Below are positions 1 through 64,000 of a DNA stretch of 64,000 nt, in pieces. Below the pieces are notes generated by a model. It saw only the letters and a program-made list of their open reading frames with translations. It searched no databases and was not told the origin of the DNA. Position 1 is the stretch's first letter; each line of letters opens with the position of its first letter. Both the position numbers and the translations under genes were made by a program. Source of the stretch: Alphaproteobacteria bacterium (lineage in GTDB: Bacteria > Pseudomonadota > Alphaproteobacteria > SHVV01); assembly GCA_016869275.1 (NCBI GenBank), contig VGEO01000006.1:8251-72250 (forward strand), read 5' to 3'.

Positions 1-310
1 TCGCTGCCGCCGGCACGTGATGCAGCGACTTCGAGAAAAAAACCCCGTCCTGGCTCCGGGCCGCGGCCGGAATGGCCTGCGCCGGCGCGTTGGCGAAGAT
101 GACGCCGGTAACCGGCGCGGCGGCCGCGTTCTTGGCGGCTTGGATCGGGTCGGGTTCGATCGCCAGCACGTCGGCGCCCCGCGCCGCCAACGCCCGCGCC
201 AAGTCGCCGGCGCCACAGCCGGCGTCGACCACCGCGCGACCGGCGATCTCGACCAGGCGGTCGATCACCGCGAGATCGTTACTATCGCCGAGATCCTGGA
301 TCGCGGTCAT
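1..310 (-). CDS. Class I SAM-dependent methyltransferase, partial (3' end runs off window start)
   Basis: Open at the window edge, so absent from the ORF track. My minus-strand translation from ATG 310-308 gives MTAIQDLGDSNDLAVIDRLVEIAGRAVVDAGCGAGDLARALAARGADVLAIEPD..., which contains the VDxGCGxG SAM-binding motif. Its start overlaps the amidase stop as ATGA (307-310). Confidence 0.6.
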   Translation of the reverse strand, partial: MTAIQDLGDSNDLAVIDRLVEIAGRAVVDAGCGAGDLARALAARGADVLAIEPDPIQAAKNAAAAPVTGVIFANAPAQAIPAAARSQDGVFFSKSLHHVPAAA

Positions 311-1707
311 GCCAGTACCGGGCGCCGGCGGTACCAGTCGTGCGCCTGCTCGTAGGCGTGCGCCGCGCGCAATACTTTGGCATCGCCGTGGAGCGGTCCG
401 ACGATCTGGAGTCCGACCGGCAGACCGCTCTTGGTGAAGCCGCACGGCACGCTGATCGCCGGTTGCTTGGTCAGGTTGAAGACATAGGTGAACGGCGTCC
501 ACGCCAACCAGTTGGTGGGATCGCTTCCCGCCGGCGACAACTGACCGACCGGGAATGGCGGCACCGCGAGCGTCGGCAGGACGAGAAGATCGTAGGTTTG
601 GTGGTAAGCGCTCATGAACTGCGCCAGGCTCTGGCGCCCGACCGCCGCCACCTGAAAGTCGAACAAAGAGAGCTCGTTGCCGAGCTCGGCGGTCCGCACG
701 AACCCCTCCTCGACCAGCTTCTGCTGGTCAGGTGTAAGGTTCTTGATCGCGAACGAAGCGCCCGCGCACCAATGGGTCCAGAAGATCGGGGTTGGATCGG
801 GAATGCCGGGATCGGTCTCATCGACATCGGCACCGAGGTCGGAAAGACGCTCCGCCGCGGCCGCGACGATCGCGGCGACGTCGGGATCAACGTTGGCGTA
901 GCCGAGCGCCGGGCTGAACGCGATCCGCATACCTTTCACGCCACCCTCGAGACCTTGGCTGAAGTCGCTGCTCGCATCGGCTAGCGACTCCCAGTCGCGC
1001 GCATCCGGTCCGCGGGTCGCGGTCAGCAGCAGTGCGACATCGGCGACGGTGCGGGCCATCGGGCAGTGATTGGCGAGCGACCCGAACGGGCTCACCGGGT
1101 AGACCGGGATGCGACCGCCGGTCGCTTTGAATCCGACCACGTTCGAGAAGCTCGCCGGGATACGGATCGAGCCGCCGCCATCGGTACCGAGCGCGAGCTG
1201 GCTCATGCCCGCAGCGACGCCGGCCGCCGCGCCGCCCGACGATCCGCCCGGCGTGAGCCCGACGTTCCACGGATTGCGGGTGATGCCGAACAGGGCCGAA
1301 TCGGTCACGCCCTTCCACCCCATCTCGGGCGTATTGGTCTTGCCGAGGATGACGGCACCGTGCTTCCGGATACGCTCGACGATCGGCGCGTCCTCGGCCG
1401 GGCGCTGGTTGGGGTCGGTCGTACGCGAGCCGCGGCGGAACGGCACGCCTTTCATCATGATCGTGTCTTTGACCGTGGTCGGAACGCCGTCGAGCAGTCC
1501 GAGCGGCGCTTTGCGCTGCCAGCGGGCCTCCGACTCCTTGGCCGCGGCCAATGCCGCTTCGTCGTCGCGGTAGCAAAACGCGTTGACGCGCGGCTCCCAC
1601 GCCGCGGCCCGCGCGAGCGCCGCTTTGGTCGCTTCGACCGGCGAGACGCGCCCGGTTCGGTAGGCCGCCACCAGATCGACGGCGGAGAGATCGGCTAAGT
1701 CGGACAC
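307..1707 (-). CDS. Amidase (amidase-signature family, GatA-like)
   Basis: 466-aa ORF. It has the Gly/Ser-rich signature GGSSGGAAAGVAAGMSQLALGTDGGGSIRIPASF plus an upstream Lys (VKDTIMMKG), matching the Ser-cisSer-Lys family. Confidence 0.9.
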   Translation of the reverse strand: MSDLADLSAVDLVAAYRTGRVSPVEATKAALARAAAWEPRVNAFCYRDDEAALAAAKESEARWQRKAPLGLLDGVPTTVKDTIMMKGVPFRRGSRTTDPNQRPAEDAPIVERIRKHGAVILGKTNTPEMGWKGVTDSALFGITRNPWNVGLTPGGSSGGAAAGVAAGMSQLALGTDGGGSIRIPASFSNVVGFKATGGRIPVYPVSPFGSLANHCPMARTVADVALLLTATRGPDARDWESLADASSDFSQGLEGGVKGMRIAFSPALGYANVDPDVAAIVAAAAERLSDLGADVDETDPGIPDPTPIFWTHWCAGASFAIKNLTPDQQKLVEEGFVRTAELGNELSLFDFQVAAVGRQSLAQFMSAYHQTYDLLVLPTLAVPPFPVGQLSPAGSDPTNWLAWTPFTYVFNLTKQPAISVPCGFTKSGLPVGLQIVGPLHGDAKVLRAAHAYEQAHDWYRRRPVLA

Positions 1708-1826
1708 AGGGGCCTCGCGGATCGTGGGGATCGATCAGGGCGTGCGCATTGTCGCCGCAACCCCGGCGCGGCGCAATTGCGGGAGTTGCCGCTTCCGACA
1801 AACCCGATTATCACTCCGGGCGGCGC

Positions 1827-3107
1827 ATGGCGCCTCATTCGACGGGAACGTTCGTGAAAGTCATCGTCCTTGGCGCCGGCGTCATCGGTGTCGCCACCGC
1901 CTACTACCTGCACCGCGACGGGCATGATGTGACCGTGGTCGACCGCCAAAAGGGCGCTGGTCTCGAAACCAGCTTCGCCAATGGCGGGCAGATTTCGTCC
2001 GGGCATTCGGCACCGTGGGCGAGCCCGAACGCCCCGCTCGACATCCTGAAGTCATTCGGCAAGGAGGACGCGCCCCTCATTTTCCGCCTCAAGGCCGATC
2101 CGCAGATGTGGGCGTGGGGCGTTCGTTTCCTGCAGAACTGCACCCCCGGCCGCTACCACCGCAACACGCTCACCAATTTTCGCCTCGCCGCGCACAGCCG
2201 CGACGAGACCAAACGAGTTCGCGCGGATACCGGCATCCGTTACGACCACGGCTCGCAGGGAATCCTCCATATCTTCCGCGAACCCAAACTGTTCGAGCGT
2301 GCCGCCAAGCGCTCGGAAGGGTTTCGCGCCCACGGCGGCGACGAGAAGGTCTTGGACCGCGCCGCTATCCTCAAGCTCGAGCCGGCGCTCGAAACCGCGC
2401 GCGCACCGATCATCGGCGGCGTCCATACGGTCGAGGACGAAACCGGCGACGCGCACAAGTTTACACAGGCGCTCGCGGCCTATCTCGCCGCGCGCGGGGT
2501 CGAATTCCGCTACGAGGCGACGGTAACGGCGATCGAGCGGGCGGATGGACGGATCGCCAGAATCGTGACCGACAAAGGTGCGGTCACGGGCGATGCCTAC
2601 GCGCTTTGCCTCGGGAGCTACACGCCGTTCTTCACCCGCGCGCTCGGCTTCGGCATCCCGGTCTATCCAGTCAAGGGCTACTCGACCACGGTCCCGGTCG
2701 GTGGCGCCAATCGCGCCCCCACCATGAGCGTCACCGACGAGAGCCGAAAGGTCGTGGTGACGCGGCTCGGGAACCGTCTGCGCGCCGCCGGCACCGCCGA
2801 GATCGCCGGCTACGACTTGAACCTCAATCGCGTCCGTGGCGAAGCGGTGCTGGCAATCGTCAAGGAGCTCTACCCCGAGGGCGGGGAGATGGACAAAGCC
2901 GAGTTCTGGTGCGGGCTCCGCCCGATGTCGCCGGACGGACCGCCGATTCTCGGCAAGACCCCCTACGCCAACCTGTTTATCAACGTCGGCCACGGCACGC
3001 TCGGCTGGACGATGGCGTGCGGATCGGGCCATGTGCTGGCCGACGTGGTCGGCGGCAAGCGCCCGGCGATTGCGCTCGACGGCCTCACCCTCGACCGGTT
3101 CGGCTGA
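1827..3107 (+). CDS. dadA: FAD-dependent D-amino-acid dehydrogenase (DadA-like)
   Basis: Track ORF 1749-3107. It has an N-terminal dinucleotide fold (KVIVLGAGVIGVATAYYL), and its length and C-terminal GHGTLGWTMACGSG block are typical of DadA-type enzymes. The start is uncertain: ATG 1827, or GTG 1854 directly before the GxGxxG. Confidence 0.8.
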   Translation: MAPHSTGTFVKVIVLGAGVIGVATAYYLHRDGHDVTVVDRQKGAGLETSFANGGQISSGHSAPWASPNAPLDILKSFGKEDAPLIFRLKADPQMWAWGVRFLQNCTPGRYHRNTLTNFRLAAHSRDETKRVRADTGIRYDHGSQGILHIFREPKLFERAAKRSEGFRAHGGDEKVLDRAAILKLEPALETARAPIIGGVHTVEDETGDAHKFTQALAAYLAARGVEFRYEATVTAIERADGRIARIVTDKGAVTGDAYALCLGSYTPFFTRALGFGIPVYPVKGYSTTVPVGGANRAPTMSVTDESRKVVVTRLGNRLRAAGTAEIAGYDLNLNRVRGEAVLAIVKELYPEGGEMDKAEFWCGLRPMSPDGPPILGKTPYANLFINVGHGTLGWTMACGSGHVLADVVGGKRPAIALDGLTLDRFG

Positions 3108-3192
3108 TCGCGCGACACCGGAGCGTATGACCGACGCGCGTCGGCCCCTATAATCGAGCCGCAGCGCTCCCACCGGAGCGGGGAGAACGCCC

Positions 3193-4011
3193 ATGGGCTA
3201 CACCGTTCGTCGGCTATCCTCGGTCCTCGGCGCCGAGATCGCAGGCATCGACGTCGCTGAGGTCGGCGACAATTTGTTCAACGAGCTTCACCAGGTCTGG
3301 CTCGATCACAACGGTGTCCTGATCTTCCGCGATCAACGATTGACGCCGGAGCAGCACCTCGCCTTCAGCCGCCGCTTCGGCGCGCTGCTTCCGCACAACC
3401 TGCCGGAATTCGAGCTACCGGGGATGCCCGACATCTTCCACTTCCGGATCGATCCCGTCCCCGACGACGTTCCGAAGGAACGTTCGATCCGGAACGGAAG
3501 CGGCTGGCACGCGGCGCACACCTACGAGAAGGAGTTGTCCGGCGCATCGCTTACCTACGCGATCGAAATCGCGCCGCGCGGCGGCGACATGTTCTTCGCC
3601 AACACGACGGCGGCTTACGAGGCGCTGTCGGCGCCGATCCAGCGAATGCTGGGCGAACTCCGCGCCATTCACCGTCGGGCCGGCGCACTCGTCCATAAGG
3701 ACGGTGACGATGTGTGGGCCGAACACCCGGTCGTCTACCGGCATCCCGAGACCGGCCGCGCCGCTCTGTTCGTCAATCCGTCGTTCACCTCCGAGATCGT
3801 CGGGTTGAGCGCCGACGAGAGCAAGGCGATCCTGGGCTTCCTGTTTCAACACACGGCGCGCCCCGAGTTCACCTACCGCCACAATTGGCGCATCAACGAC
3901 CTGCTGGTCTGGGACGATCGCTGCAACCTGCACTATCACTTGAGCGACTACACCGGCGGCGGTCGCGTCGTCTTGAATCGGACCAGCGCCAGCGCGGCCG
4001 GACGGATTTAG
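3193..4011 (+). CDS. TauD/TfdA-family Fe(II)/2-oxoglutarate dioxygenase-like protein with a non-canonical metal motif
   Basis: 272-aa ORF that aligns by eye along its length with E. coli TauD (LTPEQHLAFSRRFG, GGDMFFANTTAAYEALS, HPVVYRHPETGRAALFVN, WDDRCNLHY, RVVLNRTS). The first iron motif reads WHAAH instead of WH[ST]D. Confidence 0.85.
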   Translation: MGYTVRRLSSVLGAEIAGIDVAEVGDNLFNELHQVWLDHNGVLIFRDQRLTPEQHLAFSRRFGALLPHNLPEFELPGMPDIFHFRIDPVPDDVPKERSIRNGSGWHAAHTYEKELSGASLTYAIEIAPRGGDMFFANTTAAYEALSAPIQRMLGELRAIHRRAGALVHKDGDDVWAEHPVVYRHPETGRAALFVNPSFTSEIVGLSADESKAILGFLFQHTARPEFTYRHNWRINDLLVWDDRCNLHYHLSDYTGGGRVVLNRTSASAAGRI

Positions 4012-4015
4012 GTCG

Positions 4016-4249
4016 ATGCGCAAGGGGCCGGGGTCGGTCGCCGTCGCAGCTAGTGCGATCCTGCGCGGGGTACGCGCCGCGGTCGCCGGGGCCGCGCTCG
4101 CGATCGTGGCCGGTTGCGAGCTGCCGCAGGGCCTGCGCGAAGAATACATGTTCAAGGACTGGCTCGAGCCCTCGCGCGCGCCCCGGATCGTTAAACACGA
4201 CCCGTACGGCAACGCGGTGGTCCCGCCCGAGGAGCGGCGCGCGCGTTAG
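4016..4249 (+). CDS. Small putative lipoprotein (77 aa)
   Basis: ATG lies 5 nt after the TauD-like stop. The N-terminus MRKGPGSVAVAASAILRGVRAAVAGAALAIVAGC ends in a lipobox-like IVAG|C. No family recognised. Confidence 0.45.
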   Translation: MRKGPGSVAVAASAILRGVRAAVAGAALAIVAGCELPQGLREEYMFKDWLEPSRAPRIVKHDPYGNAVVPPEERRAR

Positions 4250-4333
4250 CGCGTTCCGCTCGACCCCGTTCCCCCCTCCCCCTTCAAAGCTGGAACAGGG
4301 CGACGAGCGGCGCAAGCGGCCGGAGGATCGTGT

Positions 4334-5500
4334 TCAAGAATCGCGGCGCCGGCGCGAGGGCCCGAACGGGACCGCGAGCACCGTTGAGACCAGATCGGTC
4401 TGCCGGGTCGTCCCGGTCTTGGCGAAAATCTGCCGGAGCTGGGTTCGCGCTGTCTCGCGGCTGATCTTGAACGCCTTGGCCGCGTCTTCGATGCGCCGGC
4501 CGGCCGCCTGCGCGGCGACGAGGCGCGCTTCGGCCGCGGTCAGGCCGTAGAGCCGTTGCAGCGGCTCGACCGGCACCGTCGGCTCGGCTTCGGGATCGTT
4601 GATCATGACGATCGCGCCGGCCCGCGGCAGCGCGAACGCAACCGCCGCCCACGACGAAATCGGGCTGACCAGCACGGCGTAGCTGCGCAGCCCGGTGCGG
4701 CGGGCGACCTGGAGAACGCCCCCCGCATCGAAGTCGCTTCCGGCGGTGTTACCCGCCGAGCCCGCGATCGTCCGGCGCAGCCGCACGTTATCGGCCGGGC
4801 GCAACGCTTTGATTTCGCCGCTCTTGACGGCAAGGCCATCGGCCTTGGCCAGCAGCGCGTCGGCTGCCGCATTCATGTCGACGACGTTGGCGCTGCCGTC
4901 GACGATGACGACCGCGGTCTTAACATGATCGAGCGCCCGGCTCAGGCCCTCGCTATAGGCACGCGCCCATTGCTGGCGCCCGGCAACCTGCATCGCGCGC
5001 CGGAGGTGGGGGATGATCGCGGTGAACGTTTGCTCGTTCGCCGCGTCGAACGCGGGTCCGCGCAGGCTACGGTGCACGCCGATCCCAGCGAGCAAGGTTT
5101 CGTTGTTGATGGTGGCGCAGCCGATCGTCTCGCGCAGCCGATAGCGCGGCGTGAATTCGGCGTAGAACGGATCCCGCTTCATCTTGGCGGACGCCATGAC
5201 GCGCTGGTCGGTGATCAACGATCCGGCATGGCGCGGCAGCGCGTAGGCGACCCGCGGGTCGATGACGAAGAACCGGCTCCGGTATTCCCGCACCATCGCA
5301 TCGGAAATGTTGTAGCCGGCAGTATGGATGAGGGTGCCGTCGGCCTTCTCTGCCGAGATCAGGCTGGCCGCGGCGCCGTTGAACATGGAGGCAAGGTCGG
5401 CGAGTACGTCGTCCCATCCACCCGCGTCGGTTGCGGCCCCATAATTCTTGTCAACCAGCGCGTAGATGGCGTCGGTGTTAGGCACTTGCTCGCGAACCAT
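4334..5500 (-). CDS. LuxR-family transcriptional regulator (C-terminal HTH, large uncharacterised N-terminal domain)
   Basis: Track ORF 4334-5554. The C-terminus LTAAEARLVAAQAAGRRIEDAAKAFKISRETARTQLRQIFAKTGTTRQTDLV is a GerE/LuxR HTH. I prefer ATG 5500 (MVREQVPN...) because GGAGAGG lies just upstream. The N-domain does not look like an AHL-binding domain. Confidence 0.85.
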   Translation of the reverse strand: MVREQVPNTDAIYALVDKNYGAATDAGGWDDVLADLASMFNGAAASLISAEKADGTLIHTAGYNISDAMVREYRSRFFVIDPRVAYALPRHAGSLITDQRVMASAKMKRDPFYAEFTPRYRLRETIGCATINNETLLAGIGVHRSLRGPAFDAANEQTFTAIIPHLRRAMQVAGRQQWARAYSEGLSRALDHVKTAVVIVDGSANVVDMNAAADALLAKADGLAVKSGEIKALRPADNVRLRRTIAGSAGNTAGSDFDAGGVLQVARRTGLRSYAVLVSPISSWAAVAFALPRAGAIVMINDPEAEPTVPVEPLQRLYGLTAAEARLVAAQAAGRRIEDAAKAFKISRETARTQLRQIFAKTGTTRQTDLVSTVLAVPFGPSRRRRDS

Positions 5501-5577
5501 TCCACCTCTCCGACGCAACCGCGAACGGCTCGGCGCATCGTATCCGCGCACCATGCGTCAAACGCGACAGTCAAAGC

Positions 5578-5595
5578 ATCACCCGAACGGGTGAT
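5578..5595. promoter_or_regulatory. Perfect 18-bp palindrome ATCACCCGAACGGGTGAT upstream of the LuxR-type gene (candidate operator)
   Basis: Read directly from the sequence: 7-bp arms ATCACCC/GGGTGAT around GAAC, about 80 nt upstream of the preferred LuxR start. It sits in the lowest-GC stretch of the 5501-5880 intergenic region. Confidence 0.4.
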
Positions 5596-5880
5596 GAATG
5601 ATAAATGTCACACCGATTCTCACATCACCGTGAGGACGTCTCGCGCTTATGGTTAAGAGCGCGTGCAGATCGCTTCACCGCGGGCTGCGGCGGGCCACGA
5701 GCGACGACCGGTTATTCTCGCGCGATCGGGACAGACGCGGTTCGTGAACAACCTTCCCGTGAGGCCGGGGCTGCCGCCGCCAATCGAGCGTATGCGGGAA
5801 ACGTCGCGGCCTCTACAAAGCGGCCGAAACCTATGGCTTAATCGCGTGCGCCGCGTAGCGCGGCCGGGTAACCGGGACGC

Positions 5881-6984
5881 TCAGTTCGCCAAGTTATATG
5901 CCTGCACCGCGTTGCCGCCGACCAGCTTGGCGCGATCGGCGGGTGGAAATTTTTCAAACATCTTGGCGACGCGGCTCTGGGCATCGAGGCCGATCGAGCG
6001 GATGTGCGGGAAGTCCGAACCCCAGATGATGCGATCGATGCCGATGTGAGGGATCGCCTTGTCGGCCAAACCGTCGTCGACCATGCCGTGCCAGAACCGG
6101 GTCTTGACGTATTCGCTCGCCCGCCGCTCGAGCTTGGGCAACGGCAGGCGCGCGGCAAAGCTCTCCTGCATCTGGTCGAGCCGCCACATGTAGGTCGGCA
6201 GCCACGAAATCTCGAACTCCGAGAGGATGAACTTCAAGGTCGGAAAACGGTCGAGGATCTTGCCGAAGATGAACTCGTTGGCGACCTCGCCCATCGCCTC
6301 GTAGAGGAGATCGAGCAGCACGCCCGGTGCCGTCTCCTGTTCGTCGCGCGTATGGAAGTGGAGCGGGTCGGGGATGCGGCCGGTAATCGAATGGAGCTGG
6401 ACCGGAAGCTGCATCTCCTGGCAGCGTGCCCAGAATTTATCGTAGACCTTGTCGCGGTAGGGCGGGCCGTCCGCCGGTGCGGTCAGCGGCACGTCGGCGA
6501 CGCGCAGTCCCTTTTTCACCACCCGTTCGACCTCGCGGATCGCCCAGTCGACGTCGCCCATCGGGATCATCGCGACGCCGAACAGCCGCTTGGGATCGTG
6601 CGCGCAATAGTCGGCGAGCCAGTCGTTGAATACGCTGGCGCAGTCCCTGAGCACGCCCTGGTGCGGGTGCTGCATGATCAGGAGCATACGGGTCGCATTC
6701 ATCATCTCGCCGGCGACGTGAGCCTGCTCCTGGAATTGAAGCCGGACCGCTGGGTCCCATCCCGCCGCCTGCATGCCAATCTTCTTGGCCGACTCATCCG
6801 AGCGGCCCATGATCAGCGTTTGGGCACCGCTATAGAAGAAGTTGCCCGCCTTGCCGTTGTACTCCGGCACCGGCCGCGGCGTGAGGTCGCCCCATTTCTT
6901 GAAGATCGTCTTTTCCCACATGTCATTGGGCTCCATGACATGCGAGTCGCCCGAGATCACCTTCAACGCACCGTTACCGCTCAT
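5881..6984 (-). CDS. Amidohydrolase-2 family protein (ACMSD/LigW-type decarboxylase/hydratase fold), paralog 1
   Basis: 367-aa ORF with N-terminal ISGDSHVMEP, SEFEISWLPTYMWRLD and WGSDFPHIRSIGLDA blocks shared with the three other paralogs in the window. Confidence 0.9.
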   Translation of the reverse strand: MSGNGALKVISGDSHVMEPNDMWEKTIFKKWGDLTPRPVPEYNGKAGNFFYSGAQTLIMGRSDESAKKIGMQAAGWDPAVRLQFQEQAHVAGEMMNATRMLLIMQHPHQGVLRDCASVFNDWLADYCAHDPKRLFGVAMIPMGDVDWAIREVERVVKKGLRVADVPLTAPADGPPYRDKVYDKFWARCQEMQLPVQLHSITGRIPDPLHFHTRDEQETAPGVLLDLLYEAMGEVANEFIFGKILDRFPTLKFILSEFEISWLPTYMWRLDQMQESFAARLPLPKLERRASEYVKTRFWHGMVDDGLADKAIPHIGIDRIIWGSDFPHIRSIGLDAQSRVAKMFEKFPPADRAKLVGGNAVQAYNLAN

Positions 6985-7025
6985 GCGACGTTTCTAACCC
7001 TCGAACTACGCTGCCGCCTTCGCGG

Positions 7026-8126
7026 TCAATGAATATTGAAAACGTGCGCGGCATTGCCAGCGACGATGCGCTGACGATCGGCTTCGCTGAAGCTCGCGAA
7101 CATCTTCTTGAGCCGCGGCCGCGCATCGAGCCCGATCGAGCGCACGTGCGGGAAGTCGGACCCCCATAAAATACGATCAAACCCGATCTCGGGGATGGTC
7201 TCGGCGCCGAAGGCGTCGTCGATCATGCCGTGCCAAACGCGCGTGCGCATGTAATCGCTGGCCTTTTCCTTGAGCTTGGGGAGCGGCAGCCGCACGCTCA
7301 TGGCGTCCTGCATATGGTCGAGGCGCCACATGAAGTTCGGAATCCACGAGATTTCGAACTCGCTGCAGATGACCTTGAGTGTGGGGAAGCGGTCGAGGAT
7401 CCCGCCGAAGATGAAGTCGTTGGCGAGGACGCCCATCACCTCGTACATCATCGCGAGCTGGGTACGCGGCGAATCGCCTTGCTCGGCGGGGGTATGGAAG
7501 TGGATCGGGTCAGGGACGCGCCCGGTGATGATGTGGAGCTGGACCGGCATTTCGAGCTCTTGGCACTTGGCCCAAAACGGATCCCAATGCGCCTTGCGGT
7601 AAGGCGGCTGGCCGGGCGGCGCGTAGAGATGGATGTTGACGCAATCGAAGCCGAGCTTCTTGCAGCGCTCGACCTCTTTCAGCGACCAGGCGAGGTCGTC
7701 CATCGCCAACATGCCGACCCCGCGCAGACGGGTCCGGTCGTGGGCGATGAACGCGCCGAGCCAGGTGTTGAATACTTCGCAGCAGGCGCGCAGGCACGCG
7801 TAGTTCGGGTGGCGCATGATCAGCAGCATGAACGTCCCGTTCAGGACCTCGCACGCGATATCGGCTTTTTTCTGGAACTCGACCCGCACCTTGGGGTCCC
7901 AGCCGGCAGCTTGCATGCCGATCTGCTGCGAGCTGGTATCGCTGCCGCCGTAGTTCATGACCTGCCCGCCGGTGTGGAACCAGGTGCCGCTGCGGCCCAT
8001 GAAGTTCTTGATCACCCGCGGCGTATCGTCGCCGAACTTCGCGTAGAGCGGCTTCTCCCACATGTCGACCGGCTCCATGACGTGGGAGTCGGCGGAGATC
8101 ACACCCATCGATTTACTGTCTGACAT
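7026..8126 (-). CDS. Amidohydrolase-2 family protein, paralog 2
   Basis: Track ORF 7026-8555. The homologous region starts at MSDSKSMGVISADSHVMEP (ATG 8126), and the upstream 143 aa are Arg/Ser-rich and unlikely to be coding. Shares the SEFEISWIPNFMWRLD and WGSDFPHVRSIGLDA blocks. Confidence 0.9.
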   Translation of the reverse strand: MSDSKSMGVISADSHVMEPVDMWEKPLYAKFGDDTPRVIKNFMGRSGTWFHTGGQVMNYGGSDTSSQQIGMQAAGWDPKVRVEFQKKADIACEVLNGTFMLLIMRHPNYACLRACCEVFNTWLGAFIAHDRTRLRGVGMLAMDDLAWSLKEVERCKKLGFDCVNIHLYAPPGQPPYRKAHWDPFWAKCQELEMPVQLHIITGRVPDPIHFHTPAEQGDSPRTQLAMMYEVMGVLANDFIFGGILDRFPTLKVICSEFEISWIPNFMWRLDHMQDAMSVRLPLPKLKEKASDYMRTRVWHGMIDDAFGAETIPEIGFDRILWGSDFPHVRSIGLDARPRLKKMFASFSEADRQRIVAGNAAHVFNIH

Positions 8127-8238
8127 CGCCCAATACCTGAACGCGACCGCACGACCGAACGCGGCAGCGCGCCGCGTCCGTCTTACCGGGAAGCGGGTGA
8201 CGCCGTCAATGTTCTGCGCGCCGCGGGAAGGTTCCGAC

Positions 8239-9243
8239 CTAGGCGAGGTACGCCCGCTCGGCGGCCGCAGCCTTGACGATGGCGCCGTGATCGCGCTTGC
8301 GATCGACGAAAAACTCCCAGCGGGTCTTGTCCGGATCGAGCAGGAAAAAGCTCCACTTCGAGCCGTCGTCGACTTCTTTCTCGATCTTGACGCCCTGCTT
8401 CTTGAGCGCCGCCTTGGACGCCGCGAGCGCGGCCTCGCTTTCCAGCTCGAACCCGGCGTGGTGCAAGCCGACTTTCTCGCCCTTGCGCGCCTCGAAGATC
8501 GCGAGATCGTAGCGGCCGATACCGCTCGCGAAGGTGGCATAGGTGCGCTTGGCATCGACGTGGATCGGCTTCAAGCCGGCGACCTCGCTGTAGAAGCGGT
8601 ACGACGTCTCGAAATCGGCGACCGTGAACGCGGCGTGGGTGATGTACTTGGGATGGAGCGGCGCGTCGGCAACACCGTAGAGCCGGGGCTTGGGATCGTA
8701 GCGGACGTCGCTATGGGCCGGTTTCTCGCCCGGGTTCCAGACGCCGGTGATCAGTTCCATCTCGCCCTGGAACATCGAGCGCCAATCCTTCAGGAAGTCG
8801 GCGTAGAACTCGTTCAGATTGCCGTCGGGGTCGGGGATGTAGATCGAGTGCGAAATCTGATGATCGGCGAAGAATCCGATCGGCTGATCGGTCTTCTTCA
8901 GGCGGAAGATCGCGTCGACCAGGACTTTCTCGTTCTCCATCTCCCAGCCGAGGTGAAAGAGCCCGGTCCGGCCCGACATGTCCTTGGGGATCAGAACCTG
9001 GCCGTCGCGACCGAGGCGATCCTCGCCGCGGGTGATCTCGACCGTACCGACATCGTGATGGGTGTTGCCGTTGCCGAGGAACGAGCCCTTGATGCCGGGC
9101 TCGGTCGCCTCGAGGTGGAAGCCCAAGACCTTGTTATAGAACTCGGTGTTCTTCTTGACGTCGCCGACCCACAGGTTGACGTGCCCCAACCGGCGCGGGC
9201 GGAAATTGATCGGTTCCGGCGATTCCACGGCAGCGATAGCCAT
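8239..9243 (-). CDS. Two-domain VOC-superfamily protein (type I extradiol dioxygenase/glyoxalase-like), paralog 1
   Basis: Track ORF 8239-9870. The real start is MAIAAVESPEP at ATG 9243, preceded by AGGAGG. Contains RRLGHVNLWV, GNGNTHHDVG and NEFYAD in the N-module, and THAAF, LHHAGFE and WEFF in the C-module. Confidence 0.85.
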   Translation of the reverse strand: MAIAAVESPEPINFRPRRLGHVNLWVGDVKKNTEFYNKVLGFHLEATEPGIKGSFLGNGNTHHDVGTVEITRGEDRLGRDGQVLIPKDMSGRTGLFHLGWEMENEKVLVDAIFRLKKTDQPIGFFADHQISHSIYIPDPDGNLNEFYADFLKDWRSMFQGEMELITGVWNPGEKPAHSDVRYDPKPRLYGVADAPLHPKYITHAAFTVADFETSYRFYSEVAGLKPIHVDAKRTYATFASGIGRYDLAIFEARKGEKVGLHHAGFELESEAALAASKAALKKQGVKIEKEVDDGSKWSFFLLDPDKTRWEFFVDRKRDHGAIVKAAAAERAYLA

Positions 9244-9315
9244 CGTTCGTCCTCCTGGCGCGAGAAGCGCCGACTCTAACGGAGCCGCCGCGGTCCCGCA
9301 ACGCGGCACCCATTC

Positions 9316-9344
9316 TTGAGGCGCGCACGCAATGCCGCTATAAC
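9316..9344 (+). promoter_or_regulatory. Candidate sigma70-type promoter for the MaoC-PrpD-ACAD-CoA-transferase operon
   Basis: TTGAGG (9316-9321), a 17-nt spacer, then TATAAC (9339-9344), about 35 nt upstream of the start codon. This is pattern matching only. Confidence 0.25.
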
Positions 9345-9378
9345 CCGCGCGCCAATCACGTTCGCCAGGAGGGTACGC

Positions 9379-9903
9379 ATGGTCGGAACCGTTAAGCAGG
9401 TGGGACCCAAGCGCTTTCGCGAGAGCTATGGCCGCTACTTCGAGGACTTCGAGGTCGGCGACACCTACGAGCACCGACCAGGCCGCACCATCACCGAATA
9501 CGACAACATCATGTTCACGTTGATGACGATGAACACCCACCCGCTCCACTTCGACCGCTCGTACACCGATAAGACCGAGTTCAAGCAGCCGCTGGTCAAC
9601 TCTGCCCTGACGCTCGCGATCGTCACCGGCATGTCGGTCTCCGACGTCAGCCAAAAGGCGATCGCCAATCTCGGCTGGGACAAGGTCCGCCTCACCGCGC
9701 CGGTCTTCAACGGCGACACCATCTACGCCGAGAGCGAAGTGCTCTCGAAACGCGAATCGCAGTCGCGACCGACCCAGGGCATTGTCACGGTGCGTACCAC
9801 CGGCAAGAAAGCGGATGGCACGGTTTTCATGACCTTCGAACGCTCGATGCTGATCCCGAAGCGCGGCCATAGCGCCGAAGATCGACCCGACAGCGCCTAC
9901 TGA
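9379..9903 (+). CDS. MaoC-like (R)-specific enoyl-CoA hydratase/dehydratase (single hotdog fold)
   Basis: Track ORF 9316-9903. ATG 9379 follows AGGAGG. Contains FEVGDTYEHRPGRTITEYDNIMFTLMTMNTHPLHFD and GDTIYAESEVL, typical of MaoC dehydratases. Confidence 0.85.
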   Translation: MVGTVKQVGPKRFRESYGRYFEDFEVGDTYEHRPGRTITEYDNIMFTLMTMNTHPLHFDRSYTDKTEFKQPLVNSALTLAIVTGMSVSDVSQKAIANLGWDKVRLTAPVFNGDTIYAESEVLSKRESQSRPTQGIVTVRTTGKKADGTVFMTFERSMLIPKRGHSAEDRPDSAY

Positions 9904-9976
9904 CGGGCTTTGTCGGAAGCGAGCCCCCGACTACACTACCGCCCGCGCGAGGGCGCCTACACATAGGGAGGAAGTC

Positions 9977-11392
9977 ATGGCAACCGCGGCGAAAGCCACC
10001 CAACCTGCCACCGGAATCGCAAACCAACTGGCGACGTTCGCCCATAGCCTGCGCTACGAGGACATCCCCGAGCGCGTGCGCGAGCGTGCCAAGCACCTGA
10101 TCCTCGACTCGGTCGGGATCGCCCATGCCTCCGGCACTTACCATTTCGCGACCGTCGCGCTTCAGGCCGCCGACATCCTGGGCGACCAGGGCGACTGCCC
10201 GGTGATCGGCCAGAAACGGAAGCTCTCGGTCCGCGACGCCGCGCTCGTCAACGGCATCCTCTGCCACGGCCTCGATTTCGACGACACTCATTCGGCCGGC
10301 GTCATCCACGCCACCACCAGCGTGTTTCCGGCTGCGCTCGCAGCCGCCCACCGGGCCAATGCGAGCGGCAAGGAATTGCTGACCGCTTATGTCCTTGGCG
10401 TCGAAGTCGCCGCGCGCCTCGGCATGGTGGTCAAAGGCGGCCTGCATCAGATCGGGTTCCATCCGACCGGCGTGTTCGGCGCCTTTGCCTGCGCGCTGGT
10501 CGCCGGGCGCCTGATGGGGCTCGACGAGAAGCAGTTCGCGATGGCGCAAGGGATCGTCCTCTCGATGGCCTCGGGCAGCCTCGAATTCCTCGAGGACGGC
10601 GCCTGGACCAAGCGCATGCACCCGGGCTGGGCGGCATCCGCCGGCATCACCGCGGCCGCACTCGCCAAGGCCGGCTACATCGGCGCGTCGCGTCCCTACG
10701 AAGGGCGCTTCGGCTTCTACAATGCCTATCTCAACAACAAGGAGTCGCGCGACAAGTGCGACCTGGGTCTCGCGACCGCCGACCTGAAGTCGGTGTGGGA
10801 GATCGAGAATGTCGCGATCAAGCCGTTCCCGGCCTGCCACTTCACCCACGGCTGCATCGACGCCGCGGTGACGCTTGCCAAGAAGCACCCGATCAAGTTG
10901 GCCGACATCAAGCGCGTGCGCGCCTTGATCCCGCAAGGCGTTGTCAAGACTGTGGCCGAGCCGGTCGCCAACAAGCGCCGGCCCAAGAGCGAGTACGACG
11001 CCGAGTTCTCGATCCCGTTCACGGTTTCGGCCTCGCTGCTGCGCGGCCAGTTCACGCTCAAAGAACTCGACGACGCGTCGCTCGCCGATCCCGATATCTT
11101 GGCGTTGGCCGACCGGGTCGATTACGAAGTCGATACGGCGTCGGGGTTCCCGCGCTACTACTCGGGCGAGGTCGTGGTCGAGCTCAAGGATGGCCGCGAG
11201 CTGCGCCAGCGCGAGGATATCAACCGGGGTAACGCTGAGCGACCGATCTCGAACGGCGAGATCGCGGTCAAGTACGAAAACAACATTAAGGTCGCCGGCG
11301 CCGGCGCTCGCGGCGGCAAGGTACGCGAGACGATCCTGGGTCTCGATCGCGCGAATAGCGCCCGCGACGTCGCGCAGTTGCTTTCGGTCTGA
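9977..11392 (+). CDS. MmgE/PrpD-family protein (2-methylcitrate dehydratase superfamily)
   Basis: 471-aa ORF. The length and blocks DSVGIAHASG, LCHGLDFDDTH, FHPTGVFGAFA and KPFPACHFTHG fit the PrpD family. Confidence 0.85.
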   Translation: MATAAKATQPATGIANQLATFAHSLRYEDIPERVRERAKHLILDSVGIAHASGTYHFATVALQAADILGDQGDCPVIGQKRKLSVRDAALVNGILCHGLDFDDTHSAGVIHATTSVFPAALAAAHRANASGKELLTAYVLGVEVAARLGMVVKGGLHQIGFHPTGVFGAFACALVAGRLMGLDEKQFAMAQGIVLSMASGSLEFLEDGAWTKRMHPGWAASAGITAAALAKAGYIGASRPYEGRFGFYNAYLNNKESRDKCDLGLATADLKSVWEIENVAIKPFPACHFTHGCIDAAVTLAKKHPIKLADIKRVRALIPQGVVKTVAEPVANKRRPKSEYDAEFSIPFTVSASLLRGQFTLKELDDASLADPDILALADRVDYEVDTASGFPRYYSGEVVVELKDGRELRQREDINRGNAERPISNGEIAVKYENNIKVAGAGARGGKVRETILGLDRANSARDVAQLLSV

Positions 11393-11409
11393 GTGGCGTC
11401 GGTCAAGCG

Positions 11410-12588
11410 ATGAGTGAAGCCAAGAAGAACATCTATCCGGGCGCGCTCGACGAGAGCGAAGGTCTGATCCTCGAAAGCATCGATCGGTTCCTCGAACGCG
11501 ACGTCAAGCCGCACGTCCATGCGCTCGAGAAAGACGACATCTACCCGATCGAGATGGTCGAGAAGATGAAGGAGCTCGGCCTGTTCGGGGCTATCATCGC
11601 CCCCGAATACGGCGGGCTCGGGCTTTCGGCCCGCACCTATTCGCGGATCGTCGAACGCATCTCGCGGGTGTGGATGTCGCTCACCGGCATCTTCAACTCG
11701 CACCTGATCATGTGCGCGGCAGTGCAACGCTTCGGCACCGAACAGCAGAAGTCGAAGTTTCTTCCCAAGTTTGCCGCCGGCGAAGTCCGCGGCGGCCTGG
11801 CTTTGACCGAGCCCGACTGCGGCACCGACCTCCAGGCGATCCGCACCGTCGCCAAGAAGGACGGCGATTCCTACGTCATCAACGGCACCAAGACCTGGAT
11901 CTCGAACGGCATCCACGGCTCGTGCTTCGCGCTCCTGGTCAAGACCGACCCCAACGCGCAGCCCCGTCATCGCGGCATCAGCCTGTTCCTCGCCGAGAAG
12001 CACGATGGCTTCAAGGTCAGCCGCAAGCTCGAGAAGCTGGGCTACAAGGGGATCGACTCGGCCGAGCTCATCTTCGAGGACTACCGGGTGCCGGCCGACC
12101 GCTTGATCTCCGGTACCGAAGGATCGGGCCTGAAACACGCGCTGGCCGGGCTCGAGCTCGGGCGTATCAACGTCGCCGCCCGCGGCGTCGGGTTGGCGCG
12201 CGCGGCGTTGGATGAATCGATCGCGTATTCGCAGGTACGCAAGACCTTCGGCAAACCGATTTGTGAACACCAGGCGATCCAGATTCACTTAGCCAACATG
12301 GCGACCCGGGTCGAGGCGGCGCGGCTTTTGACCGAATCGGCCGCGGCCGCCTACGACCGCGGCGAGCGCTGCGACATGGAAGCGGGCATGGCCAAGCTCT
12401 ACGCGACCGAGGCCGCGGTCTCCAACACCATGGACGCGATGCGCGTCCACGGCGGCTACGGCTATTCGAAAGAGTTCAACCTCGAACGCTATTACCGCGA
12501 CGCCCCGCTCTTGACGATCGGCGAAGGCACCAACGAAATTCAGCGCCTGATCATCGCGCGCCAGTTGATCGAACGGAATCCGGTTTAA
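11410..12588 (+). CDS. Acyl-CoA dehydrogenase
   Basis: 392-aa ORF with GGLALTEPDCGTDL, INGTKTWISNG, YSQVRKTFGKPI and C-terminal IGEGTNEIQRLIIARQL. Confidence 0.92.
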   Translation: MSEAKKNIYPGALDESEGLILESIDRFLERDVKPHVHALEKDDIYPIEMVEKMKELGLFGAIIAPEYGGLGLSARTYSRIVERISRVWMSLTGIFNSHLIMCAAVQRFGTEQQKSKFLPKFAAGEVRGGLALTEPDCGTDLQAIRTVAKKDGDSYVINGTKTWISNGIHGSCFALLVKTDPNAQPRHRGISLFLAEKHDGFKVSRKLEKLGYKGIDSAELIFEDYRVPADRLISGTEGSGLKHALAGLELGRINVAARGVGLARAALDESIAYSQVRKTFGKPICEHQAIQIHLANMATRVEAARLLTESAAAAYDRGERCDMEAGMAKLYATEAAVSNTMDAMRVHGGYGYSKEFNLERYYRDAPLLTIGEGTNEIQRLIIARQLIERNPV

Positions 12589-12677
12589 CCCCCTGCCCGC
12601 CCTCCCCTCCCGCGCAGTCTGCCGCGCAGGAGGAGGGCGCGCCGAGCTCGGGTGGGAGCGTCGTCGGGAGAAACATC

Positions 12678-13865
12678 ATGCTGCCCCTCGCGGGACAACG
12701 CATCATCGCCGTCGAGCAGTACGGTGCCGGCCCGTTCGGAACCATGCTCTTGGCCGATTTGGGCGCCGAGCTGATCAAGATCGAGAGCGCGCAGGAAGGC
12801 GGCGACTTCGGCCGCCGGGTCGGTCCTTATTTTTTCGGCAAGGACGACAGCGAGTTCTTCCAGAGCTTCAACCGCAACAAGAAAAGCATCACGCTCAACT
12901 TCCGCGCACCCGAGGCGCGTGCGGTGTTCCGCGACCTGGTCAAGACCGCCGACGGCGTGCTCGACAACTTACGCGGCGACAAGCCAGCCGAACTCGGCAT
13001 CACCTATGAAGCGCTCAAAGACGTGAACCCGAGGATCGTCTGCGCGCACCTCTCGGCCTATGGCCGCGAGGGCTCGCGCCGCGACTGGCCCGGGTTCGAC
13101 TATCTGATGCAAGCCGAAGCCGGCTACCTCTCGGTCACCGGCGAGCCCGACGGGCCGCCGGCCCGCTGCGGGCTCTCGATCGTCGACCTGATGACCGGGG
13201 TCACCGCTGCGTTGGCGCTGGTCGCCGGGATCGTCGGCGCCAAGGCATCGGGCCGCGGCCGCGACATCGACGTCAGCCTGTTCGACGTCGCGCTGCAGAA
13301 CTTGTGCTACCTCGCGACCTGGTACCTGAACGACGGCGTCAACACCGGCCGCGTGCCCCGGTCGGGCCATCCCTCGATCGTGCCGTCCCAGCTCTACCGC
13401 ACCCAGGATGGCTGGATCTTCATCATGGTGAACAAGGAGAACTACTGGCCCGCGCTCTGCGCCAAGATCGGCCGCCCCGATCTCGTGACCGACCCCGCCT
13501 TCGCGACCGGCAAGGCGCGGCTCGCCAACCGCGGGCGGCTGACCGACGTGCTCGACGCCGTTCTGATGACCCGAACCACGGCCGCATGGCTCCGCGACTT
13601 TGCCGGCGAAGTGCCGGCCGCGCCGGTCAACGACGTCAAAAGCGCGCTCGACAACCCGTTCGTGCGCGACGAAGGCCGCATTACCCGCTATCGGCACCCC
13701 GCGAAGGGCGAAATCCCGATGCTGACAACGCCGTTCCGCTGCCCGGGCGAGACGTTTCCCGACCAAGGCGCGCCGGCTTTAGGCGCCGATACGCACGCGA
13801 TTCTCGGCGCGCTCGGCTACGACGCCGCCAGGATCGCGCGGCTTCGCCAGGCCGGCGCGATCTGA
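12678..13865 (+). CDS. Family III CoA-transferase (CaiB/BaiF type)
   Basis: 395-aa ORF with AGPFGTMLLADLGAELIKIE, GFDYLMQAEAGYLSVTGEPDGPP and CGLSIVDLMTG (catalytic Asp position retained). Confidence 0.9.
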   Translation: MLPLAGQRIIAVEQYGAGPFGTMLLADLGAELIKIESAQEGGDFGRRVGPYFFGKDDSEFFQSFNRNKKSITLNFRAPEARAVFRDLVKTADGVLDNLRGDKPAELGITYEALKDVNPRIVCAHLSAYGREGSRRDWPGFDYLMQAEAGYLSVTGEPDGPPARCGLSIVDLMTGVTAALALVAGIVGAKASGRGRDIDVSLFDVALQNLCYLATWYLNDGVNTGRVPRSGHPSIVPSQLYRTQDGWIFIMVNKENYWPALCAKIGRPDLVTDPAFATGKARLANRGRLTDVLDAVLMTRTTAAWLRDFAGEVPAAPVNDVKSALDNPFVRDEGRITRYRHPAKGEIPMLTTPFRCPGETFPDQGAPALGADTHAILGALGYDAARIARLRQAGAI

Positions 13866-13868
13866 CGT

Positions 13869-14357
13869 TTAAAGGTAGGCGAGCAGCCGTCCGAACGTCG
13901 CGACGGCGAGCCACAGCGCGATCGAAGCCGCCGCCTGCGCCCGCCCAATCGCCGGCGGCGCCTCGTCCCAGGTCGCGTACCGTTTCGTCCAGATCGCCTG
14001 AAACGCGAGCGCGTTGGCGACGCCGAGCGCGATCAACGACCACTTCTGCCACATCATGTCGTTGGCAGCGAGCGGGCGGGCATCGGGCGTGAACAGACAA
14101 AACCCTGAGAACAGCATCAAGACGAGGCCCGACGCGCTCAAACGCGAGAGGAGCGGCGCGGCCGCCGGAATTGCGATACCGCGCCCGACCCCGAGCAGAC
14201 GTAAATCGAGCACCAGAATCGGCCCGATCAGCAGGATGAACCCGAGGATGTGGATCAGGTTGGCGAGCGGATAGAGGTAGAGCGAATCGCGCATCGCGTC
14301 GCCGAAGCCCGAAGCTTCGAGCGCCGCCGCCCACGCCGGCGCGGCGGAAACTTCCAT
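13869..14357 (-). CDS. Hypothetical integral membrane protein (about 4 TM segments)
   Basis: 162-aa ORF with hydrophobic segments LANLIHILGFILLIGPILVL, GLVLMLFSGFCLF, WSLIALGVANALAF and ASIALWLAVATFG. It sits 16 nt downstream of the DUF6152-like gene. Family not identified with confidence. Confidence 0.6.
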   Translation of the reverse strand: MEVSAAPAWAAALEASGFGDAMRDSLYLYPLANLIHILGFILLIGPILVLDLRLLGVGRGIAIPAAAPLLSRLSASGLVLMLFSGFCLFTPDARPLAANDMMWQKWSLIALGVANALAFQAIWTKRYATWDEAPPAIGRAQAAASIALWLAVATFGRLLAYL

Positions 14358-14373
14358 CGCTCGACTCCGTCCG

Positions 14374-14747
14374 TTAGCGCATCTCGATGACGCGGCCGTC
14401 GATCGTGACCCGCTCGATCCGCATCTCGTCGTCGTGGACCTTGGACGGGTAGCCTTCGACCTTGATGACCTTGCCCGGCACGAGCATGTCGCGGGTGAGC
14501 CCGCGGTTCTCCATGCGCGAAGGCGGCGCCAGGATTAGGCGCCACTTCTTCTTGTTGGGCGCTTCGACCTCGATCGAGGCTTCGCCGTGCGGAAGCTTTA
14601 GTTCATTTCGAGTATCTTCGACTCGAACACCAGTACTTTGCTGGCGTCGTAGCTGCCCCAGCCATGGTGAGCGATCGCGGGCTGAATCATCGCGAGTACG
14701 AGCGCCGCGGAGGCAGCAACAAGCGTCGTGCGCATGGCGGTTCTCAT
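14374..14747 (-). pseudogene. DUF6152-like small secreted protein, disrupted by a frameshift near 14598-14601
   Basis: Track ORF 14598-14819 gives signal peptide + AHHGWGSYDASKVLVFESKILEMN*. My translation of the next frame continues KLPHGEASIEVEAPNKKKWRLILAPPSRMENRGLTRDMLVPGKVIKVEGYPSKVHDDEMRIERVTIDGRVIEMR* (stop 14374-14376). Joined, the two parts are about 120 aa. Confidence 0.6.
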
Positions 14748-14937
14748 CGGTTGCAGCGCGGGCCAGGTCCGCAGTCTATACCATGACCGAACACGTCGCC
14801 GCGCTCGCACCCTTCCCACACCCGGGCGGCTCCTCTATCGTAGCAGCGCACCAACTTTCATCTTTGCGGTGCGCCTCGTTCGCTCGTACTCGCCCGTCCC
14901 CCTACGCCGCACCCTGTTTCGCCATCGATTGCCCGCC

Positions 14938-15792
14938 ATGAAATGCAAGTTCCTCACCGTCAACGGCACCGAGACTCGCGTTCTGTTCGAAGGCGAGCAC
15001 AACAAAGACGCGCTCTTGCTGATCCATGGTTTCGGCAGTTGCGCCGAGACCTGGATGAACAACATCGATGCGCTGGGGCGCGACTATCACGTGATCGTCC
15101 CCGACTTGATCGGGCACGGTTTCACGGCGCCGGTCGATCTGGCCGGCGGCCCGCCGCATCCCCAAGCGGTCGCGCACCTTTTCGGCGTCGTGGACGCGCT
15201 GGGCGTCGACGCGTTCGTTCCGTCCGGCTCTTCCTACGGGGGACTCTTGGCCGCGCTCATGTATTTTCAGGCGCCGCAGCGTGTCAAGAAGCTCGTCATC
15301 AACGGTTCGGGTTCGACCTTCAACACCGAGGCCGAGCTCGCCGCTTCGCTCAAAGGGACGTACGCCAACGGCGCCCAGGCGTTCTTGAACCCGACCCTCG
15401 AAACATGCCGCAAACGCTCGCAAGGCACCGTTTACGACCCAACGAGCGCTCCCGAGACCATGGTGTTCATGCGGCTCACCAGCTACAGCCAGCCCTGGAT
15501 GGTCGAGTCGTGGCGGAACCAAGTCACGGCAATGATGGACATGGATAAGACGCGGCCCTACCGCATCCTCGAACGGCTCGAGCGGCTCGACGTCGAGACG
15601 ATGGTGGTCTGGGGCCGCGAAGACCCGCGCGGGGTTTACGCGAGCGCGGTCAAGGGCGTCCAGCGCATGCCCAAGGCCAAACTCGTCACGTTCGAAAAAT
15701 GCGGCCACCTGCCGTTCCTCGAGCAGCCGGAGCGCTACAACCGCGACCTCCGGGCGTTTCTCGCGGGCGGCCTCGCGGCCGTCGCGGCGTAG
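14938..15792 (+). CDS. Alpha/beta hydrolase (meta-cleavage-product C-C hydrolase-like), paralog 1
   Basis: Track ORF 14728-15792. The homologous start is MKCKFLTVNGTETRV at ATG 14938. Contains LLIHGFGS, the nucleophile elbow SGSSYGG, VVWGREDPRGVYA and KCGHLPFLE. Confidence 0.88.
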   Translation: MKCKFLTVNGTETRVLFEGEHNKDALLLIHGFGSCAETWMNNIDALGRDYHVIVPDLIGHGFTAPVDLAGGPPHPQAVAHLFGVVDALGVDAFVPSGSSYGGLLAALMYFQAPQRVKKLVINGSGSTFNTEAELAASLKGTYANGAQAFLNPTLETCRKRSQGTVYDPTSAPETMVFMRLTSYSQPWMVESWRNQVTAMMDMDKTRPYRILERLERLDVETMVVWGREDPRGVYASAVKGVQRMPKAKLVTFEKCGHLPFLEQPERYNRDLRAFLAGGLAAVAA

Positions 15793-15821
15793 TTGCGTCA
15801 CCGGACCGGGGAGGGTCTTTC

Positions 15822-16655
15822 ATGCGGGCGAAATTCATCGACGTCGGCGGCATCAACACACGCATCCTCTACGAGGGCGACGCCAAGAAGCCTGCCATCT
15901 TTCTGATCCATGGCTTCGGCATCGGCGCCGAGTCGTGGATAATGAACATCGACGCGCTCGCCAAAGATTTTTTCGTGGTCGCGCCCGACTTGATCGGCCA
16001 TGGTTTCACCGATCCGATCGACTTGAAGGGCGAGCCGCCGCACGGCTCGCACCTCAAGCACCTGTTCGGCGTCGCCGACGCTTTCGGCTTGAAGCAGTTC
16101 TACCCGTCGGGCTCGTCCTACGGCGCGCTGATGGCGGCGCTTTTATGGTTCGAGCAGCCGAAGCGCGTGCCTAAGGTGATCCTGAACGGCACTGGCTCCT
16201 GCTTCAACACCGAGGCCGAGTTGTCGGCCGCGCTTCAGGGCACGCTGAAAAACGCGTCGATGGCGATCCTGAACCCGACGCTCGAATCATGCCGCCGCCG
16301 CATGGGCAACACCGTCTATGACATCCAGATGGTGCCGGACACGCTGCTGCTCTCGCAGCTCACCGCCTATGCGCGGCCCGACTACGCCACCTATTGGCGG
16401 GCGGCGATGGAGGGCATGATGAACATGGAGAAGTCGCGTAAATACCGCATCCTCGAGCGGCTGGAGAAGCTCGACGTCGACACCCTGATCGTGTGGGGCC
16501 GCGAGGACCCACGCGGCGTCTACGCCCGCGCGGTCGAAGCCTGCAAGCGGTTGCCGCGGGCCAAGCTCGTCACGTTCGACAAATGCGGGCATCTCCCCTA
16601 TCTCGAGTACCCAGAACTCTTCCACACCGCGGTGAGGGACTTCCTGCGCAACTAG
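15822..16655 (+). CDS. Alpha/beta hydrolase (meta-cleavage-product hydrolase-like), paralog 2
   Basis: Track ORF 15699-16655, start MRAKFIDVGGINTRI at ATG 15822. Contains FLIHGFG, SGSSYGA, IVWGREDPRGVYA and KCGHLPYLE. It is in tandem with paralog 1. Confidence 0.88.
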   Translation: MRAKFIDVGGINTRILYEGDAKKPAIFLIHGFGIGAESWIMNIDALAKDFFVVAPDLIGHGFTDPIDLKGEPPHGSHLKHLFGVADAFGLKQFYPSGSSYGALMAALLWFEQPKRVPKVILNGTGSCFNTEAELSAALQGTLKNASMAILNPTLESCRRRMGNTVYDIQMVPDTLLLSQLTAYARPDYATYWRAAMEGMMNMEKSRKYRILERLEKLDVDTLIVWGREDPRGVYARAVEACKRLPRAKLVTFDKCGHLPYLEYPELFHTAVRDFLRN

Positions 16656-16924
16656 ACTAAAGGCGCCCTCGCCGTTCGGCGCGCCGTCCGTTTTCGTCGC
16701 GGCGACACACGAACCCAAGGCACAAAGGAGGAGGACCGCCAACGGGCACGGGGTGAATGCCGCACGAGACGACGCTGATCGCGACCATCGTTACTTGCGA
16801 TTCGGATTGCCGAACACTCGCTCCGCAGCGTCGGCCTCGACGACAACAAGATCCGGCCGATCGTCGACGATCTGCGACGCGCGCCGGCCGCCACTTAACC
16901 GCAACGCCGCCGCGCGCGGGTCGC

Positions 16925-16959
16925 AAAACGAAACCGGCCGCGGATCGCTCCGCGGCCGG
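16925..16959 (-). terminator. Rho-independent terminator after the liv operon (possibly bidirectional)
   Basis: Perfect 11-bp stem CCGGCCGCGGA/TCCGCGGCCGG (16934-16944 and 16949-16959) with loop TCGC. On the minus strand it is followed by TTTCGTTTT. It lies between convergent genes. Confidence 0.75.
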
Positions 16960-16977
16960 TCGAGATTTGACGGTTCG

Positions 16978-18138
16978 TTACTTCTGCGGCCAGCGCAGCA
17001 GTTTGCCGTTGTCGCCGATCGTGATCAGTGTCGGGTTGTTGCGCTCGGCCTCGCCGAAGGCGCCGCCCCACGACACCGTACCGGTAACCGTATCGAAGTT
17101 CTTGACCGCATTGAAGGCATCGGCGATGTCCTTGCGCTCGAGCGACTTCGCCTTGTTCAAGACCTCGGCGATGACTTTGACCGCGTCATAGGTCGCGGTC
17201 TCGAACGCGTCGGGTGCCGCGTCCTTGGCTCCGGTCTTTTCCTGCCATTTCTTCACCCACGCCTGCACGATCGGCCGCGGGTCGTCGGACGCGTAGGTGG
17301 TGAACCCGACCGCGCCCCTGGCTTCGCCGTTCGAGAGTTTCCAGAAATCGGCGCCCGAGATCGTGAACCCGGCGTCGACGATCTGGGTCTTGATGCCGCG
17401 TTCGCGAAGCTGAAGTACGAACTTGCCGCCGTCGTCGGGCTGGTGGCTGACGATGACGATGTCGGGGTTCTTGGCGCGAACTTCGGCGACCTGCGGCCCG
17501 AAGTTGGTCTCTTTCAGCTTGGTTCCCAAGTCGGCAACGACTTGGTAACCCTGCTTCTCCAGCACCTCGCGCGCGACCTTCAAGTTCTGGAACGAGAACT
17601 GGTCGTCGAGCGTGTAGGAGAGTGCCACGGTCTTGGCCTTAAACTCCTCCCTGACCTTGGTATAGAGCACCGGCAGCACGGTCGCCGGAGTCGGCAGGAA
17701 GCGGTAGATCCACTTGCCGTAGTCCGGGAACACCCAGTGCGCGCCCGCGGTCGGGGCGAAGATCGCCATGTTGCACTCTTTGGCGTACTCGTAGACCGAG
17801 AACAACTGGGTCGAGGCCGTGTTGGCGAGAATCATCGGCACGTCTTTGTTCTCGCACGCGCGCCGGAATTCGGCGATGAACGGTGCGGTCTCGGGCGAGC
17901 GCGTGTCGATCTTGTAGAACTCGAGTTTGATGCCGTTGCGGACGCCGCCGGCGGCATTGATTTCCTCGGTCGCATACAGACCGCCGCGCCATAGCCGCTC
18001 GCCGAACTGGATGAACGGGCCGCTGAACGCGGTCGCAAACGGAATACGGATCACTTTCTCCTGCGCCGCGGCGCCGGTGGCGCCCAACGCGAGCGGCAGC
18101 GCGACGGCCGCCGCCAACAATGCAAACAACTTCTTCAT
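16978..18138 (-). CDS. ABC transporter substrate-binding protein, LivK/Peripla_BP_6 type (SBP-1)
   Basis: 386-aa ORF with signal peptide MKKLFALLAAAVALPLALGATGAAAQ, preceded by GGGAGG. Blocks LEFYKIDTRSPETA, KETNFGPQVA and LQLRERGI are shared with SBP-2 and SBP-3. Confidence 0.9.
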   Translation of the reverse strand: MKKLFALLAAAVALPLALGATGAAAQEKVIRIPFATAFSGPFIQFGERLWRGGLYATEEINAAGGVRNGIKLEFYKIDTRSPETAPFIAEFRRACENKDVPMILANTASTQLFSVYEYAKECNMAIFAPTAGAHWVFPDYGKWIYRFLPTPATVLPVLYTKVREEFKAKTVALSYTLDDQFSFQNLKVAREVLEKQGYQVVADLGTKLKETNFGPQVAEVRAKNPDIVIVSHQPDDGGKFVLQLRERGIKTQIVDAGFTISGADFWKLSNGEARGAVGFTTYASDDPRPIVQAWVKKWQEKTGAKDAAPDAFETATYDAVKVIAEVLNKAKSLERKDIADAFNAVKNFDTVTGTVSWGGAFGEAERNNPTLITIGDNGKLLRWPQK

Positions 18139-18160
18139 CGGTTAGCCTCCCTTCGATAAC

Positions 18161-19297
18161 TTAACTACAGCCCCCACCACCATTCGCTCGGCAGCCGGCG
18201 GCGGCGTGGTTCGGATCGCCGCAAGCATAGCCAAAAATCGTCCGCCGTTCGAAGGCAAACCCCGTTCCCGGCGCCGTTATTCCCGGCCGCCCGCCGCCGC
18301 CTTCACGACTTCTTGATATCGACCACGCCGCCGGTCGAGGAGCGACCGAGCGCGCGCGCGCCGCCTGATCGCCGCGGAAGCCCGTGGTCCGGGTCGGGGT
18401 CGCCGGGAAAATCCCCTGCGGCCGGAACACCATCAGCGCCACCAGGATCACGCCGTAGAGCGCCAGGCGCCAGCGCGGATCGTCGGTAGTGGTGATCCAG
18501 GGCAACCACCACACGATCGCACCGCCGATGATCGTGCCCCAGAAGGTGCGGAGGCCCCCGAGGAGCGGCGCCAGCACGAAGTTGATCGACATGAGGATGC
18601 TGAACTCGGGCGGCGTCAAAATGGTGACGCGGTGGGCGTGCAGGCAGCCGGCGAGCCCGGTGCAGAACCCGGCGAACAGCCACGCCAGGAGCTTGGTGCG
18701 GGCGACGTTGATCCCCATCGCGCCGGCCACCGTCGGGTTGTCGCGGATCGCGCGCATGGCGAGACCGAAGCGCGACTGCTCGAGCCGCCACACCGCGAAC
18801 ATGACCAAACCCAAGATGATGAACACGTGGTACCACTTGGTCGCGAGCGGAATGCCGTGGAATCCGAGCGCGGCACCCAGGTAATCCGAATTGAGCGCCA
18901 GCGTCTGTAACGCCTCGGTAATCGCGAAGGTACCGATCGCCAGATAGAACAGCGTCAACCGCAAGCCGACCAAGTACCAGAATACGAAGCCGGTCAGCAT
19001 GCCGGCGAGCCCGGCGGCCAGCAGCGCGACGTAGAACGAGAGCCCGAGTTTGACGCTGACGATGCCGGCGATGTAGGCGGACACGCCGACAATGCCGGCA
19101 TGGCCGAGCGACACCTGGCCGGCGAAGAACAGGACGTAAAGCCCGAGCGCGCTGATCAGATAGAGCGAATAGTCGGTCAGCAGGTCGAACAGGAACGCCC
19201 ACGTGACCCCCGTGTAGTGGAGGTAGAGGTCGCGCCAGATCTTCTGGAGATCGATGTCGCCGAAGCGCGCGAGAAAATCTGCCGAAATCGGATCCAT
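18161..19297 (-). CDS. livM: Branched-chain-type ABC permease (LivM family)
   Basis: 378-aa ORF with multiple TM segments and a LivM-like core (GQVSLGHAGIVGVSAY ... FRPQGIF). The last roughly 80 aa are low-complexity Gly/Arg/Ala, so the C-terminal boundary is uncertain. The symbol is family-level only. Confidence 0.8.
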   Translation of the reverse strand: MDPISADFLARFGDIDLQKIWRDLYLHYTGVTWAFLFDLLTDYSLYLISALGLYVLFFAGQVSLGHAGIVGVSAYIAGIVSVKLGLSFYVALLAAGLAGMLTGFVFWYLVGLRLTLFYLAIGTFAITEALQTLALNSDYLGAALGFHGIPLATKWYHVFIILGLVMFAVWRLEQSRFGLAMRAIRDNPTVAGAMGINVARTKLLAWLFAGFCTGLAGCLHAHRVTILTPPEFSILMSINFVLAPLLGGLRTFWGTIIGGAIVWWLPWITTTDDPRWRLALYGVILVALMVFRPQGIFPATPTRTTGFRGDQAARARSVAPRPAAWSISRSREGGGGRPGITAPGTGFAFERRTIFGYACGDPNHAAAGCRANGGGGCS

Positions 19298-19303
19298 AAC
19301 CGC

Positions 19304-20218
19304 CTATACCTCGCGCTGGACGCGGCCTTCTTCGCCGAACAAGCCCCACGGCCGGAACACCAGCACCAACACCATGCCCGAGTAGGCGATGAAGTCGCGG
19401 TAGGTCGACTCGCCCAACCCGACCGAAAGCGACTCGATGACGCCGAGCAGCATCCCGACCCACAGGCAGCCGCGCATATTGCCGATACCGGCGACAATCA
19501 AGACGACGATGCCCTTCAGGATCAACTGGAAGCCGATGAACGAATAGGTCGAGCCGAACGTGACGCCGTTCAAGATCCCGGCGATGCCGGCGAGCGTCGC
19601 GCTCACCGCGAAACCGACCACGATCGTGCGCTTGACGTCGATGCCGACGCAGCGGGCGATGTCGGGGCTCTGCGCCACCACCCGGATCGCCTTGCCGGTC
19701 GCGGTGCGGTAGAGAAACAGCACCATGCCGACCACCATCAAGATCGAGAGCGCGATCAGCATGAGCTGGATATTCGAAATTTCGATCAGCGTGCCGCCCG
19801 GCGTTTTGATGTCGCCGTAGACGACGTAGTAGACCGGGTTGAACGGGCGCGGATAGAGCTGCGGCCGCCCTTCGGTGATGACGGTGACCAGGTTTTCGAG
19901 CACGAACGCCATGCCGATGGTGGCGATCTTGGTGTTCCACCAATTACCCTTCATCGGCCGCACCGCCACCCGCTCGACCAGAAGCCCGGTCAGGAAGGCG
20001 AGCACGATGCCGACCGCGCAGCCGATCCAGAAATTCTCGACCCCGACGTAGTAGCTGAGCAGCACGCCGAACGAGCCGATCATGATCGCCGAGCCGTGCG
20101 CCATGTTGAGCACGTTCATGGTGCCGAAGATCAAGTTGAGGCCGACCGCGATGATCGCGTAGATCGCGCCGGTGGCGATCCCGATCAGTACCTGTTCGAC
20201 CAGAAAGCCGAACTGCAT
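19304..20218 (-). CDS. livH: Branched-chain-type ABC permease (LivH family)
   Basis: 304-aa ORF with a LivH-like N-terminus MQFGFLVEQVLIGIATGAIYAIIAVGLNLIFGTMNVLNMAHG and ending FRPWGLFGEE. The symbol is family-level only. Confidence 0.9.
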   Translation of the reverse strand: MQFGFLVEQVLIGIATGAIYAIIAVGLNLIFGTMNVLNMAHGSAIMIGSFGVLLSYYVGVENFWIGCAVGIVLAFLTGLLVERVAVRPMKGNWWNTKIATIGMAFVLENLVTVITEGRPQLYPRPFNPVYYVVYGDIKTPGGTLIEISNIQLMLIALSILMVVGMVLFLYRTATGKAIRVVAQSPDIARCVGIDVKRTIVVGFAVSATLAGIAGILNGVTFGSTYSFIGFQLILKGIVVLIVAGIGNMRGCLWVGMLLGVIESLSVGLGESTYRDFIAYSGMVLVLVFRPWGLFGEEGRVQREV

Positions 20219-20229
20219 GGCGGTCTCCG

Positions 20230-20970
<741 letters not shown>

Positions 20971-20980
20971 GGCTGCGCTC

Positions 20981-21751
20981 CTACTCGCCCAGGTACGCTT
21001 GGATCACGGCCGGATCGGCACGCACCTGATCGGGCGTGCCCTCGGAGATCTTCTTGCCTTCGTTCAAGACCACCACCCACTCCGAAATCTGCATCACCAC
21101 CGACATCTTGTGCTCGATGAACAGGATGGTCTTGCCGCGTTTGCGGATCTCCTCGATCAGCGCCAGCGTCTCCTTGATCCAGACCGGGTTCATGCCCTGG
21201 GTCGGTTCATCGAGCATGATGAGGTCGGGATCGAGCGCCAGGATGCGAATCATCTCGAGCATACGCTGCTCGCCGAGCGAACAGGTATGCGGGTAGTCGT
21301 GGCGGCGCTCATACATCTGTCCGCCGCCGACTTCCTTGAAGAGCACCTCGGCGCGCGCGCGGACGCGGGCCCGCTCGGCACGTTCGGCCGGGAGGCAAAA
21401 CAGCGCGTCCCAAAACGTCGTCTTACTGCCGATGTACTGCGGTACTTCGCAGTTCTGCTGCAGCGTCATGTTCGGGAACAAGCGCGCCTGCTGAAACGAT
21501 CGCCCGACCCCGAGTGCGGCAATTTCGTGCGGCCCCATTTCGCCGAGATCGCGGCCCTTGAACTGCACGGCGCCCGAGTCGGGCTTCAAGAGCCCGGAGA
21601 TCATGTTGAAGGCCGTGGTCTTGCCCGAACCGTTCGGGCCGATCAGGCAGAATACCTGCCCCTTCTTGACGTCGAAGCTGACGCCGCTCACGGCGACGAG
21701 GCCACCGAAGCGCTTGGTCAGTCCTTGGACACTCAACAACGTTTCAGCCAT
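20981..21751 (-). CDS. livG: ABC transporter ATP-binding protein (LivG type)
   Basis: 256-aa ORF with Walker A GPNGSGKTT, signature-like CSLGEQRMLE, Walker B IMLDEPT and H-loop FIEHKM. Confidence 0.92.
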   Translation of the reverse strand: MAETLLSVQGLTKRFGGLVAVSGVSFDVKKGQVFCLIGPNGSGKTTAFNMISGLLKPDSGAVQFKGRDLGEMGPHEIAALGVGRSFQQARLFPNMTLQQNCEVPQYIGSKTTFWDALFCLPAERAERARVRARAEVLFKEVGGGQMYERRHDYPHTCSLGEQRMLEMIRILALDPDLIMLDEPTQGMNPVWIKETLALIEEIRKRGKTILFIEHKMSVVMQISEWVVVLNEGKKISEGTPDQVRADPAVIQAYLGE

Positions 21752-21963
21752 GCGTTCCTACGAATACCGGCGACTGGCAGCCACGATCATACCGGCGCGA
21801 AACCGGCCGCGATCTCGCTCGCTCAGTGGTTTTGAAAGACTCCCTCCCCAACGCCGCGCGTCGATCCTCTATCACTGGGACCGTTCGCGCGTCCGCATCA
21901 TGATCGGGTCGGCACCCCGTTGCAAGCTTGGATCGCAGCCGCCCCGATCGCGTCGCGCGCGCC

Positions 21964-23103
21964 TTATGGATTCCAACGTTCGAGGAGGCCGTCGTCGCCG
22001 AGCTTGACCAGGATCGGTTCGCTGCGGACGACGTCGCCGGGTCTGGTCCACGTGATCTTGCCGGAGATGGTCTCGAGTTCACGCACCGCCGCGAACGCGT
22101 CGCGGATATCCTCGCGGCCCATGCCCTTCGCGTTGTTGAGGACGTGCGCCAGAATCAGCACCGCATCGTAGTACGCGGTCTCGAACGCATCGGGCGCTTC
22201 CTTGGTCTTGCCGGTGCGCTCGCGCCAGGTCTTGACCCAATCCTGCACCAGCGGACGATCGTCCGTCGCGGCGTAAACGGCGTAGCCGACCGAGCCTTTG
22301 GCCTTGCCCTGCGAGAGCTTCCAATAGTCGGCACCGCCGATGATGACGTCGGTCACGATCTGCTGATTTATGCCGCGCTCGCGCAACTGCAGCAGGAAGG
22401 TACCGGCGTCGTACGGCTGATGGATCATGATGATCGCATCCGGATTGAGCGCCCGTTGCGCCGCGACCTGGGCCGCGAAGTTGGTTTCGCGGGTCTTGAA
22501 GGTCGTTTCGCCGACGACCTTGATCCCCTTTTCCTCGAGGATCTTGCGGGCGGCGCGCATGTTGTAGGCGGTCGCTTCGTCGTCGAGCGTGTAGGACAGC
22601 GAGACCGTCTTGATATTGAACGCCTTCTTAGACTTGTCGTAGAGGATCGGCAGGACGTCGTCCGGCATCGGCTGGTAGCGGAACATCCAGCCGGCGAAAT
22701 CGGGCTGCGGCCAGTGGCCTCCCGAGGACGGGTTGAACACGGTGACGCCGCAGCGCTTGGTGTCCTCGTAGATGGCGAGAAAGCTCTTGGTCGCGCCGAC
22801 GCCCATCACCACCGGAACGTTCTTGTCCTCGCACAGCCGTCGGAACTCGGCAATCCACTGCGCGGTTTCCGGAAAGCGCGTATCGACTTTGTAGAATTCG
22901 AGCTTTTTGCCCCTGATACCGCCCTTCTTGTTGACGTGCTCGACGGCTGGCAGGACGCCGTTGTTCCAGACGCGCTCGCCGAACTCGATCGCTGGGCCGC
23001 TGAAAACGTAGGGGAACGGCAACCGGAACGTGTCTTGCGCCGAGGCCGTCCCGACCGCCGTCAACAGCGCGCCGGCCGCTAAAACAGTACCGATTAATCG
23101 CAT
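21964..23103 (-). CDS. LivK-type substrate-binding protein (SBP-2)
   Basis: Track ORF 21964-23139. I prefer ATG 23103 (MRLIGTVLAAGALLTAVGTASAQ), preceded by AAGGGGAGGG. It shares long identical blocks with SBP-1 and SBP-3 (LEFYKVDTRFPETA, AEFRRLC, RETNFAAQVA, LLQLRERGI). Confidence 0.9.
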   Translation of the reverse strand: MRLIGTVLAAGALLTAVGTASAQDTFRLPFPYVFSGPAIEFGERVWNNGVLPAVEHVNKKGGIRGKKLEFYKVDTRFPETAQWIAEFRRLCEDKNVPVVMGVGATKSFLAIYEDTKRCGVTVFNPSSGGHWPQPDFAGWMFRYQPMPDDVLPILYDKSKKAFNIKTVSLSYTLDDEATAYNMRAARKILEEKGIKVVGETTFKTRETNFAAQVAAQRALNPDAIIMIHQPYDAGTFLLQLRERGINQQIVTDVIIGGADYWKLSQGKAKGSVGYAVYAATDDRPLVQDWVKTWRERTGKTKEAPDAFETAYYDAVLILAHVLNNAKGMGREDIRDAFAAVRELETISGKITWTRPGDVVRSEPILVKLGDDGLLERWNP

Positions 23104-23169
23104 CGAACCCTCCCCTTGAGCCGTGATTGCGCCGGACACTAGCCAAAGCGCTCGGCGTTGGCCAGCATC

Positions 23170-23203
23170 AAAAAAAAGCCCCCGGGCGACGCCGTCCGGG
23201 GGC
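23170..23203 (-). terminator. Rho-independent terminator after SBP-3
   Basis: 8-bp GC stem GCCCCCGG/CCGGGGGC (23178-23185 and 23196-23203), followed on the minus strand by a run of 8 T (23170-23177). It starts 22 nt after the SBP-3 stop. Confidence 0.85.
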
Positions 23204-23224
23204 CAGACCGTTAAACGCCGAGCG

Positions 23225-24379
23225 TCAGTTCGGCCACTTCTTGAGGACGCCGTTGTCGCTGACCTGCACCAGGACCGCCTCCGAGCGCACGGTGTCGCCG
23301 ACCTCGGGCCAGCTGATCTTGCCGCTCACCGACTCGCGATCCTTGATCTTCAAGAACGCATCGCGGATCTGCTTGCGGTCGTTGATGTCCTTCGCGGCGC
23401 GCAGCACGTCGGCCAAGATGAAAGTGCCTTCGAAGTAGGCGGTGACGAAGCCGTCGGGGGCATCGTTCGGGCGCTTGGTGGTCTCGCGCCAGAGCTTGAG
23501 CCAGTTCTGGACGATCGGGCGCGGATCGTCGGCCGCGTAGGTCGCGTAGCCGATGGCGCCCTTGGCCTTGCCTTGCGACAGTTTCCAGAAGTCCTCGCCG
23601 GCGACGATGGCGTCGGCCAACGCCTGGCCCTGAACGCCGCGGTCGCGGAGCTGCAGCAGGAACGTCCCGGCATCCCACGGCTGGTGCAGGAGCAGCATCG
23701 CATCCGGATTGGCGGCGCGGTAGTTGGCAACCTGGGAGGCGAAATTGGTCTCCTTGGTCTTGAACGACGCTTCCGACACGACCTTGACGCCGGCCTTGTC
23801 GAGCGTGGCGCGGGCGATCCTGATGTTGTTGACGGCGAAATCATCGTCGAGCGTGTGGGACAGCGCGATCGTCTTGAGATTGAGCTTGTCCTTCACCGCC
23901 ATCAGCATGGTCGGGATGGTTTTGTCCGGGTTCGGCTGATAGCGGAACAGCCAGCCGCCGAAGTCCGGGAACGGCCACGAGCCGGCCGAGGACGGGTTGA
24001 AGCCGGGCATGCCGCACTTCTTCAGATCCTCGAAGATCGAAATCGTGGTCTTGGTGGCGCCGATGCCGTAGAGGATCGGAATGTTGTTGTCGGCGCAGAG
24101 CCGGCGGAATTCGGCGAGGAACGCCGCCGTATCCGGGAATTTGTTGTCGACCTTGTAGAACTCGAGCGGCCGGCCGTTGATGCCGCCTTGCTGCTCGTTG
24201 ATGATCTTGAGCGCCGGCAATACGCCCTCGCGCCACATGCGCTCGCCGAAATCGACGGCGATGCCGCTGAACGTTTGAATGAACGGCAGCCGAACCGGCT
24301 CCTTCGACTGCGCCAGTCCGTCCGCGGCACCGGCCGTCAAGACGGCAAGCGCCGATGCCAACCCCAGCAACTTCTTCAT
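23225..24379 (-). CDS. LivK-type substrate-binding protein (SBP-3)
   Basis: Track ORF 23225-24469. I prefer ATG 24379 (MKKLLGLASALAVLTAGAADGLAQ), preceded by GGGAGG. Paralog of SBP-1 and SBP-2. Confidence 0.9.
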   Translation of the reverse strand: MKKLLGLASALAVLTAGAADGLAQSKEPVRLPFIQTFSGIAVDFGERMWREGVLPALKIINEQQGGINGRPLEFYKVDNKFPDTAAFLAEFRRLCADNNIPILYGIGATKTTISIFEDLKKCGMPGFNPSSAGSWPFPDFGGWLFRYQPNPDKTIPTMLMAVKDKLNLKTIALSHTLDDDFAVNNIRIARATLDKAGVKVVSEASFKTKETNFASQVANYRAANPDAMLLLHQPWDAGTFLLQLRDRGVQGQALADAIVAGEDFWKLSQGKAKGAIGYATYAADDPRPIVQNWLKLWRETTKRPNDAPDGFVTAYFEGTFILADVLRAAKDINDRKQIRDAFLKIKDRESVSGKISWPEVGDTVRSEAVLVQVSDNGVLKKWPN

Positions 24380-24475
24380 GTTCGACCTCCCAGGACGAAA
24401 GTGGTGTGACCCTCCGCCTCCGCGGGCGGAACGTGGTCGGATTTTACCCGAATGTGGCCATGCCACCAAACACGA

Positions 24476-25303
24476 CTACCGGCTTAGAAATTCCATCACG
24501 TCCCGGTTGAAGCGGTCGGCGTGCTCCGACATCGGCAAATGGCCGCACTTCTCGTAAATCTTGAGCTCGGCGCGCGGCATCTTCTTGTGGCCGGCGACCG
24601 TCAGCTCCCACGACGAGCGGATGTCCTCGCGCCCGGTGATGATGAGGGTATTGGCCTTGATCTGGTCGAGACGGTGATAAACCCGCCACTCTTTCGAATC
24701 GACGCTCTTGATCATGCCCTCGATGGTGGCGAGGTAGGCCGGCAGTCGGTCGGGCATCGCGTACGAGGTCATTTGCGGCAGCAGCATCTCCTCGACCACG
24801 GTCTTGGGGTCGTAACAGATGTTGCCGAGACGCTGGCGACACACTTCCCAAGTCGGGTTCTCCATCGCTTTGGAGCCGTTGGCGCGCGCGCCCTGGAGCG
24901 TCTTTATCTGCTCTTCGGGCGGATGAAAGGTCGAGCCCGAGCCGACCAGAATCAACTTGTCGATCCGGTCGGGGCGCGTGAAGTACATGAGCGAGGCCAG
25001 CAGCGCGCCGTAGGAGCTGCCGACTACCGAGTACTTCTTGGCCCCGACGTGATCCATCAGCGCATTCAGGTGCTCGACCGCGGCCTGCTGCGGCGTACGG
25101 CCTTTGAAGTCGACCGCGGCGGTGAAGCCATGACAGACGATGTCGGGGGCGATCACGGCGAACTTCTCGGCGCAGTAGTCGATGTTGTGGAACCACATGT
25201 CGCCCGACGCGCCGACCCCGTGCACCATCAGAAAGGTCGGACCGCTGCCCTCGTGCAAGTAGCGGGTCTTGATTCCGGCGACGGTATCGAACTTACAACG
25301 CAT
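24476..25303 (-). CDS. Alpha/beta hydrolase (meta-cleavage-product hydrolase-like), paralog 3
   Basis: 275-aa ORF: MRCKFDTVAGIKTRYLHEG, MVHGVGASG, nucleophile elbow VGSSYGA and KCGHLPMSE. Confidence 0.88.
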   Translation of the reverse strand: MRCKFDTVAGIKTRYLHEGSGPTFLMVHGVGASGDMWFHNIDYCAEKFAVIAPDIVCHGFTAAVDFKGRTPQQAAVEHLNALMDHVGAKKYSVVGSSYGALLASLMYFTRPDRIDKLILVGSGSTFHPPEEQIKTLQGARANGSKAMENPTWEVCRQRLGNICYDPKTVVEEMLLPQMTSYAMPDRLPAYLATIEGMIKSVDSKEWRVYHRLDQIKANTLIITGREDIRSSWELTVAGHKKMPRAELKIYEKCGHLPMSEHADRFNRDVMEFLSR

Positions 25304-25310
25304 TCATCGT

Positions 25311-25343
25311 CTCCCAAGAAAGATCGCCGGGACAAGCCCGGCG
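25311..25343 (-). terminator. Intra-operon hairpin with U-rich tail (candidate attenuator/partial terminator) between VOC-2 and hydrolase-3
   Basis: 7-bp stem CGCCGGG/CCCGGCG (25325-25331 and 25337-25343) with loop ACAAG. On the minus strand it is followed by AUCUUUCUU, which runs into the GGGAGA RBS of the hydrolase gene. Confidence 0.4.
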
Positions 25344-25408
25344 AAGACGTCCGCTCGTTCGTCAGGTGCGGGGGTAGAACCCTCGCCTTCGCGTCCAGCT
25401 ACGACCGG

Positions 25409-26419
25409 TTAGAGCAGATAGGCGCGCTCGGTAGCGTCGGCCTTTTCGATCACGGCGAAATCGAGCTTACGCGGCGCCACGAACTCGCACAGCATCCCGT
25501 CCGGATCGCGGACGAAGATCGACCGCTTGAGCGGGCCATCGATTTTCTTTTCGATCGCGATCCCGTCCTTGGCGAGCGCCCGCTCGGCGGCGTCGATCTC
25601 CTTCTCGCTCACTACTTCGTAGGTGTAATGGTGCACCGTCGGCTTGGCGGCGCGATCCTGCTTGACGAGCGTGATGTCGACGCCGTGGTTGGCGTGCGGA
25701 CCGGCGAAGCTCACATACGTGCCGTCCTTCGAACGGTAGACGACCTTGAGCCCGGCGGTCTCGCCGTAGAACTGCACCATCTTGTCGAAATTCTTGGTCA
25801 GCAGCACGGCGCTGGTGAAGCGGATGGTGTGGACGCGGGCGTCCTCGACGCGGCGCAGCTCGAACTTGATGTGGTAGCGGCCTTCGCTCAGCCAGTTGCC
25901 GGCATCCGGGTCCCAGTTGCCGGTGATAGCCGGTCCTTCCTGGCTGTTGAAGACAGTACGCCAGTTGTCGAGCATGTCGGCGTAGAACTCGTGCAGGTTG
26001 CCGTCGGGGTCGAACATGTAGATCGAGTGCGAGAGCTGGTGATCGACCTTGCGATGGACCTCGAGCCCGGCGGCGGCGGCGCGCTTGTAGGCCAGCGCGA
26101 GATCGCGTTCGCACTCCATCTCCCACCCGAAGTGGTTGAGCCCGGCTTCGAGCCCGCGCCCGTGCGGGATCTGGACGTGGCCGTCGCGGCCGACCACGGT
26201 CTTGCCCTTCGGGATCTGGATCAGGCCCAAATCGTGGTGGGTGTTGCCGTTCGAGAGGAATCCGGCCGGAATGTGCGGCTCGCGGAACACCGGCTCGAAG
26301 CCGGCGATCTTGTTATAGAAGTGCATCGAACGCTCGAGTTCGCCGACGAACAGGTTGGCGTGCCCGAGGCGGCGCGGCTTGAAGGCGACGGCCGGTTGCG
26401 CTTCGGCTTGGATCGACAT
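25409..26419 (-). CDS. Two-domain VOC-superfamily protein (extradiol dioxygenase/glyoxalase-like), paralog 2
   Basis: 336-aa ORF that is collinear with VOC-1 (RRLGHANLFV, GNGNTHHDLG, HEFYAD, C-terminal ERAYLL versus ERAYLA). Confidence 0.85.
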   Translation of the reverse strand: MSIQAEAQPAVAFKPRRLGHANLFVGELERSMHFYNKIAGFEPVFREPHIPAGFLSNGNTHHDLGLIQIPKGKTVVGRDGHVQIPHGRGLEAGLNHFGWEMECERDLALAYKRAAAAGLEVHRKVDHQLSHSIYMFDPDGNLHEFYADMLDNWRTVFNSQEGPAITGNWDPDAGNWLSEGRYHIKFELRRVEDARVHTIRFTSAVLLTKNFDKMVQFYGETAGLKVVYRSKDGTYVSFAGPHANHGVDITLVKQDRAAKPTVHHYTYEVVSEKEIDAAERALAKDGIAIEKKIDGPLKRSIFVRDPDGMLCEFVAPRKLDFAVIEKADATERAYLL

Positions 26420-26468
26420 GCGGCGGTTTCCCCGTTGACGTTTAGGTGGCGGTGCGAACGCGGCGGCG

Positions 26469-27608
26469 TTACTCGGCGGCCTGTTTGGACCACGCCAGCT
26501 CGGCCGGGTTGATCTTGTAGAGATCGGCGCAAACGCTGCCGACGATCTGCTCCTGCTCCGCCGCCGTCAGGTCCTTGAGCATGCGTCCGACCGCGGAGTG
26601 CGCGTTGACCCCGACCGAGCGCACGTGCGGGAAGTCCGACCCCCACATGATGCGGTCGGCGCCGACTTCCTTGACGGCATAGGCGCCGCGCTCGTCGTCG
26701 ATCCAGCCGTACCAAGTGCGCTCTTTCAGGTAGTCGCTCGGCTTCTTCAGGTCGAGCTTGGGCAGCGTGATGCGCTTGGCGAACCCGCTCGCGATCATGT
26801 CGACGCGGAACGAGAAGTTCGGCAGCCACGAGATCTCGAACTCGCTCACCACGATCTTGAGCCTGGGATGGCGATCGAAAATCTTGCCGAAGATGAAGTC
26901 GACCGCGAGCGTGCCCTGGACCTCGTTGTAGATGTCGAGCGCGTAGCGCGGCGCCTCGGCGAGTTCCTCTTCGTTATGCGGGTGCAGCGGATCGGGAATG
27001 CGGCCGGTGATCGAGTGCAGCGTCACCGGAATCTCGGCCTCGGCGCAGCGCGCCCAGAACTTGTCGTAGATCTTGTCGCGATAGGGCTTGGTACCCTCGG
27101 GGTTGCGGCAGTTGACGCAGATGCCGGAGTAGCCGGCCTTCAACGAGCGATCGAGCTCCTTGATGCCCCACTCGACGTCGTCGCCCATCGGGATCATGGC
27201 GACGCCGAGCAGGCGCTTGCGGTCGTAGGCGAAGAAATCGCGAAGCCAGTCGTTGTAGACTTCGGCTGCCGCGCGCAGGGCCGCGAAATGCTTGCTCTGC
27301 ATGATGATGAGGCCATAGGACGGGTACAGCACCTCGGCCAGCACGTTGGCCTGACGCTGAAACTCGATCCGCTTCTCCGGCTGATAACCGGCAAGGTGGA
27401 GGCCGGTCGTCCTGTGCTCGGCATCGATGCCGCCGATTGTCAGCACTTGTGCGCCAGTATAAAAGAAGCGCCCCTTCTTTCCCCGGTATTCCGACATTTC
27501 GTGCGGAATCTCGTCGCCGAACTTGTCGCCGAGCGCTTTACGCCAAAGGTCCGTGGTCTCGAAAATGTGGGAATCGGATGAGATCATCCGGGGATAGGTC
27601 GTGGCCAC
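26469..27608 (-). CDS. Amidohydrolase-2 family protein, paralog 3
   Basis: 379-aa ORF with ISSDSHIFET, SEFEISWLPNFSFRVD and WGSDFPHVRSVGVNA. Confidence 0.9.
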   Translation of the reverse strand: MATTYPRMISSDSHIFETTDLWRKALGDKFGDEIPHEMSEYRGKKGRFFYTGAQVLTIGGIDAEHRTTGLHLAGYQPEKRIEFQRQANVLAEVLYPSYGLIIMQSKHFAALRAAAEVYNDWLRDFFAYDRKRLLGVAMIPMGDDVEWGIKELDRSLKAGYSGICVNCRNPEGTKPYRDKIYDKFWARCAEAEIPVTLHSITGRIPDPLHPHNEEELAEAPRYALDIYNEVQGTLAVDFIFGKIFDRHPRLKIVVSEFEISWLPNFSFRVDMIASGFAKRITLPKLDLKKPSDYLKERTWYGWIDDERGAYAVKEVGADRIMWGSDFPHVRSVGVNAHSAVGRMLKDLTAAEQEQIVGSVCADLYKINPAELAWSKQAAE

Positions 27609-27758
27609 GCGGGAACCCTCTCGGAAAGAGTGATGACGACAGAGGCCGCGATGCTAACACCGGCCCCTACCCGAGTCCAGGAACGAGCGTATAAGCCCTT
27701 GAATTACAAGCGGTTCGCTGTAAATCCCCGACCGCGCGGCAGCGGCGAGGCAGCGTAA

Positions 27759-28655
27759 GTGCGCTGGCGCTCGGCTCGGTTCGGCGTTGCATTGACCGCG
27801 ATCGCGTGGATCGTCGCCGCCAACCTCGCCACTTCGTTCATGCACGTCATGGTCCGGTCGGCGACCGAAAGCGGCCTGCATCCGTTCGAGGTCGCGTTCT
27901 TCCGCAACCTGTTCGGCTTCGCGGTCATGATTCCGTTCATCGTCCGGATCGGCCCGGCGGTGTTTCGCACCGGGCGGATCGATCTGCAGATCGCGCGCGC
28001 GACACTGCAGATGGTCTCGATGTGGACGTTCTTCTCGGCGCTTGGGCTCGCGCCGCTCACCGTCGTCGTCTCAACCACCTTCGCCGGTCCTCTGTTCGCG
28101 ACGATCGGCGCGATCTTGATCCTGAACGAACGCTGGAGCCGGGTGCGCGCGGTCGGCCTGATCGTCGGCTTCGTCGGCGCGCTCATCATCATCAGGCCCG
28201 GCCTCAGCGGCCTCAGCTTGGGCGCGCTCCTGGCCCTGGGGTCGGCGGCGGTGTGGTCGATGACGCTGCTCGTGATCAAGACGCTGACCCGCACCGACTC
28301 CTCCTCGACCATCATCACCCACGCCGTCATGTTCATGACCCCGATCTCGTTGGTGCCGGCGCTGTTCGTGTGGCAGTGGCCGAGCCTCGCGCAGTACGCG
28401 CTGGTGTTCGGCGTTGCGGTCGCGGCGCAGGCGAGCCAATACGCGCTCACCCAGGCGCTCCGCGGCGCCGACACTACTCAACTGATGCCATTCGAGTTCA
28501 CGCGCCTGATCTGGGCCGCGTTCCTGGGATTCTTGATCTTCGCCGAGATCCCCGATCTTTGGGCCGTCGCCGGCGGAGCACTGATTCTTTCCGGCACGCT
28601 CTATATCGCCTACCGCGAAGCCGGCCGGGCCAAGGAACCGGCGCCGCCGCGTTGA
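27759..28655 (+). CDS. DMT-superfamily (EamA-like) transporter
   Basis: 298-aa ORF with a GTG start. About 10 hydrophobic segments arranged as two EamA-like halves. It is divergent from the amidohydrolase-3 operon. Confidence 0.8.
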   Translation: MRWRSARFGVALTAIAWIVAANLATSFMHVMVRSATESGLHPFEVAFFRNLFGFAVMIPFIVRIGPAVFRTGRIDLQIARATLQMVSMWTFFSALGLAPLTVVVSTTFAGPLFATIGAILILNERWSRVRAVGLIVGFVGALIIIRPGLSGLSLGALLALGSAAVWSMTLLVIKTLTRTDSSSTIITHAVMFMTPISLVPALFVWQWPSLAQYALVFGVAVAAQASQYALTQALRGADTTQLMPFEFTRLIWAAFLGFLIFAEIPDLWAVAGGALILSGTLYIAYREAGRAKEPAPPR

Positions 28656-28710
28656 GCCGAGCGGGACGCAAGCGTAGTCTCGGAGCCAGCCGACGCAAAG
28701 GGAGGCGCCG

Positions 28711-29328
28711 ATGGCAACCAAGACGACGACGTTTTCACCGCGGGGCCGCGCCTTCGCCCGCACGATCGCGGCGGCCCGGCGGCGGCAGCCGCGCTTGCCC
28801 CGACCGGGGCCGTTCGGGGTCTGGGCCGAGGACGACGGCGAATCGTGCTGGCTTCCGGCCCCGTGCGGCGGCTACATGACGCTCAAACTCTCGCCCGACA
28901 CGTTTCCGACCCAGAACTACATGGCCGCCGTCCAGGTGATCGAGCCGGGCGGCACGCTTCCCGACCACGGCCACGGCGCCCAGGACGAGTTCTTGTTCGT
29001 CTACCGGGGCCGCGGCACCGTTTTCATCGACGGCGCGCCGCACCCGATCGGCCCGGGTTCGCTGGTCTATGTCGGTAAGCACCGGAAACACGGCTTCGTC
29101 AATTCCGGCCGCACGCCGATGAAGATTTTCTTCTTGTGCGTACCGTCGGCCGGCGTCGAGCACTTGATGCGGGCGGTCGGCCAGCGGCGCCAACCCGGCG
29201 CAAAGCCGCCCCGCCGCTTCCCCCACCCCGCCAACACCGCGCGCATTCTCGACCGCTACGCGTATTCGCACCCGCGCCAGATGGTCGCCGGCGGCACCGG
29301 CGAGAAATACCCGGGCCGCGAGCCATGA
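28711..29328 (+). CDS. Cupin-domain protein (possible metal-dependent dioxygenase)
   Basis: 205-aa ORF. Cupin motif 1 is PDHGHGAQDEFLFVYRGRG and motif 2 is GPGSLVYVGKHRKHGFVN. The start could be further downstream. Confidence 0.75.
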   Translation: MATKTTTFSPRGRAFARTIAAARRRQPRLPRPGPFGVWAEDDGESCWLPAPCGGYMTLKLSPDTFPTQNYMAAVQVIEPGGTLPDHGHGAQDEFLFVYRGRGTVFIDGAPHPIGPGSLVYVGKHRKHGFVNSGRTPMKIFFLCVPSAGVEHLMRAVGQRRQPGAKPPRRFPHPANTARILDRYAYSHPRQMVAGGTGEKYPGREP

Positions 29329-30452
29329 CCGGGCGGCGCTGGCTCAACTCAGCCGACTCGCACGTCAACGAGCCGCCCGATCTATGGGAGAAAGCGCTCG
29401 GCCGACGCTTCGGCGACGCGGTGCCGCGCGTGATCGAACCCAAGGGCGGCGCCAGATCGGCCTCGGTCGTCGGCGGCGGGCGCGTCTATTTCACCGGCGA
29501 GGATTACATCCCGGTCGGCGAACTCGTGCTCGGCGATCCGGTGCTCGAAAAAGTGCGCCGCACCAATGTCGATCCCGCGTTCCGCGCGGCTTGCATGGAC
29601 GAGGACGGGGTGTGGGGCGAGCTCCTGTTCCCGACCAAGGCGATGATGATCTTCCCGCTCGCCGACGCCGAACTCTCGCGCGCCTGCCTCGCCGTCTACA
29701 ACGACTGGCTCCACGAGTATTGCCAAGGCGCGCCGACGCGTTTGTTCGGCGCCGCGCTCATCAACACCGAGAACGTCGAGCGCGCGATCGCCGAGATCGA
29801 GCGCAACGCCAAGCGCGGCTTCCGCGCCGCCATGATCAACGGCGACGTGCGGCCCGAATGGGGCGCCTACCGCGACGCCAAGTACGACAAGTTGTGGGCG
29901 CGCGCCGAGGAAATGGCGATTCCGGTCTGCCTCCACATCTCGACCGGGATGAAGAAAGACATCTTTCTCTTCACCGGACCCAAGCTCGGCGACGCTGCCA
30001 AGGGCTACCTCGACTTGATGGCCGAGGCCGGCGAGGTGCTGGCGAACGAGTTCATTTTCGGCGGCATCCTCGATCGGTTCCCGCGGCTCAAGCTGTTCCT
30101 GGTCGAGTACGAAGCGTCGTGGCTGCCGCACTGGCTATTCCGCACCGAGCAGGTCGCCGACGACTTCGGCCCCAACATCGGCGTGGTAAAACCGAAGCGC
30201 CCGATCCGGCGCTACCTCGACCAGATCTACGTCGGCGTGATCGACGATCCGTTCGTCCGCCACGTGTCGGATGCGATGGACCCGGCGCGGCTGGTGTGGG
30301 GCTCGGACTACCCCCATGTCCGCAACACGTTCGGTAAATCGCACGCGACGGTCGCGCGCATCTTCGGCCACCTCCCGCCGGCGACGATCGATGCCATCGC
30401 GGTGGACAATGCGGCGTCGCTCTTCAAGATCGCGATGCCGACGGCCGTGTAG
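29325..30452 (+). CDS. Amidohydrolase-2 family protein, paralog 4 (most divergent)
   Basis: Track ORF 29136-30452. The homologous start MTGRRWLNSADSHVNEP is at ATG 29325 and overlaps the cupin stop as ATGA. Contains VEYEASWLPHWLFRTE and WGSDYPHVRN. Confidence 0.88.
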   Translation: MTGRRWLNSADSHVNEPPDLWEKALGRRFGDAVPRVIEPKGGARSASVVGGGRVYFTGEDYIPVGELVLGDPVLEKVRRTNVDPAFRAACMDEDGVWGELLFPTKAMMIFPLADAELSRACLAVYNDWLHEYCQGAPTRLFGAALINTENVERAIAEIERNAKRGFRAAMINGDVRPEWGAYRDAKYDKLWARAEEMAIPVCLHISTGMKKDIFLFTGPKLGDAAKGYLDLMAEAGEVLANEFIFGGILDRFPRLKLFLVEYEASWLPHWLFRTEQVADDFGPNIGVVKPKRPIRRYLDQIYVGVIDDPFVRHVSDAMDPARLVWGSDYPHVRNTFGKSHATVARIFGHLPPATIDAIAVDNAASLFKIAMPTAV

Positions 30453-31235
30453 CTATTCGAGCGCGAGTTCGACGCGGCCGATCGATCCGAAATCGGCGAC
30501 CACCCGGTCGCCGGCGCGCGCGATCACGATGTCCGAGCATGCCCCGGTCGTGACGTAGTCGCCGGCGGCGAGCCCCATACGTCGGCTCGGCAGGTCGTTG
30601 GCGAGCCAGGTGAGCGCCGTCAACGGATCGCCCATGACGTTGGCGCCGACCCCCTGCCCCACGGCCTCTCCATTGACCGACGTCGCCGCCTCGGCCCGCG
30701 CTAGGTCGAGATTCTGCCACTCGACGCAGGGGGCGCCATAAACCCAGTGGCTGCCGAGCGCGTTGTCGGCGATCGCCTGCGACGCGCCGCAGGTAGTCCA
30801 GTCGGCGAAGCGGGTGTCGACGATTTCGATCGCCGGCACCAGGATGTCGATGGCGTCGATCACCTGGTCGCGCGCGTAGGGCGCTCCGGTCGCGGGCAGA
30901 TCTTTGGCCATCCGAAACGCAAACTCGGTCTCGATGCCGACGCGGAACAGCGAGCTCACGGTAAGCGTCGCCGGACTGGGGAACACCCGGTCCGCGATCA
31001 GCCGCCCGCTCGCCGGCTCGTCGATCTTGAGCTTCTTCTGGATCGCTGGGTTGGTGAACGCGATCTTGTACCCGACCGGCTTACCGAGCAGCGCGACGAA
31101 GCGATCCTGGATCGCATAGGCCTCGAACGGCGAATCGGGCCGGCAGTCCTCCGGCAGTTCGAGCAGCGCTTTCTTTTGCCGGAGCGCCGCGTAAAGCATG
31201 GCGGCAGCTTTTCCGATCGCGATCGTCTTCAACAT
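30453..31235 (-). CDS. 2-keto-4-pentenoate hydratase / 4-oxalocrotonate decarboxylase family (MhpD-like, FAH fold)
   Basis: 260-aa ORF: AYAIQDRFVALLGKPVGYKIAFTNPAIQKKL ... GIETEFAF ... IEIVDTRF ... GDYVTTG. Confidence 0.8.
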   Translation of the reverse strand: MLKTIAIGKAAAMLYAALRQKKALLELPEDCRPDSPFEAYAIQDRFVALLGKPVGYKIAFTNPAIQKKLKIDEPASGRLIADRVFPSPATLTVSSLFRVGIETEFAFRMAKDLPATGAPYARDQVIDAIDILVPAIEIVDTRFADWTTCGASQAIADNALGSHWVYGAPCVEWQNLDLARAEAATSVNGEAVGQGVGANVMGDPLTALTWLANDLPSRRMGLAAGDYVTTGACSDIVIARAGDRVVADFGSIGRVELALE

Positions 31236-32842
31236 TCCAGACTCCCGACTAGGCGCTGCGCAGTTCCCGCGGCGATCGCGCGAACCTTGGCCTTGTCGAC
31301 TTTGCCGACCGGGCTTACCGGCAGGCGGTCGACGAAACTCCAGCCCTTGGGTTGCTTATAGCCCGAGAGCGCCCGGCGGCAATGCGCTTTGACGTTTTGC
31401 GCGGCATCCGCCGGCGCGCCCGGCACGAGCGCAACCACGGCGTGGACGCGCTCGCCCCACTCGGCATCGGCGAGTCCGACGACGCACGCATCGGCGACGC
31501 CGGCGACGCTCCGGATCACGTCCTCGATCTCGTTTGGGACGATATTGACCCCACCCGAAATGATGATCTCCTTCTTGCGACCGACCAGGAAAATGGTGCC
31601 GTCGTCGTCGGTCTTGGCGAGGTCGCCGGAATGGAACCAACCGCCGGCCAACGCGGCGGCCGTCTGCTCGGGTTTGTTCCAATAGCCGAGCATCAACTGA
31701 TCGCCGCGGTAGCAGAGCTCGCCGACCTCGCCCGGCGGCAACGGCGCGCCGCGCTCGTCCAGGATCGCGATGGTGATACCCGGCACCGGCAGCCCGACCG
31801 CGTCGGCCTTGGCCGCCAGGTCGCGCAGCTCCGAGAGCGCGATCACGGTCGAGGTGACTTCGGTTTGGCCGACCACATTGATGACGCGAGCGCGGCGGAA
31901 GAGGCGCTTCATCTCTTCACGCAAGGTCGGGTCGAGTGGCGCGCCGGCCGAGATGATGAAGCGCACGGCATCAAACCGGGCATCGGAGCCGCCGGCCTCG
32001 GCAATGCGGTCGACGATCCGGCGCGACATCGTCGGCACGAACCAGGTGAACGAAACCCGGCCCGACGCTAGTTCGGCGATCGCCGGATCGGTCTCGAACT
32101 CGCGCATGACGTGGACGGTGAGGCCGTAACGCAGAAACGCCATCGACAGCGCCCAGCCGCCGCCATGATAAAGCGGCGTCGATTGCAAATAGGAATCGGT
32201 GCGCCCGAACCCGAGCGGCGCCAGCGCCGCGAGCTGGTTGTCGGCGAGCGCGACGTAATTGGCCTGCGCTTGGACGACGCCCTTGGGCCGTCCCGTCGTC
32301 CCGCCCGTATACATGATGTAAGCCGGCGCCCACTCGTCCAAGTCGAGATCGGGCGCTTCGGCCGGGCCGGTGCCCACCAGGCGAGCGAGATCGTCATCGC
32401 CGCGCTCGTCGCCATAGGTGATGACGCGCCGCCCCGTCGTCAGCCGTCGATCGAGCGTCGGCGCGAGTTCGGTCGCGACCGCGATCAACGCGGGCGTGCA
32501 ATCGTCCAGCACGAAGGCGAGCTCGTCAGCATTGGCGCGGTAATTGAGCGGCACGGTGACGGCGCCGATCCGGCTAGCCGCGTAATAGAGCGTCAGCGTG
32601 TCGAGATAGTTGCGCCCAAGGAGCCCCATGCGCGCGCCTGGCGCGAGGCCGTAGCGGGCGCGCAAACCCTGCGCGACCCAGTTCACGCGGCGCTCGAATT
32701 CGGCGAAGGTCCACGCCCGATCGAGGACGACGTCGCGAACCGCGATCTTGCGCGAAAAGTTGATCGCGTTCCGCGTCAAGTCCTCGCCGACCAGTCGCCG
32801 TCTTGCGATTCGCTTGAAACTCGGGCGGTCGAACAAGTCCAT
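31229..32842 (-). CDS. AMP-dependent acyl-CoA synthetase/ligase
   Basis: 537-aa ORF with AMP-binding motifs YTGGTTGRPKGV, GYWNKPEQT, WFHSGDLA and GRKKEIIISGGVNIVP. Its stop overlaps the hydratase start by 7 nt. Confidence 0.92.
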   Translation of the reverse strand: MDLFDRPSFKRIARRRLVGEDLTRNAINFSRKIAVRDVVLDRAWTFAEFERRVNWVAQGLRARYGLAPGARMGLLGRNYLDTLTLYYAASRIGAVTVPLNYRANADELAFVLDDCTPALIAVATELAPTLDRRLTTGRRVITYGDERGDDDLARLVGTGPAEAPDLDLDEWAPAYIMYTGGTTGRPKGVVQAQANYVALADNQLAALAPLGFGRTDSYLQSTPLYHGGGWALSMAFLRYGLTVHVMREFETDPAIAELASGRVSFTWFVPTMSRRIVDRIAEAGGSDARFDAVRFIISAGAPLDPTLREEMKRLFRRARVINVVGQTEVTSTVIALSELRDLAAKADAVGLPVPGITIAILDERGAPLPPGEVGELCYRGDQLMLGYWNKPEQTAAALAGGWFHSGDLAKTDDDGTIFLVGRKKEIIISGGVNIVPNEIEDVIRSVAGVADACVVGLADAEWGERVHAVVALVPGAPADAAQNVKAHCRRALSGYKQPKGWSFVDRLPVSPVGKVDKAKVRAIAAGTAQRLVGSLEC

Positions 32843-32854
32843 CGCCTCTGCCCG

Positions 32855-33871
32855 TCACGAGCGCCCGCGCCGGTAGAGCGCGTCGCGCGCGCGTTCGGCG
32901 AGGTCGGTGCGCGCGGCGTCGTCGGGGCCCGATGCGGCCGGCGCTCCGTCGAGCACGCTTTCGCGCCGGAGATACGGGTAGGGCTTGGTCCGGACTTGGC
33001 TCGCAAAATGATTGGCGAGCGTCCCGGCGCGCCGGGCGCGGAGCGCCGCCAAGTCGATCTCGGCGTAGGCGAAGCCCTCACCCGGGCTTTCGTTGGCGGC
33101 GAGCACGACCCCCTTGGAATCGATCGCGTACGAGCCGCCGCGCCACCCGAACGGCGGAAACGCGGCGGCGCTGGCGCCCTGGTTCGCGAACACGCCGTAG
33201 ACGCCGTTCTCGAGGCAGCGCACGCGGCAGAGCGCGCGCCACGGATCGTCGGGCCCGGAGTCCTGCAACGGATGCATGAGCGCCGCCGGACTGGCGATCA
33301 CCTCGGCGCCGCGAAGCGCCAGCTCGCGCCAGAGCTCGGGGAAATAGCTGTCGTAGCAGGTCGTGACGCCGAGCCGACCGCACGGGAGGTCGAGGCAGAC
33401 GATCGGGTCTTGCGCGGCCAAGCCGGCGACATCGGCCGGACTCGAAAACGGCTCGATCGGAAGCCAAGGGTTGAGCTTCCGATACTTCGCGATCAGGCCC
33501 GACGGGCCGACGACCGGCGCCGTGTTGAAGAGATGATCGGGGTACGCCGGGTCGCGCTCGATCACGGTGCCGGCGACGATCGTGCAGTCGTGCTCGGCCG
33601 CGATCTTGCCGAGGGCGGCGTCGATTGGTCCCGGCAGCGGGACCGCGACCGCATGCGCGTTGATCTCGGCGACGCTCCGGTACGGCACGCCCTGAAACGC
33701 GAATTCGGGCAGCACTACGAGCTTGATCGGCGCGCCGAACGGCCGGTGCGCGGCGAGCCCGCGTCGCAGCAGGCGCCCGGTGCGCTCGAGATTGGTGGCG
33801 ATGTCGGCCGGCGCGCGGGCGATCGGGTTGGCGGTCTGGACCGCGAGCGCGGCGTAGCGGTCGAGGGTCAT
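32855..33871 (-). CDS. Carbon-nitrogen hydrolase (nitrilase superfamily)
   Basis: 338-aa ORF with candidate Glu-Lys-Cys triad contexts VVLPEFAF, AKYRKLNPW and GVTTCYDSYFPE. Confidence 0.85.
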   Translation of the reverse strand: MTLDRYAALAVQTANPIARAPADIATNLERTGRLLRRGLAAHRPFGAPIKLVVLPEFAFQGVPYRSVAEINAHAVAVPLPGPIDAALGKIAAEHDCTIVAGTVIERDPAYPDHLFNTAPVVGPSGLIAKYRKLNPWLPIEPFSSPADVAGLAAQDPIVCLDLPCGRLGVTTCYDSYFPELWRELALRGAEVIASPAALMHPLQDSGPDDPWRALCRVRCLENGVYGVFANQGASAAAFPPFGWRGGSYAIDSKGVVLAANESPGEGFAYAEIDLAALRARRAGTLANHFASQVRTKPYPYLRRESVLDGAPAASGPDDAARTDLAERARDALYRRGRS

Positions 33872-34857
33872 GCCGGCGTCCGTCCGACCCAGCGTTCGAG
33901 GCCGCCCAAGCCCAAGCGCCAGCGACCGCCCTGCTCGAGCCCGGCGAGCACGCCGGAGGGCGGTTCGGCGAGCATCGCCGCCGCGTCCGCGACCCAGGCG
34001 TAGGGTACGTCGTGCGCGGCAAAGGCGCGCTCGATCTCGGCCGCCGGCCGGCGGCCGACCGCCGCTGCGACCGCCGCGTGCGAGGCGAGCCCGTCGAGCC
34101 CGAGCGCCGCGGCGAGCTGGCGCTGGAACTTGGGCTCGCGCACACCGAGCGACACCAGCTGATGATCAGACGTTTCGTAGAAGCCGTAGCCGGGCGGCGC
34201 CACGAAGGTGCGGAACGCGTCGGTATCGCGGGCGCGGCGCGCGGCCAGCGCGCGCGGCAGGTGCCAAGATTGAACGACCGACATCAAGTCGATCTCGATA
34301 TGGGCCCGCCTGGGACTGCCGGGCGTCAGCAGCGCGGCTTGGATCGCGAACGCGCACGCCATGCCGGCGGCGAAATTCGAAACCTGAACGCCCCAGTAAA
34401 CCGGCCGGCCGTCGCGATCGACGGCGACGGCAGCGGCCCCGGCCGCGGCCATGTAGTTGATGTCGTGCCCGGGCCGGTCGGCGAGCGGGCCGTCGGGGTA
34501 ACCGCGGAGCGAAGCGACCACGAGCGGGTCCCGCACCCGCCACAGCGCCGCCGGCGCGAGCCCGAGCTTGGCGGCCGCTTGCGGCCTGAAACTTTCGACC
34601 AGCGCGTCGGCTTCTTTGAGCACGGCTTCGAACCGCGCGTGTCCCGCGTCGCGCTTGAGGTCGACCTGTTCGATCTCCTTACCGGCGTTGGCGGCCTCGT
34701 AAAGCTCGGGATCGAGCGTCCGCAAGATATCGCCGCCGGGTGGCTCGAGTTTGATCACGCGCCAGCCGGTTTGCACCAGGAGCCGGGTGCAGTAGGCACC
34801 CGGCAAGAGCGTGGTCAGGTCGAGGATCGTCGGCGGCACCATGCGCCCGTCGGCCAC
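33868..34857 (-). CDS. Alpha-methylacyl-CoA racemase-like member of the family III CoA-transferase fold (short; catalytic Asp position is Asn)
   Basis: 329-aa ORF. It has the racemase-type GHDINYMAAAG motif, and VQVSNFAAG stands where racemases have GDFGGG and the transferase at 12678 has SIVDLMTG. Also contains YGFYETSDHQLVSLGVREPKFQRQLAAALGL. Confidence 0.8.
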   Translation of the reverse strand: MADGRMVPPTILDLTTLLPGAYCTRLLVQTGWRVIKLEPPGGDILRTLDPELYEAANAGKEIEQVDLKRDAGHARFEAVLKEADALVESFRPQAAAKLGLAPAALWRVRDPLVVASLRGYPDGPLADRPGHDINYMAAAGAAAVAVDRDGRPVYWGVQVSNFAAGMACAFAIQAALLTPGSPRRAHIEIDLMSVVQSWHLPRALAARRARDTDAFRTFVAPPGYGFYETSDHQLVSLGVREPKFQRQLAAALGLDGLASHAAVAAAVGRRPAAEIERAFAAHDVPYAWVADAAAMLAEPPSGVLAGLEQGGRWRLGLGGLERWVGRTPA

Positions 34858-34860
34858 CGG

Positions 34861-35604
34861 CTAGGGCGCGTAGGCTTCGCGCAGGCCCCGATATGGATCG
34901 GGCAGCGTGAGCGGTTTCAAGTCGCCGATCTCCTTCTCCATCACGTCGGCGAACCGGCGCCGGACCTCGCGATTCGAAAGATTCTTGATGCCGAGATCGA
35001 GGTACTTCTGCTCGTTGGACGAGTCGGGCCGCCCGAACATGTCGGTCGAGAGCGGCATCCATTTGTCGAGCGCGCGCTGTAGCTCCTCGACACGTCCCTG
35101 TTTGAGCAGTCTCGGCACGCGGCGGCGGCCGAGCGCCGAGTGGACTTCGCCTTCGTCGTAGGCGCTCCGGCACGACCAGTCGGCGAGCGGCAAATATGTC
35201 GAGGTCGCGGTGCCGAGCGCCTGGATCGCACCGGCCCGTTCGGCCACCATCCGGTAGATGCAGAGCTCTTCCCAGGTATCGATGGTGACGTGAAAAATAT
35301 CGAGCTTGCGCTGGCCGTGCTCGGGCCCACGCTGCGCTTCCTCGATCAGCGGATCGGGGTCGTATCCGATCGCCCGGAGGATGTCGGCGACGCCTTTGCC
35401 GTGGCGCATCTCGTCGGCGAAGGCGAGCGCTTCTTCGATCCGCTCTTCGGCGCTGGGCGCGCGGGTCAGCCACGGCACCATGATCGGGGTCGCGTATTCC
35501 GACGACATCTGCACCGTCAGCATCTTGACGAGCATCGTCCGGTATTCGTCCGACATCTGGTCGGGCGACACCATCGTTCGCGCGCGGTTGCTGGCTGGCG
35601 TCAT
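34861..35604 (-). CDS. PaaA/PaaC-family ferritin-like di-iron protein (PaaA-like), stand-alone
   Basis: Track ORF 34861-35676. I prefer ATG 35604 (MTPASNR...). It is collinear by eye with E. coli PaaA: SSEY, ADEMRHG (ExxH), MVAERAG, YDEGEVH, and the C-terminal NREVRRRFADVMEKEIGDL...LPDP. Confidence 0.75.
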   Translation of the reverse strand: MTPASNRARTMVSPDQMSDEYRTMLVKMLTVQMSSEYATPIMVPWLTRAPSAEERIEEALAFADEMRHGKGVADILRAIGYDPDPLIEEAQRGPEHGQRKLDIFHVTIDTWEELCIYRMVAERAGAIQALGTATSTYLPLADWSCRSAYDEGEVHSALGRRRVPRLLKQGRVEELQRALDKWMPLSTDMFGRPDSSNEQKYLDLGIKNLSNREVRRRFADVMEKEIGDLKPLTLPDPYRGLREAYAP

Positions 35605-35855
35605 CGCATCCTCGTTTCGCTGATGTCGATGTTTACCCCCGGACAGCGGTTGCCGTCGAGGGTGCGCCCTATTCACCGAACCGGAACTCCGTTCGTGCCG
35701 CGCTGGCGCGCGTCCGGGCTCGATTGACTCGCTGTTTTTTCTCGTGCATCAATCGTCGACGTACATCGGTCGGCACCGACTCCGCATGCCCGCAGCGGGA
35801 GCGTGGCGGTGCGAGTGCCGGCCCGGCGTTTGGGAGATACCTCGAGGAGGAAAAA

Positions 35856-37094
35856 ATGATGAACGCCCGTTCCCTGTGGCGAACCGGTCTGGCCGCGACC
35901 GTGCTCGCATCGTTGACCCTGGTGGCGGCACCGGCATCGGCGCAGCAGGGGGTCAGCGCGACCGAAATCAAGATCGGCGGCTTCGGCGCCATCACCGGCC
36001 CGATCGCTTTCATCGGCGCCGCCAGCCGCGACGGCATGCAGCTCGCGGTCGACCAGATCAACGCCAACGGCGGCATCAACGGCCGCAAGCTGCGCCTGAT
36101 CTACGAGGCCGGCGGAACGCCGGCCGAGTTCCAGGCCGCGGCGCGCAAGCTGGTCGAGCAGGATCAGGTGTTTGCGGTCATGATCGGCTCGGGCTCGACC
36201 GGGGCCGCGGCGGCCGCCGACTACCTGCGCGAGAAAAAGATCCCGACCTACGCGCTCACGGTGGCGGTCCCCAAGTACTACGATCCGTTCGCGCCGAACA
36301 TGCTTTCGGGCACGGTGCCGCACGCGAAGTTCCTGGCCGAGTCGATGTTCCGGCTCACCAACTCGTGGGGCACGCCCAAGAACGTCGCCCTCGTGGTGAC
36401 GCGCCTCGCTTATCACAAGTCGGTCGCCGATAGCTTGAAGCCCAAAATCGAAGCGGCGAAGATTCCGCTCTCGGTGGTCGAGGAAATCGACTCCGGCGCG
36501 CGCGATATGACCGCGCCGCTGGTGGCGATCGCCAAGGCCAAACCCGACGTCGTCGTGCTCGCGGCCGACGCGGCCGAGGCCGGTTTCATCATCAAGCAGG
36601 CGCCTGAAAAAGGCGTCCGCGGCGTCAAGTGGGTGATCGCCGGCTCGGCTGCGACCGACGCGTTCGCGCCGATCGTCGGCAAGCTCGGCGAAGGCGTCCG
36701 CTCGGAGTGGTTCTTCCCCTACTACTTCGGCGAGGACAAGATCGAGATGCAGAAGTTCGAAAAGGCGTGGAAGGCGGCCTACGTCAACCCGCCGCCGCAA
36801 CGCCCGAACCTCTACGACTTGTCGGGCTACAACAGCATGATGATGATGGGTGTGGCCTTGAAACGCGCCGGGCAGAACCCGACCTGGGACAACGTGATCG
36901 CCGCGTTCCAGTCGTTCCGCAACGTCCGCGCGTCGGAACTCGGATCGTGGGCGGCGGATATCTCGACGCCGGAAACGTTCGGGCCCAAGGACATCCAGGG
37001 CAACGACCGCATGTATCAGGTCGAGCTCAAGAACGGTAAGTGGGTGGTGCGGCCCGGCGCCGAATACGTGTTCGACGTCGGCGGCAGCAGCTGA
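35856..37094 (+). CDS. LivK-type substrate-binding protein (SBP-4, divergent from SBP-1 to SBP-3)
   Basis: Track ORF 35724-37094. ATG 35856 follows GAGGAGG. It has the signal peptide MMNARSLWRTGLAATVLASLTLVAAPASAQQ followed by IKIGGFGAITGPIAFIG. Confidence 0.9.
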   Translation: MMNARSLWRTGLAATVLASLTLVAAPASAQQGVSATEIKIGGFGAITGPIAFIGAASRDGMQLAVDQINANGGINGRKLRLIYEAGGTPAEFQAAARKLVEQDQVFAVMIGSGSTGAAAAADYLREKKIPTYALTVAVPKYYDPFAPNMLSGTVPHAKFLAESMFRLTNSWGTPKNVALVVTRLAYHKSVADSLKPKIEAAKIPLSVVEEIDSGARDMTAPLVAIAKAKPDVVVLAADAAEAGFIIKQAPEKGVRGVKWVIAGSAATDAFAPIVGKLGEGVRSEWFFPYYFGEDKIEMQKFEKAWKAAYVNPPPQRPNLYDLSGYNSMMMMGVALKRAGQNPTWDNVIAAFQSFRNVRASELGSWAADISTPETFGPKDIQGNDRMYQVELKNGKWVVRPGAEYVFDVGGSS

Positions 37095-37116
37095 CCCGTT
37101 CCGGCCGTGTGACGAG

Positions 37117-37145
37117 GGCCCTCTACCCCGCCCGGGGAGAGGGCC
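37117..37145 (+). other. GC-rich stem-loop between the SBP-4 and permease genes
   Basis: GGCCCTCT-A-CCCC-GCCC-GGGG-AGAGGGCC. The outer 8-bp arms are 37117-37124 and 37138-37145, with an inner CCCC/GGGG pair. It lies 23 nt after the SBP-4 stop and has no T-tract. Confidence 0.5.
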
Positions 37146-37195
37146 TTCGCATGCGGTAAGGAGCGCGGTCTCGTCTCCTCGTCGCGGCGGACTCG

Positions 37196-38074
37196 ATGCT
37201 GATCGATTTCCTGTTCGTCCTGGTCGGCGGCCTCAAGTTCGGCGCGATCTACGCCTTGGGCGCGATCGGCCTCGTCGTCATCCACAAGGCGACCAAGACG
37301 GTCAACTTCGCCCACGGCGCGCTCATCATGCTGGGGGCGTACGCCACGTTTTTTCTGCTCGAACGGTTCAAGCTCCCCTATTGGGCCGTCTACGTCCTGG
37401 CGCCGACCCTGGTCGGCGCCGTATCGGCGTTCCTCGAGTTCGCGATCCTGCGCCCGATTCGGCGCGCCGACATGTTCATCGTCATCATCGCCACCGTGTT
37501 CCTGGCGATCGCGCTCCAGGAAGCGGTCCGCCTCCCCTACGACGTCGAAATGCTGTCGGTGGCGGCGGTGCTCGAGGGCGATCCGCTGTTCCTGGGCGAT
37601 CTCATCGTCACCCAGGAGTCGATGTGGATCATCGCCGGGGCCTTCTTGTTCGCGATTCTGGGCGCGCTCCTGTTCGCGCAGGCGGGCTTGGGGCGCAGCA
37701 TGCGGGCGATGGCGCAGAACATCCGCGGCGCCCAGCTCTGCGGCTATTCGGTCGACGGCGTCTATGTGTTCGCGTGGTTCGTGGGCGGCGGCCTTGCCGG
37801 TCTGGCCGGAGTCTTCAGCGCCCCCTCGCTCGGCGTCTCGCCCGAACTGATGGTCGCGACAATCGTGCCCGCGTTCGTCGCCGCGGTGATCGGCGGCTTC
37901 GATTCGCTCCGCGGCGCGATATTGGGCGGCCTGATCCTTGGCATCGTCGAGAACATCGCCGCCACCTACATCTCGGCCGGCCTCAAGAGCGCGATCTCGT
38001 TCCTCATTCTGTTCGCGGTGCTGATGATCCGGCCCGAGGGCCTGTTCCCCGAGGGGCGCGTCCGCAAGGTATGA
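37196..38074 (+). CDS. livH: Branched-chain-type ABC permease (LivH family), second system
   Basis: 292-aa ORF: MLIDFLFVLVGGLKFGAIYALGAIGLVVIHKATKTVNFAHG ... MIRPEGLFPEG. The symbol is family-level only. Confidence 0.9.
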   Translation: MLIDFLFVLVGGLKFGAIYALGAIGLVVIHKATKTVNFAHGALIMLGAYATFFLLERFKLPYWAVYVLAPTLVGAVSAFLEFAILRPIRRADMFIVIIATVFLAIALQEAVRLPYDVEMLSVAAVLEGDPLFLGDLIVTQESMWIIAGAFLFAILGALLFAQAGLGRSMRAMAQNIRGAQLCGYSVDGVYVFAWFVGGGLAGLAGVFSAPSLGVSPELMVATIVPAFVAAVIGGFDSLRGAILGGLILGIVENIAATYISAGLKSAISFLILFAVLMIRPEGLFPEGRVRKV

Positions 38075-38081
38075 ACCGGCC

Positions 38082-39890
38082 ATGAAACGCGATGGCGCCG
38101 GATTTCGGGAACTCGCGGCGCCGGTCCTCGTGGTGTGGGCCGGCGCCGCGGCCAGCCTGTTCTTCGATCGCTACACCCAATACGTCACCGCTCTGCTGCT
38201 GGTCGCGATCATGGTCGGCATTGCGTTGGTGATCCTGGTCGGGCTGGCGCGCATGATTACGCTCGCCTCCGGCGCGATGATGGGCCTTGGCGCTTACGGC
38301 ACCGCTGCGATGATGGTGCATTGGGATGCGCCGTTCCTGGTCGGCGTCGCGTTCGCGACCGCGCTCGGCGCGCTGGGCGGGCTCCTGCTCGGCCTGCCCG
38401 CCACCCGCTTCCGCGGTCACCACCTGGCGATGGTGACGATGGTGTTCCAGTTCGTGGTGATCATCGTCATCAGCGAATGGGATTCGCTCACGGGCGGGGT
38501 CGAGGGCATGCGCGTTCCGCAGGCGACGATCGCCGGCTACGCGCTCAAGGCCGATTGGGAGTATGTGGTCCTGATCGCGTTCTTCGCCGGCCTCTCGATC
38601 CTGTTCGCCGGCATCCTGATCCGCGGCCACTTCGGCAAAGCGCTCAAGGCGATGAGCGCCACCGAGGTCGGCGCCGAGGCGTTCGGCATCTACGTCGCCG
38701 GCTACCAGGTGATGGCGTTCGTGATCTCCTCGGCGATCATCGCTTTGGGCGGTGCGTTGTTCGCGCCCGAAATCCGCATCCTCGATCCTGACCAGTACGG
38801 CATTCTGAGCTCGGTCCTGATGCTCGCCTATCCGATCGTCGGCGGCATGACGTCGCTGTGGGGCGGCATCATTGGCGGCGGCCTGCTGCGCGCGGGGCCC
38901 GAGCTCCTGCGCGTGGTCGACGAATACCAGGAGCTGGTCTACGCGGCGATCGTGATCGCCGTGATCGTGTTCTTGCCGGGCGGACTGGTCGAGATCTACG
39001 GCCGGGTCGCCGCGGCGCTCGGCGGCAAGCGCGCCAAGGCGTCGCCGCCGGAACGTCCCCAAGCCGCGGCCCGAGCGGCCGCGCTCGGCCACCTCGCCGG
39101 CGCGCACCCGGTGAGCCACCCGAAAGGACTGGTCGCCCTCAAGACCGCGTCCGTCTCCAAGAGCTACGGGAGCCTCAAGGCGGTGAGCGCGGTCGATCTC
39201 ACCGTCGCCGCCGGTTCGATGCACGGTCTGATCGGTCCGAATGGCGCCGGCAAGACGACGTTCTTCAACACGATCTCCGGTTTCATCCCGCCCGACGAGG
39301 GAACGATCGAGATATTCGGCCGCCGCATGGCCGAGGAACCGGCGCGCGCCCGCATCCGTTTCGGCGTCGCGCGCACCTTCCAGAACGTCGCCGTTTATCG
39401 GACGCTCTCGTGCCTCGACAACGTCATCATCGGTGTGGGCGAGAACGACGTCGTCGCCTCGCTTTGGCACAGCATCGACGAAGCGGTCGGCGGGCGCGCC
39501 AGCCGCGCCCGGCGCGAACGGGCGTTGAACGCCCTCGCGGCGGTCGGCTTGGCCGACGTCGCCGGCGAAGCGGCCGGGTCGCTCTCGCTCGGCAACCAGC
39601 GGCGGGTCGAAATCGCGCGCGCGATCGTATCGAAGCCCAAGCTGATCTTGTTGGACGAGCCGGTCTCGGGCGTCGGGGCCGAGGAAGAAGAACGCCTGAA
39701 AGAACTATTGCGCTCGCTCAACCGCGAGCTCGGCGTCACCATGTTCGTGATCGAACACAACATCCGATTCGTCGTCGACCTGTGCGAGCGCCTGTCGGTC
39801 ATGTCGAACGGCCGCATCATCGCCGAAGGCGCCTCGGCCGAGGTCATCAAGAGCGACGACGTCCGGCGCGTCTATTTCGGCGAGGGCTAG
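38082..39890 (+). CDS. Fused LivM-type permease / LivG-type ATPase
   Basis: 602-aa single ORF. The N-terminal roughly 310 aa are multi-TM LivM-like (LASGAMMGLGAYG ... FLPGGLVEIYG). An Ala/Pro-rich linker of about 45 aa follows. Then comes an ABC ATPase with Walker A GPNGAGKTT, signature LSLGNQRRVE, Walker B ILLDEPV and H-loop VIEHNI. Confidence 0.88.
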   Translation: MKRDGAGFRELAAPVLVVWAGAAASLFFDRYTQYVTALLLVAIMVGIALVILVGLARMITLASGAMMGLGAYGTAAMMVHWDAPFLVGVAFATALGALGGLLLGLPATRFRGHHLAMVTMVFQFVVIIVISEWDSLTGGVEGMRVPQATIAGYALKADWEYVVLIAFFAGLSILFAGILIRGHFGKALKAMSATEVGAEAFGIYVAGYQVMAFVISSAIIALGGALFAPEIRILDPDQYGILSSVLMLAYPIVGGMTSLWGGIIGGGLLRAGPELLRVVDEYQELVYAAIVIAVIVFLPGGLVEIYGRVAAALGGKRAKASPPERPQAAARAAALGHLAGAHPVSHPKGLVALKTASVSKSYGSLKAVSAVDLTVAAGSMHGLIGPNGAGKTTFFNTISGFIPPDEGTIEIFGRRMAEEPARARIRFGVARTFQNVAVYRTLSCLDNVIIGVGENDVVASLWHSIDEAVGGRASRARRERALNALAAVGLADVAGEAAGSLSLGNQRRVEIARAIVSKPKLILLDEPVSGVGAEEEERLKELLRSLNRELGVTMFVIEHNIRFVVDLCERLSVMSNGRIIAEGASAEVIKSDDVRRVYFGEG

Positions 39891-40592
39891 ATGACAGCGC
39901 TCGCGGTCAACGGCTTGAAAGTCGCCTACGGTCCAGTGGTCGCGGTCCATGACCTGTCGTTCCGACTGGAGCCGGGCGAGTCGGTGTCGCTCCTGGGTCC
40001 GAACGGCGCCGGCAAGACCTCGGCCGTCGAGGCGATCGCGGGGCTCCTGCCGAAAGCCGCCGGCAACGTCATGCTGGGCGCGAGCGATATCTCGCGCCTG
40101 CCGGCGAGCGCGGTCGTCAAGAAAGGGCTCGCACTGGTGCCGCAATGGCGCGAACTGTTCCCGACCTTCAGCGTCGAGGAGACGTTGTTGGCCGGCGCCA
40201 ACGGCGCCGGCGGACGGACGCCGCGGCCGCTCGCCGAAATCTACGATTTGTTCCCGATCCTGAAGGAGCGGCGCTCCCAGGCGGCCGGATCGCTCTCGGG
40301 CGGCGAACAGCAGATGCTCGCGATCGGACGCGCGCTGGTGACGGCGCCGAGCGTGCTGTTGCTCGACGAACCTTCGGCCGGCCTGGCGGTCGGCGTCGTC
40401 AAAGTACTCGTCGAAATCTTGGGCAAGATCCGTGCGACCGGCGTTTCGATCCTGCTGGTCGAGCAGAAGCTCGACATCGCCCAAGCGGTGACCGAGCGCA
40501 GTCTGGTGCTGTCGGTCGGTCAGGTATCGTGGACCGGTCCGATCACCGAAGCCAGCCACTTGGACGAAATCCGCCGCGCGTATTTCACCTGA
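39891..40592 (+). CDS. livF: ABC transporter ATP-binding protein (LivF type), second system
   Basis: 233-aa ORF whose ATG directly follows the upstream TAG. Walker A GPNGAGKTS, signature LSGGEQQML and Walker B LLLDEPS. Confidence 0.92.
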   Translation: MTALAVNGLKVAYGPVVAVHDLSFRLEPGESVSLLGPNGAGKTSAVEAIAGLLPKAAGNVMLGASDISRLPASAVVKKGLALVPQWRELFPTFSVEETLLAGANGAGGRTPRPLAEIYDLFPILKERRSQAAGSLSGGEQQMLAIGRALVTAPSVLLLDEPSAGLAVGVVKVLVEILGKIRATGVSILLVEQKLDIAQAVTERSLVLSVGQVSWTGPITEASHLDEIRRAYFT

Positions 40593-40768
40593 CCGAGGAA
40601 AACGGCCGGCCGCCCGATTCGGGGCAGCGGGGGGACACCGAACGAACGGCCGGCCGTGCCGCCAATACGCGGCGGCGAGAGCGAACCTTTCGCCTGTTAC
40701 GTTCGAACGCGAGCGTCGGATGCAATCCGTCCCCCCTGCAGGCAGGAGCGGAACGAGCCCGAGAGGGT

Positions 40769-41470
40769 CTACGGCTGAGCCAGCGCGAGCAGCGGTCCGC
40801 TACAGAGCACCGGCCCGGTCGGAAGCCCGGTCGGCGACCCGCCTTTGGGCTCGAGGCTCACCGCGAGCGCGGCGCCGGCGCCCACGCCGCGCAAGCGCTC
40901 GGCCGCGACTTTACGCGCAACGGCGGCGTCAGCCGCGATCAGCCCGAGCGAGCGCGGCGGCGCCCCGGCCTCCGGAACGATCCACAGCTCGAGGTCGCCC
41001 GGAGCGGCAAACGGCGCGAGCGGACGGACCGTGAGCGCGCCGCTCGCGGCATTCAGCGTCACCACGACGGCCTGTCGGCTGCCCTCGGCGTTCAGAACCG
41101 CGACGTGGGTCGGCGCGGCGGGCAGCGCCAGCCCGAGATAGAGCGCGAGCGCGAGGGCAGCGAGCGCGCCGACGACCCCGACCGGACGCCAGAAAACGAG
41201 GCTCGACCACCAACCCGCCGTCGCGGGCGTCGGCGCTGCGGGCCGAGTGAGCGCGGCTTCGATCCGATTCCATAACGCGGCCGGCGGGTCGACCGCCGGC
41301 GCGGCTTCCGTGAGCGGCGCGAGCAGGCGGCTCCAGAACTCGACGCGCGCCGCAAGCCCAGCGTCGGCCACGATCGCGCGCGCGAACGCTTCGCGTTCGG
41401 CGCCTTCGAGCGTGCCGAGCGCGTACTCGGCCGCGAGCTGCTCGCGTTCGTCCTCGTCCCGGATCGTCAT
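40769..41470 (-). CDS. Anti-sigma factor, RskA-like (single-pass membrane)
   Basis: Track ORF 40769-41797. The real start is MTIRDEDEREQLAAEYALGTLEG at ATG 41470, overlapping the sigma-gene stop as ATGA. It has one TM segment (WWSSLVFWRPVGVVGALAALALALYLGLAL) and an RskA-type C-domain (DLELWIVPE...GLI...AVSLEPKGGSPTG). Confidence 0.8.
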   Translation of the reverse strand: MTIRDEDEREQLAAEYALGTLEGAEREAFARAIVADAGLAARVEFWSRLLAPLTEAAPAVDPPAALWNRIEAALTRPAAPTPATAGWWSSLVFWRPVGVVGALAALALALYLGLALPAAPTHVAVLNAEGSRQAVVVTLNAASGALTVRPLAPFAAPGDLELWIVPEAGAPPRSLGLIAADAAVARKVAAERLRGVGAGAALAVSLEPKGGSPTGLPTGPVLCSGPLLALAQP

Positions 41471-42021
41471 CGTCCGCCCTCGGTTTGCTCGAAACACGCC
41501 TTGAGCCGCATCAAGCCGCGCCGGATCCAACTCTTCACGGTGCCGAGCGGCGCTCCCACCCGCGCCGCGAGTTCGCTGTGGCTCAAGCCCTCGTAGAACG
41601 CGAGCGCAATCGCGCGCCGCGGTTGCTCGTCGAGTTCGCCGAGGCACCCGGCCAGCCGGCGGGCCTCGTCCGACTGCACCAGCCGGCTGAGCGCGTCGGG
41701 GGCCGGATCGGGCGCCTCGCGATCGGGCTCGCCGGCCACGCGCGGCTCGCGTCGGAGCCGGTCGATCGCGCGGTTCCTGACGATCGTCGCCATCCAACCG
41801 AGGCCGCTACCCCGCTCGGGCCGAAAATCGCTGGCGCGCCGCCAGAACGCGAGAAAAGCCTCCTGCATCACGTCCTCGGCCCAGTCGCGGCGTCTCACCA
41901 CCAAGAGTGCCAGCCCGAACAGCCGGGGCGCGGTCGCCCGATAGAGCGTCTGGAACGCCCCGCGGTCGCCCAACGCCGTTCGCGCGATCAACGTTTCGAC
42001 CGCCAGCTCCGGTTCCGCCAT
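41467..42021 (-). CDS. ECF (group 4) RNA polymerase sigma factor
   Basis: 184-aa ORF with region 2 (DVMQEAFLAFWRRA, WMATIVRNRAIDRLRR) and region 4 (FYEGLSHSELAARVGAPLGTVKSWIRRGLMRLK). Confidence 0.9.
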   Translation of the reverse strand: MAEPELAVETLIARTALGDRGAFQTLYRATAPRLFGLALLVVRRRDWAEDVMQEAFLAFWRRASDFRPERGSGLGWMATIVRNRAIDRLRREPRVAGEPDREAPDPAPDALSRLVQSDEARRLAGCLGELDEQPRRAIALAFYEGLSHSELAARVGAPLGTVKSWIRRGLMRLKACFEQTEGGR

Positions 42022-42090
42022 GTCCTGCCTAAATGCCCCGCACGGATACGCCGAAGCCGGCGGTTCGGATGCGGCTGACCGCCCGCGCGG

Positions 42091-42966
42091 TCACGGCGCC
42101 CACACCAGTTCGATCACCGCGGTGCCGGCGTAGGTGGTGGTGCCGCGGTCCTTGTAGACCGAGCGCATCCGGTGAACGAGACCCAAGGTCTGACCGGTCG
42201 CGACATCGATCAAGGTGTGGCCCTCGACCTCGGCCTCGACGTGGAACGCGCTTCCGGCCTTGACCACCATGTCGGCGTCGATCTCGACCACCACCGCCGC
42301 GCGGCCGCTGACGGTGGCGAGACCCTTGGCGATCGCCGCGTGGAAGTCGCGCACCACGAATTTCGCGCGCTCCGCGGGCGGCAGAAAATCGACGATCGGA
42401 AGGAAGTTCAGATCCTCGTAGGCGGCACCGCCCGGCTCGACCGGCCGCACTGCGTGCCGGGGAAACAGATTGCGCTCGATCGCTTCGATCAGAATCTCCG
42501 GTTGATGCTGACGCGGCAGCTCGGCAAAGGCGGAGCCAAGCGCCGCCACTTCCGCCGGCTCGAGCCTGCCGTCGGCGGTGCCGAAGAACGCGATCCGCGC
42601 GATCGCGCCTGCCCCATGCGTGCGGCCGTTCACGACGAAATCGCGCCCGATCCATTCGTGCGCGAAGCCGCCGGGTTCAGGTCTGACCGTCACCGCAAAC
42701 GTCATCGTCCACGTATCGGGGTCGCCGTCGTCGGGGGTCGTGGTCACGCGCAACTTGGCGGTGCCACTCGCGGCTTCGGTCACCGCTAGATCATGCGGGC
42801 GGTCGAGCGGCGCGACATGGCCGGTGAAGCCCTTGACCCCTACGGCAACGTCGACGGTCGAGCCATCGCCGACCAGCGATGGTTCGGCAGCGACCGCGGC
42901 GGTCGCGGCCAAGGTCAGCGCTAGCGCCCCGCCAAGTGCCGAGAGCCATGGACGCGGCGCAGGCAT
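42091..42966 (-). CDS. Secreted hypothetical protein (no family recognised)
   Basis: 291-aa ORF with signal peptide MPAPRPWLSALGGALALTLAATAAVAAEP. It is in the same orientation as its neighbours, 25 nt after the molybdoenzyme gene and 69 nt before the ECF sigma gene. Confidence 0.6.
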   Translation of the reverse strand: MPAPRPWLSALGGALALTLAATAAVAAEPSLVGDGSTVDVAVGVKGFTGHVAPLDRPHDLAVTEAASGTAKLRVTTTPDDGDPDTWTMTFAVTVRPEPGGFAHEWIGRDFVVNGRTHGAGAIARIAFFGTADGRLEPAEVAALGSAFAELPRQHQPEILIEAIERNLFPRHAVRPVEPGGAAYEDLNFLPIVDFLPPAERAKFVVRDFHAAIAKGLATVSGRAAVVVEIDADMVVKAGSAFHVEAEVEGHTLIDVATGQTLGLVHRMRSVYKDRGTTTYAGTAVIELVWAP

Positions 42967-42991
42967 TGCTCGCCGAATAGTTTCGGCCGCC

Positions 42992-45385
42992 CTACTCCGC
43001 CGCCCGTAAACGCTTACCCTTGGCCTTCAGGATCGCGTTCAGTACGTTTTCGGGCGTATACGGCATCTCGACGTGGCGGAGGCCGACGTCCCAGAACGCG
43101 TCGACCAGCGCGTTGCCGATCGCGGCGGGCGGGCCGATGGTGCCGGTCTCGGAGCCGCCTTTGACGCCCAACGCATTGTTCGGATTCAAGGTCTCCTGGA
43201 AGTCGACGCCGATGTTGGGCATGTCGGGCGCGCGCGGCATGCCGTAGTCCATGAAGGTGCCGGAAAGGAGCTGGCCCGACTTCTTGTCGTAGACGACGTG
43301 CTCCATCATCGCCTGGCCGATCCCTTGCGCCAGCCCGCCATGGACCTGTCCCTCTACCACCATCGGATTGATGATGCGGCCGCAATCGTCGACGCAGAAA
43401 AAGTCGCGGAGCGTGACCCGGCCGGTGTCCTCTTCGACGATGACGACCGCCAAGTGCTGGGCGGTCGGATAGTTCAAGTCGATCGGATCGAAGAACACCG
43501 TCTCCTCGAGCCCGAGTTCGAAGCCCTTCTCGGGATAGTCGTAGCCCGAGTACGCCATCAGCGCGACCTTGCCGAAGGTGATGCGGCGGTCGGTGCCTTT
43601 GACGGTGAAGACGCCGTTCGCGTAGTCGACGTCGCTTTCCGCGGCTTCGAGCAGGTGCGCGGCGAGCCGGGTGGCCTTCTTGATGACGCGGCGGCCGGCC
43701 TCGACGATCGCCATGCCGGCGGTCGAGAGCGAGCGCGAGCCCCAGGTGCCGGAGCCGAACGGCACCCGCTCGGTGTCGCCTTCGACCAGGGCCACGTCGT
43801 CCATATTGAGGCCGAGCGTATCGGCCGCGATCTGGCGGAACGTCACGTCGTGGCCCTGGCCGTGACTGTGGCTCGCGGCGTAGACCGTGACCTTGCCGTC
43901 GGTATGGACGCGGACCATCGCGGTGTCGTAACCGCCGGTCCAATGCTTGATCTTGGCGTTGCGGCGCGAGGGGCCCGAGCCTGAGTTCTCGACGAACGCG
44001 GCCATGCCGATCCCCATGCGCAGCCCGGTCCTGCCGGCGTCGGCGTTGAACTTCGTTTGCTCGTCCCGGAGCGTCCGGTAGTTCGCGAGCTTCATCAGCT
44101 TGGCGTGTAGTCCGGGCGGATTGCCGGAATCCCACTTGCGGCCGATCGGCGTCGACCACGGATATTCGTGCTCCTGAATGTAGTTCTTGAGGCGGGTTTC
44201 GATCGGATCGAGCCCCATCTCGCGGCAGCCGTTCTCGAACAGACGCTCGTTACAGAACGTGGCTTCGGGCCGACCCGAGCCGCGATAGGCGTCGACCGGG
44301 GCGGTGTTGGTATAGACGCCGCGCACCGCGACGTAGGCGGCGGGCGTCTTGTACTGCCCGGTCAACGTCGCGGGATAGAACATGCAGGCGATGCCGGCCG
44401 CGAACGGATTGTGGTAGCCGCCGAGACACGCGATCGTCTCGATGTGGAGCGCGGTGATCCGCCCTTCCTTGTCGAAACCCATTTTGCCGATGGTGACGTG
44501 GTCGCGGGCATGGCTGTCGGTGGCGATGGTCTCGTTCCGGAGCGGCGTCCACTTGACCGGACGGCCGACCACGCGCGAGGCCCATAGGACCACCGGCATC
44601 TCCATGTAGAAGAACGCCTTGGTGCCGAAACCGCCGCCGACGTCGGGCGCGATCACGCGCACCTTGTGCTCGGGCAGGAACAGTGCGTCGCGGCAGAGCC
44701 ACTGCTTGTACCAATGCGGCATCTGCCCGGAGCAGGTGAGCGTGTAGAAATCGCGGGCGCGGTCGTAATCGCCCAGATACGCGCGCGGCTCCATCGGATT
44801 GCCGGTGATCCGGTTGGAGATCAATTTCAGCGTCGTCACGTGGTGCGAGGCCCTGAGCGCGGCTTCGGTCTTGTCCTTGTCGCCGTAGCGCCACTCCTCG
44901 GCTTCATTGGTGCCGAACTGCTCGTGGATGATCGGCGCACCCGGCGCCAGGCACGCCTCGGTGTCGGTGATCGACGGCAGGACCTCGTAGTCGACCTCGA
45001 CCGCTTCGGCGGCATCGAGCGCCTGGAAGCGGGTCTCGGCGACCACGCACGCGACGTTATCGCCGACATAACAGACCTTGCCGCGCGCGAATACCGGCCG
45101 CGGCGCCAGATTCATGGGCCGCCCGTCGTAGTAGTCGACCGGATGGATGGTAGTGAGGGCGCCCAGGCCCTCTTTTTGCCAGTCTTCGTCGGACAGGACC
45201 GCGAGCACGCCCGGCATCTCGAGCGCCTTGGTCTTGTCGATCTTCCTGATGCGCGCATGGGCATGCGGGCTATGGACGAACACGGCGTGGACCATACCGG
45301 CCATCGCCATATCGTCGGTGTACCGGCCGCGCCCGGTGATGAACTTTAGATCTTCCTCGCGCCTCAGTGCCTTGCCAATCAGCAT
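42992..45385 (-). CDS. Xanthine dehydrogenase/aldehyde oxidase-family molybdopterin-binding large subunit (CoxL-like)
   Basis: Track ORF 42992-46024 (1010 aa). The homologous part starts MLIGKALRREEDLKFITGRGRYTDD at ATG 45385, giving 797 aa. The active-site loop reads VDAYRGSGRPEA. The upstream 213 aa are antisense to the thioesterase gene and unlikely to be coding. Confidence 0.88.
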   Translation of the reverse strand: MLIGKALRREEDLKFITGRGRYTDDMAMAGMVHAVFVHSPHAHARIRKIDKTKALEMPGVLAVLSDEDWQKEGLGALTTIHPVDYYDGRPMNLAPRPVFARGKVCYVGDNVACVVAETRFQALDAAEAVEVDYEVLPSITDTEACLAPGAPIIHEQFGTNEAEEWRYGDKDKTEAALRASHHVTTLKLISNRITGNPMEPRAYLGDYDRARDFYTLTCSGQMPHWYKQWLCRDALFLPEHKVRVIAPDVGGGFGTKAFFYMEMPVVLWASRVVGRPVKWTPLRNETIATDSHARDHVTIGKMGFDKEGRITALHIETIACLGGYHNPFAAGIACMFYPATLTGQYKTPAAYVAVRGVYTNTAPVDAYRGSGRPEATFCNERLFENGCREMGLDPIETRLKNYIQEHEYPWSTPIGRKWDSGNPPGLHAKLMKLANYRTLRDEQTKFNADAGRTGLRMGIGMAAFVENSGSGPSRRNAKIKHWTGGYDTAMVRVHTDGKVTVYAASHSHGQGHDVTFRQIAADTLGLNMDDVALVEGDTERVPFGSGTWGSRSLSTAGMAIVEAGRRVIKKATRLAAHLLEAAESDVDYANGVFTVKGTDRRITFGKVALMAYSGYDYPEKGFELGLEETVFFDPIDLNYPTAQHLAVVIVEEDTGRVTLRDFFCVDDCGRIINPMVVEGQVHGGLAQGIGQAMMEHVVYDKKSGQLLSGTFMDYGMPRAPDMPNIGVDFQETLNPNNALGVKGGSETGTIGPPAAIGNALVDAFWDVGLRHVEMPYTPENVLNAILKAKGKRLRAAE

Positions 45386-45536
45386 CGCTTGAACCTCTGG
45401 GTGGAGCTTTCTTCTTGTCGGGACCGCGGCCCCGCGTCGCGCATCGATAATGGCCGACCCCGCGGGCCGCGGCAACGGCCGCCAATTCGATGAAATCCGC
45501 GCGCGCCAGCGGTCGCACCACGTCGAAGGATCAGGC

Positions 45537-45565
45537 GTCAAGCTCGGACGCGTGATGAGCTTGAC
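45537..45565. promoter_or_regulatory. 9-bp perfect inverted repeat GTCAAGCTC-N11-GAGCTTGAC in a divergent promoter region
   Basis: Read directly from the sequence: arms at 45537-45545 and 45557-45565. It lies between the molybdoenzyme gene (minus strand) and the PaaI-type thioesterase gene (plus strand). Confidence 0.35.
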
Positions 45566-45641
45566 CGAAGCCGGCGGCGGGCGCGCGCCGCAGCCCCGCG
45601 AAGGGAGTACCATCCCCGCTTTAGCCGAGGAGGCAGGACCA

Positions 45642-46037
45642 ATGGCGGGACTGAGCGAGCTACCGTTCGCGCAGATGATGGGGATCGAGATCGTGAGCGT
45701 CACGCCCGAGCGGGTCGAGGCGATCCTCCCCGTGCGGGACGACCTCTGCACGGTCCCGGCCGTGCTGCACGGCGGCGCCGCGATGGCGCTCGCCGACACG
45801 GTCGGGGCGCTTGCCGCGATCGCCAATTTGCCGCGCGATAGTTGGACGACGACGATCGAGAGCAAGACCAACTTCATGGCCGCGATCCCGGCCGGCGATA
45901 CCGCGCGCGCCGAATGCACGCCGATCCACAAAGGGCGCACCACCATGGTGATGCAGACCAAGATCACCCGCGCCGACGGCCGCATCGCCGCGCTGGTGAT
46001 CCAGACGCAGATGGTGATCGCCAAGAAGGCGGGGTAG
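45642..46037 (+). CDS. PaaI-family hotdog-fold thioesterase
   Basis: Track ORF 45450-46037. ATG 45642 follows GAGGAGG. Sequence: MAGLSELPFAQMMGIEIVSVTPERVEAILPV...VLHGGAAMALADTVG...TIESKTNFM. Confidence 0.85.
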   Translation: MAGLSELPFAQMMGIEIVSVTPERVEAILPVRDDLCTVPAVLHGGAAMALADTVGALAAIANLPRDSWTTTIESKTNFMAAIPAGDTARAECTPIHKGRTTMVMQTKITRADGRIAALVIQTQMVIAKKAG

Positions 46038-46074
46038 GACGCCTCCGGTCGCAGTCCTGTGCGAGCCTTGCTCG

Positions 46075-46333
46075 CTGGTCACCCGCTCGTTCGGCAGCGA
46101 ACAGGCCAACGAGCTCGGAAATCGCCCCGCCGTGTTCCAGCCGATCGGCCAGAACCCGAAAACGCCAGCGCCTCGACCCGCGCCAACGCCTCGGCACCGG
46201 TCGGGCCATAGGCCATCACCCCTGGCAGCGCGACGACCTCGGCAAGTCAGCGGCCGTCAATTCCCTGCTCGGTTTCGATGGTCGGCAACGTCTGGTATCG
46301 CGCTGCGTCAAAGGTACCTACCGTTTCGGCGCG
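46075..46333 (-). pseudogene. Degraded HicB/UPF0150-like antitoxin remnant
   Basis: My minus-strand translation immediately after the MFS stop gives ...RYQTLPTIETEQGIDGR*LAEVVALPGVMAYGPTGAEALARVEALAF, with an in-frame TGA at 46247-46249. After a frameshift it continues RVLADRLEHGGAISELVGLFAAE. No start codon and no hicA partner are present. Confidence 0.4.
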
Positions 46334-47575
46334 CTACGCGCGAACCCGCTCGCTCGATGGCTTGACGTCGGTCGAACGGCTGTAGTGAAGAACGCCGACG
46401 ACGACCGTTGCCGCCACGACCAGGTACATGACGCGATAGCCGGTTTCGTTGACGCGACCCGTTGCGTCGGCAAAGGCACCGACGATGAACCCGGTGAGAA
46501 TCTGCATCACCGCGACGCCGCCCATCGTCGCCAGCGCCATGATGGTCATGCCGCGCCCGACCAAGTGGTCGGGAAAGATAGTCCGCGCATGGGTGAGTGC
46601 GACGATGTTGTAGGCGTTTAGAAACGCGACCGCGGCGAACAGGCTGGTGACCAGCCAGACCGGCGGCGACGGAACCGCGGCGAGTGCGATCAGCGCGGCG
46701 AGCGCGCCGGCGCTGCCGGCGTAGACGACGCCCTTGCGCGTGTCGAACAGACGGTCGAGCGGGCCGAAGCACAAGCTGCCCAGGATCAAGCCAACGCTCA
46801 TCCACAGCAGCACTGCGCCGCGCGCCTCAAGACCGAGCCCGTGGACGTCGTAAAGGTAGGGTCCGCCCCACAAGCCGAGGATCGTCATCGTGTTGGCGTA
46901 GCCGAAGAACTGGATCGTGAACATCGGCGGAAGCTTGGGGTTCTTGACGGCTTCGACGACCCCGCGGGCGACATCGATCAGGGAGTCTCGCCGCCGGTCG
47001 TGGAACGCGTGCCCGGGCGGCGCATCACGGACCAGCGCGAACTCCAGGAGCGCGCCGGCCGCGGCGATCAGTGCCATACCGACGAACGTCGGACGCCAGC
47101 CGGTGAGCGCCACGACCTCGGCCAACGGCTGGGTCGCGAGCAGATTGCCCAAGTTTCCAAGCGCCACCAGGGTGCCGGCAACGGTTGCGAACTGCGACGG
47201 CGGGAACCAGCGTGAGCAGACCACGAGCGCGCCGATATAGACCCCGGCACAGCCGATCCCCATGAGGACGCGGCCCGCGGTGAGCCCGAGCATGCCGGCG
47301 GCGGCGGCGAACACGAGCGAGCCGGCTACCGCGAAAAAGAGCATCGCCGGCACCGTGATCTTGGTGCCGAAGCGGTCGAGCATCATCCCGATCGGGATCT
47401 GGGCGGCCGCGAACGCGACGAAGAAAGCGCCGGTCAGCGTCCCCATCTCCGCGGACGAGAGCGCGAGGTCGTGCATCAGGTCGGGCGCGATCACCGCGTT
47501 CGAAACGCGGAAGAAGTGGCTGACGATGTAGACGACCGCGAGGACCGCGAAGATCGCGAGCGCGGCGCGCGTCAT
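46334..47575 (-). CDS. MFS transporter
   Basis: 413-aa ORF with about 12 hydrophobic segments and the MFS loop motif GMMLDRFGTK. Confidence 0.88.
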   Translation of the reverse strand: MTRAALAIFAVLAVVYIVSHFFRVSNAVIAPDLMHDLALSSAEMGTLTGAFFVAFAAAQIPIGMMLDRFGTKITVPAMLFFAVAGSLVFAAAAGMLGLTAGRVLMGIGCAGVYIGALVVCSRWFPPSQFATVAGTLVALGNLGNLLATQPLAEVVALTGWRPTFVGMALIAAAGALLEFALVRDAPPGHAFHDRRRDSLIDVARGVVEAVKNPKLPPMFTIQFFGYANTMTILGLWGGPYLYDVHGLGLEARGAVLLWMSVGLILGSLCFGPLDRLFDTRKGVVYAGSAGALAALIALAAVPSPPVWLVTSLFAAVAFLNAYNIVALTHARTIFPDHLVGRGMTIMALATMGGVAVMQILTGFIVGAFADATGRVNETGYRVMYLVVAATVVVGVLHYSRSTDVKPSSERVRA

Positions 47576-47610
47576 CGGCGGAAGGCGGCTAATCGTGCGG
47601 CGACGGACGG

Positions 47611-48477
47611 TCAGGTCGCGGCGGCCGGCTGCTCGCGCCGGACCATGACGACGAAGACGCCCGCGGTCACGAACATCAGAAGGCCGTAGATCGCGCCTGG
47701 CACCGCAATCTCGGTCGAGCGCAAGAGCGTCGTCGCAACGAAGATCGCTAGCGTCGCGTTCTGGATCCCGGTTTCGATCGAAATCGCGATGCTCTGGGCG
47801 CGATTGAGCATGAACAACCGCGCGAGGTAAAACCCGACCGCCATCATGACGATGTTGAGCGCGAGCGTGATCGGCCCGGCGGCCGTGAAATAGCGGACGA
47901 CGTTGGCGCGCTCCTGGTAGATCGCCGCAAGCACGATGACGATGAAGAGGATCGTCGCGATACGCCGTGCGATCGGCTCGAAGCGGTCGGCAAAGCCGCC
48001 GCGCCAGTGCTTGACCGCCATGCCGATCGCGACCGGCACTGTCGTGATCAGGAAGATGCTGACGATGGTGCGTGCGATCGGCAATTCGACCGCCGAGGTG
48101 ACGCCCAAGAACTGGGCGAGCGCGAGATTGACGATCACGGGCAGCGAGACGACGCTCGCGACGCTGATGACGGCGGTAAGCGAGATCGCGAGCGCGGTGT
48201 CGCCGCGCGCCAGGTGGGTCAAGAGGTTCGAGGTGACCCCGCTCGGGCAGGCGGCGATCAGCACCACGCCGACCGCAACCGCCGGTTCGACGTGCCAGAC
48301 CGTGACGATCGAGAAGCCGACGAGCGGCAGCAGCACCATCTGCGCCAGCGCGCCGACGGCGAATGCCTTGGGCGCGGTGACGACCCGTCGGAAGTCGTCG
48401 ATTACCAGCGCCAGCCCCATCGAAAACATGATGAAAGCAAGCGACAACGGCAAGAACACGTCGGTCAGGATGCCCAT
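47611..48477 (-). CDS. Bile acid:sodium symporter (BASS) family transporter
   Basis: 288-aa ORF: MGILTDVFLPLSLAFIMFSMGLALVIDDFRRV ... IAACPSGVTSN ... SIETGIQN. Confidence 0.85.
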   Translation of the reverse strand: MGILTDVFLPLSLAFIMFSMGLALVIDDFRRVVTAPKAFAVGALAQMVLLPLVGFSIVTVWHVEPAVAVGVVLIAACPSGVTSNLLTHLARGDTALAISLTAVISVASVVSLPVIVNLALAQFLGVTSAVELPIARTIVSIFLITTVPVAIGMAVKHWRGGFADRFEPIARRIATILFIVIVLAAIYQERANVVRYFTAAGPITLALNIVMMAVGFYLARLFMLNRAQSIAISIETGIQNATLAIFVATTLLRSTEIAVPGAIYGLLMFVTAGVFVVMVRREQPAAAT

Positions 48478-48551
48478 GGATCGTCCCTCTCCTCTGCTCG
48501 TTCTAAGGTGCTCGGCGCAAGAAGCTCCGGCGGAACGAGAAGTCCCTCGAA

Positions 48552-49547
48552 TTAGGCCCCGAGCGGCGTATGACAGCGCACCGAGCCAATTCCCAACGAG
48601 CGCACGGCCGGCGCCTCCTGGCGACAGCGATCATTGGCCAAGGTACAGCGCGGATTGAAGTGACAGCCCATCGGCCGGTCGATCGGGCTTGGAATCTCGC
48701 CTTGCACCGGCGTGCGCGCCCGTCCGCTCATCACGAGATCGGGAACGGCATCGAGCAACATCCGCGTGTAGGGGTGTCGGGGCAACGAGAATAGTTCGCG
48801 CGTCGGCGCGACCTCAACCAACCGGCCTAGGTAGAGCACACCGACTTCGTTCGCCATGTGGCGCACAACTGCGAGGTTGTGCGAGATGAAGAGATAGGTG
48901 AGCCCGAATTGCTCCTGGAGATCACGCATTAGATTGAGGATCTGCGCTTGGACCGAGACGTCGAGCGCGGACGTCGGTTCGTCGCACACCAGGAACTGCG
49001 GATGGCCCGCCAGCGCACGCGCAATCGCGACGCGTTGACGCTGGCCGCCGGAGAACTCGTGCGGGTACTTGAGCCCGTCGCGCGGGTCGAGGCGTACCAG
49101 CGCGAGTAATTCCCCTACCCGATTTTGTACCGCGGCCGAATCGCTTAAGAGTCCGAAGGCCCGGATCGGCTCAGCGACGATGTCGGCCACGCGCATACGC
49201 GGATTGAGGCTCGCGTAAGGATCCTGGAAGATCATCTGAAAACGGCGGCGGACTTGACGCAGCTCGGTCGGATTCTTGATCGCCGCGATGTCCAAGCCAT
49301 CGAAGCGAATGGTGCCGGCGCTGGGTGCGATCAAACCGACGATGATGCGCGCAATCGTCGACTTGCCCGAGCCCGATTCCCCCACCAGCGCGAACGTTCG
49401 CCCCGCCGGAATGGAGAACGACACGTCGTCGACAGCGTGCAGGAATTGTTGGCGATGTCCTTCGATGACCCGGTTGAGCCAGGGCTTGGACACGTCGAAC
49501 ACGCGCCGGAGCCCCGCGACTTCGAGCAGGGCGCGCCCCGCGCTCAC
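48552..49547 (-). CDS. Peptide/nickel-type ABC transporter ATP-binding protein (DppF/OppF-like)
   Basis: 331-aa ORF with Walker A GESGSGKST, signature FSGGQRQRVAIARAL, Walker B LVCDEPTSALD, and a C-terminal oligopeptide-ABC extension with a Cys motif. Confidence 0.92.
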   Translation of the reverse strand: MSAGRALLEVAGLRRVFDVSKPWLNRVIEGHRQQFLHAVDDVSFSIPAGRTFALVGESGSGKSTIARIIVGLIAPSAGTIRFDGLDIAAIKNPTELRQVRRRFQMIFQDPYASLNPRMRVADIVAEPIRAFGLLSDSAAVQNRVGELLALVRLDPRDGLKYPHEFSGGQRQRVAIARALAGHPQFLVCDEPTSALDVSVQAQILNLMRDLQEQFGLTYLFISHNLAVVRHMANEVGVLYLGRLVEVAPTRELFSLPRHPYTRMLLDAVPDLVMSGRARTPVQGEIPSPIDRPMGCHFNPRCTLANDRCRQEAPAVRSLGIGSVRCHTPLGA

Positions 49548-50557
49548 CGCGCCACCATCGCGAGATCGGGTTGGCGCAGCTGTTCATCGTCGAGCCAGCA
49601 GGCGACCTGGCTCGTCCCCACGTCACGAGCGACCGGCCGTTCGCGCCGGCAGCGATCGAAGGCGGCGGCGCAACGCGGATTGAACGCGCAGCCCGGCGGG
49701 ATGGCATTGAGGCGCGGCATCACGCCGGGAATCTGAGCCAGACGATCCGCTTCAGCCGCGGGATCGGGTATCGAGCCCATGAGGCCGCGGGTATAGGGGT
49801 GGCGTGGGGCTTTGACGACGTCGCGCACAGTCCCGATTTCGACGATGCGGCCGGCATACATCACCGCGACGCGATGGGCCAATTCGGCGATCACGCCCAT
49901 GTCGTGCGTGATCAGGATGATCGCCATGTTCTTCTCGCGACATAGGCGTTTCAAAACGCTGATGACCTGCGCCTGCACCGAGACGTCGAGCGCGGTGGTG
50001 GGTTCATCGGCGATCACTAGCTCCGGCTCGGCAGCGAGGGCCAGCGCGATGATCACACGCTGACGCATGCCGCCGGAAAACTCGTGCGGATAGGAATCGA
50101 TCCGCCGCTCGGCGGCGGGGATTCCGACTTCGACCAGGAGATCGAGCGCGCGCTGCCGGGCTTGGCCGGGCGACAACGGAAGGTGGGTCTGGATGGTCTC
50201 GATCAGCTGTTGGCCCACGGTGTAGAGCGGATTGAGCGAGGTCAGCGGATCCTGGAACACCATGCCGACGCGCCGGCCCCGGATGCGTCGCATCGCACGG
50301 CGATCGAGCTGGTCGATCCGTTCGCCGTTGAGGCGAATCTCGCCGCCCGCGATCCGTCCCGGCGGCTCGAGGAGGCCGATCACGGCCGCCCCGGTGATCG
50401 ACTTGCCGGCCCCCGATTCGCCCACCAACCCGAGGACCTCGCCCTGTCGGAGATCGAACGACACCCCGTCCACGGCGCGCAACACGACGCCTCGCCACGT
50501 TGGAAACTCCACGACCAAGTCCCGGACCGATAGAAGTGGCGTGTCGGCCATCGTCAA
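49544..50557 (-). CDS. Peptide/nickel-type ABC transporter ATP-binding protein (DppD/OppD-like)
   Basis: 337-aa ORF with GESGAGKS, FSGGMRQRVIIALAL and IADEPTTALD. It has 4-nt overlaps with both neighbouring genes. Confidence 0.92.
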   Translation of the reverse strand: MTMADTPLLSVRDLVVEFPTWRGVVLRAVDGVSFDLRQGEVLGLVGESGAGKSITGAAVIGLLEPPGRIAGGEIRLNGERIDQLDRRAMRRIRGRRVGMVFQDPLTSLNPLYTVGQQLIETIQTHLPLSPGQARQRALDLLVEVGIPAAERRIDSYPHEFSGGMRQRVIIALALAAEPELVIADEPTTALDVSVQAQVISVLKRLCREKNMAIILITHDMGVIAELAHRVAVMYAGRIVEIGTVRDVVKAPRHPYTRGLMGSIPDPAAEADRLAQIPGVMPRLNAIPPGCAFNPRCAAAFDRCRRERPVARDVGTSQVACWLDDEQLRQPDLAMVAR

Positions 50558-51519
50558 CGCAGCTTCGGGTTCAGGACGTCACGCAGCCAGTCGCCGAGCA
50601 GATTCACCGCGAGCGCCAACGCGAGCAAGGTGATCGCGGGAAACAACAGTATCCACCACTCGCCTGAAACGATGTACTCCTGTCCGATCCGGATCAGCGT
50701 TCCGAGCGACGGCTGGGTCGGCGGCACGCCCACGCCGAGAAACGAAAGCGTAGCTTCCGCGATGATGGCAAGCGCCAGTCCCAGAGTCGCGATTACAAGC
50801 ACCGGCCCCAAAACGTTGGGCAACACGTGGCGAACCATTATGATCGCCGGGTGCAGGCCGATGACACGCGCCGCCTGCACGTACTCCTTGTTGCGCTCGA
50901 CCATGGTGACGCCGCGGACCGTACGGGCGTATTGCGGCCACTCGGCGAGGCCGATCGCCAGGATCAGCACCGGGACGGCGAGTTCGTTCTGACTGCCCGG
51001 CGGGATGAACGTCCGGGTGAAACCGAAGATCATCAGCGCGACGAGAAGCGATTCGAACGTGAGCTGGATATCGGCCGTTCGCATGATCACCGCGTCGAGC
51101 CAGCCGCCGCGGTAGCCGGCGATCAAGCCGAGGGTGACACCGAGTAACATCGAGAACGCGACGGCCGCGAAGCCTACGAACAGCGACACGCGCGACCCAT
51201 AGAGTATGGTCGAGAAGACGTCGCGTCCCTGATCATCGGTCCCGAGCAGGTAGACCTTGCCGGTGAACGCGTTCGGTGTCAGCGGAGCGGTCTTGCCGTC
51301 CATCAGGTTGAGGCTACCGGGATCAAACGGATTCTGCGGCGCAATCCACGGCCCGAACACCGCCCCGAGCAACATCAGCAGAACGACGACCGCCGCGACC
51401 ATCGTAACCGGCGAGTACCGGAACGAGTGGGCAATATCCGAATCCCACGCCGACGCGAACCGCTCGCGTACCGAGGGTCGCGTGCGTATGGCCGCCGGCG
51501 TTGTCGTCATCTCGCTCAT
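50554..51519 (-). CDS. Peptide-type ABC permease (DppC/OppC-like)
   Basis: Track ORF 50554-51693. I prefer ATG 51519 (MSEMTTTPAAIR...), which overlaps the upstream gene's stop as ATGA. The BPD-transporter core includes YVQAARVIGLHPAIIMVRHVLPN. Confidence 0.88.
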   Translation of the reverse strand: MSEMTTTPAAIRTRPSVRERFASAWDSDIAHSFRYSPVTMVAAVVVLLMLLGAVFGPWIAPQNPFDPGSLNLMDGKTAPLTPNAFTGKVYLLGTDDQGRDVFSTILYGSRVSLFVGFAAVAFSMLLGVTLGLIAGYRGGWLDAVIMRTADIQLTFESLLVALMIFGFTRTFIPPGSQNELAVPVLILAIGLAEWPQYARTVRGVTMVERNKEYVQAARVIGLHPAIIMVRHVLPNVLGPVLVIATLGLALAIIAEATLSFLGVGVPPTQPSLGTLIRIGQEYIVSGEWWILLFPAITLLALALAVNLLGDWLRDVLNPKLR

Positions 51520-52499
51520 GACCGGGCCGTGGCCGGATCCGTTCTGAGCCGCGGATCGACCCGGTAGTACGCAATGTCGACCACGAGGTTGACTACCACG
51601 AAGAACGCCGCGACCAAGACGAGATAACTCGCCATCATCGGCACATCGACCGCCTGCACCGAGGCGACGAACAGGAATCCGACGCCGGGCCACTGGAAGA
51701 CCGTCTCGGTGATGATGGCGAAAGCGACGAGCGAGCCCAAGCGGATGCCCATCAGCGTGATCACCGGGATCAGCGTGTTCTTGAGGGCGTGACCATAGTG
51801 GATGGCGCGGTCGTGCAGGCCGCGCGCGCGCGCGAACTTGATGTAGTCGGTGCGTAGGACCTCGAGCATTTCGGAGCGCACCAGTCGCATGATCAAGGTC
51901 ATCTGGAATAGCCCGAGCGTGATCGTCGGCAGGACGAGCGAGCGCAGGCCGCTCGCGGTGAAGAATCCGCTCTTCCAGCCCGCCACGTCGGCAACCTGGC
52001 CCCGCCCGAAGCTCGGCAGCCAGTTGAGTTCGACCGAGAACAGAAAGATCAGCCCGATGCCGATGAGGAACGTGGGTAGAGACACACCGATAAGGGACAG
52101 CGTCATCGCCGCGTGCGAGAGCGCGCCGTCACGGTGCAACGCGGTGTAGACCCCCGCCCCGATCCCGAACACCAGCGCGAAGATCGCCGCGCACAGGGCC
52201 AATTCGAGTGTCGCGGGCAGACGTTCCCGGATCAGGTCCATGACCGGTCGGCCGACGCGATACGAAATGCCGAAGTCGCCACGCAGCGCGTTGCCGACAA
52301 ACCGCGCGAACTGAACAGGAAACGGTCGATCGATGCCCAGACGCTCGGCCATCGCCGCGCGATCGGCCATGGTCGCTTCCTGGCCGACCATGATCGAGAC
52401 CGGGTCGCCCACGAATCGAAACATCGAGAACGCGGCAAACCCTACGACCAGCATGACGAGCACGGCTTGCGCCAAGCGGCGGATCAGGAACGCGATCAT
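51516..52499 (-). CDS. Peptide-type ABC permease (DppB/OppB-like)
   Basis: 327-aa ORF: MIAFLIRRLAQAVLVMLVVGFAAFSMF ... DYIKFARARGLHDRAI. Confidence 0.9.
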   Translation of the reverse strand: MIAFLIRRLAQAVLVMLVVGFAAFSMFRFVGDPVSIMVGQEATMADRAAMAERLGIDRPFPVQFARFVGNALRGDFGISYRVGRPVMDLIRERLPATLELALCAAIFALVFGIGAGVYTALHRDGALSHAAMTLSLIGVSLPTFLIGIGLIFLFSVELNWLPSFGRGQVADVAGWKSGFFTASGLRSLVLPTITLGLFQMTLIMRLVRSEMLEVLRTDYIKFARARGLHDRAIHYGHALKNTLIPVITLMGIRLGSLVAFAIITETVFQWPGVGFLFVASVQAVDVPMMASYLVLVAAFFVVVNLVVDIAYYRVDPRLRTDPATARS

Positions 52500-52572
52500 C
52501 GCGCCGTTCCAACATGGCGGCGCCCCACCCGGACAAGGCCGGGCGGGGCGCCAAGCGTCACGTCATCGAAAA

Positions 52573-54147
52573 TCAATTGATGTACTTCACGAACAACTGA
52601 TTCTCGTCTTGGACCCGGACGTTGAAGCGGTTTTTCATGCCCCAAGCCAACGTCTGGTTGTGCAGCGGGATGTAGAGCGCCTCATCCTTCGCCCACTTCA
52701 GCACCTCGGCCATGGTCGCGTCGCGCTTCTTGAAGTCGACTTCCGCCGTCAGCGACTTGATCTTGTCGTCCATTCCTGCGTTCTTGACGCGGGTCGCGTT
52801 CCAACCGCCGCGCGAGCCCTCGCGCGAGTGGTAAAGGAACGACAACACGTATTCCGCGTCGTAGGTGGGAACGCCCCAACCGAGTAACCAGAAGTCGACT
52901 TCATTCTTCTGGATTTCTGGTGAGTGCTGCGCCATCGGTCGCGCCGCCAGGTTCACCTTGACGCCGATCTGGCCCAGGAATCCGACGACCGCCTGACAGA
53001 TCTTCTCGTCGTTGACGTAGCGGTTGTTCGGGCAGTGCAGCGTGATGCCGAAGCCGTTGCCGTAACCCGCCTGACTCATCAACGCCTTGGCGGAGTTGAT
53101 GTCCCACGTCGGGATCGCGTCGAGCTCCTTGGTGTAGCCGTGCACCGTGGGCGGGACGAGCGTGCCCGACGGGATCGACTGGCCGGCCATCACGACGGTC
53201 TTGATCGCTTCGCGATTGATCGCCATTTCCATCGCCTTGCGCACCCGCTTGTCGGCGAGCGGGTTCTTACCCTGCACGTCGTCCCATTTGAGGTCGGCGT
53301 CACCGGCGTTGAGACCGAGAAAGATCGAGCGATTCTCAAGTCCCAAGTTTACGCGTAGACCGCTGGTCTGAGACACCCGCGTGATGTCCTGCACCGGCAT
53401 GTCCTGCACGAAGTCGAGTTCCCCCGACAAGAGCGCCGCGATACGCGTTCCCGCCGCCGTGATCGGCGTGTACACGATCTCGGTAACCTTTAGCGGGAAC
53501 TCGCCCTTGCCCCAATAGTTCGGGTTGGCGCGCATGACCGTACGGACGTCGGCTTCGCGGCTCGCCAACACATAGGGCCCCGTCCCGTTGGTGTTGCGGA
53601 CGGCGAAGTTCTCTTCCTTGTTCTTGAAGTCCTGCGTCTTGACGACGTTGTTCGCCTCCGCCCACTCCTTGTCCATCATGAACATGTTGGTCAAGTTGTT
53701 GACGAGCAGCGGATTCGGTCCATCGGTCGTCATGCGCACGGTGAGGTCATCGACCTTCGTGACGCTGACAACCGAGGTGAGCAGGCCGCGCATGTCCGAG
53801 GTCTCGCCCTTCGCGCGATTGATCGAGAAGACCACGTCATCGGCGTTGAACGCGTTGCCGTTGTGGAACTTCACGTTCGGGCGCAGCTTGAACTCCCACA
53901 CGTTGCGGTCGGACGTGATCGACCACGAGACCGCGAGCGCCGGCACGATCTTCGAGTCCTGGTCGCGATGGACGAGGGGCTCGTAAATCTGGTGCAGCAC
54001 CCCGAAGTTCTGGCCCGAGTTCTGAGCGTGGGGGTCGAGCGTCGTGGCGTCCTGGCCACGCGCCCATCGAAACGTCTCGGCCTGGGCCGAGAACGCGAAG
54101 CACAAAGCGAGCGCGGTTGCGCTCGCCAACGTAGCGACTTTCCTCAT
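52573..54147 (-). CDS. ABC substrate-binding protein, family 5 (DppA/OppA-like)
   Basis: Track ORF 52573-54177. I prefer ATG 54147 (MRKVATLASATALALCFAFSAQA) because GGAGG lies 6 nt upstream. Confidence 0.9.
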   Translation of the reverse strand: MRKVATLASATALALCFAFSAQAETFRWARGQDATTLDPHAQNSGQNFGVLHQIYEPLVHRDQDSKIVPALAVSWSITSDRNVWEFKLRPNVKFHNGNAFNADDVVFSINRAKGETSDMRGLLTSVVSVTKVDDLTVRMTTDGPNPLLVNNLTNMFMMDKEWAEANNVVKTQDFKNKEENFAVRNTNGTGPYVLASREADVRTVMRANPNYWGKGEFPLKVTEIVYTPITAAGTRIAALLSGELDFVQDMPVQDITRVSQTSGLRVNLGLENRSIFLGLNAGDADLKWDDVQGKNPLADKRVRKAMEMAINREAIKTVVMAGQSIPSGTLVPPTVHGYTKELDAIPTWDINSAKALMSQAGYGNGFGITLHCPNNRYVNDEKICQAVVGFLGQIGVKVNLAARPMAQHSPEIQKNEVDFWLLGWGVPTYDAEYVLSFLYHSREGSRGGWNATRVKNAGMDDKIKSLTAEVDFKKRDATMAEVLKWAKDEALYIPLHNQTLAWGMKNRFNVRVQDENQLFVKYIN

Positions 54148-54332
54148 TGAGAGCCTCCATGTTGGGGCCTTGTCCATCCGGACACGGCGATTGGGTCAAA
54201 GTGTAGAGACGGCCTCGGAAGCCGTCAAAACACGTCGGCGCATATTCGTTCTCCGTGCCGCGATCGGCGGCACGGTTCTTGCTCCGTTCTACTCAGTACG
54301 AACCGGTTGGGGGCTGGGCTTAGCGACGGCCT

Positions 54333-54626
54333 TCAGCCGCTGTGCGAGCCGATCTCGGTCAGGCTCGCAAAGCGCGGATTAACGGCGCAGCGCTCCCTGA
54401 TGGTGCCGGCGAAGCGCTGGAACGCCGCCACTTTGGCGAGCGGATTGCCGCGGCCCGACATCTCCGCGATGTGGACGAATGACTGGCCGTCATCGAGCTT
54501 GAACGCGCGGTAGCGCAGGCCCTTGACCTTTTTCCGCTTCATTTCCCGGAATGCCGCCTTGATCAGGCGCTCGTTCTCGCGGACGCGATTCTTCTTCACC
54601 TTGTAACGGACCATCAGGCGGCGCAT
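54333..54626 (-). CDS. Small hypothetical protein (possibly ABM/dimeric alpha-beta-barrel-like)
   Basis: Track ORF 54333-54638. ATG 54626 (MRRLMVRYKVKKNRVREN...) is preceded by GGAGA. It is Lys/Arg-rich and visibly lower in GC than its neighbours. The family assignment is tentative. Confidence 0.45.
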   Translation of the reverse strand: MRRLMVRYKVKKNRVRENERLIKAAFREMKRKKVKGLRYRAFKLDDGQSFVHIAEMSGRGNPLAKVAAFQRFAGTIRERCAVNPRFASLTEIGSHSG

Positions 54627-54662
54627 CGCAATCTCCACGGAGGTAAAAGATCAGGAGAGAAA

Positions 54663-54740
54663 TGGGGCGAGCGACCGGATTCGAACCGGCGACATCCAGA
54701 TCCACAATCTGGCGCTCTAACCAACTGAGCTACGCCCGCC
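54663..54740 (-). tRNA. tRNA-His (anticodon GTG) with encoded G-1, C73 and CCA
   Basis: My reverse complement is GGCGGGCGTAGCTCAGTTGGTTAGAGCGCCAGATTGTGGATCTGGATGTCGCCGGTTCGAATCCGGTCGCTCGCCCCA. It folds as a cloverleaf with a 7-bp acceptor stem, a GCTC/GAGC D-stem, a CCAGA/TCTGG anticodon stem with loop TTGTGGA, and a T-arm GCCGG-TTCGAAT-CCGGT. Confidence 0.93.
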
Positions 54741-54891
54741 ACGGCCTTGCGGCTGATCCTTCTGTAACGCCTCGGCCAAAGCGGCGTCAAGCGAACGCCG
54801 GAGCCTTGTTCGGACGCGGTCGATTTGCCAAGGTGCGCCCTCGTGGCCTCGCGCCGCAGTGGCCGTTGTGCCGATTCCGATGGAACACACC

Positions 54892-56058
54892 ATGCAGCTC
54901 GCCCATCGCATGTCGCTCCTGGGGACCGAGAGCGCGTTCGTGGTCCTGGCCCGCGCCGAAGCCTTGAAGCGCCAGGGCAAGGACATCATCAGCCTAGGGA
55001 TCGGCCAGCCCGACTTCCCGACCCCGCCCCACATCGTCGAGGCCGCGGCCAAGGCGCTCCGCGATGGCCACCACGGCTATACGCCGGCGAACGGCATCCT
55101 GCCCTTGCGCGAAGCGGTCGCGGCCGACATCGAGAAGCGGCGCAGCGTCGCCGTCCACCCCGACCGGATCGTGGTCGTCCCCGGCGGCAAGGTGACGATG
55201 TTCTTCGCGATCGTCATGTTCGGCGAACCCGGCGCCGAGATCATGTACCCCGATCCCGGTTTCCCGATTTACGAGTCGGTGATCCGGTTCACGGGTGCGA
55301 CGCCGGTCGCGATGCCGCTCTACGAGAAGAACGACTTTTCATTCTCGGCCGATGAAGTGCTGGCCAAGGTGACGTCCAGGACAAGGCTCATCATCGTCAA
55401 TTCGCCCGCCAATCCCACCGGCGGCGCGGTGCCGAAGGCCGAGCTCGACCAGCTCGTCGCCGGGCTCGAACGCCACCCCCACGTCGCCATCATGTCGGAC
55501 GAGATTTACGACCGCATCGTCTATGACGGCCGCGGCCACGCATCGCTCCTCGCCTACGAATCGATCCGCGACCGCCTGATCGTGCTGAACGGTTGGTCGA
55601 AGACCTACGCCATGACCGGCTGGCGCCTCGGCTACGGCGTCTGGCCTCAAGGCTTGGTCGAGCACGCGACCCGGCTCGCGGTCAACGACCACTCGTGCGT
55701 CAATGCGGCGACGCAGTGGGCCGGCAAGGCCGCGCTCGAAGGGCCGCAGGACGCGGTCGACCGCATGGTCGCGGCGTTCGATGAACGCCGGCGCGTGATC
55801 CACCAGGAACTGAACGCGCTCCCCGGCGTCGGCTGCGTCAAGCCGGCCGGTGCCTTTTACGCCTTCGCCAACGTCGCCAAGACCGGGCAGTCGGCGCGCG
55901 CGCTCGAGACCAAGTTCCTCGAGGACGGCGGCGTCGCCACCGTCGCGGGCACCAGCTTCGGCACCCACGGCGAGGGCTTCATCCGCTTCTCCTATGCCAA
56001 CTCGGTCGAGAACATCCGCGAAGCCATGCATCGGATCCGCCGGGTGCTCGGAAACTGA
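54892..56058 (+). CDS. Pyridoxal-phosphate-dependent aminotransferase, class I (aspartate/aromatic type)
   Basis: Track ORF 54859-56058. Contains ISLGIGQPDFPTP, NSPANPTG and the PLP-lysine context GWSKTYAMTGWRLGY. The start is ATG 54892 or ATG 54880. Confidence 0.9.
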   Translation: MQLAHRMSLLGTESAFVVLARAEALKRQGKDIISLGIGQPDFPTPPHIVEAAAKALRDGHHGYTPANGILPLREAVAADIEKRRSVAVHPDRIVVVPGGKVTMFFAIVMFGEPGAEIMYPDPGFPIYESVIRFTGATPVAMPLYEKNDFSFSADEVLAKVTSRTRLIIVNSPANPTGGAVPKAELDQLVAGLERHPHVAIMSDEIYDRIVYDGRGHASLLAYESIRDRLIVLNGWSKTYAMTGWRLGYGVWPQGLVEHATRLAVNDHSCVNAATQWAGKAALEGPQDAVDRMVAAFDERRRVIHQELNALPGVGCVKPAGAFYAFANVAKTGQSARALETKFLEDGGVATVAGTSFGTHGEGFIRFSYANSVENIREAMHRIRRVLGN

Positions 56059-56155
56059 CCCAGGCCCGCCTGCCTACGCCTTAGGCAGGTGCCCGAATCG
56101 GCGGCAGCGCGACCCCCGATCACTAAAAATTCTCCCGGTGATATCAAGGTGTTAG

Positions 56156-56590
<435 letters not shown>

Positions 56591-56663
56591 GTTTCGGAAT
56601 TGGGACAGAACCATGGCGAAGACACCGACATCCAAGGGCTCAGCAGCAAGAGGGAGTACGGCG

Positions 56664-58079
56664 ATGGCCGACGCGAGCATCAAGAAAGTACTGCAGACGA
56701 TCAAAGACAAAGAGGTGAAGTACCTCTCGCTTCGCTTCACCGACCCGCGCGGCAAGTGGCAGCACCTTGCGATGGACACCCGGATCGTCGATGAGGACAC
56801 CCTCACCGGCGGCGTCATGTTCGACGGCTCCTCGATCGCCGGCTGGAAGGACATCTCCGAATCCGACATGACGCTGATGCCGGACGCAGCGACCGCGACC
56901 ATGGATCCGTTCGCGGCGCAGACCCAGATGGTCGTGTTCTGCGACGTCTACGAGCCCACCACCGGCGAGCCGTACGGGCGCGACCCGCGTTCGGTCGCGA
57001 AGCGCGCCGAGGCGCACCTCGCCCACACCGGCATCGGCGACCGCGCCATGTTCGGACCCGAACCCGAGTTCTTCGTCTTCGACGACGTCCGCTTCAAGGT
57101 CGCGATGAACGGCTCGATGTACGCGGTCGACGAGGAGGAAGGCCCCTACAACTCCGATCGCAGCTTCGAAGGCGGCAACAGCGGCCACCGCCCGCCGACC
57201 AAGGGCGGCTACTTTCCGGTGCCGCCGGTCGATTCGGCCAACGACCTCCGCGCCGAGATGAACTCGGTGATGGCCGAGATGGGCCTGAAGACCGAGAAGC
57301 ACCACCACGAGGTGGCGCCCAGCCAGCACGAGCTCGGCATCAAGGGCGACACGTTGGTCCTCACCGCCGACATGGTGCAGATCTACAAGTACGTTGTGCA
57401 GAACGTCGCCCACAGCTACGGCAAATCCGCGACCTTCATGCCGAAGCCGATCCTGGGCGACAACGGCTCGGGGATGCACACCCACCAGTCGATCTGGAAG
57501 GGCGACAAGCCGATCTTCGCCGGCAACAACTACGCCGACCTTTCCGAGACCGCGCTCTTCTACATCGGCGGCATCATCAAGCACGCCAAGGCGATCAACG
57601 CGTTCACCAACCCGACCACCAACAGCTACAAGCGCCTGGTGCCCGGGTTCGAGGCGCCGGTGCTCTTGGCTTACTCGGCCCGCAACCGCTCGGCCTCGTG
57701 CCGCATCCCCTATACGTCGAGCCCCAAGGGCAAACGCGTCGAGGTGCGGTTCCCCGACCCCGCCGCCAACCCCTACTTCGGCTTCGCGGCGATGTTGATG
57801 GCGGGCTTGGACGGCATTCAGAACCGCACCCACCCCGGCGATCCGATCGACAAGAACCTCTACGATCTGCCGCCCGAAGAACTGAAGAACGTACCGACGG
57901 TATGCGGGAGCTTGTGGGAAGCGCTCGATGCGCTCGACAAGGACCGCGCGTTCCTGAAGAAAGGCGATGTCTTCACCGACGACCTGATCGATGGCTACCT
58001 CGAGCTGAAGCGGGCCGAAGCCAAGCGTTACGACATGACGCCGCACCCGCTCGAATTCGAGATGTACTACAGCGTCTGA
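56664..58079 (+). CDS. glnA: Glutamine synthetase type I
   Basis: Track ORF 56514-58079. ATG 56664 ([34 protein letters not shown]) follows GGGAG; the alternative is ATG 56613. Contains GSGMHTHQS, and [13 protein letters not shown] includes the adenylylation Tyr context. Confidence 0.95.
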
Positions 58080-58106
58080 CGTCTCCCTGCGACTGACGGC
58101 GCGAAC

Positions 58107-58140
58107 GGCGCGGGCATCGATGCCCGCGCCGTCTTGTTTT
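58107..58140 (+). terminator. Rho-independent terminator after glnA
   Basis: Perfect 24-nt palindrome GGCGCGGGCATCGATGCCCGCGCC (58107-58130), followed by GTCTTGTTTT. Confidence 0.85.
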
Positions 58141-58189
58141 GGAAGGCCGAGGCCTTAGAATAGACACCATGCGCCTTGGGGAGGGTGGG

Positions 58190-59341
58190 ATGACATCGAC
58201 GGCAAGCGCCGCGCGCGCGTTCTCGACCGATCCGGACCAGTCGGCGGTGCTGCCGGCGTCGTGGTACTACGACCCGGCGATCCTCGCCGCCGAAAAAGAA
58301 GCGATCTACTTCAAGAGCTGGCAGTTCGCCGGCGCGCTCTACGATCTGCCCGAGCCGGGTTGCTATTTCACCGCCGCGATCCTCGACCAGAGCGTGATCG
58401 TGCTCCGCGACAAGAAGGGCGAGCTTCGCGCCTACTACAATGTCTGCGCCCACCGCGGCCACGAGATCGTCCAGGGCGCGGGGCGAAAGATGATCCTCAC
58501 CTGCCCTTACCATTCGTGGTCCTATGATTTGGACGGTGCCTTGAAGGCGGCCGGCAACGCCGAGAACGTCAAGGGCTTCGACGCCAAGGAATTCGGGCTC
58601 AAGGAAATCCGGGTCGAAGCGTTCGCGAACATGGCGTTCGTCAATTTCGACGCCGCCGCGCCGCCGCTCGCGGCGATCGCCGGCGACCTCGAGGCCGACT
58701 TCCGTCGCGTCGTCCCCGACTTCGACCGCCTGGTGCCGTTCCGCCGCGACCATTACGACATCAAGTCGAATTGGAAGATCGTGATCGAGAACTTCCTCGA
58801 GTGCTACCACTGCCCGGTCGTGCACCCGGGCGTGATGGGCGAGGAAAACGCCAATATGCAGCCATCATGGGAGTCGGAGGACTGCGGCTATTTCTCGCGC
58901 CACATCATCCGCGCCCATCCCGAGGAGGTGCAGAGCCAAGCGACCGAGAAACTACCGTTTCAGTTCCGAGCCGGCGGCCCGATCAAGGACGGCCACCTGT
59001 GGGGGCTGTGGCCCAACGTCTGCTTCATCGCCCGGCCCGGCGACTCGAACTTTCAAGTATTCCATGTGATGCCGTCGGGACCCGAGACTACCCACGAGAC
59101 GCTGGTCAATTTCGGCAAGGGCGGCGCGCCCGAAGCGCTCGAGCTCGCCTCGTTCGACCGCTTCCGCGACGAGCTCAACTGGCAGGACATCGGCGTGGTC
59201 GAGAGCGTCCAGCGCGCGATGCACTCGAAGGGCTTCAAGGGCGGACGCCTGATGGTCGACCCCGACAATTCATGGCGGAGCGAAGGCTCGGTCCACCACT
59301 TCGATAAGATGGTGTGGGAAGCGGTGAACGGGCGCGGTTAG
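58190..59341 (+). CDS. Rieske [2Fe-2S] non-heme-iron oxygenase, alpha subunit type (GbcA/CntA/choline-monooxygenase-like)
   Basis: Track ORF 58139-59341. ATG 58190 follows GGGAGGG. The Rieske motif is CAHRGHEIVQGAGRKMILTCPYHSWSY, and the mononuclear-iron region is NFLECYHCPVVHPG. Confidence 0.88.
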   Translation: MTSTASAARAFSTDPDQSAVLPASWYYDPAILAAEKEAIYFKSWQFAGALYDLPEPGCYFTAAILDQSVIVLRDKKGELRAYYNVCAHRGHEIVQGAGRKMILTCPYHSWSYDLDGALKAAGNAENVKGFDAKEFGLKEIRVEAFANMAFVNFDAAAPPLAAIAGDLEADFRRVVPDFDRLVPFRRDHYDIKSNWKIVIENFLECYHCPVVHPGVMGEENANMQPSWESEDCGYFSRHIIRAHPEEVQSQATEKLPFQFRAGGPIKDGHLWGLWPNVCFIARPGDSNFQVFHVMPSGPETTHETLVNFGKGGAPEALELASFDRFRDELNWQDIGVVESVQRAMHSKGFKGGRLMVDPDNSWRSEGSVHHFDKMVWEAVNGRG

Positions 59342-59368
59342 TACTCGCTAACATAGGTTCGTGGCCCG

Positions 59369-59399
59369 GCCTCATCCTTCGACGGGCTCAGGATGAGGC
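59369..59399. repeat. REP-like hairpin 1
   Basis: Perfect 10-bp arms GCCTCATCCT (59369-59378) and AGGATGAGGC (59390-59399) with an 11-nt loop. It lies between convergent genes. Confidence 0.6.
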
Positions 59400-59409
59400 T
59401 CAAAGAAAA

Positions 59410-59442
59410 GCCCTCATCGTGAGCTTGGCGAACCATGAGGGC
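59410..59442. repeat. REP-like hairpin 2
   Basis: 8-bp arms GCCCTCAT (59410-59417) and ATGAGGGC (59435-59442). The arm core CCTCAT/ATGAGG is related to hairpin 1. Confidence 0.5.
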
Positions 59443-59481
59443 GTGTCTCCGGATTGCGAGTCGGGGCGCTATCACGCCGGC

Positions 59482-60693
59482 CTAGCCACAGGTAAGCGGA
59501 TAAGTAATCTTGAGCGCGCGCCCCGCAAGCGGCACGCCGGCATCGTCGCCATCGCGCGGGTAGGTCCGAGCCGGATCGAAGCATGCGATCCGACCGGGGC
59601 CGTCGTGCCAAAAGAAGTGCGGCGTCACGGCTTGAACCAAGCCCGGTCCTTGCGTGATCCGGGTTTCGAATTCGAGCAGGTCGGGCGGTTCGAGCGTCGC
59701 GATCGCCTGCCCGCGCCGGACGCGCTCGCCCGGCGCGACTTTGAGGACGCCGAGGCCGCGATAGACCGTCCGCACCATGTAGGGTTCGCCGAACGCGTGG
59801 GCCGGGTGATCGATCCAGATCTCGCCGCTGGTCGTCCGGGTCGCGAGCGTGACGATGCCTTCGGCCGCCGCCAGTACCGGCGCGTCGGGTTTCCCCTGGA
59901 TCGCGATCAATGGGCGGCGTTCGCCGCTCGGGCCGCGCGCGAGGTAGTCGCTGGCGATTGCCGCCGCGCCCGGCGGCAGCAACGGCGCCGACTTGAGTTG
60001 CGTGTGGTGTGTTCCGGCCAACAACTCGGCCATGACCGCGGTCACGATCGGCCGCGTCTCGGCCTGGGTCGCGCCGACCCGGAGCCTGGGGTCGTAGAGC
60101 GCTTGCAGCACCATCGCGTCCCACGGCGTCTGGCCGTCGGCCTCGCGGATATTGTCGTAGACGAACATGATCGATTCGTAGGCGAACGTCGCCGGCGCGT
60201 GGCCGCGGACGCCCAGGCTATGCATGATTTCGTGGTCGAGGCAGCGCACCACCCGCTGCTCGGGCGTCTGGCGCGCGCTCGGCAACGTCGCGATCACGAT
60301 CCGGCTGCGGTTGGCGTGGCAGCGCACCCATTCCTCGCTGTCGCGCCCCTCGAGCCGGGTACGGATGCGAACGGTCTCCTCGCGCACGAACGTGATCGTG
60401 AAGTTGAAGCGCTTGGCGTCGGCCGGCGCGACTTCGATCGGCATGCCGGTGAGTTCGACCAACCGCTGCAACCGCGCCGCAACCACTGTCCGATAGGCTT
60501 CAACCTCGTTCCCCTCCAGCTTGATCACGAGGTTGGCGTTCTTGATCACCGCATCGTCGGGGCGTTGAAACGCGAGCCGGGTGAAGAAGTCAACCATCTC
60601 GGCGAGGTTCGGCGCCGCGGCCGCCGGCCCGACCGCGACAAGCGCGAGCGCCGCCGCGACGCCCCACCGCATCGCGCCGCGCCGACCCTTCAT
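59482..60693 (-). CDS. Secreted two-domain protein: N-terminal HExxH-motif domain plus C-terminal degenerate LytM/M23-like domain
   Basis: 403-aa ORF with signal peptide MKGRRGAMRWGVAAALALVAVGPAAAAP. Contains RCLDHEIMHSLGVRGH. The C-terminal PVLAAAEGIVTLA...WIDHP...VAPGERVRRGQAIATLE resembles M23, but I see no HxxxD or HxH zinc motifs. Confidence 0.7.
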   Translation of the reverse strand: MKGRRGAMRWGVAAALALVAVGPAAAAPNLAEMVDFFTRLAFQRPDDAVIKNANLVIKLEGNEVEAYRTVVAARLQRLVELTGMPIEVAPADAKRFNFTITFVREETVRIRTRLEGRDSEEWVRCHANRSRIVIATLPSARQTPEQRVVRCLDHEIMHSLGVRGHAPATFAYESIMFVYDNIREADGQTPWDAMVLQALYDPRLRVGATQAETRPIVTAVMAELLAGTHHTQLKSAPLLPPGAAAIASDYLARGPSGERRPLIAIQGKPDAPVLAAAEGIVTLATRTTSGEIWIDHPAHAFGEPYMVRTVYRGLGVLKVAPGERVRRGQAIATLEPPDLLEFETRITQGPGLVQAVTPHFFWHDGPGRIACFDPARTYPRDGDDAGVPLAGRALKITYPLTCG

Positions 60694-61775
60694 TTGCCGG
60701 TCGGGATTTCAAGCGGGCGCGCCGGCGGCGCTGCGCAGGCTTCGCCGATCGCGCGGATCTTGGCCGTCACCGCCTGCACCCGTCCGGAAGCGATCGTGCT
60801 GTTGCCGGCGAGCGCCCATGCGTAGTCGCGGAATTCGGCGAAGGGTATCTCCTTTTCGATGCGCGCGAACACGCAGGCGCAGTGGCCGGGCGCGCCGAGC
60901 GACTTGGCGCAGCCGGTTCGATTGACGGCGATGAAGTCGGGCGTGTAGGCGGCGGGTATTTTTTCGTCGGGTGCGCCGCAACGCCGCCGCGCCGCTTCGA
61001 TCGCGTCCGCGAAACGGGCGCCCTCGGGCTCGGCTTCGAGCGTGCCGCGGACGTATTTGAGAAGAATTTCGGGCGTGACGTTCCGCTGCAAGGCGCCGGC
61101 CGCACACACACATGCCGCTGGCGACCCGCCGTGGTCGCGGCAGCGCTTGATCACGACGTCGACCGTCTCGGGTGGATAGGCATTGCGGCCGCGGATGTCG
61201 ATCTTGGCGAGCACGGCAGCGGCGAATCCGGGGGCGCGGAGCCGATCGGCGCGATCGGCGCGATCACAATAGTAGCCGTCGATACGCTCGTTGACCTTGC
61301 CGAGCTCGCCAGCGGTCCGCGCATAGCGACGAAAGCCGAAGCAGTGGAGCTCCCGGCCAGGCAGGCGGAAATAGAAGTAGGTGCCGCCGCCGTGGTCGGC
61401 TTCTGCGATCGAGTCTTTGTCGATCGCCACTCCGTCGCTCGGAAAAAACGCCTTGGCGAGATCGTCGGGCAGCGTCAGCGGTTGGACGATCCACGACCTG
61501 AGCGGCGGCGACGTCGTGAGCCAAACGTCGAGCCGAGGGTACGCGTCGACCGCGGTTCGCCACTGGCCACGTTCCAGGAGTTGAACGCCCCCGTCGCGCG
61601 TCTCGCGCGCCGCCCCGTAAGCGTGGAGGGTGAGGCCCAAGTCGCCGGCACCGATCATGATCTTACCGTCGGCGGCGTCGATGACGCGCCATTCGGCCGT
61701 TTGCGCGAGCGCAATAGACGCCGCTCCAGCGGATAGGAAGACCGCAATCAGGGCGGTAATGGAAAGACGAAACAT
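60690..61775 (-). CDS. Secreted hypothetical protein with a duplicated C-x(9)-C-x-C module
   Basis: 361-aa ORF with signal peptide MFRLSITALIAVFLSAGAASIALAQ. Two similar segments are CRDHGGSPAACVCAAGALQRNVTPEILLKYV and CAKSLGAPGHCACVFARIEKEIPFAEFRDYA. Its stop overlaps the next gene's start as ATGA. Confidence 0.65.
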   Translation of the reverse strand: MFRLSITALIAVFLSAGAASIALAQTAEWRVIDAADGKIMIGAGDLGLTLHAYGAARETRDGGVQLLERGQWRTAVDAYPRLDVWLTTSPPLRSWIVQPLTLPDDLAKAFFPSDGVAIDKDSIAEADHGGGTYFYFRLPGRELHCFGFRRYARTAGELGKVNERIDGYYCDRADRADRLRAPGFAAAVLAKIDIRGRNAYPPETVDVVIKRCRDHGGSPAACVCAAGALQRNVTPEILLKYVRGTLEAEPEGARFADAIEAARRRCGAPDEKIPAAYTPDFIAVNRTGCAKSLGAPGHCACVFARIEKEIPFAEFRDYAWALAGNSTIASGRVQAVTAKIRAIGEACAAPPARPLEIPTGK

Positions 61776-61806
61776 GGATCCGAATGTCGCGAATGCGACT
61801 CCGAGC

Positions 61807-62193
61807 TTATACCGGACGCGGCCGTTTCCGCTGATCGAGCGCCACGTAAACGAAGGTGCCCTCGGTCACGAGCAGGTGCGCCGCCTCGGCTTGATCGCGG
61901 CGATGGACGAAGGTCTCGAGTTTGACCGTCATCGAGGTACGCCCGACCTTGACGACTTCGGCATAGACCGAAACGACGTCGCCGACCGAGATCGGGCGGA
62001 CGAACGTCATGCGATCGATCGCCACCGTCGCGACCCGGCCCTTGGCGCGTTCGGCCGCCACCACCCCGCCGGCGATGTCCATCTGCGCCAACACCCAGCC
62101 GCCGAAGATGTCGCCGTTGGCGTTGGCATCGGCCGGCATCGGCACGGTGCGGATGGTGGCGGGGCGGGCGGGCGGGGTGCGGCTATCGGACAT
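61807..62193 (-). CDS. Acyl-CoA thioesterase, YciA-like hotdog fold
   Basis: Track ORF 61807-62730. The real start is MSDSRTPPARPATIRTV at ATG 62193. Contains ANANGDIFGGWVLAQMDIAGG and GRTSMTVKLETF. Confidence 0.85.
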   Translation of the reverse strand: MSDSRTPPARPATIRTVPMPADANANGDIFGGWVLAQMDIAGGVVAAERAKGRVATVAIDRMTFVRPISVGDVVSVYAEVVKVGRTSMTVKLETFVHRRDQAEAAHLLVTEGTFVYVALDQRKRPRPV

Positions 62194-62222
62194 GCTCGTT
62201 CTCCGGACCAAAAAAACGACGC

Positions 62223-62752
62223 TCACGCTGCCGGCATCAGTTCCTTGTAGAAGAAAGAACAATCGTCCAGACCGCGGCCGTCCGGCAAGACCGCATAGCG
62301 GGGAACGATCCCGAACCGACAATAGCCCAACTGCTCGTAGAGCCGCTCGGCCGCGCTGCCGCGCTGCGTGTCGAAGGTCAGGAGGGTGCGGCCGCGGGCC
62401 CGCGCTTCCTCTTCGATCCGGACCATCAACGCATGGGCGAAGCCCCGGCGCCGCGCCCGGCGATGCACCAGGACTTTTTTCACGTCGGCCCGGTGGCGCT
62501 GATTTGGCGGCGTGTCGAGGTCGAGCAACGCCGTGCCGACCAAGCCTCCGTCGTCGTATGCGGCAACGAGAATCGTCGAGCCGGCCGCTATTTCTTGTAT
62601 TGCCTTGTCCCAGAATGCGGCGGCATCGGCTAGCCCGAACGGCATCACGAAATTGACGCTCGCGCGCCCGCGACACAGTCGGCCAGGACCTCGGCCAGCG
62701 CTGGAAGCTCCTGCGTCGCCCGACTGGCATCGAGGAGGTGAATTTCGCTCAT
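62223..62752 (-). pseudogene. GNAT-family N-acetyltransferase split by a frameshift near 62660-62668
   Basis: Track ORF 62223-62648 begins mid-domain (VMPFGLADAAAFW...). My translation of a second frame from ATG 62752 gives MSEIHLLDASRATQELPALAEVLADCVAGARASIS*. The next frame there reads ...ASVNFVMPFG, so one missing nucleotide would restore CVAGxASVNFVMP. Confidence 0.6.
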
Positions 62753-62853
62753 CCCACGAACCCCTACATCTTGTTGTCGAAAATTATCCACATACCGTAT
62801 ATTCGCCGCAACTTGGCTTCGGGGCGTACGCCTCCCATGTGTGACGAGGTTCG

Positions 62854-64000
62854 ATGAACGACCTGTTCGATTTCGCCAAAAAAGGTAAGTCCGACGTGAA
62901 GAAGTCGAAGGCCGGGAAGAAGGCGGGCTATACGGCTGAAGACATCGAAGTCTTGGAGGGCCTCGATCCGGTCCGTCGCCGGCCCGGCATGTATGTCGGC
63001 TCGACCGACGAGCACGGGCTCCATCACCTCGCCGCCGAAGTCCTCGACAACGCCATGGACGAGGCCGTCAACGGCCACGCCACCCACATCGACCTCGTCC
63101 TCAACGCCAACGGCAGCCTGACCGTGCGCGACAACGGCCGCGGCATCCCGATCGATCCGCACCCCAAGTTCAAGTCGAAGTCGGCGCTCGAGGTCGTCCT
63201 CACCATGCTTCACTCGGGCGGCAAGTTCTCGGGCAAAGTCTATCGCACCGCCGGCGGCCTCCACGGCGTCGGCGTCTCGGTCGTGAACGCGCTCTCCTCC
63301 TCGCTCGAGGTCGAAGTGGCGCGCGACGGCGCGATCTGGACCCAGGGCTACGCCCGCGGCACGCCCAAGACCAAGCTCAAGAAAGCCGGTCCGGCCAAGA
63401 ACCGCCACGGCACCACCATCACCTTCGTGCCCGACACCGAGATTTTTGCTGCCGCCCAGTTCAGCCCGTCCCGCCTCTACGAGATGGCCAAGGCCAAGGC
63501 ATACCTCCATTCCGGCGTCACCATCGAGTGGCGGTGCGCGCCCGAGCGGCTGACCAAGAGCGCCCGCGTCCCCGCGACGGCGAGCTTCCATTTCCCGAAC
63601 GGCCTCGCCGACCATCTGGCCGAGATCATCAACGGCAGCGACACCGTGACCCCGACCGCGTTCGCCGGCGCCGCCGACCTCCCCGACGATCAGGGTCGGA
63701 TCGAATGGGCGATTGCGTGGCCGCGCGGCGAAGACGGCCGCATCCTCACCTATTGCAACACGGTGCCGACACCCGACGGCGGCACCCACGAGAACGGCCT
63801 GAAAACCGCGCTCACCCGCTCGCTCAAAGACTATGGCGAGCTCGCCGGCAATCGCCGCGTCGCCCAAGTGACGACCGACGACGTCGTTTCGGGCACCTGC
63901 GCGATCCTCTCGCTCTTCATCAAGAACCCGCAGTTCTTCGGCCAAACCAAGGCCAAGCTCACCAACGCCGAGGCCCAGCGCTGGGTGGAGGCGGCGCTCA
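62854..64000 (+). CDS. parE: DNA topoisomerase IV subunit B, partial (continues past window end)
   Basis: Open at the window edge, so absent from the ORF track. My translation from ATG 62854 gives MNDLFDFAKKGKSDVKKSKAGKKAGYTAEDIEVLEGLDPVRRRPGMYVGSTDEHGLHHLAAEVLDNAMDEAVNGHAT...HPKFKSKSALEVVLTMLHSGGKF. I call ParE rather than GyrB from the EVLEGLDPVRRRPGMY and LHHLAAEVLDNAMDEAV pattern. Confidence 0.85.
   Translation, partial: MNDLFDFAKKGKSDVKKSKAGKKAGYTAEDIEVLEGLDPVRRRPGMYVGSTDEHGLHHLAAEVLDNAMDEAVNGHATHIDLVLNANGSLTVRDNGRGIPIDPHPKFKSKSALEVVLTMLHSGGKFSGKVYRTAGGLHGVGVSVVNALSSSLEVEVARDGAIWTQGYARGTPKTKLKKAGPAKNRHGTTITFVPDTEIFAAAQFSPSRLYEMAKAKAYLHSGVTIEWRCAPERLTKSARVPATASFHFPNGLADHLAEIINGSDTVTPTAFAGAADLPDDQGRIEWAIAWPRGEDGRILTYCNTVPTPDGGTHENGLKTALTRSLKDYGELAGNRRVAQVTTDDVVSGTCAILSLFIKNPQFFGQTKAKLTNAEAQRWVEAAL

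Follow-up and report, generated by a model that had tools for sequence, protein, structure and literature searches.

A putative catabolic operon of restricted lineage distribution in a Hyphomicrobiales bacterium, with a stand-alone PaaA-like di-iron protein and a divergent HAAT-type ABC importer

The 64-kb stretch of DNA analyzed here (hereafter, the window), from a Hyphomicrobiales bacterium, contains five co-directional genes on the minus strand (30453-35604) that appear to constitute a catabolic operon confined to a narrow lineage and divergent from its own HAAT-type ABC importer. Examination of the ORF table and direct reading of the junctions confirmed that these genes form a real, compact operon. 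With regard to function, we give about an even chance to the interpretation that this is an uncharacterized catabolic module which would import an acid, convert it to a CoA thioester and oxidize the thioester with a PaaA-like di-iron protein. The preliminary description of this region could name no matching pathway, and none that corresponds to the five-gene set was found in the searchable literature; the operon would point to an undescribed breakdown route. The operon and its immediate surroundings include the following features.

28711-30452, plus strand: convergent pair of genes for a cupin (205 aa) and a PtmU3/DitZ-like Amidohydro_2 protein (375 aa), assigned with Pfam
30453-31235, minus strand: MhpD/DmpE-like protein, 260 aa
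31229-32842, minus strand: acyl-CoA ligase, 537 aa
32855-33871, minus strand: C-N hydrolase, 338 aa
33868-34857, minus strand: CoA_transf_3 (racemase-like) protein, 329 aa from GTG
34861-35604, minus strand: PaaA-like protein, 247 aa, from an ATG preceded by GAGGA
35605-35855: intergenic region between the divergent operon and importer, presumed promoter site
35856-37094, plus strand: Peripla_BP_6 (HAAT/Liv-type) binding protein, Pfam 183.3 bits
37196-40592, plus strand: LivH-like permease, fused LivM-like permease/LivG-like ATPase (602 aa) and LivF-like ATPase, assigned with Pfam and NCBIfam

The packing of the genes is exactly as originally described: the PaaA-like and CoA_transf_3 genes are 3 nt apart (34858-34860), or 18 nt if the latter starts at the alternative ATG (34842; 324 aa) that gene callers choose in the relatives; the CoA_transf_3 and C-N hydrolase genes overlap by ATGA (33868-33871); the 12-nt gap between the C-N hydrolase and ligase genes (32843-32854) includes GAGG; and the ligase and MhpD-like genes share 7 nt (ATGTTGA, 31229-31235). 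Shine-Dalgarno-like sequences were read at three of the five starts, and all five products score above the Pfam gathering threshold of the families to which they had been assigned. Comparison with the lineage of locus L001 indicates purifying selection on the five genes and the importer (dN/dS 0.06-0.19, dS 0.36-0.67). The region between the two transcription units matches neither the sigma-70 consensus nor any Rfam family, and contains only a weak GC palindrome (35700-35719).

The PaaA-like protein matches the Pfam family PaaA_PaaC (PF05138; 56.8 bits against a threshold of 28.5) and falls below the NCBIfam PaaA equivalog TIGR02156 (59.7 bits against a cut-off of 280). Its AF2 model (pLDDT 95.3) confidently predicts the four-helix-bundle, ferritin-like fold of PaaA: a Foldseek search yielded TM scores of ~0.8 to SSO1313 (4mud) and PaaA (3pwq, 4ii4; TMq 0.80-0.83 for the PaaA chains) and weaker similarity to PaaC (E ~2e-4 compared with ~1e-8 for PaaA). 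The motifs that had been picked out by eye (SSE, DEMRH, AER and DEGEVH) are all correct, and E36, E65, H68, E122, E151 and H155 align with E42, E72, H75, D126, E155 and H158 of PaaA. Given that this full set of candidate di-iron ligands is retained, the protein is unlikely to be a PaaC-type scaffold, the outcome against which structure prediction had been suggested as a check. The second motif has E-x-x-x-H spacing, unlike the two E-x-x-H motifs of PaaA, so that the one-residue shift originally seen as peculiar to this gene is real, although it is a conserved subfamily signature rather than an oddity of one sequence. The shift was also considered as a sign of decay and rejected, the insertion being the mark of the entire D-E-G-x-x-H subfamily; dN/dS for this gene is 0.06 (against L001). 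In PaaA, Lys68 bridges to Glu49, Glu72 and Asp126, and this bridge has been proposed to function in electron transfer. The positions of Lys68 and Glu49 are occupied by Ala61 and Met41 in the PaaA-like protein (as aligned to 4ii4, which is the E49Q/K68Q mutant).

We define the D-E-G-x-x-H subfamily of PF05138 by its catalytic type, E, E-x-x-H, E, D-E-[GA]-x-x-H, a pattern that the PaaA-like protein matches and in which the six candidate ligand columns are invariant across eight members. The subfamily is very rare, with eight representatives at E<=1e-30 among 1.84 billion, and the insertion is absent from the other ~75 short homologs aligned. A degenerate PaaC-like partner adjoins or is fused to the PaaA-like protein in most relatives (P0002, P0004, P0005, L011, L012, L015, L016/L017 and L023). 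Stand-alone forms also exist in P0003 and L014, where no such partner was found on the short contigs (L007, 2 kb, and 1.9 kb, respectively). All relative loci for which 5 kb or more of context is available (L008/L009, L011, L015, L016 and L023) encode an AMP-ligase; the gene contexts, with A and C denoting the PaaA-like and PaaC-like components and ECH enoyl-CoA hydratase, are as follows.

L008: ligase, ECH, A-C fusion, aldehyde dehydrogenase
L016/L017: ECH, A, C, ECH, with ligase and aldehyde dehydrogenase
L015: thioesterase, A, C, MaoC, ligase, thiolase
L011: ECH, ligase, ECH
L023: C, A, ligase-like

The ligases of different loci are only 24-33% identical and do not appear to be clearly orthologous. 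By analogy, these gene sets (ligase with ECH, MaoC or aldehyde dehydrogenase) seem to follow the logic of the Box pathway. Among the scanned ORFs in the annotated parts of these loci, no reductase or ferredoxin was found.

Within the window, the isolation of the PaaA-like gene claimed in the preliminary description is borne out by three lines of analysis. Among the Pfam-scanned genes, there is no PaaB, PaaC, PaaD or PaaE equivalent, ferredoxin or reductase; a tblastn search with eight PaaC-like or PaaA-like queries recovered only the PaaA-like gene itself; and the ORFs that remained in the gaps and have a coding-like composition show no resemblance to Paa partners (17-355, 51257-51547 and 54333-54638 were judged by eye rather than scanned with profiles). 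Devoid of a PaaC-like partner, the PaaA-like protein presumably acts as a homo-oligomer, and since no reductase is encoded in cis, electrons would have to be supplied by a housekeeping donor or by the substrate itself. An O2-activating cycle with no visible electron source counts against the catabolic interpretation, as do the replaced Lys68/Glu49 bridge and the E-x-x-x-H spacing of the second motif.

The nucleophile of family III CoA-transferases is an aspartate, such as Asp169 of Frc. The second operon gene encodes a protein of the same Pfam family (CoA_transf_3, PF02515, 177.8 bits) and fold as MCR, Frc and YfdE, and to that extent the original designation as racemase-like or MCR-like holds. 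However, Asn161 occupies the position of Asp156 of MCR, the catalytic role of which has been described (PMC10967716), and of the conserved Asp of YfdE. The protein accordingly does not qualify as a canonical racemase or CoA-transferase, and the implied working enzyme of either kind is not upheld. The aspartate is kept in the ten nearest homologs, whereas the three lineages that have been sequenced (the window, the L001 group and L013), which differ at up to ~19% of residues, all have Asn161. His131 (GHDINY, equivalent to MCR His126) and Glu241 are shared with the characterized proteins and invariant in the alignment of this family (A6). The C-terminal end is short compared with MCR and YfdE, and the AF2 model, which is confident up to about residue 298, drops to pLDDT <50 in residues 299-329; dN/dS for this gene is 0.19.

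The C-N hydrolase (PF00795, 115.1 bits) retains the Glu-Lys-Cys triad in an alignment with PH0642 (1j31), namely Glu56, the Lys of KYRKLNPW and the Cys of TTCYD. Its best NCBIfam matches are archaeal nitrilase, formamidase and aliphatic amidase, with a top score of 96.4 against a cut-off of 500, so that it was assigned to no named nitrilase, aliphatic amidase, formamidase, carbamoylase or omega-amidase branch; the nearest homolog outside the lineage is 41% identical. The 537-aa protein is, judging from its sequence, an ANL-family acyl-CoA ligase, with both AMP-binding (PF00501, 259.4 bits) and AMP-binding_C (PF13193, 58.9 bits) above threshold. Its matches assign it to no substrate class: the best NCBIfam subfamily is PRK06187 (380.6 against a cut-off of 476), a FadD3-family model is also among the NCBIfam matches, and the PDB neighbors include FadD5, feruloyl-CoA synthetase and 4-chlorobenzoate-CoA ligase. 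The 260-aa protein (FAA_hydrolase, 41.6 bits) is predicted to be an MhpD/DmpE-like FAH-fold hydratase or decarboxylase. It matches MhpD (2wqt) at 4.7e-34, and the hydratase and decarboxylase models of NCBIfam score alike and below their cut-offs (MhpD, PRK11342, 145.8 against 350; DmpE, 135.5; HpaH, 128.9; DmpH, 108.9). Enzymes of the MhpD family act on free 2-oxo acids rather than CoA esters and, accordingly, the route leaves at least one step of thioester cleavage unexplained.

The divergent Liv-type importer with its fused permease-ATPase (35856-40592) is present as first reported. Its gene order is the same in L001-L005, and operon and importer together are syntenic in L001-L006. The binding protein shares only ~24% identity with the three others of its kind in the window; the one encoded after a stand-alone PaaA-like relative in L014 is 43% identical to it. 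The convergent cupin/Amidohydro_2 pair, the second member of which matches PtmU3 (6omp) at 3.4e-48 and DitZ at 2.1e-14, is syntenic in L001 and L002 and is possibly linked to the operon. The five-gene set as such is confined to one narrow lineage of close relatives (a MAG labeled Rhizobium sp. Q54 and a few metagenomes; 81-95% amino-acid identity), so that its conservation says little; the MAG contig L013 also carries PaaA-like and CoA_transf_3-like genes. The five genes are conserved as neighbors only among these close relatives; for the C-N hydrolase and the CoA_transf_3 protein, more distant homologs lie in unrelated gene contexts. At greater depth, the only recurrent associations are those of the PaaA-like gene with a ligase and with a transporter binding protein.

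Under the catabolic interpretation, the importer would take up a carboxylic acid, which probably contains an aromatic or other ring; the repeated occurrence of a binding-protein gene next to the di-iron gene supports the import step. The ANL ligase would then form the CoA thioester, which is in line with the association of ligases across the subfamily, and the PaaA-like protein would use O2 to oxidize the acyl moiety, by epoxidation or hydroxylation as in PaaA and BoxB. The C-N hydrolase might remove a nitrogen of the amide type, acting either prior to activation or once the ring has been opened, and the MhpD-like hydratase might act on a 2-oxo-enoate product. The CoA_transf_3 protein, given the loss of the catalytic Asp, would probably bind or isomerize the CoA ester rather than transfer CoA. 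The relatives encode ECH and aldehyde dehydrogenase for the downstream steps, whereas the operon of the window carries other enzymes. A CoA-thioester route for an amide-, nitrile- or carbamoyl-bearing acid had been proposed previously; the ligases of the relatives argue for the thioester, and the one feature that speaks for the nitrogen is the C-N hydrolase with its intact triad.

The coexistence in one operon of a hydratase of free acids and a CoA ligase would be accounted for if a larger catabolic island (~24.4-35.6 kb) served to degrade a bicyclic or substituted aromatic compound and the operon were its lower half, a scenario that we consider unlikely. In this case, a VOC-type dioxygenase (25409-26419) and a BphD/HsaD-like C-C hydrolase (24476-25303) would generate a 2-hydroxydienoate and an acid; the MhpD-like enzyme would hydrate the dienoate, and the acid would be activated by the ligase and oxidized by the PaaA-like protein, in parallel to the conversion of biphenyl via benzoate to the Box pathway or to the steroid sequence from HsaD to HsaE and FadD3. 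The VOC protein, the alpha/beta hydrolase and two PtmU3/DitZ-like proteins indeed lie within 6 kb and are syntenic in L001 and L002, the best NCBIfam matches of the hydrolase are BphD (93.3 bits) and HsaD (92.8 bits), and the FadD3-family match of the ligase fits as well. However, the hydrolase scores are far under the cut-offs, and no PDB sequence matches the VOC protein, which has weak extradiol dioxygenase scores of 55-61 bits against cut-offs above 320. The window contains no aldolase or acetaldehyde dehydrogenase, the modules belong to different transcription units, with an EamA gene and the convergent pair in between, and the C-N hydrolase is still left without an explanation.

Somewhat less probable still is a patchwork with no single route, in which the PaaA-like protein, after the loss of its partner, would have become a relic, a metal protein without oxygenase function or a binder resembling a regulator, and the CoA_transf_3 protein would be a decaying enzyme. 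The missing PaaC-like partner, which most relatives possess, the lost catalytic Asp, the narrow distribution and the absence of a reductase all fit such a picture; purifying selection on both genes, the retention of six of six ligand positions, the fixation of Asn161 across three diverged lineages, the intact translational-coupling junctions and the other stand-alone forms (P0003 and L014) do not. There is, finally, a biosynthetic precedent: in antimycin biosynthesis, the PaaABCDE homologs AntHIJKL convert anthraniloyl-S-AntG to 3-aminosalicylate (PMC3869250), and the operon does encode a ligase; on this reading, the PaaA-like enzyme would hydroxylate a thioester-bound aromatic acid. We regard this as very improbable, considering that no carrier protein, NRPS, PKS or exporter is encoded in or beside the operon, that the divergent importer and the catabolic-type neighbors point the other way, and that AntHIJKL is a multicomponent system.

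Returning to the catabolic interpretation, among the closest known systems is the PaaABC(D)E phenylacetyl-CoA 1,2-epoxidase (Escherichia coli, Klebsiella; 3pw1, 4iit), with which the system shares the ferritin-like fold, PF05138, a co-encoded acyl-CoA ligase and the aligned Glu, Glu-x-x-His, carboxylate and Glu...His ligand positions. The PaaA-like protein is shorter than PaaA (247 compared with ~310 aa; 22-24% identity), has Glu in place of Asp126, the E-x-x-x-H second motif and no Lys68/Glu49 bridge, and its operon lacks PaaB, PaaC, PaaD, PaaE and PaaG or PaaZ-type partners. The best sequence and structure match is SSO1313 from Sulfolobus solfataricus (4mud; E 8e-11, TMt 0.89), a short PaaA-like protein of similar length that was crystallized without a partner chain; it is ~20% identical, has a canonical E-x-x-H second motif and, being itself uncharacterized, adds no mechanistic information. 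AntHIJKL acts on the thioester of a nitrogen-bearing aromatic acid (anthranilate) and has a dedicated ligase, but differs from the window operon in being multicomponent and biosynthetic, with a carrier-protein-bound substrate. In the BoxAB/BoxC/BoxD benzoyl-CoA epoxide pathway of Azoarcus evansii (3pm5), BoxB is larger (~470 aa, with extra domains; the PaaA-like protein scores 21.5 against the NCBIfam BoxB cut-off of 499), and the window operon lacks the BoxA reductase, ECH and aldehyde dehydrogenase. Nevertheless, BoxB likewise requires no structural subunit, and the ligase, ECH, di-iron protein and aldehyde dehydrogenase of the relatives mirror Bcl, BoxC, BoxB and BoxD, respectively.

The segment 30453-35604 consists of five co-directional minus-strand genes, as seen in both the ORF table and direct reads of the sequence, and faces a divergent importer of the HAAT/Liv type whose permease and ATPase are fused, as first proposed and as borne out by Pfam:

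34861-35604 (minus): PaaA-like protein (PaaA_PaaC)
33868-34857 (minus): CoA_transf_3 protein (CoA_transf_3)
32855-33871 (minus): C-N hydrolase (CN_hydrolase)
31229-32842 (minus): acyl-CoA ligase (AMP-binding and AMP-binding_C)
30453-31235 (minus): FAH-fold, MhpD-like protein (FAA_hydrolase)
35605-35855: operon/importer intergenic region
35856-40592 (plus): importer, with the binding protein at 35856-37094

All five family assignments made for the operon in the preliminary description score above the Pfam gathering thresholds; NCBIfam gave no equivalog-level assignment for any of the products. The tight packing described there is exact in direct reads, with a 3-nt gap (34858-34860), an ATGA overlap (33868-33871), a 12-nt gap with GAGG inside (32843-32854) and a 7-nt overlap, ATGTTGA (31229-31235). 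The PaaA-like ORF has an alternative upstream GTG start at 35676, but we prefer ATG 35604 because GAGGA lies five bases upstream of it and the same start is called in relatives. The second gene starts at ATG 34842 in relatives, which would make the first gap 18 nt, and in the syntenic L001 lineage the ligase (528 aa) and FAH-fold genes are separated by a 20-nt gap, so that the 7-nt overlap is not conserved. The operon and importer genes have a GC3 of 0.82-0.89, indicating that these ORFs are real genes, and reside in a chromosome segment of 62-71% GC that also carries gyrB, glnB and glnA. Rfam and inverted-repeat scans of the operon/importer intergenic region returned nothing, and promoter and terminator scans yielded hits at chance level only. 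At the distal end of the operon, the stop codons of the MhpD-like gene and a convergent Amidohydro_2 gene abut at 30452/30453 with zero spacer, leaving no space for a terminator between the two genes; in the L001 lineage, 15 nt lie between them.

The AlphaFold2 model of the PaaA-like protein, computed from 83 homologues, has very high confidence (pLDDT 95.3), and its best structural matches are SSO1313 (4mud), an uncharacterised Sulfolobus protein, and PaaA chains (TM ~0.8, E ~1e-8), with PaaC and BoxB matching more weakly (~2e-4). The iron ligands expected from PaaA (Glu42, Glu72, His75, Asp126, Glu155 and His158; PMC4498308) align with E36, E65, H68, E122, E151 and H155. Because these six positions are aligned and the predicted fold is nearer to PaaA, the protein is probably of the catalytic type, as originally supposed, and not a PaaC-type scaffold. 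The "lysine bridge" of PaaA (Lys68/Glu49), proposed for electron transfer from PaaE (PMC4498308), is replaced by Ala61/Met41 in the window protein.

Homologues of this protein are rare: a word-indexed search yielded only a 94% relative, and an exhaustive search of representatives was required (phmmer against 1.84 billion representative proteins), which detected only 248 homologues at E<=1e-3, 8 of them reaching E<=1e-30. Across eight aligned close relatives of the catalytic type, the six ligand columns and D150 are invariant, and the second motif is D-E-[GA]-x-x-H throughout; in a broader set of ~80 short PaaA-like proteins, this motif is the canonical [DE]-E-x-x-H, and MAFFT opens a one-column gap opposite the Gly in all of them. 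Thus, the one-residue shift noticed in the second ExxH is real, but it is the signature of a small clade and not the defect of a single gene. In literature covering PaaA-like proteins, SSO1313 and pyridine and aminobenzoyl-CoA oxygenases, we found no description of a D-E-G-x-x-H subfamily or of this gene set.

The claim that the gene lacks Paa partners held up: none of the Pfam-scanned genes of the 64-kb window encodes PaaB, PaaE, a ferredoxin or a reductase domain, eight C-like or A-like queries used in tblastn detected only the PaaA-like gene itself, and inspection of the leftover ORFs by eye, including a few short ones outside the profile scan, revealed no partner or reductase. In several close homologues, a catalytic-type half is joined in tandem to a degenerate half that is devoid of the His and Glu ligands, and related loci show the following arrangements.

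Partners and neighbours of PaaA-like proteins among relatives (P, homologous proteins; L, loci; A, catalytic-type PaaA-like; C, degenerate PaaC-like partner; ECH, enoyl-CoA hydratase)
P0002 (metagenome protein): fused, order A-C
P0004 and P0005 (metagenome proteins): fused, order C-A
P0006: free-standing degenerate C-type protein
L008/L009: AMP-ligase, ECH, A-C fusion, aldehyde dehydrogenase
L011: C-like fragment, A, ECH, AMP-ligase, ECH
L012: A, then C
L015: thioesterase, A, C, MaoC, two further PF05138 genes, AMP-ligase, thiolase
L016/L017: ECH, A, C, ECH, with SDR, UbiD and LigAB; in L016 additionally a second A/C pair, AMP-ligase and aldehyde dehydrogenase
L023: C, A, then a ligase-like gene

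Given that fusions occur in both orders (P0002 versus P0004/P0005; also L008 and L010), at least two independent fusion events are implied. With a ligase, a di-iron oxygenase, an ECH-family ring-opening enzyme and an aldehyde dehydrogenase, the relatives' loci resemble the Box pathway; none of them (L008/L009, L011, L012, L015, L016/L017, L023) shows a reductase gene in its annotated parts. L015 carries, within ~9 kb (5658-14978), four genes of the PF05138 family, namely the D-E-G-x-x-H A/C pair and two members with canonical ExxH, accompanied by MaoC, thioesterase, GST, AMP-ligase and thiolase. In L016, Pfam matches nothing in the longest ORF at 12881-14836 (minus strand, 651 aa); the window ligase matches 13001-14608 on the opposite strand (tblastn), so the real gene there is a plus-strand AMP-ligase.

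The nearest relatives outside the syntenic lineage, P0003 and the protein of locus L014, are 45% and 37% identical to the PaaA-like protein, respectively, and no partner was found next to either, on contigs that are short. In L014, the PaaA-like gene is followed by a gene for a Peripla_BP_6 binding protein that is 43% identical to the divergent one of the window; the three other binding proteins of the window are only ~22-25% identical to it. The acyl-CoA ligase and this binding protein are therefore recurring associations of the PaaA-like gene beyond the lineage (orthology of the ligases across loci is unsupported at 24-33% identity), and no such recurrence is seen for the three remaining operon genes. 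Among GTDB species representatives, the complete cluster turned up in one, the MAG labelled Rhizobium sp. Q54 (Hyphomicrobiales), and a few JGI and Logan metagenome contigs also carry it, in identical order; in the locus scans, alignments A1 and A4 were too diverse, and narrower ones returned one genome locus and four metagenome loci. Conservation as neighbours thus holds for close relatives, but nothing more distant carries the five-gene set. All five genes are under purifying selection (dN/dS 0.06-0.19 at dS 0.36-0.67 against L001). Between an anti-sigma factor and an ABC ATPase, L001 contains a Ferritin_2/DUF4439 gene and a 126-aa gene (3997-4925), neither of which is present at 40592-40769 of the window.

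The CoA_transf_3 protein, whose model is confident to about residue 298 but not in the short C-terminal tail, can be aligned to MCR and YfdE and retains the GHDINY His (MCR His126) and the Glu241 equivalent, with Asn161 in place of the catalytic Asp (MCR Asp156 and the conserved Asp of the transferases; residue roles from PMC10967716). Asn is found in the window, in the L001 group (81% identical) and in the L013 MAG, and Asp in 10/10 of the nearest homologues; dN/dS for this protein is 0.19. The label "racemase-like" therefore stands for the fold family but not for the catalytic Asp. By analogy to Frc Asp169, covalent-anhydride CoA transfer is presumably impossible with Asn161, and racemase chemistry would lack one base. 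Since the D156A mutant of MCR keeps some activity in one assay (PMC10967716), "altered" is a safer description than "dead". The context of a distant homologue, considered as a pathway clue, consists of unrelated neighbours.

Among the remaining products, the C-N hydrolase retains the Glu, Lys and Cys, fits no named branch in NCBIfam, and has its nearest non-lineage homologue (41% identity) in an unrelated context; the contexts of distant homologues, in a Planctomycetota MAG and Sphingomonas, were unrelated and gave no pathway clue. The ligase is of a generic ANL type, with PDB neighbours that span FadD5 to feruloyl- and 4-chlorobenzoyl-CoA ligases, and the FAH-fold protein is nearest to MhpD, DmpE and HpaH, with decarboxylases somewhat further. 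Against the PDB, the importer's binding protein has only weak matches to amino-acid binders (~1e-12), which provide no ligand clue. Elsewhere in the window (16978-24469, minus), three Peripla_BP_6 paralogues, 45-54% identical to one another and ~24% to the operon's binding protein, surround one Liv-type transporter, two of them upstream of its four membrane and ATPase genes and the third downstream.

The convergent Amidohydro_2 gene (29325-30452, plus) has a paralogue at 26469-27608 (minus; 34% identity). The product of the convergent gene has a match at 3.4e-48 to PtmU3 (6omp), a diiron monooxygenase, and a further one to DitZ; PtmU3 and DitZ belong to the amidohydrolase-related dinuclear oxygenase (ARO) superfamily, and PtmU3 acts on CoA thioesters. 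As for the Amidohydro_2 motifs, the N-terminal D-x-H is present and the C-terminal one is D-x-P-H-x-R, not D-x-P-H-x-D/E. An identification of the convergent cupin and Amidohydro_2 genes as a 3-hydroxyanthranilate dioxygenase and ACMSD pair was rejected: the cupin matches only generic Cupin_2, and ACMSD scores ~5e-8 versus 3e-48 for PtmU3. A PDB sequence search with the VOC protein gave no match, and PADLOC detected no defence systems. A second CoA-centred cluster (9316-13865, plus) encodes a MaoC/mesaconyl-CoA hydratase-like protein, MmgE/PrpD, an acyl-CoA dehydrogenase and a full-length CoA_transf_3 protein (373.9 bits), and is flanked by two further Amidohydro_2 genes (5881-8555). At 42992-46024 (minus; longest ORF 1010 aa), a CoxL/xanthine-dehydrogenase-type molybdopterin subunit is encoded, with no small or medium subunit genes noticed beside it; the first ~215 residues lack a domain match, which makes a true start further downstream probable.

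The best-supported interpretation is that the operon is a catabolic module in which an imported acid would be converted to its CoA thioester and the thioester then oxidised by the partner-less PaaA-type di-iron enzyme, with downstream chemistry that, on the same reading, differs from what the relatives do with ECH and aldehyde dehydrogenase. The observation underlying the preliminary description stands, and its interpretation is borne out in part. The data establish the gene structure and families, the fold with its conserved ligands, the missing catalytic Asp, purifying selection and the comparative links to a ligase and to the binding protein; which class of substrate is used, what the oxygenase does to it, where the electrons come from, in which order the steps run and whether the first two products associate physically are inferred. 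It is plausible that the operon is the lower part of a larger island with the VOC dioxygenase, a BphD/HsaD-like hydrolase and the PtmU3/DitZ-like proteins, the neighbour scores for which are weak. A bolder proposal, which we consider improbable, is that a self-sufficient, partner-less PaaA-type acyl-CoA oxygenase runs the Box/Paa epoxide strategy in a nitrogen variant. An imported nitrogen-bearing aromatic or N-heteroaromatic acid would be CoA-activated and its ring oxidised, and ring opening would yield an amide or enamine, as opposed to the aldehyde of the Box pathway, so that the C-N hydrolase and a 2-oxo-enoate hydratase would replace ECH and aldehyde dehydrogenase. The Asn-substituted CoA_transf_3 protein, whose gene would occupy the position of the relatives' PaaC-like partner, might then be a recruited non-transferase subunit handling the CoA ester.

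Under the catabolic-module interpretation, the binding protein, ligase and hydrolase provide a defined handle on the substrate, which may be a nitrogen-containing aromatic acid that is environmentally relevant, and the operon is a natural test case for the role of the family III CoA-transferase fold after loss of the catalytic Asp. The main interest lies in the rare D-E-G-x-x-H clade, the lost partner and reductase, and the Asn-substituted protein. Among aerobic "hybrid" strategies for aromatic ring cleavage, CoA-dependent epoxide pathways are the principal one; to our knowledge, only Paa and Box are understood in catabolism, and both require a dedicated reductase. A third, rare di-iron clade with its own metal-site signature, no visible reductase in the annotated parts of any locus examined and, in some members, not even a structural partner would widen this known design space, and the operon takes its place, as a variant, among the CoA-thioester di-iron oxygenase pathways.
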